Assembly: GCA_026395595.1 (NCBI GenBank)
Contig: JAPLYL010000001.1
Span: 6,174-70,173 of the forward strand
Direction of reading: 5' to 3'
DNA: 64,000 bases
DNA from: Candidatus Parcubacteria bacterium
GTDB taxonomy: Bacteria > Patescibacteriota > Minisyncoccia > Phycocordibacterales > CAIJYI01
Translations under genes and position numbers: made by a program
Part shown: piece after piece, positions 1 to 64,000 of the stretch
Layout of the letters: every line of letters starts with the position of its first letter
How positions within the stretch are numbered: the first letter of the stretch is position 1
Notes under the pieces: generated by a model
Databases searched by the model: none
The model's input: only the letters and a program-made list of their open reading frames with translations
What the model was told of the DNA's origin: nothing

Positions 1-1456
1 CAGTAATGGTTTCGCCTGAGTTGTAGGCGCTTTTATCCAAACTCACCGTAAACAAAGATCCGCCAAGCCAAAAAGTGTCAGCCTTTGCTTCCGGTGCAGA
101 TCCAAATAATCCTGTTCCAATCATCAATCCAAATAAAATGAACAGGCCTCCACGTTTATTTTTTCTCAAAAAATAAAAAACAAAACCGGCAACCAACAAA
201 ATAAAAAGAATAATCAATATATTTCTTACTGTATTTTGCTGTACACTTTTAGACACAATGTCGTAAGAGTTATTCGCTAAAACTTTTCCGGCATTGTCAA
301 CGATTTTTGCCGTGATTGCGGGATTTTTGCAATCATTTATTATGGAAAGAGAAAATTCTTCCATACCGCCGGTAGTCTTGTCGTTCAATGTTTTTGTAAT
401 AGGTTCAGCGCAAATTTTACCCCATTCATCCGCGACAGAGAAAATAACGGAAACTTCTTTGTTAGTTTCTGCTTGTCCAAAACGAGATTCCGGAAAATTA
501 TCTGCTGATCCGCTCCAGAAAAATGCTGCTTTGGCAATATCCCCTTTTGCGTAATAGTCTTTATCTATCGTTAAGTTTTGAATGGTAGCGCTTTCTCCGC
601 GCAAAACATAATGAAAAATTACTGAAGAAGACAGGGTTCTTCCCGTTAATTCTGAAAACAAATCTTTTTTATCGTTATTGAAAGTCAGAATTGAATCATA
701 AGCTTGAGGCTCTGTCATTTTGGGAATCTTGGCAGTAAAATCAAAAGATTGACCGGGCTCAAGAGTAATGGCATTTTGATCAACTATACTAACAACCTTT
801 CCAAACGGAGAACGATACCTCGTCTGAAAATTTGGAACAAAAGTTTTCTTTGTTTTGAACGTATTGGTAATAAGGCAATGAGCGATAAGAGTTTCTTTCG
901 CAGAAATATCAACACCCTGAGAAAGATTATAATGTTTGTCTCCCTCCTCCCCTTCTACTGTCAAGAAACATTCTTTGAAATCAATTGCTATTTTATCATT
1001 CGTCCCCTTAAGAACGATTGGATCTTTTATTTGAACCATTCCAAAAGAAAGTCCATCCGGATTTCTCGCTTCAACAACGATAAAATAATCTCCGCTCAAA
1101 AAAGACGGGGCAGTATAAATAATCTCTTTTTTTAGAGTAACATTATTCCCCAGACTCAGAATATCGTTATCATAAATTTTCTGATCGATCAGAAAAACTC
1201 CATCGCTTTGTTTTTGAAAAAGGTCTACCGCATAGATGACTTTCGGCTGAACACCTTCTCTGTTGGAGATATTGAACGAGAGAGAAAAGACATTACCGTC
1301 TTGTTTCAAAAGTTTTATATCTTGAACATTGACCGTAGCAACAACAATCACTTTTTCGGGCAGCGGCGTCAAAGAAGAAGGATCTCCTTGTGCAAACGCA
1401 AAAGGCGCTCCAAGAAGAAGAAAGATTGACGCAAAGCTTTTGAAGAAAGTATGCAT
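1..1456 (-). CDS. Partial large secreted/membrane-anchored surface protein. N-terminal signal peptide (MHTFFKSFASIFLLLGAPFAFA), predicted C-terminal TM anchor; the ORF runs off the window start.
   Basis: Hand translation of the minus strand from the ATG at 1456 shows no in-frame stop down to position 1. Only short, mixed-frame plus-strand ORFs cover this region, and it is absent from the ORF track because it is truncated at the window edge. It sits in a locus of co-oriented surface genes. Confidence 0.45.
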   Translation of the reverse strand, partial: MHTFFKSFASIFLLLGAPFAFAQGDPSSLTPLPEKVIVVATVNVQDIKLLKQDGNVFSLSFNISNREGVQPKVIYAVDLFQKQSDGVFLIDQKIYDNDILSLGNNVTLKKEIIYTAPSFLSGDYFIVVEARNPDGLSFGMVQIKDPIVLKGTNDKIAIDFKECFLTVEGEEGDKHYNLSQGVDISAKETLIAHCLITNTFKTKKTFVPNFQTRYRSPFGKVVSIVDQNAITLEPGQSFDFTAKIPKMTEPQAYDSILTFNNDKKDLFSELTGRTLSSSVIFHYVLRGESATIQNLTIDKDYYAKGDIAKAAFFWSGSADNFPESRFGQAETNKEVSVIFSVADEWGKICAEPITKTLNDKTTGGMEEFSLSIINDCKNPAITAKIVDNAGKVLANNSYDIVSKSVQQNTVRNILIILFILLVAGFVFYFLRKNKRGGLFILFGLMIGTGLFGSAPEAKADTFWLGGSLFTVSLDKSAYNSGETIT

Positions 1457-1510
1457 GGGTTTATTTTTTAAAAAATATTTTATTTATCGTAGTAAGGATA
1501 TCTCCTCTTT

Positions 1511-4192
1511 TTAACCGCCGGAACCGTTACACATCCAAACATAGTTTGCCATTGAGTCGGTGGTGTCAAAGAATGTTCCTCTTACGCAAGTATTATTAAC
1601 GGAAGTATTGCATAGCCCGTTAACAAGCGAAGTTACTGCAATTGTATCTGTTTGCCCGAGATAAGTAGCCGTAACCGTAGCCGTATTCGCGCTTTTTCCA
1701 ACAATCCACCCCTTATCTGTAATCGTATTCGTAACCGTAGCGACCCCAGCGGCGCTACTTGTCCAATTTGAAGACATGGTTACATCGATTGCCCCCGGAT
1801 GAGAAGAGCATTTAGCGCCAACTCCATACCATCCAATAGCCTGTATTCCCGTCTCTCCTACAGCAACAGTGGTCGTGAATGGACAAATAACAAATGTTGC
1901 CACATTTACCGTAAAAGGCACCCACTCAGAGGTGGCAGGATCTGTTACGCTGTTATCTTTTGTTCTTACTTTAAAAGTATAGGCACCCGAAGTGGCCCAA
2001 GTATGAGCCGTTTCTTGTATGGTTGCAGGAGTAACATATCCTGATACTGGAATAATTCCATCGGATACTCCATCGTCATTCCAATCAAATTGGTAGTATA
2101 CGTTATTTCCTTCTGTATCAGGGGCAGAATGAACATAAAAACCAACTGATTGCCCTTTACTCACCGTAATAGGCGAACCATTTCCTGAAAGGTTGGTAAT
2201 AATCGGAGGCTGAGCAGTGTTAGGAAGTATGGTTACTGTTACTGAGTCACTAACGGAAACACCAATCGAATTTGAACAGGTCATAGTGTAAGTGGTACTA
2301 GTGGTTATACCTCCGGGAGTAATTCCGGTGGAATTACTCCGATTTCTTGTCGTACTATTCCATTCAGTATCACCCGAAGAAACGCATGGATATTCAGAGT
2401 TAGTAGACGACCATGTAAGCACCGTGCTGTTTCCGGAAATGACAGAAGTCGGTGTAGCTGTAAGAGTAACGGTTGGATTCGGAACAACGGTCACTGTGAC
2501 AGACGCGCTAGCGTTGACACCTGCGGAATTGTGGCAAGTAAGAGTGGACCACTTGAGAATGGTGTTCGTTCCCGTTGCGATAGAAGATGGTGTTGCCGTA
2601 AGACTCACGGTTGGCGGCGCGACGCAAGCGCTTCCATCCCATGCATATCCAGTATTGCAGGAGAATTCACATTTCGCGACGGTATTAGGATCAGCGTAAG
2701 AGTAGTTAGTGGCGACTATAAGTCCGGTGAGATTAGTGCCGGTGTAAGCAGTTCCATTTGTTGGGACCGTTCCTCCACAGACGTATGGGTCTCTTGATGC
2801 GCTGCAAGAAGCAGTGTTGCCAGTGTTTACGCCAGTACAAGTCCATGTAGCGCTAGAACCAGCAGTCGGGAATGTTGGGAGAAAACCAGTTCCTGCTGAA
2901 CAAGCGGTATCAATACCAAAAGAAGTAACGCTTGAAGCATATGCTTTGTTGTTAGCCGTTCCACAAGCACCGTTGACCGGGATAAGAGCGGTTACTGTTA
3001 CTGAGTCGCTAGCGGAAACACCAACAGAATTGGAACAAGTAAGGGTGTAGGTAGTATCTGCAGTAACGACAGAACTAACTCCGGTAGCGTTATTGAGATT
3101 GCGAGTATTTCCTGTCCAGCCGCCAGTAGAAGTACAAGGATAAACACCACCAGTAGACGACCAAGTAAGCAAAGTACTATTCCCTGTAACAACAGAAGTC
3201 GGCGCAGCCGTAAGAGTAACGGTTGGATTCGGAACAACGGTAACTGTTGCGGAAGCGCTGGCAGTAACGCCGGCTGAATTATGACACGTAAGGGTGTAGG
3301 TGGTGGTTGTAGTGATACCGGTGACAGAATTCCCTGTTGTCAGATTTGATTTTATCTTTGTTCCGCTCCACGTTCCGCCTGATGCGGTACAGCTTGTGTT
3401 ATCAGAGACATTGGTAGTATCCCAAGTAAGGAGAGTGCTTCCATTCGGAGAGATAGAAGATGGTGTTGCCGTAAGACTCACGGTTGGCGGCGCGACGCAA
3501 GCGCTTCCATCCCATGCATATCCAGTATTGCAGGAGAATTCACATTTCGCGACGGTATTAGGATCAGCGTAAGAGTAATTAGTGGCGACTATAAGTCCGG
3601 TGAGATTAGTGCCGGTGTAAGCAGTTCCATTTGTTGGGACCGTTCCTCCACAGACGTATGGGTCTCTTGAAACAGTACAAGAAGCATTCGTTCCAGTATT
3701 TATGCCATTACACGACCAAGTAGCAGTGGAACCTGCGGCGGGAAAAGTTGGTAGAGAACCAGTTCCAGAAGAACAAGCCGTATCAACACCATAAGAGGTA
3801 ATCGTAGAAGCATACGTTTTGTTGTGAGCCGTACCGCAAACGCCGTTTACCGGGATAAGAGCGGTTACGATCACCGAACCGCTAGCGGAAACACCAACAG
3901 AGTTGGAACAAGTAAGGGTGTACGTTTTGTTCGCATTAACAACCAAACTGACCCCAGTACTATTAGAGCGGCTCCGGCTGGTGCTATTCCAGTCGGTTGA
4001 CCCAGAAGAAGTGCAGGCACCGGTCGTATTGGTTGACGACCATGTAAGCACCGTGCTGTTTCCGGAAATGACAGAAGTCGGTGTAGCTGTAAGAGTAACG
4101 GTTGGATTCGGAACAACGGTCACTGTGACAGACGCGCTAGCGTTGACACCTGCGGAATTGTGGCAAGTAAGAGTGCCAAATATGCTCCGCAA
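1511..4192 (-). CDS. Large secreted repeat protein with Ig-like (Big_2/PKD-like) modules and ~290-aa internal tandem repeats. The reading frame is separated from its probable signal peptide by a frameshift at an A7 tract; possibly phase-variable or a pseudogene.
   Basis: The 893-aa ORF has a repeated module TLTCHNSAGVxASASVTVTVVPNPTVTLTATPTSV...TWSST (3 copies) and a Cys-rich module VCGGTVPTNGTAYTGTNLTGLIVATNYSYADPNTVAKCEFSCNTGYAWDGSACV (2 copies). The C-terminal region resembles Big_2. The ORF begins at TTG with no signal peptide in frame. Confidence 0.75.
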   Translation of the reverse strand: MRSIFGTLTCHNSAGVNASASVTVTVVPNPTVTLTATPTSVISGNSTVLTWSSTNTTGACTSSGSTDWNSTSRSRSNSTGVSLVVNANKTYTLTCSNSVGVSASGSVIVTALIPVNGVCGTAHNKTYASTITSYGVDTACSSGTGSLPTFPAAGSTATWSCNGINTGTNASCTVSRDPYVCGGTVPTNGTAYTGTNLTGLIVATNYSYADPNTVAKCEFSCNTGYAWDGSACVAPPTVSLTATPSSISPNGSTLLTWDTTNVSDNTSCTASGGTWSGTKIKSNLTTGNSVTGITTTTTYTLTCHNSAGVTASASATVTVVPNPTVTLTAAPTSVVTGNSTLLTWSSTGGVYPCTSTGGWTGNTRNLNNATGVSSVVTADTTYTLTCSNSVGVSASDSVTVTALIPVNGACGTANNKAYASSVTSFGIDTACSAGTGFLPTFPTAGSSATWTCTGVNTGNTASCSASRDPYVCGGTVPTNGTAYTGTNLTGLIVATNYSYADPNTVAKCEFSCNTGYAWDGSACVAPPTVSLTATPSSIATGTNTILKWSTLTCHNSAGVNASASVTVTVVPNPTVTLTATPTSVISGNSTVLTWSSTNSEYPCVSSGDTEWNSTTRNRSNSTGITPGGITTSTTYTMTCSNSIGVSVSDSVTVTILPNTAQPPIITNLSGNGSPITVSKGQSVGFYVHSAPDTEGNNVYYQFDWNDDGVSDGIIPVSGYVTPATIQETAHTWATSGAYTFKVRTKDNSVTDPATSEWVPFTVNVATFVICPFTTTVAVGETGIQAIGWYGVGAKCSSHPGAIDVTMSSNWTSSAAGVATVTNTITDKGWIVGKSANTATVTATYLGQTDTIAVTSLVNGLCNTSVNNTCVRGTFFDTTDSMANYVWMCNGSGG
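2290..4190 (-). repeat. Intragenic tandem DNA repeats (period ~870 nt) within the surface-protein gene.
   Basis: Near-identical ~120-nt blocks at 2581-2700 and 3451-3580. Identical spurious antisense ORF peptides recur (2292..2699 vs 3300..3572; 2305..2487 vs 3871..4116). Confidence 0.7.
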
Positions 4193-4257
4193 AAAAAGAT
4201 GAAAAGCAGAACAACAAAAGAAAAACTTTTTTTGAGTTGCGAATAAAATATACGCAT
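4123..4257 (-). other. 45-aa ORF encoding a classical signal peptide (MRIFYSQLKKSFSFVVLLFIFFCGAYLALLLATIPQVSTLA...). It is in the -1 frame relative to the repeat protein and is probably the displaced N-terminus of that gene.
   Basis: Hand translation from the ATG at 4257 (minus strand). One extra A in the A7 tract at 4191-4197 would fuse it in frame to the 1511..4192 ORF, giving ...LLFIFFLRSIFGTLTCHNSAG... Confidence 0.5.
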
Positions 4258-4370
4258 AGACTTTTTTATTTTTTAAAAATAGTTAACATCCTCGCCGACA
4301 TCAAAAAGTATCTGTGATTCTTTTAATTATATCACAGGAGTAAAGAAAAAAGATGTGACTTATCCACACA

Positions 4371-4406
4371 AAAAACCGTTTCAGTTTAAATCTGAAACAG
4401 TTTTTT
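4371..4406. terminator. Bidirectional Rho-independent terminator.
   Basis: Stem CCGTTTCAG/CTGAAACAG with loop TTTAAAT. There is a T6 run on the plus strand and a T-run on the minus strand (the complement of AAAAAA at 4371-4376). It sits downstream of the 4432..5187 gene. Confidence 0.6.
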
Positions 4407-4431
4407 AATTTATACAAACGAAATAAAAACT

Positions 4432-5187
4432 CTATGGAGTATGTACTCCTCCTTTAATGTTCAAGTTTCTCACCACGAGAGCTCTTGGATCCGTCGTTCC
4501 CGTCAAAAGGTTAGCTTGAATTCTTACTTTGTCGTTTTCCGCCCAAAGAGCGCTGTAGGTGGATTTTGTGTTGCGTTCATAATCCATAAAAAGAGTCGGG
4601 ATGCAACCGGAATCTGTCAAAGCGCAGTTGACTACCGACACAGTATAGGTCTTGACAGGAGAATTTGAAACCACTGTATTGCCAATAGCCACGACACTTC
4701 CGGTAAGAGTAAAACCATTAGGCTGATTGCTTGCATTCTTTACAATACCCGTCATCACCCCATCAATAATCACGGAATCCAAGGTTGCGGTTTTTTCAAT
4801 AGTCCAATCATGTACATAGTTTGTCTTAACGACACCGGAAGAGTTCATGGTCCCGGTAAGACCGATCATATCTCCTGCATTGAATTTTTGTAGCAATGAG
4901 ATTACGGTATCACCGGCAACTTGCGTATACCCGTCAATAGCGATACTCCCTTTTTTTAATACAGAAAAATCAATGGTATAATCCTTAGCCCACGAAGTAA
5001 TGGTAAAAGCAGTATCAGCATTGGAGATAGCCGTTTTAAGCGTTCCTCTCATCGTCGTTGCTCCAGTCGTCCCGATAGAGATTACCGGCACAGCTGTCGG
5101 CGGAGTATATGGTATAGCAAGGACGGAAATCGATCCGAACAACGACATGATTGCAATAATCGTAATGGCAAATAGTTTTTTATTCAT
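4432..5187 (-). CDS. Secreted hypothetical protein with an N-terminal signal peptide (MNKKLFAITIIAIMSLFGSISVLA).
   Basis: 251-aa ORF with a clear signal peptide and a Thr/Gly/Val-rich beta-like composition. No family recognised. Confidence 0.6.
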   Translation of the reverse strand: MNKKLFAITIIAIMSLFGSISVLAIPYTPPTAVPVISIGTTGATTMRGTLKTAISNADTAFTITSWAKDYTIDFSVLKKGSIAIDGYTQVAGDTVISLLQKFNAGDMIGLTGTMNSSGVVKTNYVHDWTIEKTATLDSVIIDGVMTGIVKNASNQPNGFTLTGSVVAIGNTVVSNSPVKTYTVSVVNCALTDSGCIPTLFMDYERNTKSTYSALWAENDKVRIQANLLTGTTDPRALVVRNLNIKGGVHTP

Positions 5188-5305
5188 AGAATAAAGTATT
5201 TTTTGTTTTAGTAGTAAATAATATCTGTTACTTTTTTGTTAATCATAGTATAACATCTATTTTTTTTGTAACAAACAAAAAAAACAAAAACTTATCCACA
5301 GAGTC

Positions 5306-5656
5306 TTACACTCGAGGGTAAACGATATTTACCCCCTGTGGTCCGTCATAATTTCCGAGAGTATTTTGCATAAAACCGATAATTCCCCAAATAGTAATGA
5401 GAACAAACAAAGCGACCACCCCCCATACCATGATATTTTTTCCTTTTTCGTTGGCGTTTTTATCCTCTTGATTAAGGAGAAATAAAGCTAATCCGTAAAA
5501 GAAGGCAACAAAAGCAAGAGTTCCGAAGATATTTATGAGGGATAATGTTACCGATAAAAACATATCAAGAGTCGTTCCAAGAGTAGTAAAACCAGAGACA
5601 GCAAAAGGAACAAAAGAGAGACTGCCTATAAAAAATAAAAGCATGTTTTTTTTCAT
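5306..5656 (-). CDS. VirB2/TrbC-like (T4SS pilin-like) small membrane protein, paralog 1.
   Basis: 116 aa. Signal peptide, hydrophobic helix FFYGLALFLL, a charged loop (EDKNANEKGK), then MVWGVVALFVLITIWGIIGFMQNT. This is a typical two-helix pilin architecture and is near-identical in its C-terminus to paralog 3. Confidence 0.55.
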   Translation of the reverse strand: MKKNMLLFFIGSLSFVPFAVSGFTTLGTTLDMFLSVTLSLINIFGTLAFVAFFYGLALFLLNQEDKNANEKGKNIMVWGVVALFVLITIWGIIGFMQNTLGNYDGPQGVNIVYPRV

Positions 5657-5729
5657 AGGTTAATTATAACAACGGTTCAATAAAAAAACAAACCGCCATA
5701 ATGACAGTTTGTTTTTTTCTAAATTTTTA

Positions 5730-6002
5730 CTAATTTGAGGGGATAGAGACTCCTTCTGGTAACGTAATGCCAAAAGTTCCAATAATGAGTCTCATGATCC
5801 CAAAAACACTGATCATGATAAACATTCCCAAAAGACCCCACACCATATGCCTCTGTCCTATGGCACGATCGGCAGGACTGCCGGCGATATAATATCTTGT
5901 CATTCCATAAAGGAACAAAATAGTCGCGAGAACGAACAAGAACCCAATAAAAGGATTGAGGATATAGGTGTTTATCTTCAAAAGAAGCTGATCAATGTTC
6001 AT
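5730..6002 (-). CDS. VirB2/TrbC-like small membrane protein, paralog 2.
   Basis: 90 aa with an ATG start at 6002. Motif FLYGMT...HMVWGLLGMFIMISVFGI. Confidence 0.5.
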   Translation of the reverse strand: MNIDQLLLKINTYILNPFIGFLFVLATILFLYGMTRYYIAGSPADRAIGQRHMVWGLLGMFIMISVFGIMRLIIGTFGITLPEGVSIPSN

Positions 6003-6022
6003 AAAACGGTAATTTCAGTCTC

Positions 6023-6421
6023 TTAGATAGTGATATTAATGAGTCCGCCACCGGTGGTATTGCTCGGGGTAACGTCAGGAAGAGTAAGAGTCTGTGTTCC
6101 GGTCGGTCCTCCGACATTTCCAATAGTGTTCTGCATAAAACCGATAATTCCCCAAATGGTTACCATAACAAACAAAGCGAGAACGCCCCAGATCATGATG
6201 CTTTTTCCTTCCTTGGCTTTGTCTTCATCTCCGGCTGCCAAAACGTACATGGCCAATCCCCAGAAGAAGAATACAACGACGAGAGTGGAAACAATCGGAA
6301 CAAGCATATTGACGATAGTTCCCACCAATCCGACAAGACCCTGCAAATTTCCCGCTGTATTTTGAGCGGAAGCGATAAATGGCGCAGCAAACGCACCGAG
6401 TACTATGAGTATTTTTTTCAT
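6023..6421 (-). CDS. VirB2/TrbC-like small membrane protein, paralog 3.
   Basis: ATG at 6421 (MKKILIVLGAFAAPFIASAQ signal peptide). Motif FFFWGLAMYVLAAGDEDKAKEGKSIMIWGVLALFVMVTIWGIIGFMQNT, ending in a Gly/Thr-rich tail. Confidence 0.55.
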   Translation of the reverse strand: MKKILIVLGAFAAPFIASAQNTAGNLQGLVGLVGTIVNMLVPIVSTLVVVFFFWGLAMYVLAAGDEDKAKEGKSIMIWGVLALFVMVTIWGIIGFMQNTIGNVGGPTGTQTLTLPDVTPSNTTGGGLINITI

Positions 6422-6545
6422 ATGAAAAATGTTATACCTTATAATTTTAATAAATAAAAAGAATGAATACACATTCTATTCTCTTTAATTGTATCAGATA
6501 ACGGAATGAGGGCAAATAAACGTGTGGATAAGCAAAGAAAAACGT

Positions 6546-6830
6546 TTATGAACTTGATGGCAGTTGCGGAATAAGAAGAGGAGAAAGATTAAATGTGTTC
6601 ACCAAAACTCCGACGATCCCCCACAAAGTGAACATCACAAAAATTGCAACAATGCTCCACATCATCCATGCCTTTCCTTTCGTCCTTTTATCATCATCAC
6701 TAGTGTTGAAGATAAAAACAACGATTCCATAGAAAAACGCGGCAAAGGCGGCGGCAAAGAGCAACCCCATAGCCTTGGCGATAAGCCCGATAAAAAGATT
6801 CATAATGTCTTGAAAATTGGTCGGTGCCAT
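6546..6830 (-). CDS. VirB2/TrbC-like small membrane protein, paralog 4.
   Basis: 94 aa. Motif FFYGIVVFIFNTSDDDKRTKGKAWMMWSIVAIFVMFTLWGIVGVLVNT. Confidence 0.5.
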   Translation of the reverse strand: MAPTNFQDIMNLFIGLIAKAMGLLFAAAFAAFFYGIVVFIFNTSDDDKRTKGKAWMMWSIVAIFVMFTLWGIVGVLVNTFNLSPLLIPQLPSSS

Positions 6831-6860
6831 ATAGTTTAGTTTAGATAATAAAAGTAGTAT

Positions 6861-7292
6861 TTAACCGGTGGGCCCTCCTATCTGCGCGATCGTCCCGACA
6901 ATGGCATTCGCCAAAAGCCACGAACCGAAAAGAACCGCCGTTCCGATAACCGCCCACAGAAAAGCATTTTTTGCAGAGGTGAGTTTCGTTTCATTTCCTT
7001 GCGCGGTGAGAAAAAGAAATCCGGAATAAAGAATAAAGAACGTGGCAACAGGAACGCCTATTTGCAAAAGAATACGAAGAACACTCTGAATAAATTCGGG
7101 TAAAGAGTGAATATTCGGAGTAATCGGTTCAGCCGCCAAGTTTATTTTTGGAGGAGAATCGGCAAAAACTGATACGCCAGTAGAAAGTAACAAAACAACA
7201 AAAGCACCAACTCCAAATGTTCCGGACGGGGGTACAACCCCCGTCCGGCGACGAGCGATGGCTCTCTTTTCATTTGTCATTTCGTTTTTCAT
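6861..7292 (-). CDS. VirB2/TrbC-like small membrane protein, paralog 5 (longer N-terminal region).
   Basis: 143 aa. Motif FILYSGFLFLTAQGNETKLTSAKNAFLWAVIGTAVLFGSWLLANAIVGTIAQIGGPTG, with a C-terminal GG as in VirB2. Confidence 0.5.
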   Translation of the reverse strand: MKNEMTNEKRAIARRRTGVVPPSGTFGVGAFVVLLLSTGVSVFADSPPKINLAAEPITPNIHSLPEFIQSVLRILLQIGVPVATFFILYSGFLFLTAQGNETKLTSAKNAFLWAVIGTAVLFGSWLLANAIVGTIAQIGGPTG

Positions 7293-7455
7293 TGGAAATT
7301 TGAAATTTTATTACCCCCCCATCGACCCAATCGTATTTTGAAAAACTTTTAAGGTGTTTATATATTGATTTAATTATATCATATCAATAAAAATTTCGAC
7401 GAAGTTTATCCACAGAGTTGCACGTACTTGTTGAATGTAGCAAACGAATACTTGA

Positions 7456-7488
7456 CTTAACATAAGTTATATGTTAACTTATGTTAAG
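7456..7488. promoter_or_regulatory. Inverted repeat (11-bp arms CTTAACATAAG / CTTATGTTAAG, 11-nt spacer) overlapping a TTGACT -35-like hexamer. Candidate operator/promoter for the small plus-strand ORF.
   Basis: The arms are perfectly complementary and lie about 120 nt upstream of the ATG at 7606. Confidence 0.35.
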
Positions 7489-7681
7489 TTTGTTTTTGGG
7501 GTTATCTCAAAAAAAAGAATGGTTTCTTTGAAGTTTTTTTAATAAAACGATAAATTTCATTAGAAATTTTAACTCTACAAAGTGAAAATTCACAAGAGGC
7601 ATACAATGATTAATTCAGAATACTACCACAACAAAGGCGAACAAGATGGGGTAGAAGGGCCTTGTAGCTACGATCCCCCCA

Positions 7682-7849
7682 ATGAAAAACTTTGATTTTG
7701 ACTTTGACTACAAAGAAGATTACGATGCGGGGTGGTCTTATGCCAGAGGTCAGTATGATTATAATAATGATTGCGGATACAAACCCCAAGGCAATGAAGA
7801 ATCATACGACGAGGGCTGGGAAAACGCAAAAGAACAAGATGACGACTAG
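7682..7849 (+). CDS. Small acidic Tyr/Asp/Gly-rich protein (MKNFDFDFDYKEDYDAGWSYARGQYDYNNDCGYKPQGNEESYDEGWENAKEQDDD). The upstream ORF 7606..7695 (MINSEYYHNKGEQDGVEGPCSYDPPNEKL) is probably its frameshifted N-terminus.
   Basis: Hand-translated, below the ORF-track size cut-off. It is the only plus-strand gene inside the minus-strand pilin array and is followed by a clean terminator. The two ORFs overlap at a C6 tract (7675-7680), and deleting one C fuses them. Confidence 0.45.
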   Translation: MKNFDFDFDYKEDYDAGWSYARGQYDYNNDCGYKPQGNEESYDEGWENAKEQDDD

Positions 7850-7862
7850 ATAGTTAAGCTGT

Positions 7863-7892
7863 GACCACAATTGAAAAATTGTGGTCTTTTTA
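7863..7892 (+). terminator. Rho-independent terminator (stem GACCACAATT/AATTGTGGTC, loop GAAAA, T5).
   Basis: A perfect 10-bp stem followed by TTTTT on the plus strand. Confidence 0.65.
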
Positions 7893-7908
7893 TATTTCCC
7901 TATTGCAT

Positions 7909-8244
7909 TTACCCACCAAGCTGACCGATAGTGTTTTTAACAATCGTTGCTACAATGATGGCGGACAATATGACTATGGCTCCGATAAAGCTTCCGACGA
8001 GCCACCCTCTCGCTATTTTTAACTTCCCAGGGTCGCCGCTTGCGGATACAAACAGATATCCGGTCCAAATAAAGGCGAGCGTAATAACGGGGATGCTGAT
8101 TCGTATCACGATATTCAACATCGCGGTTACGAATTCAAACAGCGTCCCCACTGCAGGCGTCGGAGAGGTAAGTTTGGTTACTCCTTGTGCAAAAGATACG
8201 AGGGGTAACAAATAAAGCGCGGTGATGTAAAAAAACTTTCTCAT
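7909..8244 (-). CDS. VirB2/TrbC-like small membrane protein, paralog 6.
   Basis: 111 aa. Signal peptide, then FIWTGYLFVSASGDPGKLKIARGWLVGSFIGAIVILSAIIVATIVKNTIGQLGG. Confidence 0.5.
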   Translation of the reverse strand: MRKFFYITALYLLPLVSFAQGVTKLTSPTPAVGTLFEFVTAMLNIVIRISIPVITLAFIWTGYLFVSASGDPGKLKIARGWLVGSFIGAIVILSAIIVATIVKNTIGQLGG

Positions 8245-8251
8245 ACATAGT

Positions 8252-9556
8252 TTATTGCGTTAAAACGCTAAAATCGGCTTGCAGTTTCCCTACCGCATCA
8301 ACGACCGTTGATTTTCCTGAGGAAATGGATTCAACGGTTTGTTGAAAGAGTCCATCAGTGAGTTCCGGACGAAGATCAAACCACGTTTTGCTTATCAGAG
8401 CGGAATCATAAAAGACTTTCATAAAAGGATTAGCGGTTCCTTTTGCTAAAACAGAGCGATTAGGGGATGGGGTTGCCAAGGTAGAAGAAATATACTCGCT
8501 GTATTTTGAAGAAGAAAAGATTTGCGCCGTATACAGAGCCAACGATTTGTTCGGCGAGGTCTTCATGGTTGCCAATCCGCTCACTCTTCCAAAAGCAGAC
8601 CTATTGGCGGAATCGCGCACTTGAGGAACCAAAGCAACATCAAAATTCAAATTCGGGTTTTTTGCCTGAATGGAAGAAATTTCGCTCGCGTAACCGAAAT
8701 ATATCGCCAGCTTCCCCGCTATAAATAAATTCTTTGATTCCGGTAATGAACGATTCCATGAATACGCCATATTGAGAGGGTCTGCAAAATCAGTATAAAA
8801 ACGAAAAACTTCGCTTACTGGCGGAATCCTTTGTTCGTTTGAACCCATGAATACGGGAAGGAAGACGTTTCCCGTTCTGCGTACAACCATCGGGTTGCCG
8901 GTCTGGAGCATAAGCATAGCGAGAATATCTTTTGCATGCGTTACGTTGCGAAATTCTCCAAAGGCCACCGCACTCTGCGAAATCTCTTTTGACTCGCTCT
9001 TTTTGGTTAAGACGGGACTCAACGTAAGAAACTGATCCCAGTATTTCGGAGGTTCAACAATACCGCCACTCGTAAATATGTCTCTATTCCAATACATAAC
9101 CATCGGATCAACAGAAAAAGGCAAAGCAAGAATTCCCTCGCCCGGTTGAATAAATATCTCCCCTGCCTGTATAAACGTATCGCGGAAGGTTCTTTCGGTA
9201 TACATCGCCGGAGTAAAAAGTTCTATTTTGTCGGAAAAACGAACAATCAGATCATTCGGAAGAATAACCATATCCGGCCCCTTCCCTGCCGCCAACGCCT
9301 CAATGATGTTGCTGGCAAAAGTGGCTGAATTTTTGGGGACATAGGTAATGTGAATGTCCGAATAATCCGGTGAAAAATACTGTTGCAGAAACTTATCCAT
9401 GTTCGCTTTCGGCACGGTTCCCCACATCGTCAAATTTCCGGTAATTTTTGCCGTGCTTGATGCTCCTGGTTTCGGAATGATTCCCGCGAAGGAAAACAAA
9501 CCGAGAACAGCCAGGGCTCCAAATACAATAGTGATGATGAGCTGGATATTTTTCAT
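8252..9556 (-). CDS. Extracellular solute-binding protein (ABC-transporter substrate-binding, family 1-like).
   Basis: 434 aa. N-terminal TM/signal anchor MKNIQLIITIVFGALAVLGLFSFAG, with size and composition typical of sugar-type SBPs. It lies 7 nt downstream of pilin paralog 6. Confidence 0.5.
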   Translation of the reverse strand: MKNIQLIITIVFGALAVLGLFSFAGIIPKPGASSTAKITGNLTMWGTVPKANMDKFLQQYFSPDYSDIHITYVPKNSATFASNIIEALAAGKGPDMVILPNDLIVRFSDKIELFTPAMYTERTFRDTFIQAGEIFIQPGEGILALPFSVDPMVMYWNRDIFTSGGIVEPPKYWDQFLTLSPVLTKKSESKEISQSAVAFGEFRNVTHAKDILAMLMLQTGNPMVVRRTGNVFLPVFMGSNEQRIPPVSEVFRFYTDFADPLNMAYSWNRSLPESKNLFIAGKLAIYFGYASEISSIQAKNPNLNFDVALVPQVRDSANRSAFGRVSGLATMKTSPNKSLALYTAQIFSSSKYSEYISSTLATPSPNRSVLAKGTANPFMKVFYDSALISKTWFDLRPELTDGLFQQTVESISSGKSTVVDAVGKLQADFSVLTQ

Positions 9557-9570
9557 AGTATAAAAAGTTT

Positions 9571-9609
9571 TTACAAGGGCGTACCCTTTTACAAGGTACG
9601 CCCTTGTAA
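9571..9609. repeat. GC-rich palindromic element (15-bp perfect stem TTACAAGGGCGTACC / GGTACGCCCTTGTAA, 9-nt loop). Same family as the element inside uvrB.
   Basis: It shares the 13-mer ACAAGGGCGTACC and its complement with 22923-22963. It is intergenic, between the SBP start and the methyltransferase stop. Confidence 0.6.
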
Positions 9610-9613
9610 ATAA

Positions 9614-10180
9614 TTATGTTTTGTGACAAATAAGAATCATACCGTAATGATATTCTCCTGCGGGAGCTTCCTGAAGGAAAACAAAACCTTGTTCTTCAAA
9701 CATGGCGCGAGCAATATCTTGAGAAACGACGGTTTCTTCTTTCGGGCCGACATTACCGAAACTTCCCGCCCAATCAACAAGCAAAAGTTTTCCGCCATTC
9801 TTCAAAACGCGCTTTATTTCCAGAACAGCCGTGTGTTTATCTTCCGTTTGAAAAAGCGTATTGGCAAAGATAACCGCATCAAGCGAAGCCTCTTTTATTT
9901 TTGACCCGCCAATCTCTTCAATGTTTCCCCAAAGAATCTCAACGTTTTTGAGGTGCTCCGCATCTACTTTTTTTATAATCAAAGGAAGCAATTCTCTTTG
10001 TATTTCCACGGCATAAACTTTTCCACTGTGAACATATTTTGTCGCCGCAACGGTAAAAACGCCTGATCCCGCGCCAAAATCGGCAACGAGAGAGTCATCA
10101 AGCAACAAGAGAGGTTTTATCGTTTCTTCAGGATTGAGCATCATAAATACAGTATAGCAAAGATGCAAACTCCACGCCAA
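9614..10180 (-). CDS. Class I SAM-dependent methyltransferase.
   Basis: Motif I VADFGAGSGVFTV, plus post-I acidic and LLLVDW motifs. The true start may be the internal Met of MMLNPEE. Confidence 0.7.
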   Translation of the reverse strand: MAWSLHLCYTVFMMLNPEETIKPLLLLDDSLVADFGAGSGVFTVAATKYVHSGKVYAVEIQRELLPLIIKKVDAEHLKNVEILWGNIEEIGGSKIKEASLDAVIFANTLFQTEDKHTAVLEIKRVLKNGGKLLLVDWAGSFGNVGPKEETVVSQDIARAMFEEQGFVFLQEAPAGEYHYGMILICHKT

Positions 10181-10200
10181 GAATACTGTGGAAAGCTTGC

Positions 10201-10254
10201 CGGAGAATACACAGGACTACCCTGTGTACACAGGGTAGTCCTGTGTATTCTCCG
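10201..10254. repeat. Perfect 54-bp palindrome CGGAGAATACACAGGACTACCCTGTGTA|CACAGGGTAGTCCTGTGTATTCTCCG, built from nested TACACAGG/CCTGTGTA units around a central TGTACA.
   Basis: Exact reverse-complement symmetry read from the sequence. It lies between the methyltransferase start and the uvrC stop, with no flanking T-tract. Confidence 0.8.
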
Positions 10255-10411
10255 CCAGACGTGGGTGACCTAATTTTGACCTAAATTTTAATGACCGAAG
10301 GGAATATAAAATTGGAAATGCTCTTGTGGTAAAAGAAGCGAAGCGACTATTAAAATGAAAATACTCCTATAGTGCTCTGACCCCGGCGGCGGATCGAGTA
10401 AATGTTGAAAC

Positions 10412-11614
10412 CTACATCTTCCCTCTTAATTTTTTGTGATACGCAATCGCGAACCGATGGGCTTCGCTGTTGCCGAGGAGTATTTCTTTTTCGTGCAAAC
10501 GCGCGAGTTTCTGGTCTCCGATAATGTTACGCGGCCGATGATGTTCGTCTTTGACCACGCCGAGAACCGGGATGGTATAGCCATACTTTTCAAGCAACCG
10601 ATCCGCCACATTTTTCTGTGCCAAACCGCCGTCAACGATGATCATTTTCGGAAAAGGCCATTCAGAGTGTTCAAGACGGCGAGATAACATTTCGCCAAGA
10701 TTTTTAGTGTCATTTACTCCTTCTCCTTTTATTTTGAATTTCCGGTATTCGCTTTTCTTCGGTTCGCCATTTTCCACAACCGTCATCACTCCCACCATAA
10801 AAGCCCCGCTTATATGAGCCACATCATAACATTCTATCCTTATTTCACTTGGCGGTTTCACCGTCAAGTGATTATTGCGTTTTAATAAAGAAACATCTTG
10901 AATATGAGAAAGAGCGAAGATCGTTTTTTTCACTTCGTTTGCTTTTTCAAATTCTTCTTTAACGGCAAAAGTTTTCATTTCTCTTTCCAGTTTTCCGATA
11001 AGGCTTTTTTTCTTGCCTTGGAAAAAAAGCGCGATGTTTTTTATATTTTTCGCGTACTCTTTTTTAGATACGGCGCCGGAACAAACGCCTGGACACAGTC
11101 CGATTTGCGCATTAAAACAAGGTTTTCCAGAATTCGGGGTACAAGTATCACGAAAAGAGAAAATCTTTCGCACGATTTTCATCGCTTCTTTTAACTGCCC
11201 GCCGTGAATAAACGGCCCGAAAAAGTAGGCGTACTTTTCAGGTTCCAACACTCTTTCTCTTACGAGAAGAACCCTCGGGTATTCTTCTTTAGTAATAACC
11301 ACATAATTCCAAGTTTTATCGTCTTTGAGGTCGGTATTGTGCTTCGGCTGGTATTTTCTGATAAGTTCCGCTTCCAGAATAAGCGCTTCCAAAACGGAAT
11401 CAGTTTGTTCATAATCCACTTTTACTGCCAAATCCAGCATTTGTGCGATAATAGGTCCGCGAGTCGTCAAAATATCCTTGCTGAAATAGCTCCGAACGCG
11501 GTCGCGCAGAGACGTTGCTTTTCCGATATACAGAATAGTCCCGCGGGTATCCTTAAAAAAATACACGCCAGGTGTATCGGGTAATTTCTTGATCTGTTCC
11601 GTTAAGGTTGACAT
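10412..11614 (-). CDS. uvrC: Excinuclease ABC subunit C (short form, 400 aa).
   Basis: GIY-YIG motif (GVYFFKDTRGTILYIGKATSLRDRVRSYF), a UvrBC-interaction region and an RNase-H-like endonuclease region (IECYDVAHISGAFMVGVMTV). Start set at ATG 11614 (MSTLTEQIKKLPDTPGVYFF). Confidence 0.8.
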   Translation of the reverse strand: MSTLTEQIKKLPDTPGVYFFKDTRGTILYIGKATSLRDRVRSYFSKDILTTRGPIIAQMLDLAVKVDYEQTDSVLEALILEAELIRKYQPKHNTDLKDDKTWNYVVITKEEYPRVLLVRERVLEPEKYAYFFGPFIHGGQLKEAMKIVRKIFSFRDTCTPNSGKPCFNAQIGLCPGVCSGAVSKKEYAKNIKNIALFFQGKKKSLIGKLEREMKTFAVKEEFEKANEVKKTIFALSHIQDVSLLKRNNHLTVKPPSEIRIECYDVAHISGAFMVGVMTVVENGEPKKSEYRKFKIKGEGVNDTKNLGEMLSRRLEHSEWPFPKMIIVDGGLAQKNVADRLLEKYGYTIPVLGVVKDEHHRPRNIIGDQKLARLHEKEILLGNSEAHRFAIAYHKKLRGKM

Positions 11615-11681
11615 TTTAGTATTACCGTGATAGTATACAACCAGATTTGATTTTTTACAACCCCAACAAAAGAGAGACATC

Positions 11682-11960
11682 ATGTCAGTAGTAAACAAAA
11701 AACTTCGCCTTTCAAACGAAAAGGCAACAAAAGAAACCATTCATTATCTAAATGAAAAACTCAGAATTGCACACCTTGTCAACAAAGAAAAAACAAATGC
11801 CGTTGATAAGATAGTGTCAACACTTATAATTGCGATATTAAATGATCTGTTAGTTGGAATTCATGTCTTAACGAAAACACAAGAAGCGGATCATTACGAA
11901 ATCATCCACAATAATTATGTAAATGCGCTTGCCGCCGAATTCCCTGATTTAGTCTTGTAG
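11682..11960 (+). CDS. Hypothetical small protein (92 aa).
   Basis: ORF followed by a terminator at 11969-12004. Confidence 0.5.
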   Translation: MSVVNKKLRLSNEKATKETIHYLNEKLRIAHLVNKEKTNAVDKIVSTLIIAILNDLLVGIHVLTKTQEADHYEIIHNNYVNALAAEFPDLVL

Positions 11961-11968
11961 GAGACACG

Positions 11969-12004
11969 AGCCCGTTCTGCATTTTCGCAGAGCGGGCTTT
12001 TTTA
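11969..12004 (+). terminator. Rho-independent terminator (AGCCCGTTCTGC...GCAGAGCGGGCT + T6).
   Basis: A 12-bp stem followed by TTTTTT. Confidence 0.65.
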
Positions 12005-12061
12005 CATTGATAATTCTAGAACCTGAATCCGAAAACCCAATTTTTCCGCACAAAACCCAGT

Positions 12062-12140
12062 TCGTCATCCCGTGCAGGGACACGGGATCCACGTAAGAGG
12101 TGTTAACGACGTGGATACCGGGTCAAGCCCGGTATGACGA
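12062..12140 (+). repeat. E-element copy 1. Structured GC-rich element: closing helix TCGTCAT/ATGACGA enclosing three hairpins (CCCGTG/CACGGG; CCACG-16 nt-CGTGG; ACCGGG/CCCGGT) joined by AT dinucleotides. Candidate four-way-junction ncRNA or MITE core.
   Basis: Read directly from the sequence. The same architecture occurs at 15533-15603 and 60139-60215 with compensatory stem changes. Flanked by the imperfect inverted repeat TTCTAGAACCTGAATC (12014-12029) / GATTCACAGTCTAGAA (12154-12169). Confidence 0.6.
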
Positions 12141-12171
12141 CGGGTAGTTTTCAGATTCACAGTCTAGAAAC

Positions 12172-12200
12172 TTGACAAAAACTGTTAATTGTTATAAGAT
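12172..12200 (+). promoter_or_regulatory. Sigma-70-like promoter (TTGACA, 17-nt spacer, TAAGAT).
   Basis: Hexamer match and spacing, upstream of the ATG at 12256. Confidence 0.45.
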
Positions 12201-12255
12201 ATACACAGTAATACACTTTGTATCTTTACAACATTATTTTGAAAAGGAATTGCAC

Positions 12256-12627
12256 ATGAGGGGAGAAACCGGAATATACGATAATCCAACGGGGGTGTTG
12301 CTATTGACTCACCTGCCGTCTCCACAACCAAAAGTAAAAATAGACAAAGCAAAATTGCTCTATAGCGTCGCAATAATGCATAAAATGGCGATAGCTGATA
12401 AAGCAGAAAGAAAAAATGCAAAATATCTCGAACGTCAAGCGTTCAATCCAAGCGGAAAAGACACAGAAACCCGCTCGCAAATACAAATGATTGTGTCCAA
12501 CGATATCGTTTATTGGATAACCTCTTTGGAAGCAGCAAAAAAGGCCGCAAGAGAAGCCTGCGAAAAGGATCTCGGAAATTTGAAATATCTCAAGTTCCTC
12601 GCTGAACTTGAAGAAATAATCATCTGA
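12256..12627 (+). CDS. Hypothetical protein (123 aa from ATG 12256; the ORF-track start at 12172 is a TTG inside the promoter).
   Basis: ORF with an AGGA ribosome-binding site upstream. No family recognised. Confidence 0.5.
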   Translation: MRGETGIYDNPTGVLLLTHLPSPQPKVKIDKAKLLYSVAIMHKMAIADKAERKNAKYLERQAFNPSGKDTETRSQIQMIVSNDIVYWITSLEAAKKAAREACEKDLGNLKYLKFLAELEEIII

Positions 12628-12810
12628 ATAGTTCTAAATTTAAGTAAAACAAAAACTTTTAACCCTTTTCATTAACAAACAAACAAAGGCCCGATTATTT
12701 CGGGCCTTTTAATTTTATCTTATTAACAAAAAAGAATTAAGAAAAAAGCAACAAGCAAAATGAAGTCATCCTTTTTGCTTTTTTCTTATTGCTTTTTGCT
12801 TCAGCTAAAT

Positions 12811-13254
12811 CTAAAGTCCTTTGCAGTTCGCAGCAGGTGAGTACCCTGAGTTTTCAGCCTCTACTTTGGTATCAAACCAAATTCGGTTTTGTTTGGAAAT
12901 ACGGTTTGAGGAGGAACAGGTCGGGAGATAGTATTTTGTACCATTTTTTGAGGCGACATAGGTTCCTGAAGTTTTGACGGGTAAGGCTTTCGGTGTTGTG
13001 GTTGCAAAAATCCCCAAAAAGGCGCTCGCTTCCTGTCCTTTTGGAAATTCTATGTCTATATTTTTGTTTACGGTTTCCAGACCTGATAGTCTTCCCAGTC
13101 CAAAAGAGATAAGAGCCGTTAAAATCACAAGAATCGTCAAAAACGTGTTTTTTTCCAAAAGTCCATCAAAGTCCAAATACCCCTTGATTTTTTCCCGTAT
13201 TTCTTCTATACTCATAGTCACTGTATGGTAACACGTTTTTGATGGCGTTTCCAT
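12811..13254 (-). CDS. Membrane-anchored protein with a C-terminal Ada-like metal-binding domain.
   Basis: TM helix FLTILVILTALISFGL. C-terminus YVASKNGTKYYLPTCSSSNRISKQNRIWFDTKVEAENSGYSPAANCKG fits the Ada_Zn_binding pattern (kYH.p.C...I...N...F.t..eAe..Gy.Pa..C). Confidence 0.45.
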   Translation of the reverse strand: METPSKTCYHTVTMSIEEIREKIKGYLDFDGLLEKNTFLTILVILTALISFGLGRLSGLETVNKNIDIEFPKGQEASAFLGIFATTTPKALPVKTSGTYVASKNGTKYYLPTCSSSNRISKQNRIWFDTKVEAENSGYSPAANCKGL

Positions 13255-13292
13255 GCCTTTATACCACTAATAATCCATTATAATACAATACC

Positions 13293-13631
13293 ATGGCACA
13301 TAAGAAAGCAGGCGGATCCGCAAAGAACCTTACGGATTCAAAACCAAAGTACCTCGGAACGAAGCTCTACGCCGGACAGAAAGCGCAGGCTGGTTCCATT
13401 ATCGTTAGACAAAGAGGAACGGTCATCATGCCGGGAAAAAATGTCGGACTCGGAAGAGACCACACTCTTTACGCTCTCAAAGCAGGAGTAGTGAGTTTCG
13501 GTTCAAAAAGAAAAACGAATTTCAACGGAAAAGTAGCCGTCAAGAAAATCGCTCATGTTACTCTGAAAGAAGAGAAGGTAGCAAAGACAGCAAAGAAAAC
13601 TCCAGTCAAAAAGACAGTGAAAACAAAGTAA
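13293..13631 (+). CDS. rpmA: 50S ribosomal protein L27 with a Lys-rich C-terminal extension.
   Basis: [29 protein letters not shown]...IVRQRGT...[19 protein letters not shown] matches the bL27 signature. Confidence 0.9.
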
Positions 13632-13637
13632 TCTTAA

Positions 13638-13662
13638 AAAACACCCGAGCGGGTGTTTTTTC
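13638..13662. terminator. Rho-independent terminator (ACACCCG ag CGGGTGT + T6), bidirectional between rpmA and rplI.
   Basis: Stem-loop with a T-run on the plus strand and an A-run before it. Confidence 0.6.
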
Positions 13663-13701
13663 ATGCTTTTTTCTTTTTTCTTGTTGCTTTCCCTCTTCGT
13701 C

Positions 13702-14148
13702 TTATTCCCCTGCCTCAACCACCAATGTAAACTTCCCTTTCATGTCTCCGACTATCACAGGAATTCCATGTTCGCCGATTTCTTTGACCGGCTTTTCAAT
13801 ATCAAGGTATTCGGCGGGCATTTCAATGCCAGCTTGTTCTCTTAATTTCTCGGAAATTTCTTCTTTATGAATAGCGGCAAAGAGCTTTCCTTCTTCGTTT
13901 GCTTTGCCTTTTATAGTAATAACCGTTTCGCTAAGTGTTTTCATGCTTTTGTGAAGAAGAGCCTGATCTACCTTTTTCATTTCGGCTTCTGTGGTCTTAA
14001 ACTTTTCAACCATTTTTTCCGTATTTTTACCGGCTACTTCGGCAAGTTTCTTCGGAAACAGGAAGTTCTGCGCATATCCGTCGGAAACTTCTTTGACATC
14101 GTATTTTTTGCCCATTTTCGGGACATCTTTGAGAAAGAGAACTTTCAT
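13702..14148 (-). CDS. rplI: 50S ribosomal protein L9.
   Basis: [36 protein letters not shown] matches the bL9 N-terminal signature. Confidence 0.9.
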
Positions 14149-14213
14149 AGTGTTTTTTGATTATTTCTTAATGTCGTTTCATTCTACACAAAACCTCTTA
14201 AAAAGCAAAGAAA

Positions 14214-15446
14214 TTACTTCCAAGCGTTAAGGATGGAAACCGCCTTTTCCAGTTGACGATCTTTCTTGTTGTTGATATCTTCCTGCGTCACCTTCACTTC
14301 ATATTGAGGCATAATTCCTTTATCGGAAATGGAATTGCCGTTCGGTGTAAGCCACTGCGCTACCGTAACTTTCAAAAAGGTATTTCCGGGAAGCGGGACT
14401 AATTCTTGTACACACCCCTTGCCAAAAGTTTTACTTCCCACCAGTTTTGCTTTTCCGTGTTCGGAAAGCGCCCCGGCAAATATCTCCGAAGCAGAAGCGG
14501 ATCCTCCGTCTACGAGAATGACAAAGCGCAGATTATCGGTAAATATGTCATATCCGCGGCTACGGTGAGCCAATCCGGGCCCTTTATCGCCATAATCTTC
14601 TTTCACAATCAAAGAACCCGCAGGGAGAAACCAACTCGCCATATCAACAGCGGCATCCAAATAACCGCCGGGATTTCCACGAAGATCCAGCAAGAGTTTA
14701 TTGTGATTGGGATTATTATCAGCAAAAGCGACAAATTCACGCAAAGCATTACGGAAAAGCGTCGGGGAAGTCTCCGTGAAGCTAAAAAGTCGTATGACAA
14801 AGATACCGTCATCTCTCTCTTCGGTTTCAATGGTCGGAACTTCAATGTTCCCGCGAACAACAGAAACGACAATCGGTTCTTTTGCGTCTTCGCGAAGCAG
14901 TGTTAATTTTACCGTAGACCCTCCCTTTCCTCGGATAAGTTTTACCGCTTCTTCAGGACTCATTTCTGCCGAGACTTTGTCGTCTATTTTTAATATCTTA
15001 TCCCCGGGGAGAATGCCCGCTTTTTTAGCTGGAGAACCCTTTAAAGGAGAAACAACCGTTAAGACTTTTTGGCGCGTGCCAATCTCCATTCCAACTCCTT
15101 CAAAGCTTCCCGCGATATCTCCGGCAAAGACAGAAGCTTCACTCGGCGGCATGAAAAAAGTATAAGGGTCGTCATAGGAAGCAGCGAGTCCTTGAATAGC
15201 GCCGTAAACTTTTTGTTGATTGGTGGTTGAGGCGGAATATATATATTTCTCGTTCAAAATATCCCATGCCTGCCAAAAAGTGGAAAAATCCGCAAGTACC
15301 AAATTTTTCGGATCTTTATTAGACACCTCTGCTACTTTTCCTGCAGAAGGGCCAAGATGAAGTCCGATAAAAATCCCCAGAAAAACCGACGCTCCGACAG
15401 TAAGAAGCGCCGAAAGCGAAAAAATTATTTTTGTTTTGCGTGTCAT
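14214..15446 (-). CDS. Carboxyl-terminal processing protease (S41 family, PDZ domain).
   Basis: N-terminal TM anchor, a PDZ-like region, and the catalytic region LLLDLRGNPGGYLDAAVDMASWF typical of S41 Ctp/Prc. Confidence 0.85.
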   Translation of the reverse strand: MTRKTKIIFSLSALLTVGASVFLGIFIGLHLGPSAGKVAEVSNKDPKNLVLADFSTFWQAWDILNEKYIYSASTTNQQKVYGAIQGLAASYDDPYTFFMPPSEASVFAGDIAGSFEGVGMEIGTRQKVLTVVSPLKGSPAKKAGILPGDKILKIDDKVSAEMSPEEAVKLIRGKGGSTVKLTLLREDAKEPIVVSVVRGNIEVPTIETEERDDGIFVIRLFSFTETSPTLFRNALREFVAFADNNPNHNKLLLDLRGNPGGYLDAAVDMASWFLPAGSLIVKEDYGDKGPGLAHRSRGYDIFTDNLRFVILVDGGSASASEIFAGALSEHGKAKLVGSKTFGKGCVQELVPLPGNTFLKVTVAQWLTPNGNSISDKGIMPQYEVKVTQEDINNKKDRQLEKAVSILNAWK

Positions 15447-15532
15447 TGCAGTAAATTATCTCAAAAATATCGTTTCCGGTCAACCGAACTTCAGGGATAA
15501 CTTTCCGTCAAAAGCAACTGCTCACACCAATA

Positions 15533-15603
15533 TCGTCATTGCGGGCTTGACCCGCAATCCACGGCTAAACGACGTGGATTCTGATTTTCATCAGAATGAC
15601 GAC
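15533..15603 (+). repeat. E-element copy 3 (TCGTCAT | TGCGGG-CCCGCA | AT | CCACG-gctaaacga-CGTGG | AT | TCTGAT-ATCAGA | ATGACGA). It is flanked by an 11-bp inverted repeat and a direct repeat, a MITE-like signature.
   Basis: Inverted repeat GCAACTGCTCA (15514-15524) / TGAGCAGTTAC (15646-15656). Direct repeat CCGTCAAAA (15505-15513) / CCGTCAAAAAA (15656-15666). Confidence 0.6.
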
Positions 15604-15792
15604 GAACGAGTTATTGCGTTTTTTCCGGTTAAAAAATAAGTGGTATGAGCAGTTACCGTCAAAAAACTGGACAGAAATAAATTCACGTGATGCTGTTTGA
15701 ACAGCCATATTCCATGGCTCTTTGAAATCCACGGGTGGAAAGCGTGACGCTTTTCATCTTTCAATACGGCGTGACGCCGAGGGATAACACCA

Positions 15793-16116
15793 ATGAAAAC
15801 ACAGCTAGATATTATGCAAGAACAACAGCATCATGGTCACGGAACAGCGACAATGCCACAGACAAAGATTGATGCTTTTTTGGAGGAATTTCCGCTTGTT
15901 CGCCATTACTTAAAAGATGCTCCGATAAAACAAGTGTATGTTTCCAAAATTGAGCCGGCACTTCTTGGCTATTCCCCAAGATTAGTGAACATCGCTCCTT
16001 TTTGGAAAATCCGTCCCGATTGGCAAGAAGAGCAAATTATCTTTTTTGACGAAGGCGGAAACGCTCTCCATGAGATAAAACTGGGGGTTAAAAAGAGGGT
16101 TCACTTAAATGTATGA
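15793..16116 (+). CDS. Hypothetical small protein (107 aa), first gene of an overlapping pair.
   Basis: ORF with an ATGA overlap to the next ORF. No family recognised. Confidence 0.5.
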   Translation: MKTQLDIMQEQQHHGHGTATMPQTKIDAFLEEFPLVRHYLKDAPIKQVYVSKIEPALLGYSPRLVNIAPFWKIRPDWQEEQIIFFDEGGNALHEIKLGVKKRVHLNV

Positions 16117-16379
16117 ATGAGGAACTTGCCGAAAGAATCGTTTACCTTCTCTCATACTTCAAATACACGGAAACAGCGATTATTTACAAAACACAAAAAG
16201 GATATTCCGTTCCTGAATGGATAAAAGCGCAAATAGAAAGAGAACGTCTCCAATTTAAAAAAGAAGTGGAAGCCATTGACCGCGAAGGAGAGGACGTAAG
16301 ACAAGGAAAACCTCTAAAACCGGAATTTCCAAAAAGCCGAACTTTTAAAGAAGGTGAATGCCCGAGAAAAACGGAATAA
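16113..16379 (+). CDS. Hypothetical small protein (88 aa), second gene of an overlapping pair.
   Basis: ORF translationally coupled to the one upstream and followed by a terminator. Confidence 0.5.
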   Translation: MNEELAERIVYLLSYFKYTETAIIYKTQKGYSVPEWIKAQIERERLQFKKEVEAIDREGEDVRQGKPLKPEFPKSRTFKEGECPRKTE

Positions 16380-16391
16380 AAAATAGAATTC

Positions 16392-16420
16392 CATGCCCCG
16401 CAATTGCGGGGCATTTTTCT
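16392..16420 (+). terminator. Rho-independent terminator (ATGCCCCGC aatt GCGGGGCAT + T5).
   Basis: A 9-bp GC stem followed by TTTTT. Confidence 0.65.
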
Positions 16421-16438
16421 GTGATGTATAATAGTGAA

Positions 16439-17353
16439 ATGATAAACAGATACCATCACAAAGATCTTACGTGGGTTGACGTTGAATCGCCGACCAAAGA
16501 AGAAATTGCTTCTCTCGCTCAAGAATTTCATATTCTTCCGGCGCAGGAAGGAGAACTTCTCTACCCTTCCGTTCGGCCAAAAATAGATACACACAAAGAG
16601 TCTCTTTATCTTATTCTTCATTTTCCCGCGTTCCGGCACTCTCACGGAAAAGACGCACTCCAAGAAGTTGATTTTATCATAGGAACCGGTTTTCTTATTA
16701 CCGTTCACTACGATACGATAGACGCCTTGCATAAATTCGCAAAAGAGTTTGAAGTAACTTCCCTTTTGGATAAACATGATATCGGCGACCACGCTGGATT
16801 CCTCTTTTTCTATATCGTCAAAAAACTCTATCATTCGCTTGAACACGAATTGGAAAGTCTGGAAGCGCGTCTCGGTGCCGCAGAATCCATGATCTTCAAA
16901 GGAAAAGAGGACGAAATGGTCGTCGTTCTTTCCCGAATAAATCGCGACCTTTTGGATTTCAAACAAGCCGTCCGTCCGCACGCGGAAATACTCAAAACGT
17001 TTGAAACCTCCGCATCAAAATTCTTCGGCGAGGAATTTTCATTCTATGTCCGTTCCATATTCGGGGAATATTCCAAAGTCACAAACATTCTGGAAAGTCA
17101 TAAAGAAATGCTCGTAGATCTCCGCGAAACGAACGACTCTCTTCTTACCACCAAAACGAGCATCATCATGAAGCGCCTTACTTTTGTCAGCTTCGCGACG
17201 TTCCCGCCAATGCTCATTGCCGGCATCTTCGGCATGAATGCGCAACATATGCCAATCATCGGGGGTGTGTTTGATTTTTGGCAAGTCCTCGGTATAATGT
17301 TCGGGACGGCAACGATTATCGTTTCGTTTTTCTTCTATAAAAAATGGCTGTAA
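16439..17353 (+). CDS. corA: Magnesium/cobalt transporter CorA.
   Basis: C-terminal GMN motif (GIFGMNAQHMP) and two C-terminal TM helices. The start is uncertain: ATG 16424 or 16439, and the ORF-track start at 16358 is unlikely. The minus-strand ORF 16184..16981 overlapping it is rejected. Confidence 0.85.
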   Translation: MINRYHHKDLTWVDVESPTKEEIASLAQEFHILPAQEGELLYPSVRPKIDTHKESLYLILHFPAFRHSHGKDALQEVDFIIGTGFLITVHYDTIDALHKFAKEFEVTSLLDKHDIGDHAGFLFFYIVKKLYHSLEHELESLEARLGAAESMIFKGKEDEMVVVLSRINRDLLDFKQAVRPHAEILKTFETSASKFFGEEFSFYVRSIFGEYSKVTNILESHKEMLVDLRETNDSLLTTKTSIIMKRLTFVSFATFPPMLIAGIFGMNAQHMPIIGGVFDFWQVLGIMFGTATIIVSFFFYKKWL

Positions 17354-18771
17354 TACAATTCTACAATACGCTCACGCGAGAAAAAGATATATTCATTCCG
17401 CTCCGAGAAGGAGCGGTTGGTATGTATAATTGCGGGCCAACGGTCTACAATTATGCGCATATCGGAAACCTCCGCGCCTATGTTTTTGCCGATATCCTGC
17501 GAAAGACCTTGGAATATCATAGGTATAAAGTAACGCAGATCGTCAACATTACCGATGTCGGACATCTCGTTTCCGACGAAGACGAAGGCGAGGATAAAAT
17601 GGAAAAAGGCGCCGCCCGCGAAGGCAAAACCGCTCAAGAGATTGCCGAATTTTATACCAAATCTTTTTATGAAGACCTCACGAAATTAAACATCCAACCA
17701 GCAACCAGATATACCAAAGCAACCGAACATATTCCCGAGCAAATCGCGCTTATTCAAAAACTGGAAGAAAAAGGTTTTACCTATGCGACCAGCGACGGAA
17801 TTTATTTTGATACCGAAAAATTTCCTGACTATGGGAAACTCGCCCTCTTGGATATTGAAGGATTGCGTTCCGGAGCAAGAGTGGAAGAAAATGAAGAGAA
17901 ACGCAATCCTGCAGACTTCGCTCTTTGGAAGTTTTCCAAACCGGGGGAAAAGCGCCAGCAAGAATGGCCGTCCCCGTGGGGTATCGGTTTTCCCGGTTGG
18001 CACATAGAATGTTCCGCGATGGCAATGAAGTACCTCGGCGAAACATTTGATATTCATACTGGAGGCATTGATCATATCCCAGTTCATCACACGAATGAGA
18101 TCGCTCAAGCGGAATGCGCCACCGGAAAAAAGTTCGTGAATTACTGGATGCATTCCGGATTCGTCAACATTGAAGGCGGAAAAATGGCAAAGTCGGCCGG
18201 TAATTTTGTACGCATGGCAACACTGGAAGAAAAAGGCATTTCCCCGCTCGCCTACCGCTACTGGCTTTTGACCGCGCATTATCGGAAAACAATAAACTTC
18301 ACATGGGAAACAGTGGAAGGCGCGCAAACTGCGCTGACCAAACTTCATGAAATTTTCCTGAATTACGGAAACAAAGAAGGAAAACCGGATGAAGAATATC
18401 TCGCAAAATTTACGTCATTTCTTGATGACGATCTGGAAACCGCCGAAGCCATCGCCTCGCTTTGGGATCTGGTAAAAGACGAGCGTATTTCTCCCGCAGA
18501 CAAAAAAGCGACAATGCTTGAGTACGAAAAGATTCTCGGACTCGGTTTCGGTTTCAGTAAAGAAAAACTCTCATCACTCGGTATTAAACTGGAGAAAACT
18601 CTTGGAGTGGGTGATGTTCCCGAAGAAATAAAAAAACTTTTGGGAGAAAGAAAAAAAGCGCGCCAAGAAAAAAACTGGAAAAGAAGCGATGAAATCCGAA
18701 ATGAAATTTTTGGACACGGCTATTCTATCAAAGATGAAAAAGATGGCGAACAAATCATTATTTCAGTTTGA
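17344..18771 (+). CDS. cysS: Cysteinyl-tRNA synthetase.
   Basis: HIGH motif (YNYAHIGN) and KMSKS motif (KMAKSAGN), plus CysRS-specific zinc-ligand context. Confidence 0.9.
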   Translation: MAVIQFYNTLTREKDIFIPLREGAVGMYNCGPTVYNYAHIGNLRAYVFADILRKTLEYHRYKVTQIVNITDVGHLVSDEDEGEDKMEKGAAREGKTAQEIAEFYTKSFYEDLTKLNIQPATRYTKATEHIPEQIALIQKLEEKGFTYATSDGIYFDTEKFPDYGKLALLDIEGLRSGARVEENEEKRNPADFALWKFSKPGEKRQQEWPSPWGIGFPGWHIECSAMAMKYLGETFDIHTGGIDHIPVHHTNEIAQAECATGKKFVNYWMHSGFVNIEGGKMAKSAGNFVRMATLEEKGISPLAYRYWLLTAHYRKTINFTWETVEGAQTALTKLHEIFLNYGNKEGKPDEEYLAKFTSFLDDDLETAEAIASLWDLVKDERISPADKKATMLEYEKILGLGFGFSKEKLSSLGIKLEKTLGVGDVPEEIKKLLGERKKARQEKNWKRSDEIRNEIFGHGYSIKDEKDGEQIIISV

Positions 18772-18810
18772 CAAACACAATAGAGTGGTGTATTCTTCTC
18801 TCAGAGTAAT

Positions 18811-19158
18811 TTGAGAGAAGAAAGAGAGGAAATTTTGAAACTGCAATTAAAAAAAGGGTTTTTACTACCTGAACACGTTAAAGCCGCACAAAACAAACCG
18901 GGAAATTATCTTTGGAGACTGAATGCAACGAACGAAACGCAAGATGAGGTCCATGAAGAATTTACCAACCTGACTTTTGAAGAGGCGTTATTTCGGGCAA
19001 AAGAGATGCTCGGCAAAAAAACTCCCGCAAAAAAAATAATCGCGGAAGTAATAATTTTCGGGAATGTAAAACATGCTCCCGTTTGTTATTGGAACAAATT
19101 TGTAACAAACAAAGATCCGAACAAAACAGGAACACACAGCCTGACAGTAACCCTATAA
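18811..19158 (+). CDS. Hypothetical protein (115 aa).
   Basis: ORF followed by a terminator. No family recognised. Confidence 0.4.
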   Translation: MREEREEILKLQLKKGFLLPEHVKAAQNKPGNYLWRLNATNETQDEVHEEFTNLTFEEALFRAKEMLGKKTPAKKIIAEVIIFGNVKHAPVCYWNKFVTNKDPNKTGTHSLTVTL

Positions 19159-19162
19159 AAAT

Positions 19163-19200
19163 AACCCCGCGGTCGCTACAGCGACTTTGCGGGGTTTTTC
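19163..19200. terminator. Bidirectional terminator (CCCCGCGGTCGCT aca GCGACTTTGCGGGG + T5).
   Basis: A long GC hairpin followed by TTTTT. Confidence 0.6.
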
Positions 19201-19202
19201 TT

Positions 19203-19964
19203 TTACCACTTTTGTTCCTGGACATCAAAATGACTCGGGAGATAACTTTCCGTCATGGTTTTTCCTACCTGAGGTCTCGCAATATACATATGGCGAGTTT
19301 TATTGACGCAAAAAACAGAATCACTTCTTTCCACTTTCTTCGGCCCGCAAATAACAACCGGTTCAAAACCGAGCGCTTCCTGAATGATTTCAGACAGAAG
19401 AGAAATGGATTGCTGGTACATCTTTCGCACCCTCCTTGCATCGTCCCAACACCACTCGGCATCAGGAAGATCCGGAAGAAACATCCCTCCCGAAATAACG
19501 ACATCAATAGTTCCCTTTACACAAAGACTTTTTAATTCAGTAAAGCTGTCAGTCAAATCGTTCGAAAACTGTTCACGATATCTTTCTCTCAAAAATTTTG
19601 TCGGATCCTGATGACTGAGAAAAGAAATGTTTTTTCTTGTTTTCTTTTCCCGTCCGATAGCGAATACCGAAGTGCAATCATACAGATATCGGGTCAATTT
19701 ATCACGAGAATTGATGGAAGAGATAACATACGTTTCCGTGCCTGCGGTTTTTGCATTGATATTTTTCCACTCCGTCGGCTTCGCATAGTAATCCACGTTT
19801 TCAGTATCGCTTTTCTCATGGTCAAAGCTTGGACTGAGCAGTATTTTACACAAATCGGGTTCCGTTTTTTCAAAATCACGAAACGTGCCAAAACACGCGA
19901 TAATACTCTTTTCTCCATTTTTCAAATGTTCCGAAGATGGCGGATTTTTCTTGAGAACTTTCAC
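19203..19964 (-). CDS. Hypothetical protein (253 aa).
   Basis: ORF only. No confident family. Confidence 0.5.
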   Translation of the reverse strand: MKVLKKNPPSSEHLKNGEKSIIACFGTFRDFEKTEPDLCKILLSPSFDHEKSDTENVDYYAKPTEWKNINAKTAGTETYVISSINSRDKLTRYLYDCTSVFAIGREKKTRKNISFLSHQDPTKFLRERYREQFSNDLTDSFTELKSLCVKGTIDVVISGGMFLPDLPDAEWCWDDARRVRKMYQQSISLLSEIIQEALGFEPVVICGPKKVERSDSVFCVNKTRHMYIARPQVGKTMTESYLPSHFDVQEQKW

Positions 19965-20074
19965 TGAGACCTCCTTTCAAATAGATTATTCTGTTCTCAA
20001 AATACACAGAAAAAATGATTGTGTCAAACTTTTTGGATCTGAAAAAAAATCCGCCATAAGGCGGATTTTTTTCT

Positions 20075-21379
20075 TTATTTCAATTTTTCTCTCAAATACT
20101 CGGGGAGTTTCTCTATGGTGATTCGGTCTTGTTTCATCGTATCGCGGTCGCGAACCGTGACAGCATTATCATTGATGGTCTCAAAATCAACCGTAACGCA
20201 ATACGGCGTTCCTATTTCATCTTGCCGGCGATAGCGCTTGCCTATGGACTGAGTTTCGTCATACTGACAAACAAATTCTTTTTTAAGCGTATCAAATATC
20301 GGTTTCGCAATAACAGAAAGTTCTTCCTTCTTGGAGAGCGGGAGAATGGCAACTTTAATCGGAGTAATATGTTTCGGAAGGCGTAAAACGCTTCGCACTT
20401 CCTCTTCTACATCTTCTTCATCATAGGAAGTACAGAGAATTGCAAGAATAGTTCTATCCAAACCGAAAGTCGGTTCTATAACATGAGGAATGAATTTTTC
20501 TCTGTTCACGTCATCAATATACTCCAAAGAAACCGTACTTTCTTTTTGATGATTCGCGAGGTCAAAGTCTGTTCGGTACGCAATACCATAGAGTTCTTTC
20601 CTTCCGAAAGGAAAATCAAATTCAAAATCTATGGTGCGTTTGGAATAATGAGCCAAGTCTTCAGAAGCGACTTCCAGTTCATGCACGTCTTCTTTTCGGA
20701 GTCCGATATCTTTCATCCATTCAATCATTTGCTCTCGCCAGTATTCAAAATGCTCTTTCCAGTCATCAGGCTTCACAAAGTATTCAATTTCCATCTGTTC
20801 AAATTCACGCGTGCGGAAAACAAAGTCACGGGGAGTGATTTCATTTCTAAAGGCTTTTCCTATTTGCCCCATACCGAATGGCAATCGCGGATGGAATGAG
20901 TCAACGATATTTTTGAAATTCACAAACATTCCCTGTGCCGTTTCAGGACGAAGGTAAACAACAGAAGAAGAATCTTCTACGGCTCCGGCCGAAGTTTTGA
21001 ACATCATATTGAACTGCCTTTCTTCTCCAAGCTTCCCTTTGCATTCCGGACATTTCTCTCCTTCCACTTGGTCAGCGCGAAATCTTTTTTTGCATTTCTC
21101 GCATTCAACGAGAGGGTCGGTAAAAGTCGCGACGTGTCCGGCCGCTTCCCAGACTTTTGAATTCATGAGTATCGACGCATCCACGCCGTACATATCGCTT
21201 CGGTCTTCCACGAAACGTTTCCACCATATATCTTTGATATTCTTTTTAAGAGCGACGCCGAGAGGCCCGTAATCCCAAGTACCGGCAAGTCCTCCGTAAA
21301 TTTCAGAACCGCGATATATAAACCCCCGCCGTTTCGCAAGCGATTCAACTTTTTCCATCGTAACTTTTTCTTTTTCCAT
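20075..21379 (-). CDS. glyQS: Glycyl-tRNA synthetase (class II, dimeric type).
   Basis: N-terminus RRGFIYRGSEIYGGLAGTWDYGPLGVALKKNIKDIWWKRFV is characteristic of GlyRS. Start set at ATG 21379. Confidence 0.9.
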   Translation of the reverse strand: MEKEKVTMEKVESLAKRRGFIYRGSEIYGGLAGTWDYGPLGVALKKNIKDIWWKRFVEDRSDMYGVDASILMNSKVWEAAGHVATFTDPLVECEKCKKRFRADQVEGEKCPECKGKLGEERQFNMMFKTSAGAVEDSSSVVYLRPETAQGMFVNFKNIVDSFHPRLPFGMGQIGKAFRNEITPRDFVFRTREFEQMEIEYFVKPDDWKEHFEYWREQMIEWMKDIGLRKEDVHELEVASEDLAHYSKRTIDFEFDFPFGRKELYGIAYRTDFDLANHQKESTVSLEYIDDVNREKFIPHVIEPTFGLDRTILAILCTSYDEEDVEEEVRSVLRLPKHITPIKVAILPLSKKEELSVIAKPIFDTLKKEFVCQYDETQSIGKRYRRQDEIGTPYCVTVDFETINDNAVTVRDRDTMKQDRITIEKLPEYLREKLK

Positions 21380-21449
21380 ATCTCTATTTTTACCATATTT
21401 TAACCAAAAGAAAAAGCGTCCGATAAAAAATGCTTCTTTCTTGTTATTC

Positions 21450-22208
21450 CTATTTTTTTGAAATATCTGCAACCATAGCTCCGTGGTCGCTTATTCCAAA
21501 TCGGAGCGATACATCAGAAACCTCATATTCGGGAGTAGAAAAAAGACCGTCAACCATCAATTCCTTCACAGCATCAGGATTGCGGTGAAATTTTTGATCA
21601 AGAGAAGTAATATATTCAACAGGAATGTTATCTTTAAAAAGTCTTGCGAGCCCGTCAAAAACTTCCTCTCCTCGCGGAGCGTTAAAATCTCCGGCAAAAA
21701 CGATGCCATCTTTAAACTCTTCCATTTTTATCAAAAGGTTTTTCAAATCCAGACGCTGTCGGTCGTCTGTATTTCCGTGCGGTGTCCAAGTAAAATGCGT
21801 CGTGCCAAGCGTATAAGAAATTCCATCAACATTAACAACAAGAGAAAGCAAAACGCATGCCACGGTATCCTCTCCTCCTTCAACATATTTTACGTATACG
21901 GGGATATCTTTAGCGTCTCCTTTATAGTATTGCAAAAGCGTTTTTTCAACCGGAAGTTTCGTAAACATCGCCACACCCATGGAAATAATTTCAGTGGGAT
22001 TATCAAAGGAATCCGGCCATTGGAACATCTGGGCAAAAAAACCTTTCATGCCGAGCTCTTTTTCAAACATAGGAATGTCCCTTTCAAAAACTTCCTGCAA
22101 ACAAACAACATCCGCATTTTGTTCCTTCAAAAAATGAAGTACCGTATCATAGTGCTTGTCCCGTTCAATGTTTACCGAAACAAAATGAATCGATGAAGAA
22201 TTTTTCAT
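21450..22208 (-). CDS. Endonuclease/exonuclease/phosphatase (EEP) family protein.
   Basis: N-terminus SVNIERDKH...ADVVCLQEV and C-terminal SDH motifs are typical of the EEP fold. Confidence 0.7.
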   Translation of the reverse strand: MKNSSSIHFVSVNIERDKHYDTVLHFLKEQNADVVCLQEVFERDIPMFEKELGMKGFFAQMFQWPDSFDNPTEIISMGVAMFTKLPVEKTLLQYYKGDAKDIPVYVKYVEGGEDTVACVLLSLVVNVDGISYTLGTTHFTWTPHGNTDDRQRLDLKNLLIKMEEFKDGIVFAGDFNAPRGEEVFDGLARLFKDNIPVEYITSLDQKFHRNPDAVKELMVDGLFSTPEYEVSDVSLRFGISDHGAMVADISKK

Positions 22209-22213
22209 AGTTT

Positions 22214-24265
22214 TTAGTTTTTTTCCAATGAATGAATTTCGTCCCGTAAAATCGCTGCTGTTTCAAAATCTAACTCTTTGACCGCTTGCGCCATTTGTCG
22301 ATGTTTCACTTTCAAAAGTTTTTCCATGTCTTTTCCGAAGACGGCTCGGTCGGTGACAAGGTTGGCGTTTACGGCTTTTTCGTGAGCGCTTTCAAGATGT
22401 TCAGTAATATCATGAATATGTTTAATGATGGTCTTCGGTGTAATACCGTGTTTTTCGTTGTATGCGATTTGAATTTTTCTTCGGCGGTTCGTTTCTCCAA
22501 CAGCACGTTCAATAGAACCGGTCATATGGTCAGCATATAAGATAACTTTTCCTTCCACATTTCGCGCGGCGCGTCCGATGGTTTGAATAAGAGAAGTTTC
22601 GCTTCGCAAAAATCCTTCTTTATCCGCGTCCAAAATTCCGATAAAGGTGACTTCGGGAAGATCCAACCCTTCACGCAAAAGATTTACTCCGACCAGACAA
22701 TCAAAATTCCCCCGACGGAACTCCGTCAGAATTTTAATGCGGTCAATCGTTTTTATATCGCTATGCAAATACTCGGATTTTATTCCTCTTTCCTTCAAAT
22801 ATACCGATAAGTCTTCCGCCATTTTTTTAGTGAGAGTCGTTGCGATAACGCGTCCTCCTTTTTCTACGGCTTTTTCCGTTTCTTTAATGAAATCTTGGAT
22901 CTGTCCCGGGTAGTTATCTCCCAACAAGGTACGCCCTTGTTCCGACAAGGGCGTACCTTGTTGGGTTGTCAAGATTGGGCGGATTTCAATTTCCGGGTCA
23001 ATAAGTCCGGTCGGACGAATAACTTGTTCAACGGTTTGTTCGCTCTGTTCTTTTTCCATTTCCCCCGGCGTTGCGGACGTATAAACAACCTGTCCGATTC
23101 TTTCTTTGAATTCAGGATATTTAAGCGGTCGGTTGTCTTTCGCGCTTGGTAAACGAAACCCGTATTCCACAAGCGTTTTTTTACGAGAAGCATCGCCAGC
23201 ATACATTCCCTGCAACTGAGGAAGTGTCACATGTGATTCGTCTATAATCGTCAAAAAATCAGGCGAACCGTCTTCTTTATGAGGAAAATATGAAAGCAAA
23301 GTTTCAGGCGGTTCCCCCTCTTTTTTTCCGGAGAGATGCCGAGAGTAATTTTCAATTCCGCTGCAATAACCGACTTCTTGTATCATGGACATATCGTAAT
23401 TCGTGCGACGTTTGATGCGTTCCGCTTCAAGAAGTTTTCCTTCCGACTCAAATACTTTCAACTGGGATTCCATCTCTTTGCGGATGTCGGCAATCGCTTT
23501 TTTTGTTTTGCTTTCTTCTGTGAGAAAATGTTTCGTGGGAAAAAGAAAGATGTTTTTTGGTTCTTCCAACACAACACCTGACACGGGATCCACTTTCAAT
23601 ATCTCGGAAATTTTCCCGTCTTCAAGCCCGATATTAAAAACGAGTCTTTCCGAAACCGGCATAACTTCCACTCTTCCTCCGGTACTGCGAAATTGCCCGG
23701 GATTAAGATCGGCGGAGGTGCGTTCGTAGTGAATAGAAATAAGGCGATTCAAAAGTTCCCGACGCTCAAAACTCTCGCCAACCGCCAATTTCAAATTCTC
23801 TTTTTCGTATTCCGCCGGACTCCCTAAACCGTAAATGCAAGAAACCGAAGCGACAATGATCACGTCTTTTCTGGTCAAAAGCGATTGAGTGGAAGCATGG
23901 CGAAGCCGGTCAATTTCTGCATTGATCTGCGCATCTTTTTCAATAAAAGTGTCAGTGACCGGCATGTAGGCTTCCGGCTGATAATAGTCGTAATAAGAAA
24001 CAAAATAATGAACGGCGTTTTCCGGAAAAAATTCCTGATATTCCTGCGCAAGCTGAGCCGCAAGCGTTTTGTTATGCGCGATAACCAGTGTCGGTTTCTG
24101 GACGGTATTGATGATATTGGCAACGGTAAAAGTTTTTCCCGAACCGGTCACACCTAAAAGGGTCTGCGCCGGCATACCCTTTTTCAATCCGGAGAGGAGC
24201 GAGGCGATAGCATTCGGCTGATCCCCTGCCGGTTCAAATTTTGAAGAAAGCTTAAAATTGGACAT
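22214..24265 (-). CDS. uvrB: Excinuclease ABC subunit B. Contains an apparent ~20-aa insertion encoded by a palindromic repeat.
   Basis: N-terminus KFEPAGDQPNAIASLLSGLKKG...LLGVTGSGKTF (Walker A) and helicase motifs throughout. Start at ATG 24265. Confidence 0.9.
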   Translation of the reverse strand: MSNFKLSSKFEPAGDQPNAIASLLSGLKKGMPAQTLLGVTGSGKTFTVANIINTVQKPTLVIAHNKTLAAQLAQEYQEFFPENAVHYFVSYYDYYQPEAYMPVTDTFIEKDAQINAEIDRLRHASTQSLLTRKDVIIVASVSCIYGLGSPAEYEKENLKLAVGESFERRELLNRLISIHYERTSADLNPGQFRSTGGRVEVMPVSERLVFNIGLEDGKISEILKVDPVSGVVLEEPKNIFLFPTKHFLTEESKTKKAIADIRKEMESQLKVFESEGKLLEAERIKRRTNYDMSMIQEVGYCSGIENYSRHLSGKKEGEPPETLLSYFPHKEDGSPDFLTIIDESHVTLPQLQGMYAGDASRKKTLVEYGFRLPSAKDNRPLKYPEFKERIGQVVYTSATPGEMEKEQSEQTVEQVIRPTGLIDPEIEIRPILTTQQGTPLSEQGRTLLGDNYPGQIQDFIKETEKAVEKGGRVIATTLTKKMAEDLSVYLKERGIKSEYLHSDIKTIDRIKILTEFRRGNFDCLVGVNLLREGLDLPEVTFIGILDADKEGFLRSETSLIQTIGRAARNVEGKVILYADHMTGSIERAVGETNRRRKIQIAYNEKHGITPKTIIKHIHDITEHLESAHEKAVNANLVTDRAVFGKDMEKLLKVKHRQMAQAVKELDFETAAILRDEIHSLEKN
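22923..22963. repeat. Palindromic element inside the uvrB coding sequence (19-bp perfect stem CAACAAGGTACGCCCTTGT / ACAAGGGCGTACCTTGTTG, loop TCCG). Same family as 9571-9609.
   Basis: Exact complementarity read from the sequence. It encodes ...TTQQGTPLSEQGRTLLG... in UvrB, and also QQGTPLFRQGRTLLG on the opposite strand (spurious ORF 22895..23152). Confidence 0.7.
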
Positions 24266-24322
24266 ATGAGATATTCTATACTGTAGATTGATAAATAACC
24301 AGCGATAAGATATAATAAAAAA

Positions 24323-24592
24323 ATGGAAACTGTACAATTTGAAGAACAACCCCGTATAGCAACCCACCAAAAGAAGGGAGCATTTTTACCGTCCCTCATT
24401 ATTAAATTTTCCCATGGAAAAGTTGAAAACGAAAATCAAGCAAATCTGGTTCTGTTTACCGGTGCTGTTATTATTTTCGTTCTCGCTTTCTTCGTCGCTT
24501 TTACAGGTGGAACAACCAAAAGTTCCTTGCCAGAGCCTCTTATTAAAACGGATATAGAAAGAATGATAAATCAACCAATTCCAAAAAAATGA
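24323..24592 (+). CDS. Small membrane protein (89 aa), co-transcribed with the type IV pilin (ATGA overlap).
   Basis: One TM helix (LVLFTGAVIIFVLAFFVAFTGG). Its stop overlaps the pilin start. Confidence 0.45.
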   Translation: METVQFEEQPRIATHQKKGAFLPSLIIKFSHGKVENENQANLVLFTGAVIIFVLAFFVAFTGGTTKSSLPEPLIKTDIERMINQPIPKK

Positions 24593-25113
24593 TAAAAAAA
24601 AGAAATAAGGGGTTCACTCTTATAGAACTTTTGGTTGTAATTGCAATCATTGCTCTTTTGTCTACAACAGTAATGACATCACTTTCCGCCGCACGCCAAA
24701 AATCCAGAAACGCAAAAAGAATGGCAGATATGAAGGCTATTCAAACAGCATTGGAAATGTACTACAACGACAACAATGGTTACCCAAATCCGGGAGGAGG
24801 ATGGAGATCCGAATGCAATTCATATGGAGGGTTTGCGGCAAATAATGTTATACCAGGACTAACCCCAACATATCTCGGAACTTTTCCATCAGATCCTTCA
24901 ATGAATAGAACCGGAAGCGTTAGCTGTTATCTTTATAATTCAAATGGAACAGATTACGCATTACTTGATCACAATGGTCCAGACATTGTTTACACATCAA
25001 ATTCCACACTCATTGATCCAACGCGTGACGGCGGTTCTAATCCCTGTATCATTGATGGAACAAACATATGGTCATGGAAAATATCTTCTTCTCCTGTCAG
25101 TCGTTGTTGGTAA
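24589..25113 (+). CDS. Type IV pilin / pseudopilin (prepilin-type N-terminal cleavage/methylation domain).
   Basis: N-terminus MIKKRNKGFTLIELLVVIAIIALL is the canonical class III signal peptide. Confidence 0.9.
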   Translation: MIKKRNKGFTLIELLVVIAIIALLSTTVMTSLSAARQKSRNAKRMADMKAIQTALEMYYNDNNGYPNPGGGWRSECNSYGGFAANNVIPGLTPTYLGTFPSDPSMNRTGSVSCYLYNSNGTDYALLDHNGPDIVYTSNSTLIDPTRDGGSNPCIIDGTNIWSWKISSSPVSRCW

Positions 25114-25185
25114 AAAAAATTGACAAAAAAGAAATGAATGATACTCTCAAAAGAGATATTTCTTTGATTTTTCCAAGGAGGAAAA

Positions 25186-26022
25186 ATGTTCACTTTTATC
25201 AGTGTTGTTCTTATTATTCTTACTGTTTTTGCTCATGAATTTTTTGGACATGCCACGGCAATCCGCGATGCGGGCGCCCATGTCTCAAAAGTAGCGCTTG
25301 GACTTCCTTATGGGCCATATCTCTCCTTTTCTTTGAAAGGAAAATGGGCGGGTACGACTTTTGTCATTCATTATCTTTGTCCGTTCGGAGCCTTCACAGA
25401 ATATGACGGGCGAGAAGTCCGTTCGCTCCCCTACTGGCAACAATCGCGCATTCATGCAAGCGGGCCTTTTGTCAGCATCATGTTCGGATGCTTCCTTATC
25501 GTTCTTGCCGGATTCGTTGCCACAGCCGAACGCCCAGAAATATCACTCTGGTATTTTCCGCATCTTCCTCTCCTGATGAGTTCTCTCTGCTCTATTGTCT
25601 TTCTCGGGATGGTTCTGCGATTCGGCGGAAAAATACTTTTTACGTATGTCGCGCCCTGTATTCCGGTAGCGCTTTTCTTGTTTGTTGTTTATGGTCTTTT
25701 CTTTTCAGGAACAGGAGTAACGAGCCCGGTTGCCATTATTGGAACCGCCGGAAAAGTCTCCGAGCTTTCCGGAGCCGTTTTTTTTGCCGGAAACATCTCA
25801 GGAGTCGTCTTCGGTTTTCCCATGTTGCTCCCTCTCCGTATTTTTGGGATAGCCTTGGATGGCGAGCAGATATTGAGACCGCTGGTTGAAAAGCATATTC
25901 CTCAACTTCTCGGAGCGTTTGAATCCTTTGGAACGATGTTTTTCGGGATTCTCGTTTTATACGTTTCACAAAGAGAACTGGCCCCGATAGTTCTTCCTTT
26001 TTTGGAACGAATCTTCTCCTAA
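25186..26022 (+). CDS. Polytopic integral membrane protein with an HEFFGH motif (possible membrane metalloprotease-like protein).
   Basis: 278 aa with at least 6 predicted TM helices. The HExxxH spacing is not canonical HExxH, so the protease assignment is weak. Confidence 0.5.
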   Translation: MFTFISVVLIILTVFAHEFFGHATAIRDAGAHVSKVALGLPYGPYLSFSLKGKWAGTTFVIHYLCPFGAFTEYDGREVRSLPYWQQSRIHASGPFVSIMFGCFLIVLAGFVATAERPEISLWYFPHLPLLMSSLCSIVFLGMVLRFGGKILFTYVAPCIPVALFLFVVYGLFFSGTGVTSPVAIIGTAGKVSELSGAVFFAGNISGVVFGFPMLLPLRIFGIALDGEQILRPLVEKHIPQLLGAFESFGTMFFGILVLYVSQRELAPIVLPFLERIFS

Positions 26023-26224
26023 AACCACCATAAACCCGGTCTTTTTTGGCCGGGTTTTTCTGACCCAAAAAGTCTTTACAAAGAAAACAAGATATGGTAT
26101 ACCAAGGGCAGTTCCTTATTATTACGTCATTTTCACAGAAGAAAACGGCAAAATACTAAGGAAAATAATGGATTTTTGTACATTGATAAGGGATTTTTTT
26201 ACTATATGAAGTAAGGAGGTTTAC

Positions 26225-27652
26225 ATGTCCAAACGTACACCGTTTGATAAATACTTAGCTCAATTGGAAAATGCAGCTACCGTTTTGAATTTGGATCCCC
26301 GTATCCTTGAGCGCCTGAAAATTCCGGCATTGCTCATACGAGGAAAAGTTAAAATAGAAATGGATGACAGCACTTTCAAGGAATTCAACGTATTCCGTTG
26401 CCAGCATAATCACGCTCGCGGCCCAACCCAAGGCGGTACCCGTTTTGACCCCGCAGTCTGCGAATCAGAAGTAAAATTCTTGGCCGCAATGATGACTATG
26501 AAAAATACGATAGACCAGATTTTGAACGGCGGTGGCAAGGGCGGTATCTGCGTAGACAAAATTCCGCTTTCTCTCGGTGAAGGCGAACGTCTCTGTCGCG
26601 GTTATACCAGAACTATCCACCCATGGATCGGTCCTCGTCGCGATGGCCCTGCGCCTGATGTAAACACCGGCGGACAAGAAATGGCATGGTTCCTTGATGA
26701 GCAAGAAAGACTCGCGGGAGAACACTGCTTCGGCGCTTTCACGGGTAAACCTCTTGTTTTAGGAGGCTCACTCGGACGCGGCGACGCAACTGCGCTTGGC
26801 GCGGTATACGCATCAGAAGCAATGATCAAACAACTTGGCCTGAAAGGCGGTTTAAGTATTTCTATCCAAGGATTTGGTAATGCCGGCGATTTTTATGCCA
26901 AGTTGATGTCTGAAGAAAAACACGGCGGTCACAAAATCGTTTCTGTTTCAGACAGAAGCGGTGTGATCTACAAAGCCGATGGTTTTGATTATACCGACCT
27001 GCATAATTTCTGCTACAAAAACGGTAAAAAAGTCCGTAAAGTCACTGAGTATCCTTATAAAGACGTTCTGACTTCAGAAGAAGCGGAATTGCTTTCTTTG
27101 ACGGCTGATATTTTTGCACCGGCAGCGTTTGAAGATAAGATTGATGCGGCTATGGCTCGCGCGATCAAATCAAAATTCATCGTGGAACTTGCTAATGGCC
27201 CTTGCACAGAAGAAGCGGATGCCATCCTTGCTGAACGCGGCGTGGAAATCATTCCTGACATCTATGCATCAGGAGGCGGTGTTCGAGTATCGGCAGCTGA
27301 AAAAATCCAAGGTTTGGAAAATCAAAAATGGACAGCGGAACGCGTTGCTGAATGGTTAAAAACACGTATGTTCCAGGCATTTGAAGACCTGGTCAAAGTT
27401 CGGGAAGAGTATCATTTGAAATCATTCCGAGAAGCGGCAATGGTCTTCGCGGTTCGTGAAGTTGCAGAAGCCATGACCTGGCGCGGCGGTTTTGATTATC
27501 CTTACGGCGAAGTGATAGACGTAGAACCTGTCGTGGTCTGTAAAGACCTGGCAAAAAGAGATAACTTGCGTTATGTCTCTGCCCTCAACGACAAGGTCAA
27601 AAAATTCGTTTACGACTTTGACACAAAAAAAACAATAGAGATTTCTGAATAA
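26225..27652 (+). CDS. Glu/Leu/Phe/Val dehydrogenase family (glutamate dehydrogenase-like), paralog 1.
   Basis: Catalytic lysine/glycine-rich motif NGGGKGGICVDK and the NAD(P)-binding GFGNAG motif. Confidence 0.85.
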   Translation: MSKRTPFDKYLAQLENAATVLNLDPRILERLKIPALLIRGKVKIEMDDSTFKEFNVFRCQHNHARGPTQGGTRFDPAVCESEVKFLAAMMTMKNTIDQILNGGGKGGICVDKIPLSLGEGERLCRGYTRTIHPWIGPRRDGPAPDVNTGGQEMAWFLDEQERLAGEHCFGAFTGKPLVLGGSLGRGDATALGAVYASEAMIKQLGLKGGLSISIQGFGNAGDFYAKLMSEEKHGGHKIVSVSDRSGVIYKADGFDYTDLHNFCYKNGKKVRKVTEYPYKDVLTSEEAELLSLTADIFAPAAFEDKIDAAMARAIKSKFIVELANGPCTEEADAILAERGVEIIPDIYASGGGVRVSAAEKIQGLENQKWTAERVAEWLKTRMFQAFEDLVKVREEYHLKSFREAAMVFAVREVAEAMTWRGGFDYPYGEVIDVEPVVVCKDLAKRDNLRYVSALNDKVKKFVYDFDTKKTIEISE

Positions 27653-27688
27653 GGCTTCTGCCTATCAAAAAAAGACTCTTATAACCAA

Positions 27689-27718
27689 CGCCCCGGAGCA
27701 ATCCGGGGCGTATTTTAT
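27689..27718 (+). terminator. Rho-independent terminator (CGCCCCGGA gcaa TCCGGGGCG + TATTTTA).
   Basis: A 9-bp GC stem followed by a T-rich tract. Confidence 0.6.
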
Positions 27719-27763
27719 TATCCATTATCCAAGGTCGGACCTTAGTTATTTTTTAGGCCTATG

Positions 27764-28591
27764 TTATGCGGTTTTTGTATTTTTGGTTTTGAGAAATTCC
27801 ATTGCACCCCATATTCCGCCGATACTATGAAGTTCCGCTTTTTTGATGGGAGGGATTACGGGGAATATCTTCAAAATATCTTTCAAATAATTTTCGGTCA
27901 GGGGGAGAGAAATGCCGATCTCTTTCATCATGGAACCGCCGACAACGACGACATCAGGAGACCACATGACGATAACATTATTCAGCACATAGGCCAGCTT
28001 GCGCGCTTTATCATTCCAAAAAGCGGGATCTATCACTTCATACGGTTTTCTTCCGGTAGATTCTTCCAAAGATTTTCCTGAGAGAATATCAGACGCATAT
28101 TTCTGCCCTTCGGCAAGAGAAAGCACCTGCCAGCCCGGTTCAAATCCGTAAGCATTAGCGTCTATCGTATTTTTTATGATACGCGCACCGCCGACGCCGG
28201 TTGAGACTGTGATGTAAGCGACAATATCGGAACCTTTTCCTGCGCCATGAGTTGCCTCTCCAAGCCCAACGAGAGCGGAATCATTTTCCAAAAACACCGT
28301 GGTTTTCATTGCTTTAGAGAGGTCTTCCTGAAAAGGCTTTCCGTCCCATGCAGGGAAATTCATTCCGCCAATGAGAGAATGCGTCTTTTTTTCTACCGGA
28401 CATCCTATCCCTCCTGCTACTGACTCAATAGCGCTTTCGCCTGAAATTTCTTTTGCCGTACTTGCAACAAGATGAATCGTTTCTTCATACCCTTTCGGTG
28501 TGTCAAAGATTTTTGGCTCAAGAAATGACTCGAGATCCAATGAACCGGCAACGCGCGTTTTTGTTTTTCCGATATCAAAAAGTATGTACAT
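27764..28591 (-). CDS. ROK/BadF-type sugar kinase family protein (glucokinase-like).
   Basis: N-terminus MYILFDIGKTKTRVA (phosphate-1 motif) and VAYITVSTGVGGARII (ROK-like). It lies next to pgi and the sugar cluster. Confidence 0.6.
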   Translation of the reverse strand: MYILFDIGKTKTRVAGSLDLESFLEPKIFDTPKGYEETIHLVASTAKEISGESAIESVAGGIGCPVEKKTHSLIGGMNFPAWDGKPFQEDLSKAMKTTVFLENDSALVGLGEATHGAGKGSDIVAYITVSTGVGGARIIKNTIDANAYGFEPGWQVLSLAEGQKYASDILSGKSLEESTGRKPYEVIDPAFWNDKARKLAYVLNNVIVMWSPDVVVVGGSMMKEIGISLPLTENYLKDILKIFPVIPPIKKAELHSIGGIWGAMEFLKTKNTKTA

Positions 28592-28674
28592 ACATTTAGA
28601 ATAAAGAATAAAGGAAAAAGTAACAAGGAAGAGCTCTCGTACTTTTAACTCCTTTTTTGCTTATTGCTTGTTTC

Positions 28675-30012
28675 TTATTGCTTTTTTAATAATTCTCTCG
28701 CCGCTTTTTTATATCCTTCCACTTCCGGTTGTCCAAACGGATCTACTCCCCACAAATTTCCCAAAAATACCGTTTCCATCATTTTTAGCATGAAATACTG
28801 CCCGAGATAATACTCGTTTATTTGCGGCAAAACCGTTTCAACAAAAGGAAGTTCTTTTTCTTTGTATGATTCCATTGTCCCTCCAAGAATTGACGCCATA
28901 ATCTTTTGAAAATCTTTTGAAGCAATATCGGGAACAAGGGTTTCAAAAGGAGAAGAAGGCGGGATGGAAATATATTTTTCTCCAAAATCGGTTGAGTAAA
29001 TAAAGTTTGTGAATTTATCTTTTGGACCTCCCAAGTACAATTGTACCATAGAGTGCAAATCAACGGTCCCGAGAGACACTAGAGGGGTCATACCCGCATA
29101 CGCTTCATTTCCTTTTTTGTCATATTTTTTTCCAAGGCTTTCAGCGAAAAGCTGTCTTCCCCATTTTCCGACAGACTCCAATTCCGTGTGAAAAAAGAAA
29201 TGGTTATAGATGTTTAGATTTTTTTTATGAGACAAATAATCTATTACCGAGGAGGTAAGAGCGGGGTTTTCCGTCAAAGAGTCTGAGAGAAAAGCACCCC
29301 TCAAAGAAAGCCCTCCGGCAATAAATTCTGAAACATTGACTCCCGCCAACATGAGTGGAAAAACCCCAACGGGAGAAAAAACAGAATACCTTCCACCGAC
29401 ATTTTTCGGCACGGGAAGAACATTCATTTCTTTTTCCAGCGCAAGTTTCCAAAATAAAGAATTTTCATCCGTGGTTATCACGACGCGAGATAAAGCTTCT
29501 TTTTCTCCAAACTTGGAAGAAAGCGTTTCAAACAAAACCATAGCATTGGCAATGGTTTCCACCGTGGAACCGGATTTCGTAATGACATTCAAAATAACTT
29601 CTTTTGAGTCATGAATGTTTTCTTCAATAACTTTCTTAAGGATTTCCATTTCCCGGGGGTTATTCGTGTCTGAAAACAGCATTTTAGGAGACCGAGGAAG
29701 CAGTATCTCAAATTTCGGAAAGATAGCATCGTACACCGCCTGCGCCCCGAGATTTGAACCGCCGATGCCGACAACGATAATATATTTTAACGGGTTACCT
29801 AAAAATTTCCCCGCCATTTCTTCCGTTTTTTGGAAAAGTTTTTTGTCGTCAGGCAACAATAAAAACGATTCAGGAACGTCATACGTTCTTTTTTCAACGA
29901 CTTCTTTGAGAAACCCGAGATAATTGGAAAGAAGCGGAACGACAGAAGACACTTCCTCCTCTGAGATACGCGCAGTATCTTTGTATTTGATGGTTATGGT
30001 GTTTTGAGACAT
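28675..30012 (-). CDS. pgi: Glucose-6-phosphate isomerase.
   Basis: IIVVGIGGSNLGAQAV and GGRYSVFSPVG motifs. Start at ATG 30012 (MSQNTITIKYK). Confidence 0.85.
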   Translation of the reverse strand: MSQNTITIKYKDTARISEEEVSSVVPLLSNYLGFLKEVVEKRTYDVPESFLLLPDDKKLFQKTEEMAGKFLGNPLKYIIVVGIGGSNLGAQAVYDAIFPKFEILLPRSPKMLFSDTNNPREMEILKKVIEENIHDSKEVILNVITKSGSTVETIANAMVLFETLSSKFGEKEALSRVVITTDENSLFWKLALEKEMNVLPVPKNVGGRYSVFSPVGVFPLMLAGVNVSEFIAGGLSLRGAFLSDSLTENPALTSSVIDYLSHKKNLNIYNHFFFHTELESVGKWGRQLFAESLGKKYDKKGNEAYAGMTPLVSLGTVDLHSMVQLYLGGPKDKFTNFIYSTDFGEKYISIPPSSPFETLVPDIASKDFQKIMASILGGTMESYKEKELPFVETVLPQINEYYLGQYFMLKMMETVFLGNLWGVDPFGQPEVEGYKKAARELLKKQ

Positions 30013-30020
30013 GTTTTTAT

Positions 30021-30127
30021 AAAATTTCCAATTACCAATTTCAAATTTCCAATAAAAATCCAAATTTGATATAAAACGTCATTTCTTTCGTTCGTTTGGA
30101 AATTTGAAATTAGATATTTGAAATTTT
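30021..30127. repeat. AT-rich inverted repeat (~31-bp arms built from TTGGAAATT/GAAATTG units) immediately 5' of the pgi start codon. The proximal arm is near-identical to the dnaG leader.
   Basis: Arm 30021-30053 is the reverse complement of arm 30096-30127, with about 3 mismatches. Confidence 0.6.
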
Positions 30128-30134
30128 TTATTAA

Positions 30135-31370
30135 CTATCCCCTTCCTCTCGCAATCATTGCTTCCGATATTCTGGAAAGAGCAATAATATATGCCGAATT
30201 CCTTACGGTTGTTTTTTTCTCATTACTGACTTTCCACACTTCATCAAAAGAAGTCCTCATGATTTTTTCCAATTTTTGAAGCACCTCTTTTTCTTCCCAA
30301 TAATACCCGTACGCGTTTTGCACCTGTTCAAAATAGGACACCGCGACACCCCCCGCATTCGTCAGAATATCAGGAAGAACCATAACATTATTTTTTTCAA
30401 ACACGATATCCGCTTCAGGAGTTACCGGCCCATTGGCGAGTTCCGCCACCAGCTTTGTTTTGAGAGTCTGCGCGTCTTTTTCCGTAACAGAGTTTTCAAG
30501 CGCGGCAGGAATAAAAATGTCAACTTCCTCTGCGAACTGTTCTGTGGAAGTAATATCTTTCGCTTTCGGATACCCAGAGAGCATTCCTTTTTCGTCTTTG
30601 TATTTGGCAACATCGTCAACGTCCAAACCCTCTTTATTTTCTATAACACCTTTAGAGTCGGAAACGGAAATAATCTTGTATCCTGCCTTCTGCATAATCA
30701 TTGCGACGTTTCTTCCCGCGTTTCCAAAGCCCTGAATGGCAACCGTCGCGCCTTTTTCAATGCCAAGTTTTTTTGCCGCAGAATCAATAACGTAAAAACC
30801 TCCTTGTGCCGTGGAATAAGAACGGGCTTTTGATCCGCCAAGAGAAAGCGGTTTTCCGGTAATGACTCCCGCCTCATGGTGTCCTCTTATCGTTTCATAT
30901 TCGTCCAGCATCCAGCTCATAATCCTTCCGTCGGTGTTGACATCCGGAGCGGGCACATCAACACGATCGCCGATAATACCGGAAACGGCGCGGATATAAC
31001 CGCGGGAAAGTCTTTCCAGTTCTCCGACAGAAAGTTCTTTCGGATTTACGATGATACCGCCCTTTCCCCCTCCAAGAGGAATATCCACCACCGCGCATTT
31101 GAATGCCATCCATGCAGAAAGCGCTTTTACTTCGCCGATATTAACGTTTTGATGAAACCGAATTCCTCCTTTAAACGGCCCGCGCGCATCGTTATATTGA
31201 GACCGATACCCGGTGAAAACTTTCACTTCACCATTGTCCATTTTAACAGGAATGGATACCTCTAAAAAACGCTTCACCGACAACATTTGCCGATAGATAT
31301 TTTCAGGAATATCTAAAAACTGTCTCGTACCTTCTATCTGTCGTAAAAACTTATCAAATTCGTTTTGCAT
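30135..31370 (-). CDS. Glu/Leu/Phe/Val dehydrogenase family, paralog 2.
   Basis: GGGKGGIIVNPKELS and GFGNAG motifs. Start at ATG 31370 (MQNEFDKFLRQIEG). Confidence 0.85.
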   Translation of the reverse strand: MQNEFDKFLRQIEGTRQFLDIPENIYRQMLSVKRFLEVSIPVKMDNGEVKVFTGYRSQYNDARGPFKGGIRFHQNVNIGEVKALSAWMAFKCAVVDIPLGGGKGGIIVNPKELSVGELERLSRGYIRAVSGIIGDRVDVPAPDVNTDGRIMSWMLDEYETIRGHHEAGVITGKPLSLGGSKARSYSTAQGGFYVIDSAAKKLGIEKGATVAIQGFGNAGRNVAMIMQKAGYKIISVSDSKGVIENKEGLDVDDVAKYKDEKGMLSGYPKAKDITSTEQFAEEVDIFIPAALENSVTEKDAQTLKTKLVAELANGPVTPEADIVFEKNNVMVLPDILTNAGGVAVSYFEQVQNAYGYYWEEKEVLQKLEKIMRTSFDEVWKVSNEKKTTVRNSAYIIALSRISEAMIARGRG

Positions 31371-31480
31371 ACTTGTAAAAATAAAATAGTAAAAAGTCTT
31401 CTTATTATAGCAAAAATAAGAAAAGTATGAAAACAATGAGTTTCCATACTTTTTACAACTCGACAAAAAAAGAAAAGATG

Positions 31481-33505
31481 CTAGATGTTTTCTTTTTCAG
31501 TATCTGCCTTTATGTTTCTATCAACAATAAGATTGCAGGCTTTGCAGATACCGAGTTCTTCCATCTTTTCCAGATAAGCGATTACGGCGAGTACGTATTC
31601 GGAATGACTCCAAGTAAGCGGAGCGGCAGAAATTTGGGCTTTGGTATACGGATTCAGCTGTTCAGAAAGCACCCCCGTCGGAAGAGCCACCCCAACAACC
31701 CAATCAAACCATTGCTTCACACGCTCAAAATCTTTTTCGTTCCGAGCTGTCGCAATATAATACTGTACCAGCCAAAGAGTCGTGACGAACCATGGATTTC
31801 CGGGAACATCATGACCGAGACGATAATAATTATCTCCCTCATACCGAGCGATTCCTCCCGAATACCGGGCGCAAAAAAGCCGTTCTTCAGTAATACCGAA
31901 AGCTTTCCTGAGACGCGGATCATCAGGAGGAAGTACTCCGAAACGGAACATTCCATAGACGCTGGAAATATCCAGCGTATCATCATTGATGTTTTTTCCC
32001 GAAACGCGATTAAAGAGTTTCCTGAAAGTTCCCGTTTCTTCATTATAAAGGTATTTCAGTATCCCCTTCTTTATTTCTTCAGCAATATCGCGATATTTTT
32101 TCTCATGTTCTTTTTTACCTAAAAGACCGGAAAAATTAGCAGCCGAGATAAGTGCTCCGTAGACAGAAGCACAGGTAAAAGTGGAAACGCCGAGCTTTTC
32201 TTCCCAGAGATCGTAACTTCGTTTCGGGAGACCCGTCTCTTTATCCCGATAGAGGGACATAAAATTCGCCGCTTTCTCGATGAAAGAATTATAAATTTCT
32301 TCAACAAACTCAAGATCCTTAGTAAGTTTGTAGTGATCCCAAAGAGCATAGAGAACAAGAGCTGTTTCGTCTTCTTGTATCGGAAGCTGCGCTTCCCCTT
32401 CTTTGGTCACCCATGGATGCCAAGAACTTCCCAGCGAACCGTCAGGCCGATATTTGTGCATGAAAAATCCATCATTCGTAAGCGCGTCATTGCAAAAGGA
32501 AAAAAACTTTCTCGCGATGTAGGAATCGCCGGAACGGTCAAGCGCCATAATAGTAAAAGCCCCGTCTCTCGGCCACATATAGCTGTATGTATCGCGGCCA
32601 TACTGAAGCATATCGGAATCTCCTGAAGCGATAACGGCGCCACTGGAATCAACATGGGAACGGATAATAAAAAGAGATCTCTTGAACAGGTTTATCATAT
32701 CTTGCGTAAGTCCATAAAAACTGAAACCCTCGCGATTCACCCAAGCCGTCCAATAGTTCGTAGTGGAACGAATAAGATGTCCAGGAGATTTTTCAAGAAC
32801 ATAATTATTCAAATCAGACACTTCCGGAATGTTCTTGCCGACGGCTACCCAATAATAAACGTTTTGTTCTTCTTGAGAATCCAGCTCCAAATGAAAAGAA
32901 AGAACGGAATCAGTCAGTCCGTGTTCTATCGGATTTTTGGAAAGAACGCCATCCTCCGCGTCGCGATAACTTCCATCTTTGCCTTCCATACGATATATGC
33001 CGGTCGTATAATCATCTATTCCTCCTTTTTCGGTAAAACCGTTCGCGAGAAAAACTCTTCTTCCTTCATAATGAATTACGGAGTGACTGAGAGGGTCATA
33101 ATATCCGGTATCTTGGCGTCCGGATTGGTAGATATTCCACTCCTGACAGAAAAAAATCTTTATGGCCGTTCTTCTCGGAACTTCATTCCGCACCATCACC
33201 TGACGGAGAAATATATTTTTTTCATTGTATACGGCATCGGTAAAAACGAGGGTAACGCCAAGAACTTTATTTTTTGCAACAATATGGCTTACATGCGTTT
33301 CTTTAACGCAACGCAGATCTATATTCCAATTCGGATCAGAAAGCCAACTCATCCCTCCATCCACAAAAACCCCAATGCGATGAAGAGCATCTTTCCCGAT
33401 ATGATTTTCCATTCCAACATGGGGGTAGTACAAGTCGGTCACTTGACCGTACTTGTCAAAACAAACCAGCATGTTTCCATTCCCAAGAGTAAGAGATTTT
33501 GGCAT
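31481..33505 (-). CDS. Glycoside hydrolase family 15 (glucoamylase/glucodextranase-like) protein.
   Basis: 674 aa. N-terminus MPKSLTLGNGNMLVCFDKYGQVTDLYYPHVG and an (alpha/alpha)6-barrel-type composition are typical of bacterial GH15. Confidence 0.65.
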   Translation of the reverse strand: MPKSLTLGNGNMLVCFDKYGQVTDLYYPHVGMENHIGKDALHRIGVFVDGGMSWLSDPNWNIDLRCVKETHVSHIVAKNKVLGVTLVFTDAVYNEKNIFLRQVMVRNEVPRRTAIKIFFCQEWNIYQSGRQDTGYYDPLSHSVIHYEGRRVFLANGFTEKGGIDDYTTGIYRMEGKDGSYRDAEDGVLSKNPIEHGLTDSVLSFHLELDSQEEQNVYYWVAVGKNIPEVSDLNNYVLEKSPGHLIRSTTNYWTAWVNREGFSFYGLTQDMINLFKRSLFIIRSHVDSSGAVIASGDSDMLQYGRDTYSYMWPRDGAFTIMALDRSGDSYIARKFFSFCNDALTNDGFFMHKYRPDGSLGSSWHPWVTKEGEAQLPIQEDETALVLYALWDHYKLTKDLEFVEEIYNSFIEKAANFMSLYRDKETGLPKRSYDLWEEKLGVSTFTCASVYGALISAANFSGLLGKKEHEKKYRDIAEEIKKGILKYLYNEETGTFRKLFNRVSGKNINDDTLDISSVYGMFRFGVLPPDDPRLRKAFGITEERLFCARYSGGIARYEGDNYYRLGHDVPGNPWFVTTLWLVQYYIATARNEKDFERVKQWFDWVVGVALPTGVLSEQLNPYTKAQISAAPLTWSHSEYVLAVIAYLEKMEELGICKACNLIVDRNIKADTEKENI

Positions 33506-33598
33506 GTCGTAAATTACAAATTAAAAGATATAAATATAGTATACACCGTTATGTAAAAAAAGATTTCAAAAAGTGTGTATAAACGAGCATTAAAAAAT

Positions 33599-34801
33599 TT
33601 AATGACATAGTTTTCCATAAAGAGCCGCGCATTTTCCTGCTGCGACAGACCATGAATTTTTCTTTACTTCCTGATATCCGTTTATTCGAAGATTCTCAGA
33701 GAGCGAAGAGTGGTCAAGCGTTGAAATGATCTTATCCGCGATATCATCAATATCCCAGAAATCGACTTTTAGAGCGTGATTCAATACCTCTGAAACTCCG
33801 GATTGATTGGAGATAAGGACAGGAGTTCCATTCGCCAAAGATTCCAAAGGGGTAATGCCAAAGGGTTCTGAAATGGAAGGCATGATGTACAGATCTGCCG
33901 ATTGATACACGCTGTTAAGTTCATCACCTCTCAAGAAACCTGCGAAAAAAATTTTATCGCTTATTCCCTCGCTGGCGGCTTGGCGTATCATTTGGTATTC
34001 CATATCTCCGGAACCGGAAACAACAAACATGGTTTTCGGACGATATTCAAGAACCCTTTTTGCGGCACGAATAAAATAATCCGGACCTTTTTGCATCGTA
34101 ATGCGCCCGACAAACAAAACAATCTTATTGCCCGCATCCTTTAATTCTTTCAACCGCGAAGGAAGTTTTTTTATGTCTTCAAGGTCAATACCGTTGTGCA
34201 CCACCGTAATTTTTTCAGGAACAACCCCGTATTTTGAGACAAGAATATCTTTTGTCCATTGAGAAACAGCAATAACCGCATCAGATGCCGCCAGACCTGC
34301 GCGCTCAATGGCATATACTTCTTCATTTACTCCGTTTCCTCCCGTTCGGTCAAATTCAGTAGCGTGAACATGGACAACAAGGGGTTTCCCTGTCGCTTTT
34401 TTTGCTTCTATTCCGGCGAGATAGGCAAGCCAGTCATGCGCATGAATAACATCGCAATTTTCAGACAAAGCAATTGCGCCCGCTTTTTTTGCGTATCGTT
34501 TTACCTCCTCCATAAGAGAACACCCATATACGCTGTCTTGATGCGTTTGATATTCGTCATTGTATTTTTCTCCAACAACGTAGGGATATAAAAGCGAATC
34601 AATGTGTTGTATTTTTATGCTTCCGATATCCGCAAAAACCATTTTAGTAAAACCGGAATTAACCGGGACTTTTTTTGGCAGAACAAAAATGATTTCAGTA
34701 TCGCGAGAAAGCGCCCTCGTTAAACCAAAACAAGCCGTTCCTAAACCGCCGCTATTGTGCGGAGGAAATTCCCACCCAAACATAAGTACTTTTAATGCCA
34801 T
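33599..34801 (-). CDS. Glycosyltransferase family 4 (GT-B fold; glycogen-synthase-like).
   Basis: N-terminus FGWEFPPHNSGGLGTACFGLTRAL, and the C-terminal E-x7-E region is typical of GT4. Confidence 0.7.
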   Translation of the reverse strand: MALKVLMFGWEFPPHNSGGLGTACFGLTRALSRDTEIIFVLPKKVPVNSGFTKMVFADIGSIKIQHIDSLLYPYVVGEKYNDEYQTHQDSVYGCSLMEEVKRYAKKAGAIALSENCDVIHAHDWLAYLAGIEAKKATGKPLVVHVHATEFDRTGGNGVNEEVYAIERAGLAASDAVIAVSQWTKDILVSKYGVVPEKITVVHNGIDLEDIKKLPSRLKELKDAGNKIVLFVGRITMQKGPDYFIRAAKRVLEYRPKTMFVVSGSGDMEYQMIRQAASEGISDKIFFAGFLRGDELNSVYQSADLYIMPSISEPFGITPLESLANGTPVLISNQSGVSEVLNHALKVDFWDIDDIADKIISTLDHSSLSENLRINGYQEVKKNSWSVAAGKCAALYGKLCH

Positions 34802-34838
34802 ATTTATTTTTTCTCTCCGCGTATTTTACGCAATAAAA

Positions 34839-35885
34839 TTATGCGCCGTCAGAAACTTCTCCCCCCTCTCGAAGAATGAACAGACGGTAAATATGAAGGA
34901 GGGAAAGAAAAGCGCTCAAAATAATCGGACCGAATAAAAATCCCATAGGGCCGAAATAAGCGATACCGCCGAGAACCGAGAAAAAAACAAACAACGGATG
35001 AACCTGAATCCCTTTCGTATAGAGATAGGGAGCAAGAAAATTATCTATGGTTCCGACCAAAAGCGCCGACCAAAGAAGGAGACCCAAAGCGGCTCCGGTA
35101 TTGCCGGACAAAAATAAAAAGACAATGGAGGGAATCGTAATAAGAGCGGTACCCATCCCCGGAACAAGAGCGCAGAGTGCAGCAACAAGACCCCAGAGAG
35201 AAGCATTCGGAACTTGAAAAATATGAAGACCTGTTCCGACAAGAATTCCTTGAATGAGCGCGATGGCAAGCGCTCCGCGAAGCACCGAGTGTATGGTTTT
35301 CTTCACGGAATTCAGTATCTCGTAATCATAGCGGTCATCAAGAGGTGAAAGCTTTATCAAACCGTCAGCAAAGTCTTCTCCGTTTTTCAAAAAATAATAC
35401 AGGGTAACGATAGTTAAAAGCATCTCAAAAAGGACAAAGGCTGTTCCCGAAACAATCTGACCCAAATTAGACAAAAGAAATCCGGCAAAATTAGAGAAAT
35501 ACGGACGGATATTAAAAACAAAACCGGGAACAAAATGCCGTATCGGAGCTTCAATGGCATAATTGATGGTTTCCAAAAAAGTTCCGCCGTTTGATTGAAT
35601 GCTTGAATAAAGGTTGCTTGCCTCTTCTGAAACCTGTACCCCTAAAAAATAAAGCGGAGTAGCAATAAATATCAACGTCGTCAAAAGAACGAATATGGCA
35701 GAGATGGTTTTATAACCGCGAAAAAACTTCAGAATCTTTTTATAAAACGGTTGAAGAAGAACGGCAAATACCGCCGACAGAAAAATTACCAGAAAAAACG
35801 GGCGAAACACTAAAAATGAAAACAAAGAAACAATGCCGAAAAGCAAAAAGAAAAAAGTTATTTGAAGCGTTTTGCTGTCTATCAT
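34839..35885 (-). CDS. AI-2E family transporter (UPF0118/PerM-like membrane protein).
   Basis: 348 aa with about 8 TM helices, and topology and N-terminus typical of PF01594. Confidence 0.65.
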   Translation of the reverse strand: MIDSKTLQITFFFLLFGIVSLFSFLVFRPFFLVIFLSAVFAVLLQPFYKKILKFFRGYKTISAIFVLLTTLIFIATPLYFLGVQVSEEASNLYSSIQSNGGTFLETINYAIEAPIRHFVPGFVFNIRPYFSNFAGFLLSNLGQIVSGTAFVLFEMLLTIVTLYYFLKNGEDFADGLIKLSPLDDRYDYEILNSVKKTIHSVLRGALAIALIQGILVGTGLHIFQVPNASLWGLVAALCALVPGMGTALITIPSIVFLFLSGNTGAALGLLLWSALLVGTIDNFLAPYLYTKGIQVHPLFVFFSVLGGIAYFGPMGFLFGPIILSAFLSLLHIYRLFILREGGEVSDGA

Positions 35886-36242
35886 AAAAATTTTAATTAT
35901 TGATTTATAGGGTTCTTGTGCTTTTATAATATCATACCTGAAAAACTTTACGAAATAAAAACAGTGCGTAAAAAAATTTGACAGGCTTCAATGAATATAG
36001 TAACTTTATCCTTTGATATAATTTCTTTTTTAATATGGAGTTATAGAGATGTTTGCATCAATCAATCGGCATTACAACCAGATAAAAGAACCTTGGCGAT
36101 TTGTTTTGGTAATGACACTGTTTTCCCCTCTCTTTCTGTTTACTTTTCTCCCATTTTGGGGGGCAAATATTCTCTCTCGTGTGGATTGTTTTCATTTTGG
36201 TTGCCCGCCTTCATTTTCCTTATAAAAAATAAGAGTAAAAGG

Positions 36243-36269
36243 AAACCTCCGTAATTCGGAGGTTTTTGT
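36243..36269 (+). terminator. Rho-independent terminator (AAACCTCCG taat TCGGAGGTTT + TTTGTTT).
   Basis: A perfect 9-bp stem followed by a T-tract. It ends a short hydrophobic ORF/sRNA region (36046-36240). Confidence 0.6.
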
Positions 36270-36282
36270 TTCAAAATGAAAC

Positions 36283-36311
36283 TTGACAAATATATAAAAG
36301 TTTGCTAGAAT
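36283..36311 (+). promoter_or_regulatory. Sigma-70 promoter (TTGACA, 17-nt spacer, TAGAAT).
   Basis: Near-consensus hexamers about 50 nt upstream of the ATG at 36364. Confidence 0.6.
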
Positions 36312-36363
36312 ATATTTTAGTATTGCAATCTACACTCACAACCTCTAAAAAAGGAACCGCAAG

Positions 36364-36720
36364 ATGACAACACCAAATCAAGTAAATCGTCAGAAAAAAA
36401 TCGTCATTTTTACCTGTCCCGATACCAAAATTCAACCGGCTGTAAGCGCCCTTTGCAGTCATTACGGGAAAACGGCGAATGTTCTGGTGGTACGAAGAGC
36501 TCGCGGAGAAATTAACTCCAAAACAGCTTTTCAATACTATAAAAAACAAATCCACGAACTTTCTTTAAACGGATATACGGGATTTGTTCTGATAGGAAAA
36601 GAAGAAGTGGAAAACTTATTTCACGAAACCGAGTATTTGAAAGAAACTTTTCCTCATCTTGCCTTTGACGCATGGAGAGTCCACTCCGCCTGCGCCAAAG
36701 AAGTGAGTAAAATATCATAA
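36364..36720 (+). CDS. Hypothetical protein (118 aa).
   Basis: The ORF has its own promoter and terminator. No family recognised. Confidence 0.55.
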   Translation: MTTPNQVNRQKKIVIFTCPDTKIQPAVSALCSHYGKTANVLVVRRARGEINSKTAFQYYKKQIHELSLNGYTGFVLIGKEEVENLFHETEYLKETFPHLAFDAWRVHSACAKEVSKIS

Positions 36721-36732
36721 CCAAGACACAGC

Positions 36733-36760
36733 GCCCACGACAGGGCGCTGTTTTTATAAT
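36733..36760 (+). terminator. Rho-independent terminator (CAGCGCCC acgac AGGGCGCTG + T5).
   Basis: A 9-bp stem followed by TTTTT. Confidence 0.6.
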
Positions 36761-36777
36761 CAACGCCATAAAAAAAT

Positions 36778-36803
36778 CCCCGTCTTGCAATGGGGATTTA
36801 GTA
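36778..36803 (-). terminator. Rho-independent terminator for pyrD (AAATCCCCATTGCAAGACGGGGATTT + T7 on the minus strand).
   Basis: Hairpin preceded on the plus strand by AAAAAAA (36771-36777). Confidence 0.6.
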
Positions 36804-36805
36804 CA

Positions 36806-37735
36806 CTACAAATAATTAAGTTTTCCTTTGGCTTCTTTTATCGATGAAAAATCGTGATATTCCAACATTGTTCGCAGACCGGCTTCCATATAACCAAAGC
36901 AACTCGTTCCTTCAATTTCAAAAGCGGTTCCGATTTGAACAGCATCAGCCCCGGCCAAAAGAAACTCAAAAGCATCAATACCGTTCATAATTCCGCCGAC
37001 TCCAAAAATGGAAACCGAGCCAATCAAACGTTCGTAAAAAGCTTGAACATTCGCCAGAGCAATCGGTTTAATTGTTGTCCCAGATAATCCGCCAAGGCCT
37101 TTTTTGGGCTTTATAACCGTACTCCGCTTCCATGGATCAATAACTAACGTATTTCCAATGGAATTGATGCAGGAAATAAACGATATGTTGTATTCAAGGA
37201 TAAGTTCCGACATGATATCCCAGTGGACGGGGTCAAAGTAAGGAGGAAGTTTCAAACCAATCGGCTTTCCTCCGTGTTCGCACACGAGAGAAAGAAGATT
37301 TCTCATTTGCCCGAAATCGTATCCGATTTGCGGTTTCCCTTTAATGTTCGGGCAACTGGCATTTATCTCAATAAGATCCGCACCGCTTTTTTGAAACGCA
37401 TGAGCCAAGGTTGCGTATTCGTCCAAAGTAAATCCCGCAACGCTTGCCACGACAGGCTTTCCATATTTTTTGAGTTTTTTTGAAAATTCAATATACTTCT
37501 CATACCCAAGATTCGGCAAACCCATCGATTGTATCAGACTGTTTTTTCCTACGCGGGCCAGACGAGGTTCAGGATTCCCTTCTCTGGGCAATATCGTGCA
37601 AGTTTTCATGACGATAGCAGAAGATTTTGATCTGCCTAATTCTGCCAACTCCTCGTAAGTCGTACACTTTGGACCCGAGGCATTGCAGATATAAGAAGAA
37701 AGCGGAATGCCTGCGATTTCTGTTGAAGTAATCAT
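36806..37735 (-). CDS. pyrD: Dihydroorotate dehydrogenase (class 1-like).
   Basis: N-terminus MITSTEIAGIPLSSYICNASGPKCTT, a TIM-barrel FMN-binding pattern and a C-terminal GG..G..A motif. Confidence 0.75.
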   Translation of the reverse strand: MITSTEIAGIPLSSYICNASGPKCTTYEELAELGRSKSSAIVMKTCTILPREGNPEPRLARVGKNSLIQSMGLPNLGYEKYIEFSKKLKKYGKPVVASVAGFTLDEYATLAHAFQKSGADLIEINASCPNIKGKPQIGYDFGQMRNLLSLVCEHGGKPIGLKLPPYFDPVHWDIMSELILEYNISFISCINSIGNTLVIDPWKRSTVIKPKKGLGGLSGTTIKPIALANVQAFYERLIGSVSIFGVGGIMNGIDAFEFLLAGADAVQIGTAFEIEGTSCFGYMEAGLRTMLEYHDFSSIKEAKGKLNYL

Positions 37736-37750
37736 GTTTATAAACTCTTC

Positions 37751-38335
37751 TTATACAACGAAAGAGGAAAAATCAACGCGAGTCTTGAAACCCTTCCACC
37801 ATTCATTCGGATCTGCTGTCAGTATTTCTTCTCCAATGCGCTTTCCGTGATTCGTTTCCAATCTTGGTAAACCGGAGTCAATCCATTCTTGAGCAGCGGA
37901 ATATCCGATGGACATCAATTCTTTCGCGGTAAGCATCATTTCTAGAACATCGGCATCTCGGGCAATTTTACTGGCTCTCGTCTTTTCATCTTCAAATTCA
38001 TTCCAGACAAAAGCAATGCCATCTCCCACGACACCTAATCCGGCAATTTGATCGCGATGCGCCGATTGGTGTTCCGTTTTATTGTACTCTTTGGAAACCC
38101 GATTCATATCAATCGTGCGCGCTTCCGTAATATCATGGAAAAGCGCGACCGTCGCACAATGGCAAGGGTTTTTATGTCCTTCCAGAATAGCTAAGACAAA
38201 AGCAATTTGAGCCGTGCGAGCCGTATGCTCCGCCACGCTTTGAGGATCTCGTATTCCCAAGTACTGCCAGCCGCTTCGCGGAGTATAATTCAATTTACCG
38301 AGTTCAAACAAAAAATTTACGACTTTTTTCAACAT
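37751..38335 (-). CDS. HD-domain phosphohydrolase (YfbR-like 5'-deoxynucleotidase family).
   Basis: H...HD motif (AEHTARTA...LFHDITEARTID). Start at ATG 38335 (MLKKVVNFLFELGKLNY). Confidence 0.7.
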   Translation of the reverse strand: MLKKVVNFLFELGKLNYTPRSGWQYLGIRDPQSVAEHTARTAQIAFVLAILEGHKNPCHCATVALFHDITEARTIDMNRVSKEYNKTEHQSAHRDQIAGLGVVGDGIAFVWNEFEDEKTRASKIARDADVLEMMLTAKELMSIGYSAAQEWIDSGLPRLETNHGKRIGEEILTADPNEWWKGFKTRVDFSSFVV

Positions 38336-38511
38336 TTTTACTACCTCTTTTCTATTTTTCAAAACAACAAACCCTGTACCAAGATACAGTAAAACATGGC
38401 TCTTGTCAAAATGTCCGTTATGGTTCAATAGCTTGCAAACACAACAATATATGTTACCATTTGCAATGGAAATATCGACATTCCGTCGGTATATTTTTGA
38501 GGAGAAACAAG

Positions 38512-38769
38512 ATGTCATCTGAAAATAATCTTAATATCGGCCAAGAAATGGGGGAAGTAATTAACTCATATACGGGAGCAGATTTCAAAGAACTTTGTTC
38601 AGTAGTATACGCCGAATTCAAAAATTTGTGTCCAAAAGATGAAGACGAGAAATATAAATGGTCGTGGTTTGTTATCGGAATGATCATTGGTTCTTGTGAA
38701 GAAAAGGGGATTAAATTGAGAGACGATGACTTCAATACGGCTTGCGAAGTATTTGAAACACACGTTTAA
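38512..38769 (+). CDS. Hypothetical small protein (85 aa).
   Basis: Strong GAGGAG ribosome-binding site 6 nt upstream of the ATG, and a terminator follows. Confidence 0.55.
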   Translation: MSSENNLNIGQEMGEVINSYTGADFKELCSVVYAEFKNLCPKDEDEKYKWSWFVIGMIIGSCEEKGIKLRDDDFNTACEVFETHV

Positions 38770-38782
38770 TCGTCCATTCAAA

Positions 38783-38812
38783 AACGCGACCTTTGCGGTC
38801 GCGTTTTTTTAC
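38783..38812. terminator. Bidirectional terminator (AAAAACGCGACC tttg CGGTCGCGTTTTTTT).
   Basis: A perfect hairpin flanked by A- and T-runs. Confidence 0.65.
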
Positions 38813-39561
38813 TTTTGAAAAACTTCCAAGCAAAGGAAGAGGGGGAATTCTTTTCTGGTTCTGTCCTCTTCTTCTTTTCTTGGGCCTTTGCCGCTTTCTT
38901 TGTGAGATATCCACTCTTCAAGACGGGAAACCGCCAAGCCATTGTTGGCGAGCACTTTGAAATACACTTGAAGCGGGCGATGAAATGAAACGGTTGTGTC
39001 TTTGTTCCCTTTCTCTCCCGGATGCATGTCTATTTCATGTTTGGATTCGGTCATGTAGGAATCAATGCGACGATATTGTTTTTTTGAAATTTCATCAAAT
39101 TCCCAAGCAGAAGCTCCGGGAATTCTAAAAGACGAATGATTTAAAACTAAAAACATTTTTCCTTTTGGAGAGAGAACTCTTTTCACTTCGCAAAAAACGG
39201 CAGAAACGTTTTGTATGTTTTGTATCGCGAGAGTAATGATAACCATATCAACAGAATGGTCAGGAATAAAGGAGATTTTTTCCGCCGATGCAACAAAAAA
39301 TTTCGCTCCGCGAACGCGATCTTTCGCTATTTTAATAAGGTTTGAAGAAATATCAACGCCGATAACTTCCGCCCCTTCGCGAACAAAAGCCTCAGAGAAA
39401 AATCCCTGCCCGCAGGCGAGATCCAGAATTTTCATACCCTTTTTCGGAGCAATCAACCGAAGCAAATTCGGCAAGATTACTTTTGATTGATAGGTATCCG
39501 AACCGTTCAAAAGTTCATCATACCAATCGCTCACATTATTCCAAGAAGTATCTTTTTTCAT
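38809..39561 (-). CDS. Class I SAM-dependent methyltransferase (type 11-like).
   Basis: Motif I ILDLACGQGFFSEAFVREGAEVIGVDIS. Confidence 0.8.
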   Translation of the reverse strand: MKKDTSWNNVSDWYDELLNGSDTYQSKVILPNLLRLIAPKKGMKILDLACGQGFFSEAFVREGAEVIGVDISSNLIKIAKDRVRGAKFFVASAEKISFIPDHSVDMVIITLAIQNIQNVSAVFCEVKRVLSPKGKMFLVLNHSSFRIPGASAWEFDEISKKQYRRIDSYMTESKHEIDMHPGEKGNKDTTVSFHRPLQVYFKVLANNGLAVSRLEEWISHKESGKGPRKEEEDRTRKEFPLFLCLEVFQK

Positions 39562-39569
39562 AGTAGTTT

Positions 39570-39647
39570 GATTTAGGATTTAGGATTTATGAACTCGCCG
39601 ACGACGTTCGTTTTTATTCTTAAATCATACATCATAAATCTTAAATC
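39570..39647. repeat. AT-rich inverted repeat of GATTTA(G/A) units flanking a 37-nt spacer, immediately 5' of the methyltransferase start codon.
   Basis: GATTTAGGATTTAGGATTTATG (39570-39591) pairs with CATCATAAATCTTAAATC (39629-39647), 14 of 15 matches in the core. Confidence 0.5.
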
Positions 39648-40327
39648 TTTTGTAAATACGCCAGCCAAAAATTTCTTTTATAGCTTTGGTTTTTGAATCT
39701 GGTGTAGCTGGTCTTTTTTTCCAAGTAAAGAATTTGAAAATCTTTGGTATACAAATCTCTAAAATCTTTTTCGGTAAATACTCGTTCCACAAGCCCCATG
39801 TCTGTATTGATATAGGTATCTGCTTCCGGACCGGGGTTTTTCTTAATCAAATTCTTTGCATTTTGATCGCCATCTTTGCAAAGCGTTTTTACGAAAAAAC
39901 ATCCGCCGGGTTTCAGTACCCTCGCCGCTTCGGAAAGATATATTTCCCTTTCTTTTTCATTCAAAGAATTGGAAGACGTCACGTCAAGAATAAGGTCAAT
40001 GGAATTATCAGCGAGAGGATACGCTGCCCCGATATTTTGATGCTGATAGTTTACTGAGATACCTTTGCCTCTTGATCGCGCCAGTTCAAGCGCCGTCGTA
40101 GAAATTTCAAATCCGGTAACCTTATTATCTAAACTCGCGATATAATTGGAATTCCTTCCCGTCCCGCAACCAAGATCCAAAACTGCGAGATTTTCCAAGA
40201 CAACATTTTGTTCTTTTTTTAACCACTTCAAAAACCGCAGAGTATCTTTCTGAGGTTCTTCCCCTTTCGTCACCAATTGAGGATTCCGATATTCACGTTC
40301 CCATGTCATATTCTGCATGATAATCAA
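39641..40327 (-). CDS. Class I SAM-dependent methyltransferase (TehB-like).
   Basis: Motif I VLDLGCGTGRNSNYIASLDNKVTGFEIS. Confidence 0.75.
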   Translation of the reverse strand: MIIMQNMTWEREYRNPQLVTKGEEPQKDTLRFLKWLKKEQNVVLENLAVLDLGCGTGRNSNYIASLDNKVTGFEISTTALELARSRGKGISVNYQHQNIGAAYPLADNSIDLILDVTSSNSLNEKEREIYLSEAARVLKPGGCFFVKTLCKDGDQNAKNLIKKNPGPEADTYINTDMGLVERVFTEKDFRDLYTKDFQILYLEKKTSYTRFKNQSYKRNFWLAYLQKI

Positions 40328-40426
40328 TACTACAACACATAACTGGTTTTGTAAACAACAACCCCGCTTTAGCGGGGTTGTTGTTTGTCGTCCTTTTTCC
40401 TTTTTTCTTATTGCTTTTTCCTCAGT

Positions 40427-41725
40427 CTAATATCCTTGGAGTTTATCCGAGCTGGGATGCTGTCTGATCTTTTCGTGCGCTTTCGCTTCAATTTGTCGGA
40501 TACGTTCGCGGGTGACGCCGAATTCTTTTCCGACTTCTTCGAGCGTGTGGGTGATACCGTCAATCAAACCGTGACGCATTTCCAAAATTTTTCTTTCTTT
40601 CGGCGAGAGGTCTCCGAGAATGGCAATGACTTGATCGGTGAGAATTCTTCGGGAAACTTCCTGATCGGGAGAAAGAATTTTGTCGTCGGCGATAAATTCT
40701 CCGAGAGTTGATTTGTCGTCTTCATCTCCGATCGGCTTTTCCAGAGAAACGGTATCCTGAACGATGTTTTCAATGTTATGGATTTTTTCAACGTCAACGC
40801 CCATCTCCATCGCGATTTCCGAAGCGAGAGGATCGCGTCCGAGGTCTTGAGAAAGCCTGCGGGAAATTTGTTTGTATTTTGCAATCGTTTCCACCATATG
40901 CACGGGAATACGAATAGTACGAGATTGGTCGGCAAGAGCGCGCGTAATGGCCTGTCTGATCCACCACGTTGCGTACGTTGAGAATTTGTATCCTTTTGCC
41001 CATTCAAACTTTTCAACCGCTTTGAAGAGGCCGATATTCCCTTCTTGAATAAGGTCAAGCAAAGTAAGGTCAGGACTTCTTCCGACGTATTTTTTCGCGA
41101 TGGAAACCACAAGGCGAAGGTTCGCTTTTGCAAGAAGATTTTTTGCTTCCGCGTCTCCAGCTTCAATTCTTTTGGCAAGTTCCCTTTCTTCATGAGCAGA
41201 GAGCAACGGATACTGTCCGATTTCTCTCAAGTACATCTGAATGGAATCTTTTGATGCGCCGTTACCGACCGAGTATTTTTTCAAAACTTCGTCGGTGTCC
41301 TCCAAGAGTCCGCCGCCTTCAAGCACGTCAATGCCCACCTGCGCCAATTTGTCATAAAGCTCGTCCAAGAAAAGAATGTCATCTTCCACATGAGGAAACT
41401 CACGGATTATTTCATCGTAGGTAACAAAACCGCGCTCGCGTCCTTTTAAGATAAGCGCCTCAGCTTTTTTCGCGCGAATAACGGCTTCTTCGGCTTTGCT
41501 TCTTTTTGGTTCCGGTGGCATCTCCAAAGTCACCTCTTCTTCTTGTTCAACCTTCTTGTTGAGAACTTTTTTGGCAGGCGTTACTTTCACTTGTTTCTTA
41601 ATGGGAGTTTTGGAAACTTTTTTTGCGGGAACAGAAGCTTTTTTTAAGACAACTTTCTTTTTTACTACCGCCGGCTTTTTTGCCAGTTTTTTGGTCTTTT
41701 GAGGCTGTTTTGATGTTTTTGGCAT
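40427..41725 (-). CDS. rpoD: RNA polymerase sigma factor RpoD (sigma-70) with a Lys-rich N-terminal extension.
   Basis: Regions 2-4 including [40 protein letters not shown]. Confidence 0.95.
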
Positions 41726-41806
41726 AGTGTTATGTTAGAAGTATATATATGAGATATATTGCACTAAAATGGGATTTTTTACAATGTTTCCCTGTACGAA
41801 AAAAGA

Positions 41807-43510
41807 TTATTTTGAAGCATTCAACTTATTTAGTTTCTCCGACAATACTTTGCAGGTACCGAGCAGTTCCGCCGCTTTTCCGGAGTCATGTAGTAACTCT
41901 GCCCGACGCAGTTCATTCATGGCTTCCGTCAAAGAGTCTTTTATTACTTCTTTTTCAAAATTAAGGAACAAATCTTCGATTTCATTTCGAATAGATGCGG
42001 TACCGCTATAAAAGGCTTCGGCTTCAAAAATAAGGGCGTTCTTTTCTTGTTCTTCTATTTCTCTCACCAACCCGGCAATCGTTTTATAACGTTCCTGTAA
42101 TTCCTCGGGAGAAAAAGACGGTTCAGGAGAAGCTTGTTGCCAAAGAATTACTCCGCGAATCTTTTTTTCAATAGCCTCCCTTCTTGATGCCGGCATGCGT
42201 TTTTGTATCGGCGCAATCTCTTCTTTTTCGTAAGGGGATGCCTCTTCGTTTTGTTTGAGCATTACTTTTCTGAGCTCTTCATATACCGCATCACGCGAAA
42301 CATCCAAAACAGCAGCAATGACATCAACGAAATGTGCTTGATCAATTTTGCTTTCAATGTTTGCCACAATCGGCAAAACATTTTTCTCAACCGATAAACG
42401 GAATGCTCTTTTGTCCGCCGACTTCTTTTGTAAAACAGAAAGGAAAAATTCAACGATATGTCTGGCGGAAGTTATGGCCTCTTTCCATTTTTCCGGAGAT
42501 TCAAGAATAAGATCAGCAGGATCTTTTTCTCCGGACAATTCTATAGCGTGAACGTCAAAACCCATTTGCAATCCGGGTATGGCGCTTTTCTTGGCCGCAT
42601 TCAACCCCGCATCGTCGCTGTCAAAGGAAAATAAAAGTTTGTCTGCAAAGCGTTTCAACATTTCCAAATGGAAACCGGTCAGCGCCGTTCCTGAAACCGC
42701 CACGGAATTTTTTGTTCCCGACTGATGAGCCATAATCAGATCCATCTGCCCTTCCACAAGGATTGCCGCTCCCGCTTCGCGTATCGCCGTTTTTGCAAGA
42801 GATAATCCGAAAAGTATTTTTGATTTATTGTATAAAGGAGTTTCCGGAGAGTTTACATACTTAGCAGGGTCGTCAGATTGAAACACTCGCCCAGTAAAAC
42901 CGACGACGCGGCCGGAACTGTCGCAGAGTGGAAACATAATGCGTGAGCGGAAACGATCATACATTCCTTTTTCACCACGAATAGACATTCCCGTTTTTTC
43001 CATTTCAATCGGCGTATACCCTCGAGACAAAAGATAATTTTCTAAAACATGCCAATCATTCGGCGCAAAACCAATCTGGAATTCGTCCATGGTCGCGGGT
43101 AAAAGACCGCGCTTTCGGAGATACTGTATCGCTTCGGTGTTCTTACGAAGTTCTTTTCGATAAAAAAGCGTCGCGTCAGAAAGCAACATAAAAAGTCTGT
43201 CACGTTCATTTCGTTCCGCAGGATTTTCACGAGTGAGTACCACTCCCGCACGGTCAGCCAACACACGAAGCGCTCCGGGAAAATCAGTGCCTTCTATTTC
43301 TTCCACAAAACTGAACATATCCCCGCCTTTGTTACAGCCAAAGCAATGATATGATCCGCGGTCGGGCGATACCATAAAGCTCGGCGTTTTTTCATTATGA
43401 AAAGGACACCGCGCGCGGAAGTTTCCGCCGGCGCGATCCAATTTGATATACGATCCGACAACGCTCACAATATCCAGTTTTTCTTTGATTTGTTCTACGG
43501 GGGAAGACAT
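41807..43510 (-). CDS. dnaG: DNA primase.
   Basis: Zinc ribbon CPFHNEKTPSF...CFGC, a TOPRIM region, and conserved dnaG-rpoD gene order. Start at ATG 43510 (MSSPVEQIKEK). Confidence 0.9.
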   Translation of the reverse strand: MSSPVEQIKEKLDIVSVVGSYIKLDRAGGNFRARCPFHNEKTPSFMVSPDRGSYHCFGCNKGGDMFSFVEEIEGTDFPGALRVLADRAGVVLTRENPAERNERDRLFMLLSDATLFYRKELRKNTEAIQYLRKRGLLPATMDEFQIGFAPNDWHVLENYLLSRGYTPIEMEKTGMSIRGEKGMYDRFRSRIMFPLCDSSGRVVGFTGRVFQSDDPAKYVNSPETPLYNKSKILFGLSLAKTAIREAGAAILVEGQMDLIMAHQSGTKNSVAVSGTALTGFHLEMLKRFADKLLFSFDSDDAGLNAAKKSAIPGLQMGFDVHAIELSGEKDPADLILESPEKWKEAITSARHIVEFFLSVLQKKSADKRAFRLSVEKNVLPIVANIESKIDQAHFVDVIAAVLDVSRDAVYEELRKVMLKQNEEASPYEKEEIAPIQKRMPASRREAIEKKIRGVILWQQASPEPSFSPEELQERYKTIAGLVREIEEQEKNALIFEAEAFYSGTASIRNEIEDLFLNFEKEVIKDSLTEAMNELRRAELLHDSGKAAELLGTCKVLSEKLNKLNASK

Positions 43511-43513
43511 GAT

Positions 43514-43550
43514 TTTTAAAATTTCCAATTTTCAATTTCTAATTTCCAAA
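43514..43550 (-). promoter_or_regulatory. Conserved AT-rich leader (TTTGGAAATTAGAAATTGAAAATTGGAAATTTTAAAAATC-ATG), about 35 of 40 nt identical to the pgi leader.
   Basis: Direct comparison with 30013-30053 on the same (minus) strand. Confidence 0.55.
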
Positions 43551-43604
43551 ACTCTTGCTTTTTTTTTATATTCCGGTATAATGGTAGTATCACTATGAAG
43601 AAGC

Positions 43605-44147
43605 TCACATACGGGTTCCGTCCCGTACGGGGGCTTTTTCTTTTCTCCCTTCTTTTGCGTACTGCAAACGTTGTTTAAATTCATTCAAAAAAATAATTTC
43701 TCCGGAAACCGCATTGCGCAACAATGCCGATGCTTTTTTGTAATTTGGACAAATGAGAGTAGAGAAACGTTCCTTCTCTTGCAAAAAAGTAACCAAACAA
43801 GCGAAATCGCCATCACCGGAAACAATAATCGCTTTATCGTACGTTTTTTCATACATATCTGAAACGGTTTGCAGTACCAATTCCGCATCACAGTTCCCTT
43901 TAATTTCACCGTCGCCAAAGGGGATGATCGGTTTAAATACCACAATATATCCCCAATTTTGAAAATCTCGATACAGACGAGTATTTTGAGAAATAAACCC
44001 TATAAATATATAAGCTTTTTTAACTCCGTATTTTTCATCAAGCCAAACTCTCAGTTTTTTGTAATCAAGTTTCCATCCGAGTTCTTTCACTCCTCTATGA
44101 AGGTTTGCTCCGTCAATATAGGCAAAATTGTTTTTATTGTATTTCAT
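43605..44147 (-). CDS. NYN-domain (LabA-like, PIN-like) protein.
   Basis: FAYIDGANL...DAELV...IVSGDGDF motifs are typical of the NYN/LabA family. Confidence 0.7.
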   Translation of the reverse strand: MKYNKNNFAYIDGANLHRGVKELGWKLDYKKLRVWLDEKYGVKKAYIFIGFISQNTRLYRDFQNWGYIVVFKPIIPFGDGEIKGNCDAELVLQTVSDMYEKTYDKAIIVSGDGDFACLVTFLQEKERFSTLICPNYKKASALLRNAVSGEIIFLNEFKQRLQYAKEGRKEKAPVRDGTRM

Positions 44148-44268
44148 AAAAGATAAAAGTGGTATATACTGTAATGGTATCTCTATAGAGAAGCACGGTT
44201 TAAGGTTTTGTCCTTATGCTGTGCTTCTCTTTTGTATCGCCATTATATCACGCCAACAATGGACTTGC

Positions 44269-44700
44269 ATAATGAATAAAAGTATGTTTGAATCTGTCTT
44301 AGAAAGAATTTTTTTGGAGAAAAAAATGTTTATAGTCTATTATGTTATAGTAATGGTAGTAATAATAATCGCATACCTTTTTTGGACAAAAAGAAACCTT
44401 AAAAGAAAATTCCCGCGTTTTTCTAGACTTTCAACAACCGAAAAAATACAAGCCGTTCTTTTGTATCCTTTTATCCTCATTTTATCCTCATGTATATTGA
44501 TATTTTTAATCTTTCTCACGAAGATAACGAATAGCACATTTCCGCAAACAGCGCCCCATTCGGAGCGCTGTTTTTTCTTTCTGTTTATTCAGCGGTTTCT
44601 TCTTCTGTGTCGGTATTTTCAATCACCTCGTCATCTTCCAATCTCGCGCGGAATCCTGTTCCTACTGGAATCAAACGTCCGATCAAGATGTTTTCTTTGA
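44269..44700 (+). CDS. Possible small membrane protein. It overlaps the 3' end of rpoC by ~115 nt, and its reality is doubtful.
   Basis: The ORF from ATG 44269 has two hydrophobic helices, but a terminator hairpin (44549-44580) lies inside it and it is antisense to the rpoC terminus. Confidence 0.25.
   Translation: MMNKSMFESVLERIFLEKKMFIVYYVIVMVVIIIAYLFWTKRNLKRKFPRFSRLSTTEKIQAVLLYPFILILSSCILIFLIFLTKITNSTFPQTAPHSERCFFFLFIQRFLLLCRYFQSPRHLPISRGILFLLESNVRSRCFL
44549..44580. terminator. Terminator downstream of rpoC (CAGCGC cccattcggag GCGCTG + T6 on the plus strand; also readable on the minus strand).
   Basis: Hairpin plus T-run immediately 3' of the rpoC stop. Confidence 0.5.
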
Positions 44701-47700
44701 GACCGGAGAGGTCGTCAACAGAACCCTTGATGGCGGCATCTATTAAGATTCTTGAAGTATTCTGGAAGGATGCGGCGGAAAGGAAGCTTCTGGTCGTGAG
44801 AGATATTTCTGAAATACCCAAAACGACGGTATCTCCCTTCGCTTCCGTTCCCCCGAGTTCTTTCGCTTTTTCATTCTCTTCGTAGAATTGAATGTTTTCA
44901 ACGATCTGTCCGATGTTGAATTTCGTATCTCCTGAATCGCGAATGACTCGGCGAGAGAACATCTGTCTGATGACAATTTCAAGATGTTTACGGTCAATGG
45001 AAGCGCCCTGCAATTCGTAGACTTTGCTGATTTCAGAGATAATGTAGTTCTCGGCTTTTTCTTTTCCTCCGTATTTGAAGATTTCTGTAATGTCTCCGGC
45101 TCCGTCGGTAAGAACATCGCCTTTCAACACCTCATCTCCGACTTTCACGAGAGAAACGCGTCTTGGGTCAGTCGTATATTCGGATTCGGCAGATTTATCT
45201 TTTCCGCGAACCGTAGTCCCGAGAACTTTTATCGTGAGTTCTTTTTCACCTTGTCTGATCTCGGTTACCGAACCGTCATATTTGTTGATAATGGCGTTGC
45301 TTCGGATAGATCGGCGTTCAAAGATTTCTTCAACGCGAGGCAGACCGGCGGTAATGTCTCCTCCTGCGGTAGCGATACCTCCGGCGTGGAAGGTACGCAT
45401 GGTCAACTGAGTTCCCGGCTCGCCGATAGCTTGCGCCGCGACGACTCCAACGGCTTCTCCAAGATCAACCAATTTATTCCTTCCGAGATCCAATCCGTAG
45501 CACTGTTGGCAGATACCATAGAGCGCTTTACAGGTGAGAGGAGAGCGAACAAATACTTCCTGCACTCCGGCTTCTTCAATGGTTTTCGCATCGGCTTTTG
45601 TGAGAAGGTATTTCTTCTTAAACATAACCTTTCCATCAGGAGAAACCACGTCTTTCGCGAGTGTGCGTCCGCGGAGATTTTTAGAAATAGGGATTTCAAG
45701 ACCGTGGATATCCATTTTACGAATCGGGATTCCCGCCTTTTCACCACAGTCATGTTCACAGACAACCACTCCGTCGGAGACATAGACTAAGCGGCGAGTA
45801 AGGTAACCGGCTTTAGCGGTGTTGAGCGCGGTGTCGGTCAAACCTTTACGTGAACCGTGAGTGGAAATGAAGTATTCAAGAGGAGAGAGACCTTCTTTAT
45901 TGGACGGTTTAATCGGGAAGTCAATGGTGCGTCCGGTCGTGCTAATGATAAGTCCTTTGATACCGGCCATCTGGACGATAGCGGAAAGCGAACCTCGGGC
46001 TCCGGAATAGATCATGTCGTACACTGACCCATGTTCCTGAATAGCTTGAGGAATAAGTTTTTCAATTTCAGAGATTGCGCCCTGCCATATTTCAATAGTT
46101 TTTCGGTAGCGTTCGTCTTCAGAAAGCAAACCTTCGTTATATTGGTCTTTGACCTTATCGGCCATAGCTTGGCGTGAAGCGATGACCGCTTTTTTTCCTT
46201 CCGGAACTTTCACGTCGTCAATGCCCCACGTAATGCCGGCTTTCGTTACCCATTTGAATCCGAAGTTCTTTATTTTATCCAAAACAGCCGGAGTTCCTTC
46301 AATACCGTATCTCGCCACCACGTCGTCAACGATCTTTGACATGGCTTTTCGGTCTATTTCTTTGTTAATGAAAGCGAAATCTTTCGGAAGAACGCCATTG
46401 AACAAAAGTCGTCCGATAGAGGTTTCAAAAGGTTTTCCATCAAAGATATCATATTTCGGGCTGTCTGTCCCAAGAACGGTAATTTTTGCGCGAATGGAAA
46501 CTTTTCCAAAATCATGCGCCATAATAGCGCTGTTCGGATTTGGGAAAAACTTCCCTTCCCCCATTTCTCCTTCCATTATTTTTGTCGTCCAGTAAGAACC
46601 GAGGACAATGTCCAACATTTTTGCAGAAGCGATAGCTTCGCCGTTGCCCGGTTTGAGAAGGTTTTTAGCGGAAGACATCAGATCTCCGGCTTCTTTCTGA
46701 GCTTCTCTGGAAAGAGGCAAGTGAACGGCCATTTGGTCTCCGTCAAAGTCCGCGTTAAAGGCGGAACACACGAGCGGGTGAACCTGAATGGCGGATCCTT
46801 CAACAAGGATAGGATGGAAAGCCTGAATACCGAGACGATGCAAGGTAGGCGCACGATTCAAGAGAACATATTTTCCGCGGATGACCTCTTCAAGAATAGC
46901 CCACACTTCAGGAACACTCTCATCAATGAGGCGGTTTGCTCCGCGGATATTGTACGCGAGTTCAGTTTGCAAAATCTTTGAAACGACGAACGGACGGAAA
47001 AGTTCAAGCGTGAGATATTTCGGCAATCCGCATTGATCAAGTTTGAGGTCAGGCCCGACGACGATAACGGAACGTCCGGAATAATCAACGCGTTTTCCGA
47101 GAAGATTCTGACGGAAAAGTCCTTGCTTCCCTTTCAAAGAATCAGAGAGAGACTTGAGAGCGCGTCTTTGCGCTTGATTCATGGCGGCAGAGGTTTGTTT
47201 TCGGGCGGAATTATCTATCAGAGAGTCAACAGCTTCTTGGAGAATACGTTTTTCATTGCGCAAGATAACATCGGGAGCGCCGATCTCTTTGAGTTTCTTC
47301 AAACGATTGTTGCGGTTGATGACACGGCGATACAAATCGTTTACGTCGGAAGTCGCATGACGTCCTCCATCAAGCGGAATCATCGGACGAAGAGCCGGAG
47401 GAGTAACCGCGATAACCGTCAAAAACATCCATTCGGGACGAACTCCGGAAGAAAGAAGGGAACGAACGAGTCCGAGTCTTTTCTGAACCTTCACACGTTC
47501 GGTCGCTCCGACTTTTTCATATTCCAAATCAAGCTTTTCTTTCAGCTTCGCGAGGTCTATTTTTTTGAAAATATCGTAAATGGCTTCAGCTCCAATACCC
47601 GCTTCAAAAGCGCTTCCATATTTAACGGAATACTTGTGATACATCGCTTCATCCAAAACAACTCCTTCGTTCAAATTATCCAGTTCTTTCTTTGCGGAAG

Positions 47701-48316
47701 TGAAGAGATCTTTTATTTTATCTTTTGTTTTGTCGTCAGAGTATTGTTTTACTTTTCCTTTGTATTCAGAATCCAGTTCTTTCATCAAACGGGTCTTTTC
47801 GGCTTGATTAACGTGAGTGACGATGTACCCGGCAAAGTAAATGACTTTTTCCACTTCAGCCACAGGAAGATTGAGCATGAGTCCGATACGTGAAGGAACG
47901 CCTCTCAAAAACCAAATATGAGAAACGGGGGCTGCCAATTCAAGGTGTCCCATTCGGTCGCGTCTGGCGATAGAGCGAGTGATCTCCACTCCGCATTTTT
48001 CGCAAACGATTCCTTTGTAGCGAATTCCTTTGTATTTTCCACAGTAACATTCGTAGTCCTTTTCAGGTCCGAATATCTTTTCGCAGAAAAGTCCGCTTCG
48101 TTCGCTTCGCTGCGTACGGTAGTTTATTGTTTCCGGTTTCGTTACTTCGCCGAATGACCAAGAGAGCATCACTTCGGGAGAAGCAAGCTTGAGTGAAATC
48201 TGGTCAAAGTCGTTCAAGTTGAAACCTTGATTTTTTGCGAGCGGAGCAGTGTTGTACTCTGCGCTTATTGTTTCGTTCGGTTCCATAATGGTTTGAGAAA
48301 TATGTTTAAATTCCAA
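44585..48316 (-). CDS. rpoC: DNA-directed RNA polymerase subunit beta'.
   Basis: 1243 aa with the Zn-finger [22 protein letters not shown] and the catalytic NADFDGD motif. Confidence 0.97.
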
Positions 48317-48330
48317 AAGTTTTAGTAAAT

Positions 48331-51300
48331 TTATGATTGATCCGATTTTCCAAGATCAATATCCATAGCCAATCCCCGAAGCGATGCAAGAAGCACGCTG
48401 AACGATGCCGGAATATTGGGGTGTTTTATATTCTCGCCCTTAATAATGGAATCAAATGCGGCGGTTCTTCCGACGATATCGTCTGATTTAACGGTAAGCA
48501 TTTCTTGAAGCGTATAGGCTGCGCCATACCCTTCCAAAGCCCAGACTTCCATTTCTCCAAATCTCTGTCCTCCTCCTTGAGCTTTTCCTCCAAGTGGCTG
48601 TTGAGTAATGAGAGAGTAAGGTCCGATGGAACGCATGTGAATCTTGTCTTCCACCATGTGATGAAGCTTCATGATATACATGTAACCGACGGAAACATCC
48701 TGCTCAAACTTTTCTCCCGTTCTTCCGTCGTAGAGTTTCACTTTTCCATTGGAAGGAACTCCGGCTTTCACTAATTCGGCTTTTACTTCATCATCAGAAA
48801 CACCAAGGAAAGGAGGAGTAATTGCCTGATAGTTTAATTTTGATGCGGCCAATCCCAAGTGAAGTTCAAATATCTGTCCGAGGTTCATACGAGAAGGAAC
48901 ACCGAGAGGAGTGAGAATCATGTCTACCGGTTCTCCGTCTTCGGTGTACGGCATTTCTTCAACCGGAAGAATCTTGGAAATAACTCCTTTGTTTCCGTGT
49001 CGTCCCGCGAGCTTGTCTCCGACGGTGACCGCTCGGATCTGTGCGACTTCAATATGAATGCTTTGGATTATGCCTGACTCAAGCGCGTCTCCCTTATCGC
49101 GAGAGAACACTTTGACGCCGACGATACGTCCGCGTTTGCCGTGCTCCATGCGAAGAGACGTGTCTTTCACGTCGCGCGCTTTGTCGCCAAAGAGAGATCT
49201 CAAGAGTCTTTCTTCTGGTGTCAACTGAGTTTCGCCTTTCGGTGTAATCTTTCCGACAAGAATGTCTCCGGGGCGTACCTCGGCGCCGATGCGAATAATA
49301 CCGTTTTCATCCAAGTCTTTGAGTTTTGCTTCACCGACATTTGGGATATCGGGAGTAGTCATTTCGGGCCCAAGTTTGGTATCGCGAACATTCACGGAGA
49401 ACTCTTCAATATGTATCGTCGTGAATTTATTGTTCTCAACCAATCTTTCAGAAAGAATGATGGCGTCTTCGTAGTTCGCTCCATTCCAAGACATGAACGC
49501 GATTCTGATGTTTTGTCCGAGTGCGAGCTGTCCATCATCGGTCGTGGACATGTCGGCAATAACTTCCCCTTTCTTCACTTTCTGACCGACAGAAACGGAT
49601 GGTCTCTGGTGGAGAATAACAAAGCTGTTCGTACGAGAGAAATTTACCAGCGTATAAAGCTGTTCTTTGTTTTGTTTGTTTTTAACGCGAATCTTTCGGC
49701 TGTCAACATAGGTTACGGTTCCGTCTTCTTCCGCGAGGATCATGCGTCCGCCGTCACGAGCAGCCGTTTCTTCAATTCCGGTAGCCACAAAAGGCGCTTC
49801 CGGCACGAGACACGGAGTCGCTTGTCTTTGCATGTTTGAACCCATGAGGGCGCGGTTGGCGTCGTTGTGTTCCAAGAAAGGAATCATAGAAGTCGCAACG
49901 GAGAAGCCTTGGTTCGGAGCAACGTCAATAAAGTCAACTTCTTTTTTGTTGACCAAAATCGGATGAGAACCGAAACGAACCTCAACGTTTTCTTCAATTA
50001 TTTCACCGTCTTCCGAATACTGGGTTGCGCCGTGCGCAATTTTGAATCCTTCTTCTTCCAAAGCGTTAAAGAAAAGAATTTCTTTCGTAATTTTTCCTTT
50101 TACGACTTTTGCATAAGGCGTTTCAATAACACCGAATTCGTTGATGCGAGCATACACGGCAAGACGAAGAATAAGACCGATGTTCGGACCTTCCGGAGTA
50201 TGAATGGGACAAAGGCGTCCGTAGTGGGAGGGATGCACGTCGCGAACTTCAAAACCGGCGCGCTCGCGAGTGAGTCCTCCGGGGCCTAATGCGGAAAGTG
50301 TTCGGAGATGCTCAATTTCAGCAAGAGCGTTCTCTTGGTTCATAAACTGAGAGAGCTGGTTGGTGGCAAAGAATTCTTTAATACGAGCTTGAAGAGGACG
50401 AGGACTGATGAAAGAGATAGGAGCGAGCACATCGGGTTCCGCGGTAGACATTCTGTCTTGGATGTTTCTTTTCATCTGAGACATACCGACGCGAATCTTC
50501 TGTTGGAACATCTCACCGACGTATCGGACACGGCGAAGACCGAGGTGGTCAATGTCGTCATGAGCCGCTCCCGGAGTGTTATTCTGATCTATAATATGTA
50601 TAACGATGGAAACAACATCCTCAAAAGAGAGTGTTCGGCGAGCCAGATCTTCTTCTCCCATCTCTTTATTGAAACGTTTGTTGAAACGAAGGCGTCCGAC
50701 CGGTGAAAGATCATATTTTTCTTTGCTGAAAATTGCATTAACGAATTCTTTCGCATTGTCAGCGGTCGCTAAATCACCATCGCGGAGACGTTTGTAAATT
50801 TCAATATAAGAATCGTCTTTTGAGGCGGCGGCATCTTTCGCGAGTGACATTTTTATGGCATCAAGCGCGAGCGGATGATCTTTAAAGGCAGAAAGGATAC
50901 CTTCTTTTTGACCATCACCGAAGACTTTAAGAAGCAAGGTAACGGGGAATTTTCTTTTTCGATCAATGCGGACATGAATTCCCATGTCGTTATCGGTTTC
51001 AAATTCAACCCATGCTCCGCGAGCAGGAATAATTTTCGCGCCGAATATCTTTTTCCCGCGGAATTCATTGGCGGTAAAGAATACGCCGTATGAACGGGCG
51101 AGTTGGGGAACGATAACGCGTTCAACGCCATTGATGATGAAAGTGCCATGCTCCGTCATGAGCGGGAAATCAGCCATAAAAAGCTCTTGCTCTTTTTCTT
51201 TGCCGAGAGTTTTGTTGACAAGGCGAACCTTCACGCGAAGAGGCGCTTCGTAAGTAAGCTTGTTTTGCTTGGCGAAGAATTCATCATACTTCGGAGGAAG

Positions 51301-51492
51301 AAGCTCTAAAGAAACAAATTCCAGAGAGAATTTCTTATCGGAATAGTCCCGCATCGGAGAAAATTCTTTAAAAATCTCAACCAGACCCTTATCAAGAAGA
51401 GTCTTGTAGGAGTCCATCTGCGCTTCTACGAGATTCGGCGATTCAGTGAGGGGCTTTTGATACAGCGAAAAATATTTTTTCTCTCTTTTCAT
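48331..51492 (-). CDS. rpoB: DNA-directed RNA polymerase subunit beta (compact 1053-aa form).
   Basis: Conserved beta-subunit blocks, for example [23 protein letters not shown] and NIGLI. It lies immediately upstream of rpoC. Confidence 0.97.
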   Translation of the reverse strand: [1053 protein letters not shown]

Positions 51493-51852
51493 AATAGGGC
51501 TCAGTGAATAATAAAAGAATTATAGAGACAAAAAAATTCCCAACCCTGTCTAAAAAGGCCTCGGAATTCTTTATTAATCTTTATAATTCAAATGCAAGCA
51601 ATTGTGAAGCTTGGTTAGCTAAAAAACGAGCGTTTCTTCAGCCATGAACTCATCCTAAAAACGTAACTACAAGTATACTCCAGCAGGATTTTTTTGTCAA
51701 ATGCAAAAAAGTCAATAAACGCTTAAAAACGGCGTTTTTTTCTTCGCTCTTCCCTTTTAAGGCTAATAACCTAGACTTTTTATTCGGAACCAAAACAAAA
51801 CACCGATTTTAACATAAATCAACCTGTGGATAAATACCATTTTCCAAACAAA

Positions 51853-51890
51853 AATCCCGCCCTTTTTGAAATAATGGGCGGGATTTTTAA
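51853..51890. terminator. Bidirectional terminator (AATCCCGCCC...GGGCGGGATT + T5).
   Basis: A 10-bp GC stem with T-runs on both strands. It lies downstream of the 51893..52204 gene. Confidence 0.6.
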
Positions 51891-51892
51891 AA

Positions 51893-52204
51893 TTATCGTT
51901 TTTCAAGAACTTCAACCCGCCGAACAACCTTATCAAACTCGTTCCGATGTACCGTTTCGTCCAGACTCAAAAGAGTTCCCATCTGCTTCTTCTCAAGCGA
52001 AGAAAGACGACGATTGGTTTCCCCTTGTTCAATAGTGAGATTAGTAAGGCGAGAATCTATGCCATCAAGACGAGAGTCTATGCCGTCAAGACGGGAATTA
52101 ACGGAAGAAAATTTTTGTTCAATTTTTTCAAACCCGTCTACTACAAGGCGCGCGACCATTTCAATACCGGTTTCTTTTTCTTTCATTTTTATTTCTTTTT
52201 TCAT
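51893..52204 (-). CDS. Small coiled-coil protein with 7-aa tandem repeats (DSRLDGI, ~2.5 copies). Paralog of 61213..61569.
   Basis: Shares the N-terminal GFEKIE..SSV block and the C-terminal E(Q/E)..ETNRRL.S..KKQ.GT.LSLDETVHRNEF...VRRVE.LEK block with its paralog. The repeat number differs. Confidence 0.6.
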   Translation of the reverse strand: MKKEIKMKEKETGIEMVARLVVDGFEKIEQKFSSVNSRLDGIDSRLDGIDSRLTNLTIEQGETNRRLSSLEKKQMGTLLSLDETVHRNEFDKVVRRVEVLEKR

Positions 52205-52228
52205 GGAAGTTTTTGAGTGTGCTGTTTT

Positions 52229-54679
52229 CTATTTCTTCTTCGTCGTTTTTGCGGTTGTTGTAGCTTTAGTATCTTCTTTTACCCCCAACGATGAAAGCGG
52301 AGCATATCCATTTTCAAGATTCTTGATGATCTGCGCAACCTCTTTGTTATCTGGGTTCAATTTCTGAATATCCTTGAACTCTTTCAAGGCATCTTCTTTT
52401 TGTCCGAATTTAAAGTAAGAAAGTCCGAGGAAGTATTTTGCGTTGGAGTAATCGGGGGTCAACTGTATGGCTTTTTCAAGAGCCGTCGCGGCTGATTCGT
52501 AATTACCTGTCTGATAACGCAGGTATCCTAACTGAAAGAGAACCATCGGATCGGAAAAATTGATGGCGGAGGCTTTTTCCATAACATCAAGGGCTTTGCC
52601 GGAATCTCCGGTGCTTCCCTCTATCTGAGCCATGAGGATCAAGGCGTCAGAGTAATCGTTTTTCAGATCAAGCGCTTTTTTCAAGAAGGTTTTTGCCTCA
52701 TCGTTTTGTTTATTCAGCAAAGCAAGCTGGGCCATCGTATAAGGAATCTGAGGATTGTAAGGATTTCTTTTTGCCGCTTGTTCATATGATGCCTTTGCTT
52801 GAATATACGCATCCCCCGAAACACCTTTGATATTCAACGGAATCAAAACGAAATACATATTTCCGAGAACGATCCAGTTCATGTAGTTTGAACTATCCAT
52901 TAAAATAGCTTTGTTCGCTCCCGTGATGGAGTTTTGGAAATTTGTTCCGAATTGAGTACGAATCTGGTCTGCCGAGAGATCTTTGCTGGCAAGAACTTGC
53001 TGCGCTTGATATGAACTCAAGAGGGCAAAAGAACGATAGTACGTATCATTTTGAGAAAGAGATAAAGCCTTTTCTAATTCAACATTTGCTTTTTTAAAAT
53101 CTCCGGCATTTCCCGCAATCATAGCGTTGCGATATAAGAAGAAAGAGCGCGCTCTTTGAATCGTGTAATAACCGAGAGCGGTTCCTGATCCAAGCAGTAA
53201 AAGCAGAGCGACCACAAAAGCAAAACCAACTCGAGGGTTTTGAGAATAATCGTATTCATTGACTTGAGGCAATCCTGAAGCAGAAATGGTTCCCAAGAAA
53301 AGCCCGGTGAGAACAAAAGCAAAAATAAAAGGAACGACCCCAACGGTGTTCGTACAAATTATGCTCCAGCTATACACCGCTCCGATAAAAGAAGCGAGCG
53401 AAGCATATTGAACGATTGGATCCATATAGGCAAATCTCTTTCGTAACGCGCGAAAACCGCCAACAAGAAAAAGAAGAAGAAAAGCTACCCACCCAAGAAA
53501 ACCAAGAATTCCGGAGGTAACCGCAGTAGAAGACAAAGAACCGACTCCCTCGTTGAAATCAACTCCCCACCATGGCGTATAGTTTACTTCTACCGGGCGA
53601 TATTGCTGCCACGGAATAAAGAAACGATTCGGCCCAACACCCAAAAATCCATCTTTTATATTTTCAGTAATCACAGAACGAGAGATATTGAGCGTCCCCG
53701 ACCATGAAGGTCTGACATCTTGTACCGGAGGCAAGCCTATAATATCAAACAATTTGGCGTTAATGTTCATTCCAAAAAAAACGAAGAGAACGGAAACGGC
53801 AGCAACTATGAACGACGGAGATAATAGCCATTTTTTTGCAATGGAAGCGCTTCCCAAGGGAATTTCTTTCGTCGCGCTAAAAAAGACAAAAACAGAGAGA
53901 GCAAAAGAAATTATGGCAAGAATAATCCAAGAATTTCCAAAAAAGACAAGAGAATGGAAGAAAAGACCGGCAACAAGAAAAATATAAAACATTCCTCTTG
54001 TGTTCTTTCTGAGAGGAAACTTCTCTAACGCAACAAGAGCGAGTATCGCAATGATGCCGGAAAAAATACCGAGGTCATTCCATCCTCCGACAAGATTCGC
54101 TGTTTTATCGGCCGTAATAGAGAGAAAAACCGCCTTTGGAAACACAAAATGAAAAATCTGAAAAAGAAAGACGGCGACAAACGAGCCAGCCATTGCCATA
54201 AAAGCAAAAAACATTTGTTTTTTTGCCCTGAAAAATATCGCGATCAAAAGTGTGAGTACGCTCAAAAGAAACAGTTCAAACGAAGTCGTAATCTCTGCCC
54301 CAGTCCCAAAGAAGGAAGCAGAAAAACTTCCGGAAAAAAGAGAGGAAAGCGAGTATATAATGACAAGAAAAGTTAAAGCGCCAAAAACGGGACTCTTGGG
54401 AAGAACAATAACTTCTTTTTTAATCCACAAGAAAAAAGTGAGAATGACGGTAGAAATGACCGCAAAAGAAAGCAGTACATTCTTGGCATAACTAAAAGCG
54501 ACGCCGTTGAGCGGTAAGAAAAAAAATGGCATCAAAGCGATGAAACTAACAAGAATTCCGACAATGGATCTTTCAAGAAGAGTTTTTCCTGCGCCGATCT
54601 CGGCTCCATGATTCGGTTCATGAATGTAAACCTCCTCGTAAACTATTCCCTCAATTATTTCTTGCGATTCTTCGTTCAT
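52229..54679 (-). CDS. Polytopic membrane protein (O-antigen ligase/polymerase-like N-terminal region) with C-terminal TPR repeats.
   Basis: 816 aa with more than 10 predicted TM helices, followed by TPR-like repeats (..AL..Y..A......A...L.KA..L.P...). A Lys/Thr-rich tail follows. Confidence 0.5.
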   Translation of the reverse strand: MNEESQEIIEGIVYEEVYIHEPNHGAEIGAGKTLLERSIVGILVSFIALMPFFFLPLNGVAFSYAKNVLLSFAVISTVILTFFLWIKKEVIVLPKSPVFGALTFLVIIYSLSSLFSGSFSASFFGTGAEITTSFELFLLSVLTLLIAIFFRAKKQMFFAFMAMAGSFVAVFLFQIFHFVFPKAVFLSITADKTANLVGGWNDLGIFSGIIAILALVALEKFPLRKNTRGMFYIFLVAGLFFHSLVFFGNSWIILAIISFALSVFVFFSATKEIPLGSASIAKKWLLSPSFIVAAVSVLFVFFGMNINAKLFDIIGLPPVQDVRPSWSGTLNISRSVITENIKDGFLGVGPNRFFIPWQQYRPVEVNYTPWWGVDFNEGVGSLSSTAVTSGILGFLGWVAFLLLFLVGGFRALRKRFAYMDPIVQYASLASFIGAVYSWSIICTNTVGVVPFIFAFVLTGLFLGTISASGLPQVNEYDYSQNPRVGFAFVVALLLLLGSGTALGYYTIQRARSFFLYRNAMIAGNAGDFKKANVELEKALSLSQNDTYYRSFALLSSYQAQQVLASKDLSADQIRTQFGTNFQNSITGANKAILMDSSNYMNWIVLGNMYFVLIPLNIKGVSGDAYIQAKASYEQAAKRNPYNPQIPYTMAQLALLNKQNDEAKTFLKKALDLKNDYSDALILMAQIEGSTGDSGKALDVMEKASAINFSDPMVLFQLGYLRYQTGNYESAATALEKAIQLTPDYSNAKYFLGLSYFKFGQKEDALKEFKDIQKLNPDNKEVAQIIKNLENGYAPLSSLGVKEDTKATTTAKTTKKK

Positions 54680-54791
54680 AATGCATATAAAATTAACCCA
54701 CTAGTATATTTTTTTATTTTACCAAAAATCAACAAGGAGAGTAAAGGGAAAACTTCTAAAAATTCCCCAAGGGAAATCCTTGGGGAATTTT

Positions 54792-55463
54792 TTACTTGTT
54801 TTTGCTCGTTTTCCATTCTTCTATCTTTTTGTGGTCGCCGGAGAGAAGAACTTCGGGGACTTTGTATTTCTTTTTTTGATACGTAAACACTTCCGGGCGG
54901 GTGTAGACTTCGTGGCTGGAAATGCGATTTTCTTCCAATGAAGCGAACTTGCCCAAAACACCTTCTATCTGGCGAGAAACGGCATCCATAAAAACCATCG
55001 CCGGCAATTCCCCGCCAGTCAAAACGTATTCGCCGATGGAAACGTCTTCCGCTTTCAAAATTTTCTTTACACGGGCATCAATACCTTCATATCGTCCGCA
55101 AATAAGAATGATATCGGTATATTTTTTATCAATGCAGCCTTTTGCATAAGTATTCGTGAAATTTGTTCCGCCAGGGGAGAAAATAATGATTTTGAACTTA
55201 CGTTTTGCGTTCGCCCGGCCTTTCGCTTTTGCTACGGCGCGAAGCACGGGGCCCGGCAGCAAAACCATTCCCGGACCTCCGCTGTACGGTCGGCCGTCCA
55301 CTTTTTTCCGCCAGCCATTCTCGCCGACAATCTCGGCATAGTCGCGGGGAGTATATGTTTTTATTTTTATGAATTTCTTGTCTTGCGCCCGCGACAAAAT
55401 AGACTCGCTGATGTAGGAGGTGAGAGATTCGGGAAATAAAGTGATGACATGAAAAGTAAGCAT
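54792..55463 (-). CDS. trmD: tRNA (guanine37-N1)-methyltransferase.
   Basis: MLTFHVITLFPE...GRPYSGGPGMVL...GRYEGIDARV is characteristic of TrmD (SPOUT fold). Confidence 0.9.
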   Translation of the reverse strand: MLTFHVITLFPESLTSYISESILSRAQDKKFIKIKTYTPRDYAEIVGENGWRKKVDGRPYSGGPGMVLLPGPVLRAVAKAKGRANAKRKFKIIIFSPGGTNFTNTYAKGCIDKKYTDIILICGRYEGIDARVKKILKAEDVSIGEYVLTGGELPAMVFMDAVSRQIEGVLGKFASLEENRISSHEVYTRPEVFTYQKKKYKVPEVLLSGDHKKIEEWKTSKNK

Positions 55464-55540
55464 ATAGTTCTTTCGTGATACGAAAATAACACAAAAGCCA
55501 CCAAATGTAAATGGTGGCTTTGTTTTATCACAAAAAGAAA

Positions 55541-55566
55541 ATCCTGCACATTTGTGCAGGATTTGA
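55541..55566 (-). terminator. Rho-independent terminator (AATCCTGCACA aa TGTGCAGGATT + T-rich) for the 55637..56185 gene.
   Basis: A perfect 11-bp stem, with TTTTCTTTTT on the minus strand after it. Confidence 0.6.
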
Positions 55567-55636
55567 TCATGGTGACCACTTTAACTTCGTCAAAGGGCTA
55601 AGACCAAAGGGTCAAAAAGAACTAAGCGACTAATTT

Positions 55637-56185
55637 CTAAGTACTTGTGAGCACGAGGGACGGACAGTCTGCGCCCCGACCATTGCCGAGCCAGTAGTAG
55701 TACCAGTCCCAACGCCCGTCATCCCGGTACAGATACAGGGCACAGCGGCGGTCGCTCAGGCTGCGAAGAATCGTTCCTTGAAGTTCAAACCACGTAATTC
55801 CTTTTTCTTTGTAAAGATATTCGAGCTTTTTTTGACCTTCTTCTTCGTAAAGAACTTGACCAATCTTTGCATCAGCGAGAATGTGCCCCGCTCTTGCGTG
55901 ACGTTTGAGTTTTTCTTCGCCGGTGATGTAGGTTTCGCCGGATTTGAGACAAGTTTCAAAAGAAATTTTGTCAAAATCGATCTCGGTCAGAGCAAGCGAA
56001 CGTTGATCTTGTTGTTCTTCACCATTAAGACCATCGCCATCCACGGGACCTTTCCAAATAGACCAGCCGGAGCCGATGAATTTGGCGGGGTCGAATAGAG
56101 CGGTACGGCCAATAATGAGTATGTGATCTTGTTTTTCCAAGTTATCGGCAAGATTACGTAAAAATGCAATTACTGCTTTTTTCAT
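55637..56185 (-). CDS. Hypothetical protein (182 aa) in the rimM position of the rpsP-KH-trmD operon, without recognisable RimM motifs.
   Basis: ORF with a GC-rich, compositionally odd C-terminus (WDWYYYWLGNGRGADCPSLVLTST). Confidence 0.45.
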   Translation of the reverse strand: MKKAVIAFLRNLADNLEKQDHILIIGRTALFDPAKFIGSGWSIWKGPVDGDGLNGEEQQDQRSLALTEIDFDKISFETCLKSGETYITGEEKLKRHARAGHILADAKIGQVLYEEEGQKKLEYLYKEKGITWFELQGTILRSLSDRRCALYLYRDDGRWDWYYYWLGNGRGADCPSLVLTST

Positions 56186-56347
56186 TTCAATGTCCTCTAA
56201 AAATTTGGTTTGCTTTTTATTTTAAACACGGTGTTTAAAAAAACAGGTGTTATAACCGAAATTTAATTTATCATATTAAAGTCTATTTGTCAAACAAAAG
56301 CCACCCCCTTTCAAGAGTGGCTTTTGCAATTCAATATAATTTGAAAA

Positions 56348-56661
56348 TTAGAGTTTCAAATCTTCCAATGCGTCTTCAACGGATTGGGTAGCTGAGTGGG
56401 AGGCGGCACCTCTTGTGCTTCCGGCCGGCTCATTTACCTTCAAGGTAACGCGAGCGTGATTTTTCATTCCAACGACGCGAAGAAGGGATCTGATGGCTTG
56501 CGCCGTCTTTCCTCCGCGACCGATAATTTTGCCCATATCTGCCGGGTCAACATCGAGGATCAAAAGTACCCCCATTTCGTCAACGGTTCGGTTGATCTTT
56601 ACAGCAGACGGATTGTCTACCAAGCTTTTAACAACAAACTCAAGAAAATCATGATCTAAAT
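56348..56661 (-). CDS. KH-domain RNA-binding protein (YlqC/UPF0109-like).
   Basis: GKIIGRGGKTAQAIRSLL (GXXG KH loop). Start at ATG 56661 (MEKHLDHDF). It lies downstream of rpsP as in many bacteria. Confidence 0.8.
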
Positions 56662-56766
56662 GCTTTTCCATATTACTGATTCTTATCGTTTCTTTTAAAA
56701 GGACGTGTTGTCCTATTGTTAACGACAGGCGGTTGTCGACCAAAACAACCGCTTATCCTTGTGTTC

Positions 56767-56794
56767 AATTATACTCAGATTTTGTTAAAAGTCA
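56767..56794 (-). promoter_or_regulatory. Sigma-70 promoter on the minus strand (TTGACT, 16-nt spacer, TATAAT) for the KH-trmD transcription unit.
   Basis: Consensus hexamers read on the reverse complement of 56767-56794. Confidence 0.55.
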
Positions 56795-56796
56795 AC

Positions 56797-56830
56797 GCAA
56801 AAAAAGAGCCCACCCTGTGGATAGCTCTTT
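56797..56830 (-). terminator. Terminator for rpsP (hairpin AGAGC...GCTCT + T7 on the minus strand). The loop carries the DnaA-box variant TGTGGATAG.
   Basis: Hairpin preceded on the plus strand by AAAAAAA (56801-56807). Confidence 0.5.
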
Positions 56831-56848
56831 TATGAGGTTCTTTTTACT

Positions 56849-57151
56849 CTAGGCAGCCGCGGGGGTTTCCTTTCTGATGGGAGATTTCTTGGAAAGAACG
56901 TTTATTTTCTTTCCTGAGATAATCTTTGATGAAATAAGAAGATTATGGACGGTTCCAGACGGTTTTGCTCCTACTGACATCCAATAAGCTACTCGGTCGC
57001 CTTTAATGACGGGCTCTCCTTGGCGAGCATTGTAAGATCCGAGGATCTCTTTGAATTTATTGCTTCGCGTAGCATTTTTGGAATCGGTCAAAACTACCCG
57101 AAAAGAGGGGTCGTTCTTCCTTCCTACTCTCTGTAATCTAATTTTTAACAT
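56849..57151 (-). CDS. rpsP: 30S ribosomal protein S16.
   Basis: MLKIRLQRVGRKNDPSFRVVLTDSKNATR...GSYNA matches the bS16 signature. Start at ATG 57151. Confidence 0.9.
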   Translation of the reverse strand: MLKIRLQRVGRKNDPSFRVVLTDSKNATRSNKFKEILGSYNARQGEPVIKGDRVAYWMSVGAKPSGTVHNLLISSKIISGKKINVLSKKSPIRKETPAAA

Positions 57152-57274
57152 ACCGGTTATGTTAGCATAAAGAAATTCAAAGTCAATCCCGTATTTTACC
57201 ATCACTCTTGATTTTTTTCTGGAAGTATGCTAGAATGGTTCCAATATCGTTAATTACCTAATAATAAGCATTCT

Positions 57275-57859
57275 ATGAGAGATTTTCACAAAGACAACAA
57301 AGGAGGATTCGGCGGAGGAAGAAGCTTCGGCGGAGACAGAGGCGGATTCAGCGGAGGACGCGGAGGAAGAGATTCCGGTGGCCGTGGCGGATTCGGAGGA
57401 GGAAGAGACCGGGAAGACCGCGAAATGCATTCAGCAACCTGTGCGAAATGTGGAAAGTCTTGCCAAGTTCCCTTTCGCCCAACTGGCGACAAGCCGGTAT
57501 ATTGCAGCGATTGTTTCAAAAACAAGGACGGAGGAATGAGCCCTCGCAGAGATGAAGGAAGAAGCTTTGAAAGAAGCGAACAACCTTCATTCAACAGCCG
57601 ACCGTCTTTTGAAAACAAAGGTGCCGACAACAGAGAGGAATTCAGAGCTATCAACGACAAGCTTGAAAAGATTATGAAATTGCTCTCCAAAGATATGCCT
57701 GCTCCGACTCCTGCTCCTAAAGCAGACAAGCCGGAAGTAAAAGCAATGAAAGTTGCTGCAGTCGTAGAAGAGGCTATCGGAAAAAAGATTACCAAAAAGA
57801 AAGAAACGGTTAAAGAAATTGCCAAGCCTAAAAAAACAGCAAAAGCAAAGAAGAAATAA
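57275..57859 (+). CDS. Gly/Arg-rich (RGG-box-like) zinc-ribbon protein with a Lys-rich C-terminal tail; putative nucleic-acid-binding protein.
   Basis: N-terminal GGFGGGRSFGGDRGGFSGGRGGRDSGGRGGFGGGRDR. Zinc ribbon CAKCGKSCQVPFRPTGDKPVYCSDC (CxxC...CxxC). C-terminal KKITKKKETVKEIAKPKKTAKAKKK. Confidence 0.6.
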   Translation: MRDFHKDNKGGFGGGRSFGGDRGGFSGGRGGRDSGGRGGFGGGRDREDREMHSATCAKCGKSCQVPFRPTGDKPVYCSDCFKNKDGGMSPRRDEGRSFERSEQPSFNSRPSFENKGADNREEFRAINDKLEKIMKLLSKDMPAPTPAPKADKPEVKAMKVAAVVEEAIGKKITKKKETVKEIAKPKKTAKAKKK

Positions 57860-57888
57860 ACGAATAGAATAATAACAAAATAAAAAAA

Positions 57889-57925
57889 TAGAAAGATTAT
57901 TGCCACCGGCGTAATCTTTTTATTT
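57889..57925 (+). terminator. Rho-independent terminator (AGATTATTGCC acc GGCGTAATCT + T-rich).
   Basis: Hairpin followed by TTTTTATTTTTT. Confidence 0.55.
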
Positions 57926-58182
57926 TTTACTAGGCAACAAAAAAAAGCTTGCCTTAAGACAAACTATTTTTTTGTCTTTGTTTCGCGTATCAAAACGCGT
58001 TATGCGCCTGATATATCTGGAAACAAATTTGACCTCTTTTCCTAATTAGAAAAAAGAGAATGTAATGAAAGTACTCTGTTCTGTATTCAGTATACCTCAC
58101 GCAAAAGAGTGAAATCAAGAATGGTTTGTGGATAAAACGATTTTTCGTATACATAAAAGACTTTTTGTGTTACTCTATTTAC

Positions 58183-60132
58183 ATGAAAAATGAAAATGCT
58201 AACCACTTCGCAGAAGGAATGATCACGATTACCGCCAAAGGAATAGGCTATGTGAAAGTTGACGATTCCGAACAAGAAGATATTGAAATCGGACAAATGT
58301 TTTTGAACACCGCGCTTCACGGCGACCGCGTGCGGGTTTTTCTGCATCCGGAAAAAGAAGGCCAGCGGCAGACCGGCGAAGTGACCGAAATTCTTTTGCG
58401 CGGAAAAATGACGTTTATCGGAAAAATTGAAAGAAAAGGAAATCTTGTTTTTCTCGTTGCCGATGACCGCCATATGTATACCGATATCTATATTCCCCAC
58501 GAAAAATCACAAGACGCCCAGAATGGACAAAAAGCTTTCGTCAGGATCATTGACTGGACCAATCCGAAGAAAAATCCGTCCGGAGAGGTTATAAAAGTCA
58601 TCGGAAATCCGGGAGAACACGAAACGGAAATTGAGGCGATTATCTTGGAAAAAGGTTTTGAACTCGGTTTTACTCCTGAAGTTTTGGCGAACGCGGAAAG
58701 TATCAGCGGGATAATTACCGCGGAAGAAATCGCAAAAAGAAGAGATATGAGGGCTATTACGACTTTCACGATTGATCCGTTTGACGCCAAAGACTTTGAC
58801 GACGCCATTTCTTTTGAAACTCTGCCGAATGGCGACTATGAAATCGGCGTGCATATCGCCGACGTTTCTCATTTTGTCACTCCGGGCACAGCACTAGACA
58901 AAGAAGCGCGGCTCCGCGGAACTTCCGTCTATCTCGTTGACCGATGTATCCCCATGCTTCCCGAACGTCTTTCCAACGACCTCTGCAGTTTAAAACCGAA
59001 CGAAGACCGTCTGGCTTTTTCCGCTATTTTTACCGTGGACAAAAATTGCGTCAAAGAAGGAACGCATGTTGAAGTGAAAAAACAGTGGTTCGGAAAAACC
59101 GTCATCCATTCTGACCGCCGTTTTACTTACGAAGAAGCGCAGGAAGTTTTGGAAGGAAAACAGGGTGGTTATCCGGAAGAACTGCTCGCCCTGAACGCCA
59201 TCGCAAAAAACATGACGAAGGCTCGCTACCAAGAAGGAGCCATCTCTTTTGAACAGGACGAAATAAAGATTATTTTGGATGAAAATGGCGTACCCGTAAA
59301 GATTATCAAGAAACAGAGAAAGGACGCTCACAAGCTCGTGGAAGAGTTCATGTTGCTCGCAAATAAAAAAGTGGCGGAATATATCGCGCATATCGGAAAA
59401 GCGGAAGAAAAATTGTTCGTCTATCGTATCCATAACGAGCCGGACAAAGAACGCATCAGAACGCTCGCGGTATTTTTAAAAACGCTCGGCTTCACTCTGA
59501 AATTGGACGAAAACGGAGGAGTTTCCACCAGAGACTTGAATGATATTTTAAGCGCGACCGAAGGCGGGCCTTTTCACAACCTCGTACATACCTCGGCGCT
59601 CCGCACGATGTCCAAGGCTATTTATTCTACCAAAAATGTCGGACACTACGGTCTCGGTTTTGAACATTACACGCACTTCACTTCCCCGATACGAAGATAC
59701 CCGGACGTTCTTTCTCACCGCCTGCTTTTCGCGCATCTCAAACAAGAAGAAATTCCCGATTCCGCGTGGCATGATTATGAAGCGATGCTCGTCTACGCGA
59801 CGGAACGCGAGATATTCGCTACAGACGCCGAACGCGCTTCCATCAAATGGAAACAAGTGCAGTATATGGAGACCAAAGTCGGACAAGAATTTGAAGCGAC
59901 TATCACGGGCGTTACCGAATGGGGCATTTACGTAGAAGAAAAAGAAACTCGTTCCGACGGAATGATCCGCATGAGAGATCTTTCCGACGACTTCTATATT
60001 TTGGACGAAAAGAATTACTGTCTTATCGGCAAAAACAAGAAGAAGAAGTACGCCCTCGGTGATGTACTGAAAGTGAAGCTCACCAAAGCGAATGTTGAAG
60101 ATCGGCAATTAGACTTCGCTGTTATTTCATAA
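58183..60132 (+). CDS. rnr: Ribonuclease R (RNB-family 3'-5' exoribonuclease with a C-terminal S1 domain).
   Basis: Cold-shock-like N-terminus, the RNB catalytic region (ITFTIDPFDAKDFDDAISFE) and a C-terminal S1. ATG at 58183 (MKNENANHF); the ORF-track start at 58126 is an alternative codon. Confidence 0.9.
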   Translation: MKNENANHFAEGMITITAKGIGYVKVDDSEQEDIEIGQMFLNTALHGDRVRVFLHPEKEGQRQTGEVTEILLRGKMTFIGKIERKGNLVFLVADDRHMYTDIYIPHEKSQDAQNGQKAFVRIIDWTNPKKNPSGEVIKVIGNPGEHETEIEAIILEKGFELGFTPEVLANAESISGIITAEEIAKRRDMRAITTFTIDPFDAKDFDDAISFETLPNGDYEIGVHIADVSHFVTPGTALDKEARLRGTSVYLVDRCIPMLPERLSNDLCSLKPNEDRLAFSAIFTVDKNCVKEGTHVEVKKQWFGKTVIHSDRRFTYEEAQEVLEGKQGGYPEELLALNAIAKNMTKARYQEGAISFEQDEIKIILDENGVPVKIIKKQRKDAHKLVEEFMLLANKKVAEYIAHIGKAEEKLFVYRIHNEPDKERIRTLAVFLKTLGFTLKLDENGGVSTRDLNDILSATEGGPFHNLVHTSALRTMSKAIYSTKNVGHYGLGFEHYTHFTSPIRRYPDVLSHRLLFAHLKQEEIPDSAWHDYEAMLVYATEREIFATDAERASIKWKQVQYMETKVGQEFEATITGVTEWGIYVEEKETRSDGMIRMRDLSDDFYILDEKNYCLIGKNKKKKYALGDVLKVKLTKANVEDRQLDFAVIS

Positions 60133-60138
60133 AACTTC

Positions 60139-60215
60139 CGTCATTCCGGACGAGATCCGGAATCCATAAGTTCGAGCACCCGCCCTGGATCCCGGGTCGC
60201 GGCCCGGGATGACGA
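60139..60215 (+). repeat. E-element copy 2 (CGTCAT | TCCGGA-cgaga-TCCGGA | AT | CCA-taag...-TGG | AT | CCCGGG-tcgcgg-CCCGGG | ATGACGA), 7 nt after the rnr stop.
   Basis: Same architecture and junction nucleotides as the copies at 12062 and 15533. The stems differ but remain complementary. Confidence 0.6.
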
Positions 60216-60258
60216 ATGTAGTGTTATTTGGGAAATAAATAATAACCGATTTTAGTTT

Positions 60259-60777
60259 ATGAAAGAAGAAAACAAAGAAGCAAAAATAACATCTCCGTTG
60301 GAAGAAGCTTCCATAAAAGCAACACAATGGATAGGCACTCCTTTTTCTCTCGTGGTTCATACGGTATTTTTCATCGGAATTTTTTTCCTGAAAAATTTCG
60401 GATTTTCTACCGAAGAGATACTTCTTATTTTAACCACCGCCGTATCTCTGGAAGCAATATATTTGGCTATTTTCATTCAGATGACCATTAACAGGCAAGA
60501 AGCAAAACTCCACGAAGTCCGTGAAGACATTGAAGAACTCGGCGAGGATGTTGAAGAAATCGGAAAAGACGTTGATGAACTATCCGAAGACGTTGAAGAG
60601 ATAGGAAAAGACGTTGATGAACTCGGCGAAGACTTTGAAGAGATAACGGAAGACATGGAAGAAGATGAGAAAAAAGAGGAAGCCTATCGTTCCGAAAGAA
60701 ACAAAAATCTGCAAAAAATAGAAACCACTCTGCAGTCGCTGATTATAGAGTTGGAAAAAATGAAAGAGAAGAAATAG
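60259..60777 (+). CDS. Membrane protein with two TM helices and an acidic coiled-coil tail containing a tandem 13-aa (39-nt) repeat EDVEEIGKDVDEL (DUF1003-like architecture).
   Basis: 172 aa. The TM helices are VVHTVFFIGIFFL and LLILTTAVSLEAIYLAIFIQ, followed by two exact repeat copies. Confidence 0.5.
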   Translation: MKEENKEAKITSPLEEASIKATQWIGTPFSLVVHTVFFIGIFFLKNFGFSTEEILLILTTAVSLEAIYLAIFIQMTINRQEAKLHEVREDIEELGEDVEEIGKDVDELSEDVEEIGKDVDELGEDFEEITEDMEEDEKKEEAYRSERNKNLQKIETTLQSLIIELEKMKEKK

Positions 60778-60793
60778 ATAACAAACAACAAAA

Positions 60794-60830
60794 AAAACAC
60801 TTGGCGGTTTCACCGCCAAGTGTTTTTTTG
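60794..60830. terminator. Bidirectional terminator (AACACTTGGCGG tttca CCGCCAAGTGTT + T7).
   Basis: A perfect 12-bp stem flanked by A- and T-runs. Confidence 0.7.
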
Positions 60831-61199
60831 TTACCCCATTGAAATCAATTCTTTGAGTTTTTCGTCTGCAACGCCATTCATTTGCAGATGCTTCGGAAAA
60901 ATACCGTCGTTTTCAATATCATTACTTTGCACCGGCAAAATATAAACATTTCCGCTTTCTGGATTTTTCCCGAGAACGACTTTTACCCCTTCTTTTTTAC
61001 ATCTTTCTATTATCTCGTCTATTGGCGTGGCAAAACCGGGAAATTCTTCTTCATCCGCTTTTAATCTTGCATACGCTTCGGTGTTAATTCCCGGAAAAGA
61101 AAAACTTTCCTGATTTTGACTCAATTCAAGAGCAAGAGAAATTTTCTTCTGTTTTTTCTCTTCTTCAGGGCTCGTCATTTTTGGGGCAAATTCCATCAT
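60831..61199 (-). CDS. Hypothetical acidic protein (122 aa).
   Basis: ORF between the terminator and the coiled-coil paralog gene. Confidence 0.45.
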   Translation of the reverse strand: MMEFAPKMTSPEEEKKQKKISLALELSQNQESFSFPGINTEAYARLKADEEEFPGFATPIDEIIERCKKEGVKVVLGKNPESGNVYILPVQSNDIENDGIFPKHLQMNGVADEKLKELISMG

Positions 61200-61212
61200 A
61201 AAAAATTTTACA

Positions 61213-61569
61213 TTATTGTTTTTCTAATATCTCCACCCGACGGACAATCCCGTTAAATTCATTTCGGTGTACGGTTTCATCAAGACTTAAAACGGTACCG
61301 AGTTGTTTTTTATCAATAGAAGCAAGCCTGCGGTTGGTTTCTTTTTGTTCTTCCTCTATCGAGTAAACTCTTTGCTTGATGAAAGAAACGTCATCTTTTA
61401 ATGAAGAAACGTCGCCTTTTAGTAAAGAAACGTCGCTCTTCAACGAAGAAACGTCGCCCTTGACTGAGGATATTTCCGACTCTATTTTTTCAAATCCGTT
61501 CATGGTAAATACAGCGAGCTTTTCAATAAGCTCCCCAAGTTTTTCCAACGTCATTTTTTCCTTTTTCAT
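61213..61569 (-). CDS. Small coiled-coil protein with 7-aa tandem repeats (DVSSLKG-like, ~4 copies). Paralog of 51893..52204.
   Basis: Shares conserved N- and C-terminal blocks with its paralog. The middle region is encoded by 21-nt tandem repeats (GAAGAAACGTCGCC...). Confidence 0.6.
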   Translation of the reverse strand: MKKEKMTLEKLGELIEKLAVFTMNGFEKIESEISSVKGDVSSLKSDVSLLKGDVSSLKDDVSFIKQRVYSIEEEQKETNRRLASIDKKQLGTVLSLDETVHRNEFNGIVRRVEILEKQ

Positions 61570-61608
61570 GAATATATTTTATCTTAGGGTCTGTTAAAAA
61601 GCAAAAGC

Positions 61609-63894
61609 TTACCGCGCCATCATTCCTTCGGCGTCTTCAAATTTTATGGAGAGGATTTTTGAGATGCAGTCTATTCCGACGGTTACGCCGTAGATGATGC
61701 CGGCGTGAGACATGGTTTCGCGATTATGCGTAATAATGGCGAGCTGAGAAGTTTTGGAAAGCGTTTCTAGCATCATGCCGTATTTTTTGGAATTGGACTC
61801 ATCAAGAGCAGCATCGGTTTCATCAAGCACCAAGAACGGCGGCGGATTGACCTGTGAGACGGAAAAAAGCAGAGCAATGGAAGTAAGAGTCCTTTCGCCC
61901 CCCGACAACATCTGAATGCCCCGCAGGCGTTTGTGCGGCAAAGAGATGTTTATTTCCAAACCTTCCTCTTCGTCTTCCTCGGGGACTGTTTCTTCTGTTG
62001 CCATTTCAAGACTTGCATCGCTTTCCTCTGTTTTTTTCTTTTTCGGAGGGAGTACCGTTTTGAGAGAGGCCGTACCTCCGCCGAACAGCACCGTGAAAAA
62101 TTCTTGGAATTGTTTGTTTATCTTTTCCAACCCATCTTTGAATTCCGTCGTCAGTTTTTCCGAGAGTTCAAAGATAAGCTGGTGCAAAGATTCGGCGCTT
62201 TTTTCTAAATCGGTCAGTTCGCGGTCAAGAAAAGCATCGCGGTCAATCACCTCTTCATATTCTTTGAGTACGTCTTCTCCTCCGCCAACACCGAGTTCCT
62301 CAATGCGGATCTTCATGCGTTCCACATTTTTTTTGCGATTACGCTGAACTTCCCGGTCTTCAGTAAAAACTTCTTCTTTATTTATTTCCACTTTTCCGTA
62401 ATCCAAAATTTGAGAACCGACCAGAATGCCCGCCTCGCCGAGTTCGCTTTTGAAATCCTGTTCTTCTCTTTCAATCTCAAAATAGCGGGAACGGCAAGAA
62501 TTTACTTTCAAAGCCGCTTCGCTTCTTTTGGACATCATGCTGAAAAGTTCGCGTTCAATATCGCGGGTCGCATCTTTTTCTTTTTCGGCAGAGGCTTTCA
62601 TGGAGGAATACAACGAATGAACTCTTCTTTCTTCTTCGTGAAGCGCATGCATTTCCCTCTCCACACTCTCTTTTTCTTCTCGCCGTTTCAAAAGTTCCGC
62701 TTCGCTTTCTTTGAGTCCATCGTCTTCAACAACAAGCCGTTCTTCTTTTGAAGCGGATTGATCTATAAATCCGCGAAGCAAATTTTTAATACCGCCGAGC
62801 AATTCTTTCATTTTACCGACATCGTCCAAAGAATAGGCATTCTCAATCATTTCGTTCGCCATCTGTACCATCTCGCGAACACGGGAAAGCGATACGGGAA
62901 TATCTTTTATTTCCGCGTTATTTTTTCGTTCTTTTTCTCTGGCAATACGGCGAACCTCCGATTCTATCATTCCCTCCAGTCTTCCCAAAGCACGAGAGAA
63001 TTCGTCTTTTTTGTTCCGCACGGAACGAATATCGGCTTCCAGTTTCAAAATCTCCCCGGAGAATTGGCTTTCTTTCCCGTCCACAGAAATGGTTTCTCTT
63101 GCTTTTTGTATTTGTTCGTCCAGAATACGAAGCTCTTCTTTCGGGCCTTTCATTTCTTCTTCATTCGTTTTTTTCTGATGTTCCAAATATAGCTCCTCCC
63201 TTTTCAGATATTCCGCGTATACGCCGGCGAGTTCATCTCGCAGTTTTTTCACGCGTTCAATTCTCTCCACTTGTTTTTTCAAAAAGGAAATACGCGGGGC
63301 CAACTCTTTGCGCAAAAGTGAAATTTCCCGGACGTTTTCTTCCGTCTTTTTCAGTTTCCGTTCGCTCTCACTAATTTTGTATTGATAGATGCGCAACCCC
63401 AGCGCGTCTTCTATCATAATGCGACGATCTTTAATGGAAGCAAAAAGGAATCGGTCGGTTTCTCCTTGTGAAATAATATGATGGGCGGAAGAACCAATAT
63501 GCGCGACAGAGAGAAGCTCAACCACATCTTTCAAACGCACGGTCGTGCCATTTATTGAGTATTCATTTGTACCGTCACGAAAGACTTGCCGTCCGATGGT
63601 TACTTCGTCGTAATCAATATCAAAAATCCGGTCTTTGTTGTCAAAAGCAATTAAAACAGTGGCTTGATTTGTGCGACCCAAAACCTTGGAACCGTTCCAA
63701 ATGAGATCTTCTCCTCGTTTGCCACGCATTGATTTTATGGATTGTTCACCCAGAACAAAACGCATCGCTTCCGCAACGTTGGATTTACCCGAACCGTTCG
63801 GCCCGACAATAGCAGTAATGGGAGCACTGAAATCCAGCACTGTTTTCTTCGCAAACGATTTAAACCCCGTAATCTCAATTCGTTTTAATCTCAT
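61609..63894 (-). CDS. smc: SMC-family chromosome-partition ATPase, short (761 aa) form without an obvious hinge domain.
   Basis: N-terminus MRLKRIEITGFKSFAKKTVLDFSAPITAIVGPNGSGKSNVAEAMRFVLGEQS. C-terminal signature LSGGERTLTSIALLFSV...LVLDETDAALDESN (Walker B) and the D-loop. Confidence 0.75.
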   Translation of the reverse strand: MRLKRIEITGFKSFAKKTVLDFSAPITAIVGPNGSGKSNVAEAMRFVLGEQSIKSMRGKRGEDLIWNGSKVLGRTNQATVLIAFDNKDRIFDIDYDEVTIGRQVFRDGTNEYSINGTTVRLKDVVELLSVAHIGSSAHHIISQGETDRFLFASIKDRRIMIEDALGLRIYQYKISESERKLKKTEENVREISLLRKELAPRISFLKKQVERIERVKKLRDELAGVYAEYLKREELYLEHQKKTNEEEMKGPKEELRILDEQIQKARETISVDGKESQFSGEILKLEADIRSVRNKKDEFSRALGRLEGMIESEVRRIAREKERKNNAEIKDIPVSLSRVREMVQMANEMIENAYSLDDVGKMKELLGGIKNLLRGFIDQSASKEERLVVEDDGLKESEAELLKRREEKESVEREMHALHEEERRVHSLYSSMKASAEKEKDATRDIERELFSMMSKRSEAALKVNSCRSRYFEIEREEQDFKSELGEAGILVGSQILDYGKVEINKEEVFTEDREVQRNRKKNVERMKIRIEELGVGGGEDVLKEYEEVIDRDAFLDRELTDLEKSAESLHQLIFELSEKLTTEFKDGLEKINKQFQEFFTVLFGGGTASLKTVLPPKKKKTEESDASLEMATEETVPEEDEEEGLEINISLPHKRLRGIQMLSGGERTLTSIALLFSVSQVNPPPFLVLDETDAALDESNSKKYGMMLETLSKTSQLAIITHNRETMSHAGIIYGVTVGIDCISKILSIKFEDAEGMMAR

Positions 63895-63941
63895 TGATAT
63901 TATTTTACAATCTTTGAAACATTTTTACAAAGCAAAACACC

Positions 63942-63979
63942 ATGTTGTAAATTCTAGCATATGCTAGAATTTACAACAT
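63942..63979. promoter_or_regulatory. Perfect 38-bp palindrome ATGTTGTAAATTCTAGCAT|ATGCTAGAATTTACAACAT about 50 nt upstream of the smc start; candidate operator.
   Basis: Exact reverse-complement symmetry read from the sequence. Confidence 0.6.
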
Positions 63980-64000
63980 TGGAAAAATTACTTTATACCA

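Follow-up and report, generated by a model that had tools for sequence, protein, structure and literature searches.

Consensus DnaA boxes as putative promoter-proximal operators at pilin and surface-protein genes of a Paceibacteria bacterium

Genes, boxes and predicted promoters of the pilin locus

The window analyzed here (the whole 64-kb stretch of DNA, from a Paceibacteria (CPR) bacterium) contains a minus-strand locus with six paralogous PF18895 "T4SS pilin" genes and two genes encoding secreted proteins. Pilin 1 (5306..5656), pilin 3 (6023..6421, the major T4SS-type pilin), pilin 4 (6546..6830), pilin 5 (6861..7292, also with a weak TrbC match) and pilin 6 (7909..8244) match PF18895, and pilin 2 (5730..6002), located 20 nt downstream of pilin 3, falls slightly under the cutoff. 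Pilin 6 is 7 nt downstream of a solute-binding protein gene (8252-9556). The first secreted protein is a large repetitive surface protein (1511..4257) with a weak PKD match, whose gene has a signal-peptide-like ORF starting from the ATG at 4257, in a frame that differs from that of the 893-aa body. The second is a 251-aa protein (4432..5187) with an N-terminal signal-like segment, for which a Pfam search matched no family.

Four of the six exact copies in the window of a 9-bp word that matches the DnaA box consensus at 9/9 positions (PMC8203912) are found in this locus, one box per promoter. The word is asymmetric and has no dyad partner; it reads TTATCCACA on the plus strand at 4360, 5292, and 7406, and TGTGGATAA on the plus strand at 6523, 51825, and 58127. 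Box 1 (4360..4368, TGTGGATAA on the minus strand) lies directly past the terminator hairpin of the gene at 4432-5187, and 28 nt upstream of the extended -10 TGTGATATAAT (4326..4336, minus strand) of the large surface-protein gene. Box 2 (5292..5300, TGTGGATAA on the minus strand) begins 5 nt past the pilin 1 stop codon, and is 39 nt upstream of the extended -10 TGTTATACT (5247..5255, minus strand) of the 251-aa protein gene, whose predicted promoter reads TTGTTA-N16-TATACT with a TG. Box 3 (6523..6531, TTATCCACA on the minus strand) is followed after 7 nt by the -35-like TTGCCC and after 29 nt by TGATACAAT, both within the core promoter of the major pilin (6488..6515, minus strand; TTGCCC-N16-TACAAT with TG upstream). 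Box 4 (7406..7414, TGTGGATAA on the minus strand) precedes the extended -10 TGATATAAT (7373..7381, minus strand) of the pilin 5/4 unit by 27 nt. The four boxed units thus comprise the large secreted repeat protein, the 251-aa secreted protein, the major pilin together with pilin 2, and pilins 5 and 4. Pilin 1 has its own predicted promoter (TGTTATAAT at 5663-5671), which lacks a box, and pilin 6 has no box of its own either.

The promoters of these four units share an organization of an extended -10 (TGnTAnAAT), a weak or missing -35, and a single consensus box located, in either orientation, at approximately -50 to -42, if the start sites of these predicted promoters are placed 7 nt past the -10. 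The box is centered at about -46 in three of the units and one helical turn farther upstream in the fourth, where box 2 is 10 nt farther from the -10 than the others. The first-pass annotation placed plausible -10 elements 50-70 nt from the boxes; the best -10 elements are at 27-39 nt instead. The offsets differ slightly with orientation (29-33 nt to the -10 for forward boxes and 27-29 nt for reverse ones), and, as far as the sequence can tell, boxes of either orientation would function at near-equal distance from the predicted -10.

Excess and placement of the box in the window

The six exact copies compare with 0.47 expected from dinucleotide shuffles of the 64-kb window (Poisson P(>=6 | 0.47) = 1e-5), and none of 100 shuffles contained six, the maximum being three. 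The excess over chance reported in the first-pass annotation was recovered at the same positions. All six boxes are intergenic, although intergenic DNA makes up only 8.7% of the window (0.087^6 = 4e-7). Taken together, copies with one mismatch show no enrichment (18 observed vs. 12.4 expected in the window). An identical 13-mer noted earlier at 5292 and 7406 was found again as TTATCCACAGAGT (repeat family D16).

This shared 13-mer and the paralogy of the pilins (repeat family D1) could be taken to mean that the boxes are a functionless relic of tandem pilin duplications that included upstream DNA, or that chance or composition bias produced the excess. We regard this as very improbable, since the shuffles do not yield six copies, the copies have unrelated flanks, and two of the four locus boxes precede genes that do not encode pilins; moreover, as described below, the boxes are kept across species while their flanks diverge, and both enrichment and spacing recur in unrelated loci. 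A dispersed repeat (REP/MITE) or mobile element was also considered and rejected, as the likeness past the 9-mer is limited to the one 13-mer pair and the flanks are unrelated.

Outside the locus, box 6 (58127..58135, TTATCCACA on the minus strand) had been associated with rnr, yet its geometry fits a minus-strand promoter, TTATCCACA-N8-TTGATT-N18-TATACT with the -10 at 58089-58094, and not that of rnr. It is directed away from rnr and into 57907-58080, with a gap of 32 nt to TATACT, and probably serves a divergent minus-strand, small-RNA-like transcript. No known RNA was found in the window by Rfam at the gathering threshold or by ARAGORN, and an Rfam E-value scan of 57800-58200 returned only chance-level matches. 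The box 6 promoter is retained in two relatives (L088 and L089), with the box present as the one-mismatch form TTATCCACC. Box 5 (51825..51833) adjoins the terminator of the gene at 51893-52204, about 330 nt upstream of rpoB, and lacks the typical promoter geometry; no conserved counterpart was found in the relatives, and L091 has no exact box upstream of rpoB.

Two one-mismatch variants are also placed upstream of predicted minus-strand promoters. The variant reported earlier at 56816 is present as CTATCCACA (56816..56824, minus strand), upstream of the khpA promoter TTGACT-N16-TATAAT with a gap of 42 nt to the -10; in L086 and L091, the khpA promoter has TAATCCACA at a gap of 30-31 nt. The other, TTATACACA (33574..33582, minus strand), differs at position 5, the N of TTATNCACA, and lies 30 nt upstream of TATACT (33538-33543), ahead of a GH15 gene (31481-33505).

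The presence of consensus DnaA boxes might indicate that the region is, or lies beside, oriC, which we consider extremely unlikely. Neither dnaA nor dnaN is present in the window (Pfam, with phmmer in addition for DnaA), genes separate the boxes, which are spaced at 0.9-1.2 kb and form no tight cluster, and the cumulative GC skew drops almost monotonically over the window with no V-shaped turn. The earlier rejection of oriC, which cited the lack of a box cluster, of an AT-rich unwinding element and of dnaA, agrees with this; as had been stated, no DnaA-like ORF was detected in the window by phmmer or Pfam.

Two further readings of individual boxes were rejected. A CRP-like dyad, TGTGG-N5-TCACA at 4354-4368, is not kept in L002 and is absent at the other boxes. 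A sigma-54 promoter (GG-N10-GC; TGGCAC-N5-TTGC) is not matched by the forward CCACA-N7-TTGC, which is misspaced and without GG; TTGC is absent from the reverse-oriented boxes, and the use of both orientations is incompatible with such a promoter.

Conservation in relatives and class-wide enrichment

Loci of relatives were collected by genome and metagenome scans with uvrC and pilin, and the metagenome scan with a pilin alignment contributed at least four loci. An exact look-up of pilin 5 matched a 1.9-kb contig. In L002, whose UvrC is 89% identical, 21 kb of sequence contain five boxes, every one of them in the pilin locus orthologous to that of the window and at matching gaps to the -10. The ortholog of box 1 (L002 17045) has an identical gap, and the surface-protein -10 is kept there as TGTGGTATAAT; the orthologs of box 2 (L002 16124) and box 4 (L002 13962) have gaps of 40 and 27 nt, respectively. 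Five lineages (the window, L002, L003, L083, and L084) have the exact box at the major-pilin promoter, and L085 (TTATCCCCA) and L090 (ATATCCACA) each deviate from it at one position. Throughout these promoters, 28-30 nt separate the box from the -10 while the flanks diverge, and the columns T.TG.TA..AT are invariant in their alignment (A6). The major pilin itself is highly conserved (96% identity in L002 and 81% in L003), exceeding the conservation of UvrC, and the same box word is found across lineages that are only about 50% identical in UvrC. Hence the word lies in or beside the predicted promoters and is retained there, as would be the case at a DnaA-regulated promoter.

The signal is not limited to the pilin locus. 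The exact box was counted 13 times in 134 kb of intergenic DNA from Paceibacteria, vs. 2.0 expected (6.4-fold, P = 2e-7), and 10 of these copies have a -10-like hexamer at a gap of 26-34 nt, the null for such a hexamer at a gap of 27-33 nt being 12.8%. When orthologs were collapsed, 11 of 24 sites fit the spacing (P = 8e-5). De novo 7-mer counts upstream of 555 extended -10 sites gave TATCCAC, ATCCACA, and TCCACAC as the top words (11-12x), peaking at -38/-37 and ranking above TTGACA. The box or a one-mismatch variant is found in the same promoter position at the lexA operon and at the transketolase gene (six loci each), and in relatives also at khpA, ddl, and genes encoding a histidine kinase, small membrane proteins, and large surface proteins.

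One could alternatively regard the boxes as DnaA titration or replication-control sites similar to datA or the Bacillus clusters, without a direct role in transcription. Dispersed chromosomal boxes titrate DnaA in E. coli (PMC12371093), B. subtilis has DnaA-box clusters outside oriC (PMC3245932), and the boxes described here are of the consensus, high-affinity type and locally dense (four in 3 kb in the window, five in 3.1 kb in L002). Nevertheless, we find this unlikely. Each intergenic region has a single box, and neighboring boxes are spaced by about 1 kb; the boxes keep their distance to the -10 but not to the upstream stop codon, and the same position is occupied at unrelated single promoters across the class. 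A datA- or DBC-type cluster, in which many consensus and degenerate boxes would be packed into about 0.5-1 kb, was also rejected for 4360-7414, which has the four exact boxes and no further site at up to one mismatch. With one box per promoter, a constrained distance to the -10, conservation at orthologous promoters, and class-wide occurrence, the data bear out the earlier suggestion of a dispersed regulon motif rather than oriC.

Candidate binder and comparison with known systems

We lean toward reading TTATCCACA as the promoter-proximal operator of a global transcription regulator of Paceibacteria, with DnaA, acting as a transcription factor, the most likely binder. If the predicted -10 elements are real promoters, a protein at the box would sit directly upstream of sigma region 4 and the alpha-CTD and would assist the recruitment of RNA polymerase to promoters without a good -35, so that the effect would presumably be activation and not repression. 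Expression of the pili and surface proteins would then depend on how much of the regulator is present or on its nucleotide state; if that regulator is DnaA, expression would thereby be coupled to replication status.

Apart from the consensus match, DnaA is favored by the asymmetry of the word and by its use across lineages of only about 50% UvrC identity, and the variant spectrum points weakly the same way: with orthologs retained in the count, TTWTNCACA variants number 19 vs. 11 expected and other single mismatches 29 vs. 35.7 (P = 0.018), a lean toward positions 3 and 5. Some conserved variants are beyond the classical DnaA degeneracy, namely GTATCCACA at tkt, TTATCCCCA and TTATCAACA at lexA, and TAATCCACA at khpA, and most of the targets are surface or membrane proteins, for which a link to replication is not obvious. 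No dnaA was found by a DnaA-signature regex and phmmer (with B. subtilis DnaA as the query) in about 1.4 Mb of relatives' loci plus the window, nor was the oriC of the lineage found among these fetched loci or in the window, and our literature search returned no paper that links a DnaA box to Patescibacteria promoters.

It is possible, if somewhat doubtful, that the box is a real promoter-proximal operator of another Paceibacteria or CPR regulator, e.g., a monomeric HTH activator, whose site would coincide with, or compete for, the DnaA box. The strict geometry of a single site at about -46 in either orientation resembles MarA/SoxS/Rob promoters more than DnaA promoters, and, judging from the variants GTATCCACA (tkt, six loci), TTATCCCCA, and TAATCCACA, the core would be ATCCACA instead of TTWTNCACA; the predominance of surface and membrane proteins among the targets points the same way. 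However, a protein unrelated to DnaA would hardly be expected to have a site that by coincidence matches the universal DnaA consensus at 9/9 positions, Pfam finds no candidate regulator gene in or beside the locus, and the invariance of the word over large evolutionary distances is in keeping with a binder that is essential and highly conserved.

More tentatively, DnaA may have taken on the role of a global, fixed-geometry, class-II-like activator in Paceibacteria, and perhaps in CPR generally. The commonest promoter-upstream signal would then be one consensus DnaA box that abuts the -35, and pili, surface adhesins, lexA, transketolase, and khpA would be tied to the replication-initiation state. 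In a further variant of this idea, a CPR-specific regulator would have evolved to read the DnaA box and would compete with DnaA for it. CPR/Patescibacteria are uncultured organisms with tiny genomes and few regulators, transcription factors being few in Paceibacteria as well, and to our knowledge almost nothing is known of their transcription control. The present result offers a concrete cis-element and a promoter architecture, in which the box is followed after 7-8 nt by a weak -35 and then by an extended -10, that can be used for promoter annotation and for the design of expression tools in CPR/Patescibacteria. The candidate regulon includes T4SS-type pilins, which are thought to mediate host contact; if DnaA binds the box, expression of surface appendages would be directly linked to replication status in an episymbiont.

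Among known systems, MarA/SoxS/Rob class I and II promoters and CRP class II promoters (at -41.5) have position- and orientation-dependent sites beside the -35. The box described here is similar in being a single asymmetric site that abuts or lies upstream of a weak -35 and is used in both orientations, although its sequence is unrelated to the marbox and the CRP site; no AraC- or CRP-family protein was identified. We know of no documentation that use of both orientations at near-equal distance is a rule for DnaA.

As in oriC, datA, and DBCs, which serve initiation and DnaA titration (PMC4285127, PMC3245932, PMC12371093), the boxes are intergenic consensus DnaA boxes at a density above chance. 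Unlike those sites, they form no tight cluster, have no AT-rich unwinding element and no neighboring dnaA or dnaN, and are about 1 kb apart, each at a conserved distance from a -10.

DnaA is an established transcription factor at dnaA, nrdAB, and uvrB in E. coli, at dnaA, sda, ywlC, and others in B. subtilis, and at gcrA, ftsZ, and mipZ in Caulobacter, where it either activates or represses from its boxes; at nrdAB, high-affinity boxes upstream of the promoter stabilize RNA polymerase (PMC8203912). The promoters described here have the same 9-bp consensus, TTATCCACA, within the promoter regions, and the relatives' lexA promoters suggest a joint action of DnaA and LexA similar to their co-regulation of the SOS gene uvrB in E. 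coli (PMC6015884). They differ from known DnaA-regulated promoters in that one consensus box occupies a near-fixed position in either orientation and that no other promoter-upstream motif of the class is as enriched, and in that the targets, in an uncultured CPR bacterium and with DnaA as the presumed binder, are T4SS-type pilins, large surface proteins, transketolase, and khpA.

Box copies and predicted promoters at the pilin locus

Exact copies of the DnaA-box consensus 9-mer TTATCCACA (reverse complement TGTGGATAA; referred to here as the box) start at positions 4360, 5292, 6523, 7406, 51825, and 58127 of the window, the same six sites as in the first-pass annotation, and the excess claimed there is clear: dinucleotide-preserving shuffles contained 0.47 copies on average and reached six in 0 of 100 cases (Poisson P = 1e-5 for six copies). 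Copies with one mismatch, taken as a class, show no enrichment in the window (18 observed vs. 12.4 expected). The copies at 5292 and 7406 indeed have the 13-mer TTATCCACAGAGT in common, as had been noted. All six are intergenic, with intergenic DNA, as defined by a greedy ORF call (the gene calls being simple ORF calls), making up 8.7% of the window; the 58127 copy overlaps the rnr ORF only in a spurious 5' extension. A mobile repeat or duplication relic was given little weight because the copies in the window lack shared flanks beyond this one 13-mer pair.

The pilin genes (5306-8244, minus strand) are six PF18895 "type IV secretion system pilin" paralogs. Two further genes of the pilin locus follow downstream on the same strand, one for a secreted protein of 251 aa and one for a large, repetitive surface protein; on their upstream side, the pilin genes are flanked by uvrC and the gene of a solute-binding protein. 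The remaining window contains housekeeping genes (rpoB, rpoC, rpoD, dnaG, uvrB, smc, trmD, rpsP, several tRNA synthetase genes, and others). The gene at 24589-25113 encodes a type IV pilin-like protein that carries a prepilin N-methylation motif (PF07963); the genome therefore has both T4P-type pilins and, with the PF18895 paralogs, T4SS-type pilins. Two glutamate/leucine dehydrogenase paralogs are found at 26225-27652 and 30135-31466.

Promoters were predicted from consensus, with the start site assumed 7 nt after the -10 element. Downstream of every box in the locus is an extended -10 read toward the gene served: TGTGGATAA-N28-TATAAT with an upstream TG for the large surface protein (box 4360), TGTGGATAA-N39-TATACT with TG for the 251-aa protein (5292), TTATCCACA-N7-TTGCCC-N16-TACAAT with TG for the major pilin, pilin 3 (6523; 29 nt between box and -10), and TGTGGATAA-N27-TATAAT with TG for pilins 5 and 4 (7406). 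Each transcription unit in the locus thus has one box, which is predicted to span about -50 to -42, or one helical turn further upstream for the 5292 copy. The fifth promoter of the locus, that of pilin 1 (TGTTATAAT), has no box, and no further site with one mismatch or fewer was found inside the pilin locus. Canonical sigma-70 promoters are present, such as TTGACA-N17-TATACT about 200 nt upstream of rpoB, and RpoD is normal. A sigma-54-like reading was rejected for wrong spacing and orientation, and a CRP-like dyad at 4354-4368 for its lack of conservation.

Several other features of this locus were observed. With its end 6 nt upstream of the ATG (5656), the predicted pilin 1 promoter (5657-5671) would give a leaderless or near-leaderless mRNA; in L003, a relative's locus, the equivalent -10 and the start codon are about 45 nt apart. 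Between the 7406 box and its -10 is a palindrome, AAACTTCG-N-CGAAGTTT, overlapping the box by 2 nt (7391-7407, one mismatch; perfect in relative L002 at 13971-13987), possibly an additional operator for pilins 5 and 4. The region separating pilin 5 from a divergent small ORF on the plus strand (7682-7849) contains an inverted repeat with perfect 15-nt arms, ACTTAACATAAGTTA / TAACTTATGTTAAGT, and a 5-nt loop (7455-7489). This ORF, whose very acidic, Tyr/Asp-rich product is 55 aa long, has its own terminator (7863-7886). The large surface protein gene is seemingly disrupted at 4192-4257 (minus strand; compared with L002 from 17159 onward): a signal-peptide-like ORF (MRIFYSQLKKSFSFVVLLFIFFCGA...) starting at ATG 4257 stops after 45 codons; the repeat-rich body (893 aa) is in another reading frame, just past a T7 run. 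L002 has an intact ortholog (>1348 aa), and the apparent break in the window may reflect a pseudogene, phase variation, or an assembly artefact from collapsed repeats.

An origin of replication would also contain such boxes. However, there is no box cluster or DUE, the cumulative GC skew has no V-shaped turning point, and neither dnaA nor dnaN was found in the window, as previously claimed (for dnaA, the phmmer query was an approximate B. subtilis DnaA sequence). With these hallmarks missing and the promoter spacing as described, the earlier proposal of a regulon motif rather than oriC stands. A datA/DBC-type titration cluster is likewise disfavoured, since the boxes are single, about 1 kb apart, and have a spacing fixed relative to the promoter, not between boxes.

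Conservation in relatives and across the Paceibacteria

UvrC relatives place the organism in the Paceibacteria ("Candidatus Nomurabacteria/Paceibacterota", CPR); among public genomes, the nearest loci are L002 (CALREZ01; 89% UvrC identity) and then L003 (75%). The data comprise 64 kb from the source genome plus about 1.4 Mb from relatives. In 21 kb, L002 has five exact boxes, all within the orthologous pilin locus: four at orthologous positions with gaps to the -10 (27, 29, 40, and 28 nt) that match those of the window to within 1 nt, and the fifth on the other side of a terminator. The 10-nt offset of the 5292 box and of its L002 counterpart at 16124 keeps the same helical face.

The major pilin (6023..6421) is the best-conserved protein of the region (96% identity in L002, 81% in L003), and its promoter gives what is, by sequence comparison, a clean phylogenetic footprint. 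The window, L002, L003, L083, and L084 all carry TTATCCACA unaltered, each with a TTTGC motif 6-8 nt after the box; the box becomes TTATCCCCA in L085 (pilin 44% identical) and ATATCCACA in L090 (TrmD 78% identical). The gap is 28-30 nt in all loci compared, while neither the intervening sequence nor the spacing from the upstream stop codon is constant.

Among 79 other Paceibacteria uvrC loci (1.22 Mb), the box is rare overall (0.17 per 10 kb) but concentrated in intergenic DNA, where 134 kb contain 13 exact copies and an order-3 Markov model predicts 2.0 (P = 2e-7). For 10 of these 13, a -10-like hexamer lies 26-34 nt away. At random intergenic positions, 12.8% would have a gap of 27-33 nt; after orthologs were collapsed by hand, 11 of 24 independent sites fit the spacing (P = 8e-5). 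Gaps most often measure 29-33 nt when the box reads TTATCCACA toward the -10 and 27-29 nt in the opposite orientation. This intergenic excess and gap peak bear out the non-random placement suggested from the window. An unbiased 7-mer scan, covering the 65 nt in front of each of 555 non-coding extended -10 sites, ranked TATCCAC, ATCCACA, and TCCACAC highest (11-12x, peak at -38/-37), ahead of the -35 word TTGACA, with counts inflated by orthologous promoters, which are not independent observations. At least eight promoter families have the box in two or more lineages.

In the same uvrC loci, the word CAATGACTGG ends directly before an extended -10 in 12 loci, and further highly enriched intergenic 9-mers (GACTGGTAC, AGAGTCGAT, and ACACCCCCT) suggest that a conserved non-coding element other than a tRNA lies near uvrC.

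Promoters beyond the pilin genes

The box at 58127 had been linked to the rnr promoter; its geometry instead points to the minus strand, away from rnr, with the common architecture TTATCCACA-N8-TTGATT-N18-TATACT. L088 and L089 have the same promoter, their box reading TTATCCACC. In all three loci a conserved 5' segment (AGTACTTTCATTA...) comes next and then, about 130-150 nt downstream, a terminator-like hairpin with a T-run. Neither an ORF conserved across the three loci nor an Rfam match was found for this stretch (57907-58094, minus strand; L088 6564-6770; L089 7786-7980), and the arrangement suggests a promoter driving a small RNA or long leader. The 51825 box, adjacent to a terminator and situated some 330 nt upstream of rpoB, lacks the typical geometry, and no conserved counterpart was found in relatives.

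In relatives, the lexA operon promoter has the order box, TTGCAG, GAAC-N4-GTTC palindrome, TATAAT. The box is exact in L025 (16168-16215), L048 (15128-15172), and L075 (7386-7430), TTATCCCCA in L038 (14432) and L041 (13416), and TTATCAACA in L060 (8029). The palindrome, placed between -35 and -10, is of the Gram-positive LexA/Cheo-box type, and a conserved 69-aa ORF is present upstream of lexA. Other members of this putative regulon encode the transketolase N-terminal subunit (TGTGGATAC, gap 29 nt, six loci), KhpA (TAATCCACA in L086 and L091; window counterpart CTATCCACA at 56816, gap 42 nt), Ddl (L048), a histidine kinase (L013), a small membrane protein (L038 and L041), and large surface proteins (L088, 1881 aa; L049, with TSP_1/DUF11 domains). 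The window variant TTATACACA at 33574 is 30 nt upstream of a TATACT preceding a GH15 gene. Beside trmD, L086 contains a reverse-transcriptase (RVT_1) gene (8910-9917) and L088 a 23S_rRNA_IVP/bAvd-like gene at the same position; these may be remnants of a diversity-generating retroelement.

Candidate binder and comparison with known systems

The box is a 9-bp asymmetric word without a dyad partner, identical to the DnaA consensus (PMC8203912), and does not change between lineages whose UvrC identity is only about 50%, a pattern that would suit an essential, highly conserved monomeric DNA-binding domain. DnaA is the probable binder; neither dnaA nor oriC of this lineage was found in the window or in about 1.4 Mb of relatives' loci. 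Single mismatches at positions 3 and 5 (W and N of TTWTNCACA) number 19 vs. 11 expected, while other single mismatches are not over-represented (29 vs. 35.7 expected); this leaning (P = 0.018) is suggestive only. Some conserved variants fall outside classical DnaA degeneracy, and a different class-wide regulator reading the same word, the main rival to DnaA, is possible if rather unlikely.

A protein bound at about -46 would abut the -35 region of these extended -10 promoters, which have poor -35 hexamers, and could thereby recruit or stabilise RNA polymerase. If the site is an operator, activation is the likelier outcome, since the arrangement is that of activator-dependent promoters; the bound protein may repress instead. 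DnaA is a known activator and repressor, and shares uvrB as a target with LexA in E. coli (PMC8203912, PMC6015884).

No report tying the DnaA box to CPR/Patescibacteria promoters was found in the literature. Transcription control via DnaA boxes is itself well known; what we provisionally consider new is the lineage, the fixed promoter-proximal geometry, the first rank of the box among motifs found upstream of promoters in the class, and its putative targets, pilins and surface proteins, with DnaA as the putative binding protein.

Follow-up and report, generated by a model that had tools for sequence, protein, structure and literature searches.

What is built from six small, co-oriented genes of an ultra-small bacterium when each of them appears to encode a T4SS pilin? 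The array lies on the minus strand at 5306-8244 of a 64-kb stretch of DNA (referred to below as the window) from a Patescibacteria/Paceibacteria bacterium, and the positions that the initial annotation had given for six small minus-strand ORFs were exact. The genes were numbered so that p6 is array position 1, next to the gene for a solute-binding protein (SBP), and p5 is position 2, with p4 to p1 distal. Both p6 (7909..8244, 111 aa, with a signal peptide) and p5 (6861..7292, 143 aa, with a long signal peptide) are of the proximal TrbC-like type B and belong to cluster 7. The distal-type paralogs are p4 (6546..6830, 94 aa, without a leader; cluster 5), p3 (6023..6421, whose product has a signal peptide and ends in a long tail rich in Gly and Thr), p2 (5730..6002, 90 aa, without a leader) and p1 (5306..5656, 116 aa, with a signal peptide). 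The longest ORF for p3, at 6023-6472, is 149 aa, and a start at the ATG at 6421 (MKKILIV...) gives 132 aa. When an HMM built from the family was run on the 64-kb window, p1-p6 were recovered and nothing else. The six paralogs were 20-45% identical in pairwise comparisons; p1 and p3 were 45% identical and had a 12-aa block in common, TIWGIIGFMQNT, so the description of diverged paralogs with one block in these two was borne out. The wider consensus proposed with it, FFYG...GK..M.WG...TIWGIIGFMQNT, could be followed in p1, p3 and p4 and not in the remaining genes.

All six genes matched PF18895 (T4SS_pilin) with E values of 7.8e-6 to 6.9e-11 and 79-96% of the model covered. The curated cut-off of 26.6 bits was exceeded by p5 (42.5 bits), p4 (36.9 bits), p3 (34.6 bits) and p6 (29.5 bits), and p1 (26.3 bits) and p2 (24.4 bits, E 3.2e-5) fell just below it. 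The detection thresholds of a published survey of VirB2 homologues (i-E < 0.001 and >50% model coverage; PMC12102498) were passed by all six. The HMM search proposed in the initial annotation was thus positive, and p5 also matched PF04956 (TrbC/VirB2) at E 2e-4. Among the orthologues of the p5/p6 type (cluster 7, ~60 species), 62 of 69 had a PF04956 match below E 0.01, the strongest at 4.2e-10, and PF18895 was found in all 69 proximal-type and all 96 distal-type orthologues. An hhalign comparison of the p1-p4 type with the p5/p6 type gave 98.8% at E 1.2e-16. NCBIfam NF045849 matched five of the six genes, the best being p2 at E 9.5e-8, all under the model cut-off of 40 bits. The homologues of p3 (n=113) are named 'pilin [Candidatus Paceibacterota bacterium]' in the sources. 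Judged from their sequences, all six genes belong to the TrbC/VirB2 pilin superfamily (PF18895) as diverged members, and the VirB2/TrbC reading of the initial annotation is supported at the level of homology.

An alignment of p1-p6 showed the common plan that had been described, with helix 1, a short charged loop, helix 2 and a tail. In the AlphaFold2 model of p3 (mean pLDDT 78.8), helices at residues 2-18, 26-61 and 66-100 gave a signal helix, a helix, a four-residue loop, a second helix and a disordered tail, with a pLDDT > 90 for the hairpin. Signal peptides had been attributed to all six products, and an N-terminal segment of this kind was present only in p1, p3, p5 and p6, with p2 and p4 beginning directly at the hairpin. 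The Gly-rich tails noted for several products were found in p1, p3, p5 and p6. The loops contain two to four Lys/Arg residues, usually one of them immediately before helix 2, and together with the predicted hairpin these charges fit the VirB2 topology, with the N-terminus outside, the loop inside and the C-terminus outside. An outside N-terminus is also suggested because some first-position pilins of relatives carry a subtilase or fn3-like ectodomain ahead of the hairpin. VirB2 is cleaved between Ala and Gln and has Gly residues at its end. The signal peptide of p6 ends in VSFAQ and its C-terminus is GQLGG, which would match this processing pattern (VSFA/Q...GQLGG).

The head gene of the array (8252..9556, minus strand) encodes a membrane-anchored, extracellular SBP of the SBP_bac_1 sugar/CUT1 type (PF01547 E 8e-18, PF13416), and its stop codon is followed after 7 bp by the start of p6. 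In a search of the PDB with the SBP family profile, 4r9f 'MBP1' was matched over its full length at E 6.9e-15, and the next matches were sugar- and maltose-binding proteins. The head gene thus resembles CUT1-type ABC SBPs in its fold and full-length similarity but differs from them by a conserved N-terminal transmembrane anchor (F4 92%, Q5 81%, F12 80%, G19 80%, F23 96%), by pilin genes that always come next and by the lack of transporter genes; no ABC permease or ATPase for the SBP was found in the 64-kb window or the annotated contexts. A same-strand pilin array directly followed the SBP gene in 76/76 species-level loci with sequence downstream, with gaps mostly of -11 to +77 bp. The usual upstream neighbour is a class I SAM-dependent methyltransferase (here 9614..10180, minus strand; Methyltransf_11/25 E 6e-14), a homologue of which lies directly upstream of the SBP gene in 67/80 related loci. 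A hairpin with an 18-bp stem followed by a T-run (9610-9570) separates the two genes, so their co-transcription is uncertain. The array forms the end of a module conserved in this Paceibacteria-type lineage, usually in the order methyltransferase, anchored SBP, the proximal genes p6 and p5 and a variable number of distal genes (p4 to p1). No mention of the constant partnership with an SBP gene was found in the literature searched, including the text and searched supplements of PMC12102498.

The left flank is different in kind. The initial annotation had seen one large surface locus, and of its flanking genes the SBP was recovered as such. Signal peptides were found on a secreted protein of 251 aa encoded next to the distal end of the array (4432..5187, minus strand; no Pfam or NCBIfam match) and on a protein of at least 485 aa (1-1456; no Pfam match), and the supposed adhesin-like repeat protein of 893 aa (1511-4192) gave only a weak match to PKD_4 (E 0.0078). 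The 251-aa protein occurs at 81% identity in the closest relative (L003) and was not found behind the array in the related loci L001, L005, L007 or L008. This part of the locus, the 251-aa protein and the repeat protein, is lineage-specific and lies outside the conserved module, and the conserved partner is the SBP on the right.

Across 59 arrays, the best-hit position was collinear, with a mean Spearman coefficient of 0.86 compared to 0.006 for shuffled order. This agrees with the earlier proposal of an old family rather than a recent duplication, and it implies that the paralogs are specialised and not interchangeable. At the same locus, some relatives encode four to six hairpins in one polypeptide with a single signal peptide, and one such fusion is named by NCBI as Mbov_0395/MMCAP2_0565 pilin-like conjugal transfer protein. 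An AlphaFold2 model of a six-hairpin fusion (pLDDT 61, pTM 0.38) was too uncertain to describe packing. The conserved order and the gene fusions point to co-assembly, and we consider it probable that the hairpin subunits join in a heteromeric, pilus-like surface structure, most probably T4SS-built, for host-cell contact or exchange. Each product would be inserted into the cytoplasmic membrane, four of them being cleaved by signal peptidase (sites in relatives often end in F-A-Q) and two inserting without a leader. Each subunit would sit in the membrane as an alpha-helical hairpin whose two ends face outwards and whose loop, with its Lys/Arg residues, faces inwards, and the subunits would not be alternatives but would take a fixed arrangement in one surface-exposed structure. 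The builder would most probably be a monoderm-type T4SS, which most Patescibacteria encode elsewhere, and the structure would be used for contact or exchange with the host cell, with the co-encoded SBP as a receptor, adhesin or substrate-capture partner. Pilus formation, dependence on a T4SS, the role of the SBP and the link to cell-cell attachment that the initial annotation had taken from the literature are all inferred. A pilus of this type has not been reported in any Patescibacterium in the literature searched.

The builder would have to be encoded at a distance. As had been stated for the window, none of its sizeable ORFs belonged to the VirB4, VirD4, VirB6 or PrgI families, and no T4SS core gene was found for at least 55 kb on one side of the array and 5 kb on the other, or in ten annotated ±10-kb contexts of the SBP-array locus type. 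Among the 25 commonest families of large ORFs near related loci, there was no frequent VirB4- or VirD4-type family. These results, set against the unbroken linkage to the SBP, would suit a self-contained, T4SS-independent complex in the membrane, in which a heteromeric ring or channel and the anchored SBP take up or sense host-derived carbohydrate and only the fold and ancestry are common to VirB2. The conserved SBP anchor suggests contact within the membrane, the SBP has no permease or ATPase in the window, and fused proteins of four to seven hairpins, with 8-14 transmembrane helices, resemble polytopic membrane proteins. Nevertheless, we regard such a complex as unlikely. The proximal type is homologous in sequence to TrbC/VirB2 pilins, Saccharibacteria keep the same family inside an essential T4SS cluster, and a Peribacteraceae MAG has a gene for a VirD4-like coupling protein at a distance of 4 kb from a fused pilin. 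Pilin genes away from virB4 are also common (813/1,948 assemblies; PMC12102498), and there is no known precedent for a transporter made of such hairpins. Polypeptides with 8-14 transmembrane helices would be hard to extract into a classical homopolymeric pilus, and a membrane-embedded assembly fits them equally well.

The array might also be a repertoire of interchangeable major pilins that are used singly or in varying mixtures for host adaptation or evasion of defence, as proposed for the virB2 paralogs of Bartonella and Anaplasma and suggested for Patescibacteria (PMC12102498). The low identity of the paralogs would fit this, as would the middle genes, which differ in copy number between species (arrays of 4-9 genes) and interchange in best-hit matrices. 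In addition, p6 is a mosaic compared to its orthologue in L003, a strain that is 96-98% identical, with 79% identity overall and a replaced loop and helix 2; an insertion here and a contig break in one relative both fall at the p6/p5 junction. However, the first, the second and the last position each hold a type of their own that is conserved by orthology across dozens of species, and most paralogs are 91-97% identical between close strains (97% for p2 and its L003 orthologue) and are not hypervariable. The short intergenic gaps and single orientation imply co-expression, and covalent fusion in relatives forces the units into joint use. We therefore think a repertoire improbable and prefer co-assembly. 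That the genes are spurious ORFs or unrelated hydrophobic proteins whose Pfam matches reflect transmembrane composition has next to no chance, even with weak side matches to Ion_trans, FixQ and MgtC, p1 and p2 under the Pfam cut-off and no solved pilin retrieved by a profile search of PDB sequences or a Foldseek search of the PDB, since it is effectively refuted by conservation: 43,903 homologues in a set of 1.84 billion representatives at E <= 1e-3 (9,326 at E <= 1e-10), orthologues 79-97% identical in a close relative, collinear gene order across species, and the PF18895 and PF04956 matches of the orthologues. The hairpin fold is too simple to discriminate in fold searches.

VirB2-like pilin arrays of Patescibacteria have already been catalogued, and the present array is of that published kind. 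The survey by Quinonero-Coronel et al. 2025 listed 441 arrays, each with 2-11 pilin genes, in which identity averaged 25% and reached at most 54%, found them most abundant in Microgenomatia and Saccharimonadia, described the pilin genes relative to virB4 and read the paralogs as possible host-range variants (PMC12102498). Those arrays are likewise chromosomal tandems of PF18895/PF04956 genes with low identity in ultra-small bacteria, whereas the present one has an SBP partner and is read here as co-assembling. In Southlakia epibionticum ML1, the six genes SEML1_0014-0019 were all essential in Tn-seq (Wang et al. 2023, PMC10633639), and experimental data on this kind of array come from them alone. 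They are also six consecutive PF18895 genes (~125-140 aa) of which some match PF04956, but they lie inside a T4SS cluster beside VirB6-like, PrgI and VirB4/DUF87 genes and have no SBP; in contrast, the present array follows an SBP gene and has no T4SS core gene nearby. In Patescibacteria from enrichments with methanogenic archaea, genes with PF18895 rank among the secreted unknowns with the highest expression. The Gram-negative TrbC/VirB2 proteins (PF04956; RP4 TrbC, Agrobacterium VirB2) have the same signal peptide, two hydrophobic helices and short loop, but they are single-copy, whereas the present pilins come as many diverged paralogs in a monoderm host, with no adjacent virB operon and with two of six genes lacking a leader. 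The virB2 clusters of Bartonella and Anaplasma phagocytophilum are also tandemly amplified and diverged (cited in PMC12102498), but they are part of T4SSs used for virulence by intracellular Proteobacteria, with antigenic variation as their presumed function, whereas the paralog types here are conserved in position across species and are sometimes fused. The Mbov_0395/MMCAP2_0565 proteins of Mycoplasma ICEs (NF045849) are likewise small two-helix membrane proteins, of monoderm conjugation (MPF-FATA), but are single-copy within an ICE, and the matches to their model here were all sub-cut-off.

The six genes had been called consecutive, and although they are co-oriented, a 616-bp spacer (7293..7908) splits the array between p5 and p6. 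This spacer is 38 bp in L003, and its sequence had no match in any other fetched locus. Two ORFs lie in it on the plus strand, one of 29 aa (7606-7692) and one of 55 aa (7682-7849) with a high content of Asp, Tyr, Gly and Trp. They are directly followed by a terminator-like hairpin on the plus strand at 7863-7886, and a palindrome with a 16-bp stem lies at 7454-7490.

The six-gene array that the initial annotation had placed on the minus strand at 5306-8244 was recovered by our analysis as six ORFs with a common hairpin plan. Listed from the last gene to the first, these are p1 (5306-5656, 116 aa), p2 (5730-6002, 90 aa), p3 (6023-6472, 132 aa from the ATG at 6421), p4 (6546-6830, 94 aa), p5 (6861-7292, 143 aa) and p6 (7909-8244, 111 aa), all on the minus strand. 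The intergenic gaps within the array are 20-124 bp, apart from a 616-bp spacer between p6 and p5. In the alignment, the proteins share an optional signal peptide, a short amphipathic stretch, a first helix, a charged loop of about 12 residues, a second helix and a short tail. The two helices described for all six proteins were present in each of them, forming a hydrophobic hairpin with two to four Lys or Arg residues in the loop. The signal peptide, also described for all six, was found as an N-terminal signal-like segment in p1, p3, p5 and p6; p2 and p4 are leaderless and start at the hairpin. The paralogs are 20-45% identical to each other, and a long identical block, TIWGIIGFMQNT, is common to p1 and p3 only, as had been noticed from the sequence. 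When the family HMM was run on the 64-kb window, it returned exactly p1 to p6 and nothing further.

The HMM search suggested in the initial annotation gave a match to PF18895 (T4SS_pilin) for every gene of the array, with E-values from 3.2e-5 to 6.9e-11 and 56-68 of the 71 model positions covered. The scores of p3 (34.6 bits), p4 (36.9 bits), p5 (42.5 bits) and p6 (29.5 bits) were above the gathering cut-off of 26.6 bits, and those of p1 (26.3 bits, E 7.8e-6) and p2 (24.4 bits, E 3.2e-5) were just under it. PF04956 (TrbC/VirB2, cut-off 27.9 bits) was matched in the window by p5 alone, weakly and below the gathering score (21.9 bits, E 2e-4), and five of the six genes weakly matched NF045849, the NCBIfam model of a Mycoplasma ICE pilin-like protein. 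Orthologues were then gathered from about 60 species. All 69 p5/p6-type orthologues matched PF18895, and 62 of them also matched PF04956 at E < 0.01, the best at 4.2e-10. The p1-p4-type orthologues matched PF18895 in 96 of 96 cases and PF04956 in one of 96, and an hhalign comparison between the two types (98.8%, E 1.2e-16) showed that they are homologous. These results showed, at the level of sequence homology, that the array genes are related to TrbC/VirB2, and they support the original VirB2/TrbC pilin interpretation. The family is very large: of 1.84 billion clusters built at 50% identity, 43,903 had a representative that matched at E <= 1e-3. Homologues of p3 are labelled 'pilin [Candidatus Paceibacterota bacterium]' by their sources.

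An AlphaFold2 model of p3, built from 57 sequences, contained helices at residues 2-18 (the signal), 26-61 and 66-100. Its hairpin had a pLDDT above 90, and its tail was disordered. In the PDB, Foldseek gave nothing that matched this model at E <= 0.001, and its top 50 hits included no pilin. A search of PDB sequences with the pilin profile gave no pilin and nothing significant, the best of the chance membrane matches being FliL (E 0.008). Both searches were uninformative; a fold as simple as a hairpin of two helices cannot discriminate.

Monoderm T4SSs normally lack pilins, and arrays of pilin genes are for this reason the oddest feature of the Patescibacterial T4SS. Quinonero-Coronel et al. 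(2025, PMC12102498) surveyed 3,035 genomes of Patescibacteria, using PF18895 and PF04956, and found 441 arrays of 2-11 pilin genes each, with a mean identity of 25%; pilin genes were near virB4 in 1,135 of 1,948 assemblies. In that study an array consists of two or more pilin genes, either in tandem or with one non-pilin gene between them, each detected at i-E < 0.001 with an HMM coverage above 50%. By this definition p1-p6 form an array, the 616-bp spacer holding at most one small opposite-strand ORF. In Southlakia epibionticum, the T4SS cluster holds a series of predicted pilins that is essential (Wang et al. 2023, PMC10633639); SEML1_0014-0019 are six PF18895 genes, all essential, located beside VirB6-like, PrgI and DUF87/VirB4 genes (PMC10633639). 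In Patescibacteria enriched together with methanogenic archaea, PF18895 genes were also among the secreted unknowns with the highest expression (Kuroda et al. 2024). The Patescibacterial T4SS is essential in the sole species tested, and its role was called 'completely unknown' in a recent perspective (PMC11665869). The array in the window is thus of an already described kind and by itself adds no new one.

The array is headed by a gene for a solute-binding protein (SBP; SBP_bac_1, 8252-9556, minus strand). Homologues of p3 led to seven independent contexts in which a small methyltransferase gene is followed by an SBP_bac_1 gene and then directly by the array. When the SBP alignment was searched against one genome per species, relatives were found in at least 591 genomes, and the best 80 loci were used for comparison. 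The SBP relatives are from Paceibacterota/Parcubacteria MAGs, including Lloyd-, Taylor-, Kaiser- and Zambryskiibacteria. Among these best 80 loci, same-strand ORFs matching the pilin HMM lay downstream of the SBP gene in 76 of the 76 that have downstream sequence, the first of them mostly -11 to +77 bp from the SBP stop codon. Complete arrays at the related loci typically have 4-9 genes, and one locus has a single pilin gene. The conserved neighbours were the SBP gene (80/80), the methyltransferase gene (67/80) and gyrA (63/80). This comparison showed that the SBP gene and the array form a conserved operon. No mention of the partnership was found in the text and supplements of PMC12102498 or in a literature search on the Pfam family name. 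The SBP resembles ABC binding proteins of the sugar type: its best PDB match was 4r9f, over the full length (E 6.9e-15), and maltose- and sugar-binding proteins came next. The membrane anchor at its N-terminus is conserved almost like the globular part (F4 92%, Q5 81%, F12 80%, G19 80% and F23 96%).

An 18-bp-stem hairpin with a T-rich run after it is present at 9570-9610, between the methyltransferase gene (9614-10180, minus strand) and the SBP gene. It reads as a hairpin on both strands and may mark the end of the methyltransferase transcript, although in 67 of 80 relatives the two genes are adjacent. The window has only about 230 bp (10181-10411) between the methyltransferase gene and uvrC, where the closest relative (L003, 78-2036) and a second relative (L089, 7222-9180) carry a gene for a 652-aa protein with no Pfam match. 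Extra solitary PF18895 genes lie a few kb upstream of the SBP-pilin module in L001 (3961-4437), L033 and L031, and are adjacent to uvrC in L001 and L009.

The rest of the window is made up of housekeeping genes (uvrC, uvrB, rpoB, rpoC, rpoD, dnaG, tRNA synthetases, ribosomal proteins, SMC and others), and tRNA and Rfam scans of it gave no match. The VirB4, VirD4, VirB6 and PrgI families were absent from all sizeable ORFs of the 64 kb, in agreement with the first reading that the window holds no VirB4/VirD4 or other T4SS core gene. No T4SS core family was present in ten annotated ±10-kb contexts of the SBP-headed type. Nor was one among the 25 commonest of the 51 Pfam families in 31 large neighbouring ORFs, a ranking in which a rare VirB4 could be missed. 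A separate type IV pilus-type pilin gene at 24589-25113 (plus strand; N_methyl match, E 1e-9) is unrelated to the VirB2-like array.

Clustering the members of 81 arrays, including the one in the window, gave three groups: one restricted to position 1, one that occurs mostly at position 2 (TrbC-like cluster 7) and one, present in several copies, from position 3 onwards. In pairwise comparisons of arrays of five or more genes, best-hit positions were collinear (mean Spearman 0.86, vs 0.006 when shuffled). The first, second and last positions were sharply conserved, and the middle positions interchange. Judged from these sequence comparisons, the array positions were shown to be orthologous across species, with paralogs that are specialised rather than interchangeable. 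The conservation of gene order across species excludes a recent burst of duplication and bears out the earlier view that the family is old. The position-1 type has a conserved Cys...Cys-x-[FWY]-x-D loop ahead of helix 1 (in L044, L081, L025, L045 and others). The window is without this type; p6 and p5 belong to the second type and p4-p1 to the distal type. By visual inspection, the signal peptides of many relatives end in F-A-Q. Some first- and second-position pilins carry N-terminal ectodomains of 200-430 aa, such as a subtilase domain in L032 (4722-6347; Peptidase_S8, E 3e-17) and an fn3 / purple-acid-phosphatase-N-like domain in L055 (11327-12460); in L029 and L037 the first two array genes encode such proteins. 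In these proteins the hairpin appears to serve as an anchor or display module, and large ectodomains in this position argue that the N-terminus is outside the cell.

The best-scoring family representatives were single polypeptides with one signal peptide and 2-7 leaderless hairpins, joined by linkers of about 20-30 residues. These comprise about 20 clusters, for example those represented by P0234, P0240, P0257, P0260 and P0282, and show that fused versions of the array pilins exist. Fused genes were located at two SBP-headed loci (L090, 10001-11128; L092, 10001-11107), both with the order gyrA, methyltransferase, SBP, three pilins, fused gene and one pilin. Another lies inside a pilin array (L091, 1777-3435) on a contig that is cut off upstream. 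In L093, a Peribacteraceae MAG from another class, a fused pilin is encoded 4 kb from a VirD4-like coupling protein and cell-wall-binding proteins, and there is no SBP gene near it. At L093 3437-13296, one flank encodes the coupling protein (837 aa) together with DPBB_1 and PG_binding_1 proteins, and the other a 691-aa PKD-domain protein. AlphaFold2 predicted 12 helices for a six-unit fusion, the packing of which is unreliable (pLDDT 61, pTM 0.38). The fusion of hairpins implies that neighbouring units work together within a single assembly, and it is topologically possible only if both ends of each unit are outside.

These observations suggest a mechanism in which the hairpin proteins would insert so that both of their ends are outside and the loop with its Lys/Arg residues is inside, and would co-assemble into a heteromeric pilus-like surface structure. 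A T4SS encoded elsewhere in the genome would build this structure; the survey of 3,035 genomes counted 2,474 detections of virB4 (PMC12102498). The structure would work at the host interface, with the SBP as a receptor or capture partner. The main alternative is a T4SS-independent membrane complex acting together with the SBP. The universal linkage to the SBP gene, the T4SS-free neighbourhoods and the polytopic fusions favour such a complex; the position of the family inside or near T4SS genes in other classes speaks against it. A second alternative, that the array is an antigenic or host-range repertoire of divergent variants, is weakened by the conserved order and the fused subunits, which together speak for joint assembly of the paralogs into one heteromeric structure and against a role as antigenic variants. 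A conventional ABC importer operon was rejected because the SBP gene is present but the permease and ATPase genes are absent (no BPD_transp_1 permease or ABC_tran transport ATPase in the window or the annotated contexts), type IV (T4P) pilins because PF07963 (N_methyl) is absent from all six genes, and spurious ORFs because the genes are widely conserved.

A further-reaching proposal is one that we regard as improbable. In it, the VirB2-derived hairpin proteins of Paceibacteria and the anchored SBP would be one dedicated surface apparatus, a heteromeric conduit or stalk of fixed order with the SBP as a host-glycan receptor or substrate gate. It could be the nutrient-capture or attachment end of the enigmatic, essential Patescibacterial T4SS, or possibly a T4SS-independent organelle. 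If true, this would be an SBP-coupled pilin system without a described counterpart. The SBP partnership, the fixed order and the fusions each offer a testable handle on the Patescibacterial secretion system. The first is an obligate genetic partner, a sugar-type SBP, and knowing its ligand could show what is touched or taken up by the structure; the second is an order of subunits that is conserved, the first, second and last being distinct types; and the third is the natural fusion of subunits. They can be tested in Paceibacteria-type co-cultures and by recombinant ligand screening.

The window also has local peculiarities. The insert between p6 and p5 (7293-7908) is 616 bp long, vs 38 bp in the closest relative, L003, which is 96-98% identical, and had no match in any other locus compared. 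It contains two plus-strand ORFs, one of 29 aa (7606-7692) and one encoding a small acidic protein of 55 aa that is rich in Asp, Tyr, Gly and Trp (7682-7849), with a terminator-like hairpin directly after them (7863-7886) and a palindrome with a 16-bp stem at 7454-7490. Compared with L003, p6 is a mosaic (changed part 7909-8047) in which residues 1-70 are nearly identical, the last 14 are identical, and the loop and helix 2 are replaced; its overall identity is 79%, vs 98% for the adjacent SBP. The N-terminal 24 residues of p5 (5' end, 7251-7292) also diverge from L003, and the 35-kb contig of a relative (L089) ends within p5, just past the p6/p5 junction. The p6 mosaic, the p5 divergence and the contig break suggest recombination or strain variation at this junction.

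To the left of the array, the 'surface locus' of the 251-aa secreted protein (4432-5187), the repeat protein (1511-4192) and the anchored protein (1-1456) is not conserved in more distant relatives, and an exact-sequence search with the 251-aa protein gave no match. The repeat-protein gene, an ORF of 893 aa, lies about 1 kb downstream of the array with the secreted-protein gene in between. It contains long near-identical repeats: a 147-nt unit recurs at 2400-2546 and 4029-4175 with 99% identity, and the two copies of a 300-nt unit are 92% identical. The ORF begins with a TTG inside a repeat, lacks a signal peptide and has a G+C content of 47.5%, vs a flanking value of about 39%. The gene may have been truncated, or the assembly may have collapsed here. 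Its only Pfam match was a weak one to PKD_4, and the neighbour of the fused pilin in L093 also carries a PKD domain.

Follow-up and report, generated by a model that had tools for sequence, protein, structure and literature searches.

The three GC-rich intergenic elements in this stretch of a Candidatus Parcubacteria genome are very probably head-to-head (HH) heterodimers of CGTC-tagged REPs, which are small, non-coding and non-autonomous palindromic DNA repeats. The whole stretch of DNA that was analysed, 64,000 nucleotides, is referred to below as the window. A reading made from the sequence alone had suggested two interpretations for these loci, a novel four-way-junction ncRNA or a miniature mobile element. 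The former was not borne out: the module from which each locus is built is the published CGTC REP unit (PMC3733652), the stems covary by Watson-Crick changes only, and the elements are present in some relatives and absent from others. The latter is supported by empty sites in relatives and by the terminal inverted repeats (TIRs) and 9-bp target duplication of copy B. The class was published in 2013, so these loci represent no RNA discovery. They would instead widen the range of CGTC REPs to include the candidate phyla radiation (CPR), for which a search of the full-text literature found no description of REPs, and a clean recent insertion with TIRs and a 9-bp duplication bears on how CGTC REPs, for which no transposase is known, are mobilised. 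There is also a practical warning, as head-to-head REP dimers mimic covarying four-way-junction RNAs.

All three loci are located where the sequence-only reading had placed them (Table 1) and the common architecture it described is real, with (T/C)CGTCAT...ATGACGA ends and two outer perfect 6-bp stems, each between ATs, in 3/3 copies. The elements are 71-79 bp in size (n=3), and pairs of CGTCAT...ATGACG ends at a distance of 66-75 bp occur exactly three times in the 64-kb window. The central hairpin is ATCCA...TGGAT in copies A, B and C, and its stem is CCACG/CGTGG in copies A (12062) and B (15533), as had been noted. It also holds that the stems differ between copies and yet remain complementary, the 6-bp stems being perfect in all six half-units. 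The stem sequences had been listed correctly but with copies B and C interchanged: TGCGGG/CCCGCA and TCTGAT/ATCAGA are the stems of copy B (15533), TCCGGA and CCCGGG those of copy C (60139).

Read from the end inward, all six halves consist of the same module, CGTC-AT-N6-loop(4-6)-N6'-AT-CCA. The chance of finding this module was estimated from first-order Markov simulations (n=300), none of which contained it, compared with six occurrences in the window; the same architecture is moreover found in more than 100 other genomes. These two results dispose of a chance similarity between three GC-rich hairpin clusters, an explanation for which nothing speaks except the small copy number in the window. 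Pattern searches, a covariance model run with filters off and a monomer scan gave no further or partial copies in the window. The copies form GC-rich islands (51-65% G+C compared with 42% for the window), none of them contains terminator-type T-runs and all three are intergenic, each of which had been recognised from the sequence.

Table 1. Positions of the three elements and of the repeats around copies A and B in the window, with units named according to their probable assignment to CGTC-tagged REPs
Feature	Position	Strand	Sequence or remark
Copy A, HH (tags outside) heterodimer of two CGTC REP units	12062..12140		the 'four-way junction' of the sequence-only reading
Unit A1	12063..12091	+	CGTC-AT-CCCGTG-CAGGGA-CACGGG-AT-CCA
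Spacer between A1 and A2 tails	12092-12111		
Unit A2	12112..12139	-	CGTC-AT-ACCGGG-CTTGA-CCCGGT-AT-CCA (read on - strand)
Outer inverted repeat of copy A, left arm	12014..12036		23 nt, 83% complementary; pairs with 12147-12169
Outer inverted repeat of copy A, right arm	12147..12169		unique in window
Copy B, HH heterodimer of CGTC REP units	15533..15603		
Unit B1	15534..15561	+	CGTC-AT-TGCGGG-CTTGA-CCCGCA-AT-CCA
Spacer between B1 and B2	15562-15574		
Unit B2	15575..15601	-	CGTC-AT-TCTGAT-GAAA-ATCAGA-AT-CCA (read on - strand)
Inserted segment carrying copy B	15514..15655		142 bp
Terminal inverted repeats of copy B segment	15516-15529, 15641-15654		AACTGCTCACACCA / TGGTATGAGCAGTT; 14 nt, 93% complementary
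Left direct repeat, target-site duplication of copy B	15505..15513	+	CCGTCAAAA; 9 bp
Right direct repeat, target-site duplication of copy B	15656..15664	+	CCGTCAAAA; 9 bp
Copy C, HH heterodimer	60139..60215		
Unit C1	60139..60166	+	CGTC-AT-TCCGGA-CGAGA-TCCGGA-AT-CCA
Spacer between C1 and C2	60167-60185		
Unit C2	60186..60214	-	CGTC-AT-CCCGGG-CCGCGA-CCCGGG-AT-CCA (read on - strand)

CGTC-tagged REPs, as described by Di Nocera, De Gregorio and Rocco in 2013 (BMC Genomics 14:522; PMC3733652), carry an unpaired terminal CGTC tag followed by an 8-9 bp stem in which positions 1-2 are A and T and are complementary, a loop of 4-5 nt (other lengths in some families) and an unpaired 3-nt tail at the untagged end, which is mostly CCA. 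The stems of CGTC-1 and CGTC-2 are 8 bp long and those of CGTC-3 are 9 bp. Most units occur as HH dimers with the tags outside, CGTC-2 and CGTC-3 forming chiefly heterodimers, and the dimer spacers often have complementary ends. A genome may contain tens to thousands of units of a family, most of them between genes and preferentially downstream of ORFs. The reported hosts are Proteobacteria (mainly alpha), Chlorobi, Bacteroidetes, Spirochaetes and Thermotogae; no transposase was found for these REPs, and the class is possibly nearing extinction (PMC3733652).

In the window the CGTC tag, a stem of AT, 6 perfect pairs and AT, and the CCA tail are each present in 6/6 half-units, and the HH heterodimer arrangement in 3/3 loci. 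The loops are 6, 5, 5, 4, 5 and 6 nt long, 4/6 being within the published 4-5 nt. The likeness to the published class covers the tag, the AT-start 8-bp stem, the CCA tail, the unlike HH partners and the complementary spacer ends, as well as the intergenic position. All 6 units in the 64 kb are intergenic, and no transposase family was seen among the 48 window ORFs scanned. The CTTGA/TCAAG loops and CCACG/CGTGG spacer ends of copies A and B are also those of alphaproteobacterial CGTC-3 dimers. The differences lie in the host, which is a Candidatus Parcubacteria (CPR) MAG from a phylum not on the list in PMC3733652, in the two 6-nt loops, in the stems, which here differ in every half-unit, and in copies A and B, each of which forms the core of an insertion of ~140 bp that has inverted repeats of its own and an 8-9 bp duplication. 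Br-REP1/2 of Bradyrhizobium (PMC5082802) were considered as another candidate and rejected, their sequences being different from those of the window elements.

The dimer arrangement explains the fold that gave rise to the RNA interpretation. Because two copies of the module lie inverted and the spacer ends are complementary, each locus has a closing helix, consisting of the two tags and their ATs (CGTCAT/ATGACG), and a central hairpin, consisting of the two CCA tails and the spacer ends (ATCCA(CG)...(CG)TGGAT), while the two outer hairpins are the palindromes of the single units. Tag-tag and tail-tail pairing therefore allow either single strand to fold as a four-helix junction, and a junction results instead of one long hairpin because the partner units carry unlike stems. 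For copies A and B the four-helix junction is predicted for RNA of either strand and for ssDNA, with z = -4.2 to -6.7. Copy C is predicted to favour a nested alternative fold over the junction, as the stems TCCGGA and CCCGGG are themselves palindromic.

A covariance model made from the three copies matched only those three in the 64-kb window (next match E = 0.17), and scored them at 83-92 bits on the + strand compared with 57-67 bits on the - strand. The architecture is strand-symmetric, as had been proposed, since it folds and scores on both strands; the 'same orientation' ascribed to the three copies survives as the higher + strand score, but is only weakly meaningful when the - strand still reaches such values.

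To place the elements among other genomes, one genome per species was scanned with the pattern CGTCAT-N15-20-ATCCACG-N5-20-CGTGGAT, which describes the left unit and spacer ends only; the tag of the right half, the perfection of the stems and the loops are outside this pattern and were counted model-free. The scan gave at least 120 loci, nearly all in Alphaproteobacteria among the matches listed, and most matched on both strands. ATGAC was found 14-22 nt downstream in 151/189 of the matches listed, compared with ~0.9% by chance. Among these same listed matches the stems were perfect over at least 6 bp in 148/189 cases on the left and 124/151 on the right, the number of distinct stem arms was at least 32, and homodimers accounted for 2/151 dimers, with CTTGT/CTTGA as the dominant left loops and ACAAG/TCAAG as the dominant right loops. 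Some 15 genuine CGTC head-to-head dimers were also seen on viral or proviral contigs of IMG/VR (L139-L160); all of these contigs are high in GC, so the dimers provide no link to the window's low-GC lineage.

The three-copy covariance model retrieves the alphaproteobacterial copies with E = 1e-12 to 1e-6, and an alignment was built from 123 of the matches listed (both strands, 51 sources, E <= 1e-5). In this alignment, where pairing counts are inflated because it includes every locus on both strands and results from a fit to the model but where the model-free count agrees, 97.1% of cells were paired, compared with at most 45% in slid-partner controls. Double changes were found in 305 cells and at all 24 pairs, compared with 73 in shuffles, and in helices 2-4 one-sided (G-U type) changes numbered at most 1 per pair, compared with up to 50 double changes; both counts are again among the matches listed.

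The helices of functional RNAs typically covary by way of G-U intermediates and show a strand bias; here G-U type changes are almost absent and both strands score. Watson-Crick-only covariation together with strand symmetry is the signature of a DNA palindrome and not of an RNA helix. The covariation of the stems that the sequence-only reading had reported is genuine, but a dedicated RNA does not follow from it, as G-U is nearly absent and both strands score. The function at the DNA level that it had allowed for as an alternative is supported by the same two properties.

A novel structured ncRNA, with a four-way junction selected for its RNA fold, now appears highly improbable. The strong predicted folds and the extensive compensatory changes are what such an RNA would display, and with no Rfam family it would be new, but both strands fold and score, G-U intermediates are nearly absent and the tag-hairpin-tail module belongs to a published DNA repeat class (PMC3733652). 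Such an RNA is equally hard to reconcile with the gain and loss of copies between relatives with 89-95% identical flanking proteins, with the position of copies A and B outside predicted transcription units, with an element that has no promoter or terminator of its own, or with dimers so widespread, at no fewer than 120 loci and in families of tens to thousands of units (PMC3733652). Rfam gave 0 matches at the gathering threshold for the window and for five alphaproteobacterial loci, and no relevant match with E <= 10 in the surroundings of copy A; no match is expected for a DNA repeat class, which is not a curated RNA family. The elements resemble tRNA-like and four-way-junction RNAs in being ~75 nt long with four helices, but differ from them in having no tRNA features, no Rfam match, a strand-symmetric architecture and no G-U pairs. 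An ARAGORN scan for tRNA and tmRNA gave 0 in the window, in agreement with the sequence-only reading that the element is not tRNA-like.

The window is chromosomal and encodes UvrB, UvrC, rpoB/C, DnaG, RNase R, ribosomal proteins and aminoacyl-tRNA synthetases. For RNase R and UvrC the identity with proteins of a Candidatus Parcubacteria bacterium MAG is 100%, and the next relatives are Paceibacterota/Patescibacteria. Copy A is situated between a strong terminator-like hairpin (11968-11999, with a T-run) and a promoter-like site at 12172-12200. The intergenic region of copy B is divergent, and the copy precedes the -35 of a promoter-like site for an S41 peptidase gene, on its upstream side. Copy C starts 7 nt after the stop codon of RNase R (rnr). 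The next ORF has the same direction and follows 44 nt after the element, and neither a terminator nor a promoter is predicted in this gene pair. From these contexts, at most one of the three copies is clearly inside a transcript.

Orthologous loci, obtained through close homologues of the flanking proteins, indicate that the elements are mobile. Copy B is carried on an inserted segment bounded by TIRs and direct repeats (Table 1). The same site is empty in L133 (peptidase 95% identical) and in L137 and L138 (89% relatives), where the sequence is uninterrupted and contains a single TTTTGACGG or its variant, and the loci L134 and L135 (72-75%) have no CGTC unit anywhere. A single insertion in the window's lineage is far more parsimonious than several exact deletions. 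A search of the metagenome collection with the S41 peptidase gave relatives of no more than 43% identity only and no usable orthologous loci; its sole exact match was a 1.7-kb Logan contig, and there was no exact protein on record for the 172-aa ORF or for P0001. The L135 spacer equivalent to that of copy B (~8090-8165, 72% peptidase identity) contains a GC-rich palindrome that differs from copy B and has a stem of 15 bp, CCAAGGGCAGCCCTT...AAGGGCTGCCCTTGG, and this intergenic spacer seems to collect palindromic insertions.

Copy A is likewise a ~140-bp insertion missing from the 89% relatives, site A being empty in both L137 and L138. It is present in near-identical form, with one loop difference, in the 94% strain L136. 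At the outer inverted repeat, a target duplication of 8-9 bp may be recognised, with TCTAGAAC at 12015-22 as its apparent left half and TCTAGAAAC at 12163-71 as its putative right half; the duplication, read by eye as TCTAGAA(A)C around ~140 bp, is imperfect. Site C has no element in L124 and L125, whose RNase R is 84-85% identical, while L122/L123 (81%) carry a CGTC dimer at the rnr site with stems TCCCGC and TCCCAT and a different spacer, which was probably inserted independently of copy C. Two different CGTC dimers are thus seen directly after an RNase R stop, copy C in the window and the one at 12085-12163 in L122, with closer relatives lacking one, and these dimers at the rnr 3' end could reflect either an insertion preference or selection.

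The REPs of E. coli keep 3' exonucleases from the mRNA upstream of them or attenuate read-through. A cis-acting RNA of this kind, possibly an exapted REP whose 3' structure shields the mRNA or attenuates read-through, is unlikely but would be compatible with the REP dimer explanation, and copy C is the candidate for it. Its position directly after rnr, in a co-directional pair with no predicted terminator or promoter, would suit such a role, as would the presence of a CGTC dimer, though a different one, in this intergenic region of L122/L123 and the preference of REPs for sites downstream of ORFs (PMC3733652). This role is difficult to square with L124 and L125, which are closer by RNase R identity and are without the element, or with copies A and B, which are not at 3' UTR positions, and there are two cases only.

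The full units of 140-142 nt are predicted to form a long stem with the junction at its tip. The outer repeats of A differ from those of B, and neither recurs elsewhere in the window; such a difference is unusual within a single MITE family. No convincing outer repeat or flank is shared among A, B and C, the sole lead being a weak similarity between the right flank of A and the right flank of the L122 copy. All eight half-units in this lineage have different stems, so simple copy-and-paste from one master is no explanation for them. The CGTC-1 dimers of Halothiobacillus neapolitanus (PMC3733652) are similarly nested in a longer palindrome (41 bp there), and their flank motif GAAAaACC ... GGTaTTTC resembles the GAAAACCC ... 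GGGTAGTTTTC found around copy A; the difference is that the outer palindromes here vary between copies and that one has been shown to be part of an inserted unit.

Several classes of mobile element offer a comparison. The features of MITEs are found in copy B, with its 14-nt TIR, 9-bp target-site duplication and empty sites, and in copy A on the basis of the 23-nt inverted repeat, the imperfect 8-9 bp duplication and the empty sites in L137 and L138. Like MITEs the units are ~140 bp in length and have a long-hairpin fold, but the TIR sequence common to a MITE family is missing, as A and B share no terminal repeat and their conserved part is the internal CGTC dimer. A RAYT/IS200-type enzyme would not be expected to give a 9-bp target duplication and terminal inverted repeats, which together suggest a staggered-cut, MITE-like route over a RAYT route. 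GTAG REPs and REPINs are mobilised by RAYT tyrosine (HUH) transposases (Bertels and Rainey 2011, Nunvar et al. 2010; PMC3116915, PMC2817692). They are similar to the window elements in being inverted doublets of tagged palindromes that are non-autonomous, multi-copy and intergenic and are thought to move as single-stranded hairpins. They differ in their tag, which is GTAG and not the CGTC of the window, where no RAYT was found. No Y1_Tnp match was obtained among the window ORFs scanned, and Pfam/NCBIfam scans revealed no transposase of any kind among the 48 window ORFs covered.

By analogy with GTAG REPs and RAYT, the hairpin and tag may be kept as a recognition feature for a mobilising enzyme or a copying process that acts on single-stranded or cruciform DNA. 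The dimer would then travel as the core of a MITE-like unit of ~141 bp moved in trans, and the mover could be a staggered-cutting (DDE-type) transposase and not a RAYT-type enzyme; we infer this mobilisation step, as there is no transposase among the window ORFs scanned. Effects at the RNA level, for instance through a stable 3' structure that copy C would give the rnr transcript, would be secondary. That CGTC REP dimers are transposing now in a CPR genome with very few genes, each dimer being the core of a ~141-bp unit which makes 9-bp duplications, is a tentative proposal that we consider possible but less than probable. If it is true, the recent insertions, the empty-site relatives and a gene content of ~1 Mb would make the mobilising enzyme identifiable by presence/absence comparison. 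The almost identical tag, CTTGA loop and CCACG spacer ends in Parcubacteria and Alphaproteobacteria would in that case point to horizontal spread or to one conserved enzyme specificity.

The dRS3 repeats of Neisseria serve as phage integration sites. A non-mobile DNA site for a host or phage protein, whether it is the target of a recombinase or integrase, as with dRS3, or a binding site of the gyrase or IHF type, would fit the strand symmetry and the Watson-Crick-only covariation, the equation of dRS3 repeats with CGTC-1 elements (PMC3733652) and the occurrence of real dimers on IMG/VR viral contigs. This is nevertheless very unlikely for the loci described here, because presence or absence between close strains and the target duplication mean that the element itself moves, no integrase or prophage adjoins the copies, and the distribution among relatives is uneven, a pattern which also led the authors of PMC3733652 to argue against a general chromosomal function.

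A number of other features were noticed in the window and its relatives. Strain L136 (GCA_026395575.1) has a strain-specific insertion of ~2.4 kb at 2402-4131, between uvrC and a methyltransferase gene, which is absent from the window, L137 and L138; the two strain-specific ORFs that it contains, of 149 and 398 aa (a TnpA+TnpB-like size pattern), gave no Pfam match. On the - strand of the window, six tandem small ORFs of 90-149 aa at 5306-8244 all match PF18895, a type IV secretion system pilin family, and the same cluster is found in L137 and L138. Also on the - strand, an 893-aa ORF of no convincing family (1511-4192) contains the internal DNA repeat AACTGCTTACACCG at 2740 and 3613, ~873 nt apart. 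The leader at 15690-15792 (+), upstream of the ORF at 15793-16116, is almost invariant in relatives with 72-95% identical peptidase. Its fold has three hairpins, two of them of GCGTGACGC type, with z = -2.4 and no Rfam match at E <= 1, and the leader may act as a cis-regulatory RNA or as an operator. At 16393-16414, where 16113-16379 and CorA adjoin, there is a perfect hairpin rich in GC, ATGCCCCGCAATTGCGGGGCAT, and a similar hairpin, GCCCCGCAATTC...GAATTGCGGGGC, is present upstream of the peptidase gene in L134.

Follow-up and report, generated by a model that had tools for sequence, protein, structure and literature searches.

We identified the 143-bp segment at positions 15514-15656 of the window (the whole 64-kb stretch of Parcubacteria DNA analysed here) as an ISBst12-type MITE of the IS66 family, flanked by an 8-bp duplication, moved by a DDE transposase supplied in trans, and holding a REP dimer inside; we place the probability of this reading at roughly 87%. 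The element, given here on the plus strand, has no ORF of its own and is missing as one block from two relatives. Its assignment rests on ends that match those of ISDge4 and of a metagenomic insertion sequence described below, and on the 8-bp duplications typical of the family. It adds to kinds of repeat that are already known, as a MITE of the ISBst12/IS66 type with a CGTC REP dimer inside it, in the genome of a CPR bacterium.

The segment is bounded by the inverted repeats GCAACTGCTCA (15514-15524) and TGAGCAGTTAC (15646-15656), which are complementary at 10 of 11 positions. The pairing continues inward to about 18 nt (15/18), giving a left terminal inverted repeat GCAACTGCTCACACCAAT (15514-15531, plus strand) and a right one, AGTGGTATGAGCAGTTAC (15639-15656, plus strand), that reads GTAACTGCTCATACCACT as its reverse complement. 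A direct repeat, CCGTCAAAA, occupies 15505-15513 and 15656-15664. Of 3000 shuffles of the flanks, 7.8% produced an inverted repeat that was 11 nt or longer and had no more than one mismatch, and none (0/3000; analytic expectation about 1e-6) produced an inverted repeat abutted by an 8-bp direct repeat. Therefore, the composite signature of inverted plus direct repeat is real and far beyond chance. The repeat strings that the sequence-only reading had quoted around this copy, which it placed at 15533, are all present at those positions, and its interpretation of the direct repeat as a target-site duplication stands in all but length. The duplication most likely comprises the 8 bp CGTCAAAA, with a left copy at 15506-15513 and a right copy at 15657-15664, instead of 9 bp; the ninth base, a C, would be the element’s own terminal base, because family members end in ...GTTAC.

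The element sits between two divergent genes, ctpA (S41 peptidase, 14214-15446, minus strand) and a 107-aa ORF (orf107). In the closest relative found (L122, GCA_026395575.1), whose CtpA is 95% identical, the corresponding site is uninterrupted, reads ...GGGATAACTTTCCGTCAAAAAACTGGACA... and has one CCGTCAAAA; by comparison, the window has exactly 151 extra bases at this point. A second relative (L170, GCA_943355145.1), with a CtpA that is 96% identical, also has an uninterrupted site, with a single CTTTCAAAA. The 8-bp CGTCAAAA is present in single copy at both empty sites, and 8 bp is the length typical of the element family. The sequence-only reading had taken the unit for a transposed element with terminal inverted repeats and a target-site duplication, and had proposed looking in related genomes without it for a single-copy target; the two empty sites, together with the ISBst12/IS66 type of the ends, bear this out. 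In more distant relatives (L126, L123 and L125, about 75% identical) the intergenic region is short and contains neither the unit nor ISBst12-type ends nor a REP. We propose that the insertion is recent and postdates the split from the relatives with 95-96% identical CtpA. The insertion point is 22 bp upstream of a putative ctpA promoter (TTGACC-17-GATAAT with an upstream TG, 15455-15483, minus strand), which is recognised by consensus match only, is conserved in sequence among the relatives, and was left intact.

The ends of the element connect it to a transposase family. Read as its reverse complement, the right end of the window element, GTAACTGCTCA, is identical at 11 of 11 positions to the ISDge4 terminal inverted repeat GTAACTGCTCAGCA, and the left end matches at 10 of 11. 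ISDge4 is a member of the ISBst12 group (IS66 family) from Deinococcus geothermalis; it encodes a 449-aa transposase, has been observed experimentally to transpose, has GTGACTACTCAGCA and GTAACTGCTCAGCA as its TIRs, and generates an 8-bp direct repeat (PMC12898284). The left end of the window element begins with GC, not GT, as do those of the metagenomic elements L155, L156 and L160. The window element is therefore like members of the ISBst12 group (ISDge4, and ISBst12 itself from Geobacillus stearothermophilus) in its terminal sequence GTAACTGCTCA and its 8-bp duplication, but differs from them in being only 143 bp long, in having no transposase, and in having a REP-dimer interior instead of IS sequence. 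A limited literature search found no paper naming both ISBst12 and MITE, and IS66 is not mentioned in a 2024 review of prokaryotic MITEs (PMC10969869).

Scanning metagenomes for two such ends 98-128 nt apart identified 40 loci, of which about 7 would be expected by chance on a rough estimate for a collection taken to hold about 5e11 bases. Many of these loci are obvious MITEs, with termini of the form G[T/C]AACTGCTCA[C/T]A...T[G/A]TGAGCAGTTAC. Among approximately 20 distinct small elements with G[TC]...[AG]C termini, the flanking duplications matched at 8/8 positions in 10, at 7/8 in 3 and at 6/8 in 2, and an offset control reached at most 6/8. In L139 and L148, identical elements sit at separate loci, each with a duplication of its own, which points to recent activity. 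The scan also tied the ends to a protein: a 1426-bp metagenomic element (L130, 5616-7041) has the same ends, has GTAACTGCTCACAA on both sides (GTAACTGCTCACAA...TTGTGAGCAGTTAC), and contains a single 448-aa ORF that matches PF03050 DDE_Tnp_IS66 (E = 1.2e-32). A search of viral contigs found no relatives of this transposase. On the same metagenomic sequence, a 134-bp MITE (5474-5607) lies 8 bp away from the 1426-bp ISBst12-type IS, with ends alike; elsewhere (L152, 4794-5069) the same MITE is present in two tandem copies with a common duplication, TCCCATAA.

As the 143-bp element has no transposase, it must be mobilised in trans. An ISBst12-group DDE transposase supplied in this way would have bound both ends (G[C/T]AACTGCTCA...), and the ends would have been joined to 8-bp staggered cuts in the divergent ctpA / orf107 intergenic region, after which gap repair would have duplicated CGTCAAAA. 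The ends, duplication and empty sites were each observed directly, as were the association of such ends with an IS66-family transposase and the identity of the core as a REP, and we infer in addition that the transposase acted in trans in this genome. The window itself contains no IS66-family or other transposase by tblastn with the L130 protein or by Pfam on ORFs of at least 85 aa, and it has only one pair of ISBst12-type ends. Among the 40 loci from the metagenome scan there is no sibling copy whose interior is the same.

The interior of the element contains one copy of a repeat that we call the E-element. There are exactly three E-elements in the window (12063-12139, 15534-15601 and 60139-60214), all of them dimers, with no singletons. 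Each copy consists of two inverted half-units, and each half-unit is laid out as CGTC, an 8-bp stem starting with AT, a loop of 4-6 nt, the return stem and a CCA tail. This layout is uniform in the window: the CGTC tag stands beside the stem, the stem has 8 bp (AT + 6), and the CCA tail (CCACG, CCATA or CCAGG) follows in 6/6 half-units, with loops of 4-6 nt. The copy inside the MITE reads CGTCAT...ATGACG and divides into a left unit (15534-15563), a spacer (15564-15572) and an inverted right unit (15573-15601), with a predicted four-way junction fold; folded as single-stranded DNA, the E-elements form an outer stem and three hairpins (z = -5.3 to -6.7). The published definition of CGTC REPs specifies a CGTC tag, a stem of 8-9 bp starting with A-T, T-A pairs, a loop of 4-5 nt, a CCA tail and occurrence as inverted dimers (Di Nocera 2013, PMC3733652). 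Judged by its sequence, which matches this definition feature for feature, the E-element is a CGTC-tagged REP dimer.

Among the matches listed (one genome per species), Bradyrhizobium, Rhodopseudomonas, Xanthobacteraceae, Microvirga and others carry dimers of identical architecture. In a set of 67 distinct half-units, pairing at stem positions 3-9 is kept in 88-100% of cases, and several types of pair are seen at each position; because pairing persists despite this variety, the hairpins have been kept through compensatory change. Between two dimers of the window, the right half of the 12063 copy (12110-12140) and the left half of the 15534 copy (15533-15563) match at 27 of 31 positions and have a common loop, GGGCTTGACCC, which is also common among the alphaproteobacterial matches; their stem bases differ by compensatory changes (TACC/GGTA vs TTGC/GCAA). 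CGTC REPs have been listed in 5 phyla, mostly in Alphaproteobacteria (PMC3733652), where their dimers are abundant; here they are found in a CPR bacterium, and Patescibacteria go unmentioned in a 2025 REP survey. The window dimers are like the described CGTC-1 to CGTC-4 REPs (Di Nocera, De Gregorio and Rocco 2013), which include Neisseria dRS3 and Rickettsia RPE-4/6, in the CGTC head, the 8-bp stem starting with AT, the 4-6-nt loop, the CCA tail, the arrangement as inverted dimers and the variability of the stems. They differ in their host, which has 42% GC and three dimers in 64 kb and which the names attached to its CtpA and RNase R homologues place in the Parcubacteria (CPR), and in the packaging of the 15534 dimer between DDE-type transposon ends.

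The other two E-elements of the window are differently placed. The copy at 12063-12139 lies inside another outer palindrome. Imperfect inverted-repeat strings had been noted previously around this copy and are present, but a better pair is formed by TGAATCCGAAAAC (12024-12036) and GTTTTCAGATTCA (12147-12159), which match at 12/13 positions (calculated chance expectation about 0.002) and are unrelated in sequence to the ISBst12 ends. Inspection of the flanks revealed no clear duplication around this copy. We considered a decayed duplication (7-bp TCTAGAA; 6/8 between ATTGATAA and CTTGACAA) and rejected it as not significant alone; L170 does not retain TCTAGAA. The same outer palindrome is found at the orthologous locus in L170, L171 and L172, with flanks 96-98% identical, around a core that is a 28-nt single CGTC hairpin, CGTCATCCTCGC-ATTC-GCGAGGATGACG, as opposed to the 77-nt dimer in the window. 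Alignment of window positions 12044-12133 with L170 4833-4878 shows the REP core exchanged in place, the alignment resuming exactly at ATGACG. Because the palindrome and flanks are kept in L170, L171 and L172, this locus is old and only its core is polymorphic. Its setting resembles that of the Halothiobacillus neapolitanus CGTC-1 and Anabaena variabilis GTAG-15 dimers, which stand between longer complementary arms. No transposon identity or duplication has been reported for those palindromes, whereas the 15534 copy has arms that can be recognised as IS ends.

The third copy (60139-60214), with CCAT/CCAG tails, immediately follows the stop codon of RNase R and lacks terminal inverted repeats. 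It is missing from relatives with an 85% identical RNase R (L127-L129), whose intergenic DNA has diverged too far for an empty site to be defined; for this reason we leave an 8-bp direct repeat around this copy, TGTTATTT, as possibly due to chance. The RNase R stop codon, TAA (60130-60132), falls between the direct repeat TGTTATTT (60120-60127) and this REP dimer. RNase R homologues that are 80-85% identical are mostly 15-45 aa longer, with one that is shorter by 1 aa; it may be that the surroundings of the dimer have remodelled the RNase R gene at its 3’ end. Two small ORFs near the dimer (60503-60663 and 61382-61465) contain 21-nt (7-aa) tandem repeats.

These copies bear on a broader suggestion of the sequence-only reading, that E-elements as a class might be the cores of 130-150-bp mobile elements. 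The generalisation does not hold: the 12063 copy lies in a different, conserved palindrome, the 60139 copy is without TIRs, and ISBst12-type ends were found within 60 nt of 0/67 alphaproteobacterial dimers. The inverted and direct repeats flanking these 67 dimers had length distributions like those in shuffled flanks, with no excess. As a class, then, E-elements are REP dimers rather than cores of MITEs, and of the three in the window only the 15534 copy is packaged in a MITE.

Several other repeats were noted in the window. A 60-nt near-perfect palindrome (10198-10257; 30-nt arms, 97% complementary, without a spacer) is intergenic and upstream of a UvrC-like gene. A 25-nt hairpin, CACTTGGCGGTTTCACCG(T/C)CAAGTG, occurs twice, inside the UvrC-like ORF (10846-10870) and after an ORF ending at 60777 (60797-60822). 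AT-rich repeats of AAATTTCCAA-like units, partly arranged as inverted pairs, are present in three intergenic places (30013-30135, 43513-43550 and 7268-7307). Among the genes, six consecutive small minus-strand ORFs (5306-8241) all match PF18895 T4SS_pilin and constitute a tandem pilin-like paralogue family, and an 893-aa ORF (2225-4175) has long internal repeats spaced about 750-880 nt apart that are 79-99% identical.

The relationship between the REP dimer and its MITE shell allows two histories. Metagenomic MITEs with ISBst12-type ends fall into subfamilies with unrelated interiors, and one group of them (L134/L164/L165, L135/L149 and L155) also bears CGTC-type hairpins. Just inward of the left end, the window element has the 12-mer ATCGTCATTGCG in common with L134 and L155; with L135 the shared stretch is a 9-mer, and against other MITE subfamilies the longest background matches are 6-9 nt. 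To the right of the dimer, a non-REP internal segment (15602-15638, plus strand) is weakly similar, and presumably homologous, to the right half of L134/L155-type MITEs. The shared 12-mer points to a CGTC unit that has long belonged to the MITE lineage, with the dimer as its cargo. Most likely, then, the REP dimer travelled as passenger DNA and was already inside the element when it moved.

Alternatively, shell and core could have separate histories, an ISBst12-type MITE having arrived first and a CGTC REP dimer having later been inserted into it or having replaced part of it by gene conversion. The 12063 locus lends this some weight: its core differs wholly between the window and the relatives (77-nt dimer vs 28-nt single hairpin) amid flanks that are 96-98% identical, which indicates that REP cores are exchangeable in place, and REP dimers inside larger palindromes are known in other species (Di Nocera 2013). 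However, L122 and L170 are without shell and core alike, with no intermediate, and the CGTC head is equally placed beside the left end in the independent L134/L155 MITEs. We consider a late arrival of the dimer unlikely on balance, though it is the strongest of the alternatives to the passenger reading. In a more speculative proposal, which we regard as doubtful, transport inside ISBst12/IS66-type MITEs may be a general route by which CGTC REPs disperse, both within a genome and from phylum to phylum as far as the CPR bacteria, and CGTC heads may be the breakpoints of core swaps. Such hitch-hiking and core swapping would, if true, account both for the TIR-plus-CGTCATTGCG junction common to unrelated metagenomic MITEs and for the dimer-versus-single-hairpin allele at the 12063 locus.

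Ordinary TGTC/CGTC REP dimers are also present on MITE-bearing metagenomic contigs (L153 782-859, L164 143-204, L167 150-237 and L135 ~1960-2008). Those in L167 and L135 are within 30-100 nt of an ISBst12-type MITE, which could reflect either co-location in intergenic DNA or a real association.

A REP housed within a MITE has a precedent, of the GTAG class, in QMITE2 of Coxiella burnetii. Like the window element, QMITE2 is a MITE (150-190 bp) with TIRs, variable 7-11-nt direct repeats and a REP core, and its truncated copies resemble plain REPs (PMC5896051; PMC10969869). It differs in that its REP core is of the GTAG type, its TIRs are 23-29 bp long and of other sequence, and no link to IS66 has been reported for it.

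The empty sites could in principle be read in the opposite direction, with an ancestral element that the relatives lost precisely when its 8-9-bp direct repeats recombined. Short direct repeats are able to mediate precise deletion, and the comparison involves just two close relatives, which could branch in more than one order. Against this, the distant relatives L126, L123 and L125 share the short intergenic region, and both copies of the duplication are still identical in the window. We therefore judge precise loss improbable, and even under it the element remains a MITE with a target duplication.

A second, still less probable possibility concerns the enzyme rather than the direction of change, namely that a REPIN-like unit was moved by an HUH/Y1 single-strand transposase (RAYT-type or IS200/IS605-type) recognising the hairpins and the CGTC tag. 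HUH transposition of the IS200/IS605 type does not depend on terminal inverted repeats and is not known to duplicate its target, whereas TIRs and a duplication are both present here and match the DDE family. REPINs are of the GTAG type, are linked to a Y1 transposase, and are not known to have TIRs or duplications. The window dimer is like the REPIN-RAYT system in that two inverted REPs form a larger hairpin, a unit regarded there as non-autonomous and mobile, but its ends and duplication indicate a DDE transposase. It is true that the core is a REP dimer, that GTAG-class REP dimers are linked to RAYTs (PMC3733652), and that the target CGTCAAAA happens to include CGTC. Yet CGTC REPs are reported to have no RAYT association, and no PF01797-type/Y1_Tnp protein (RAYT) was found among window ORFs of at least 85 aa.

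Least probable of all is the other option raised by the sequence-only reading, that the outer repeats add a helix to a larger RNA around the E-element, such as a structured sRNA or leader: the 143-nt unit does fold well (-34.8 kcal/mol, z = -6.7, computed as single-stranded DNA), but the supposed helix is a transposon end common to unrelated elements, the whole unit is absent in the close relatives L122 and L170, Rfam gave no match at gathering score over the whole window and none even at E <= 1 over 15440-15800, and both strands fold equally because the unit is palindromic. An RNA helix is thus not needed to explain the repeats, and any folding of MITE transcripts would be a by-product.

The preferred reading, of an ISBst12-type MITE with a REP dimer as cargo, makes the outer repeats transposon ends and not RNA structure. 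It provides a clean, dated insertion in a CPR (Parcubacteria) genome, in itself a fairly ordinary example of mobile DNA, which implies that an IS66-family transposase was recently active in a Parcubacteria genome. It also places CGTC-type REPs, typical of Alphaproteobacteria, in a reduced-genome CPR lineage. No dedicated transposase has been reported for the CGTC class, and the element offers one concrete route by which a CGTC REP dimer can be moved, a modest lead on how these repeats disperse.
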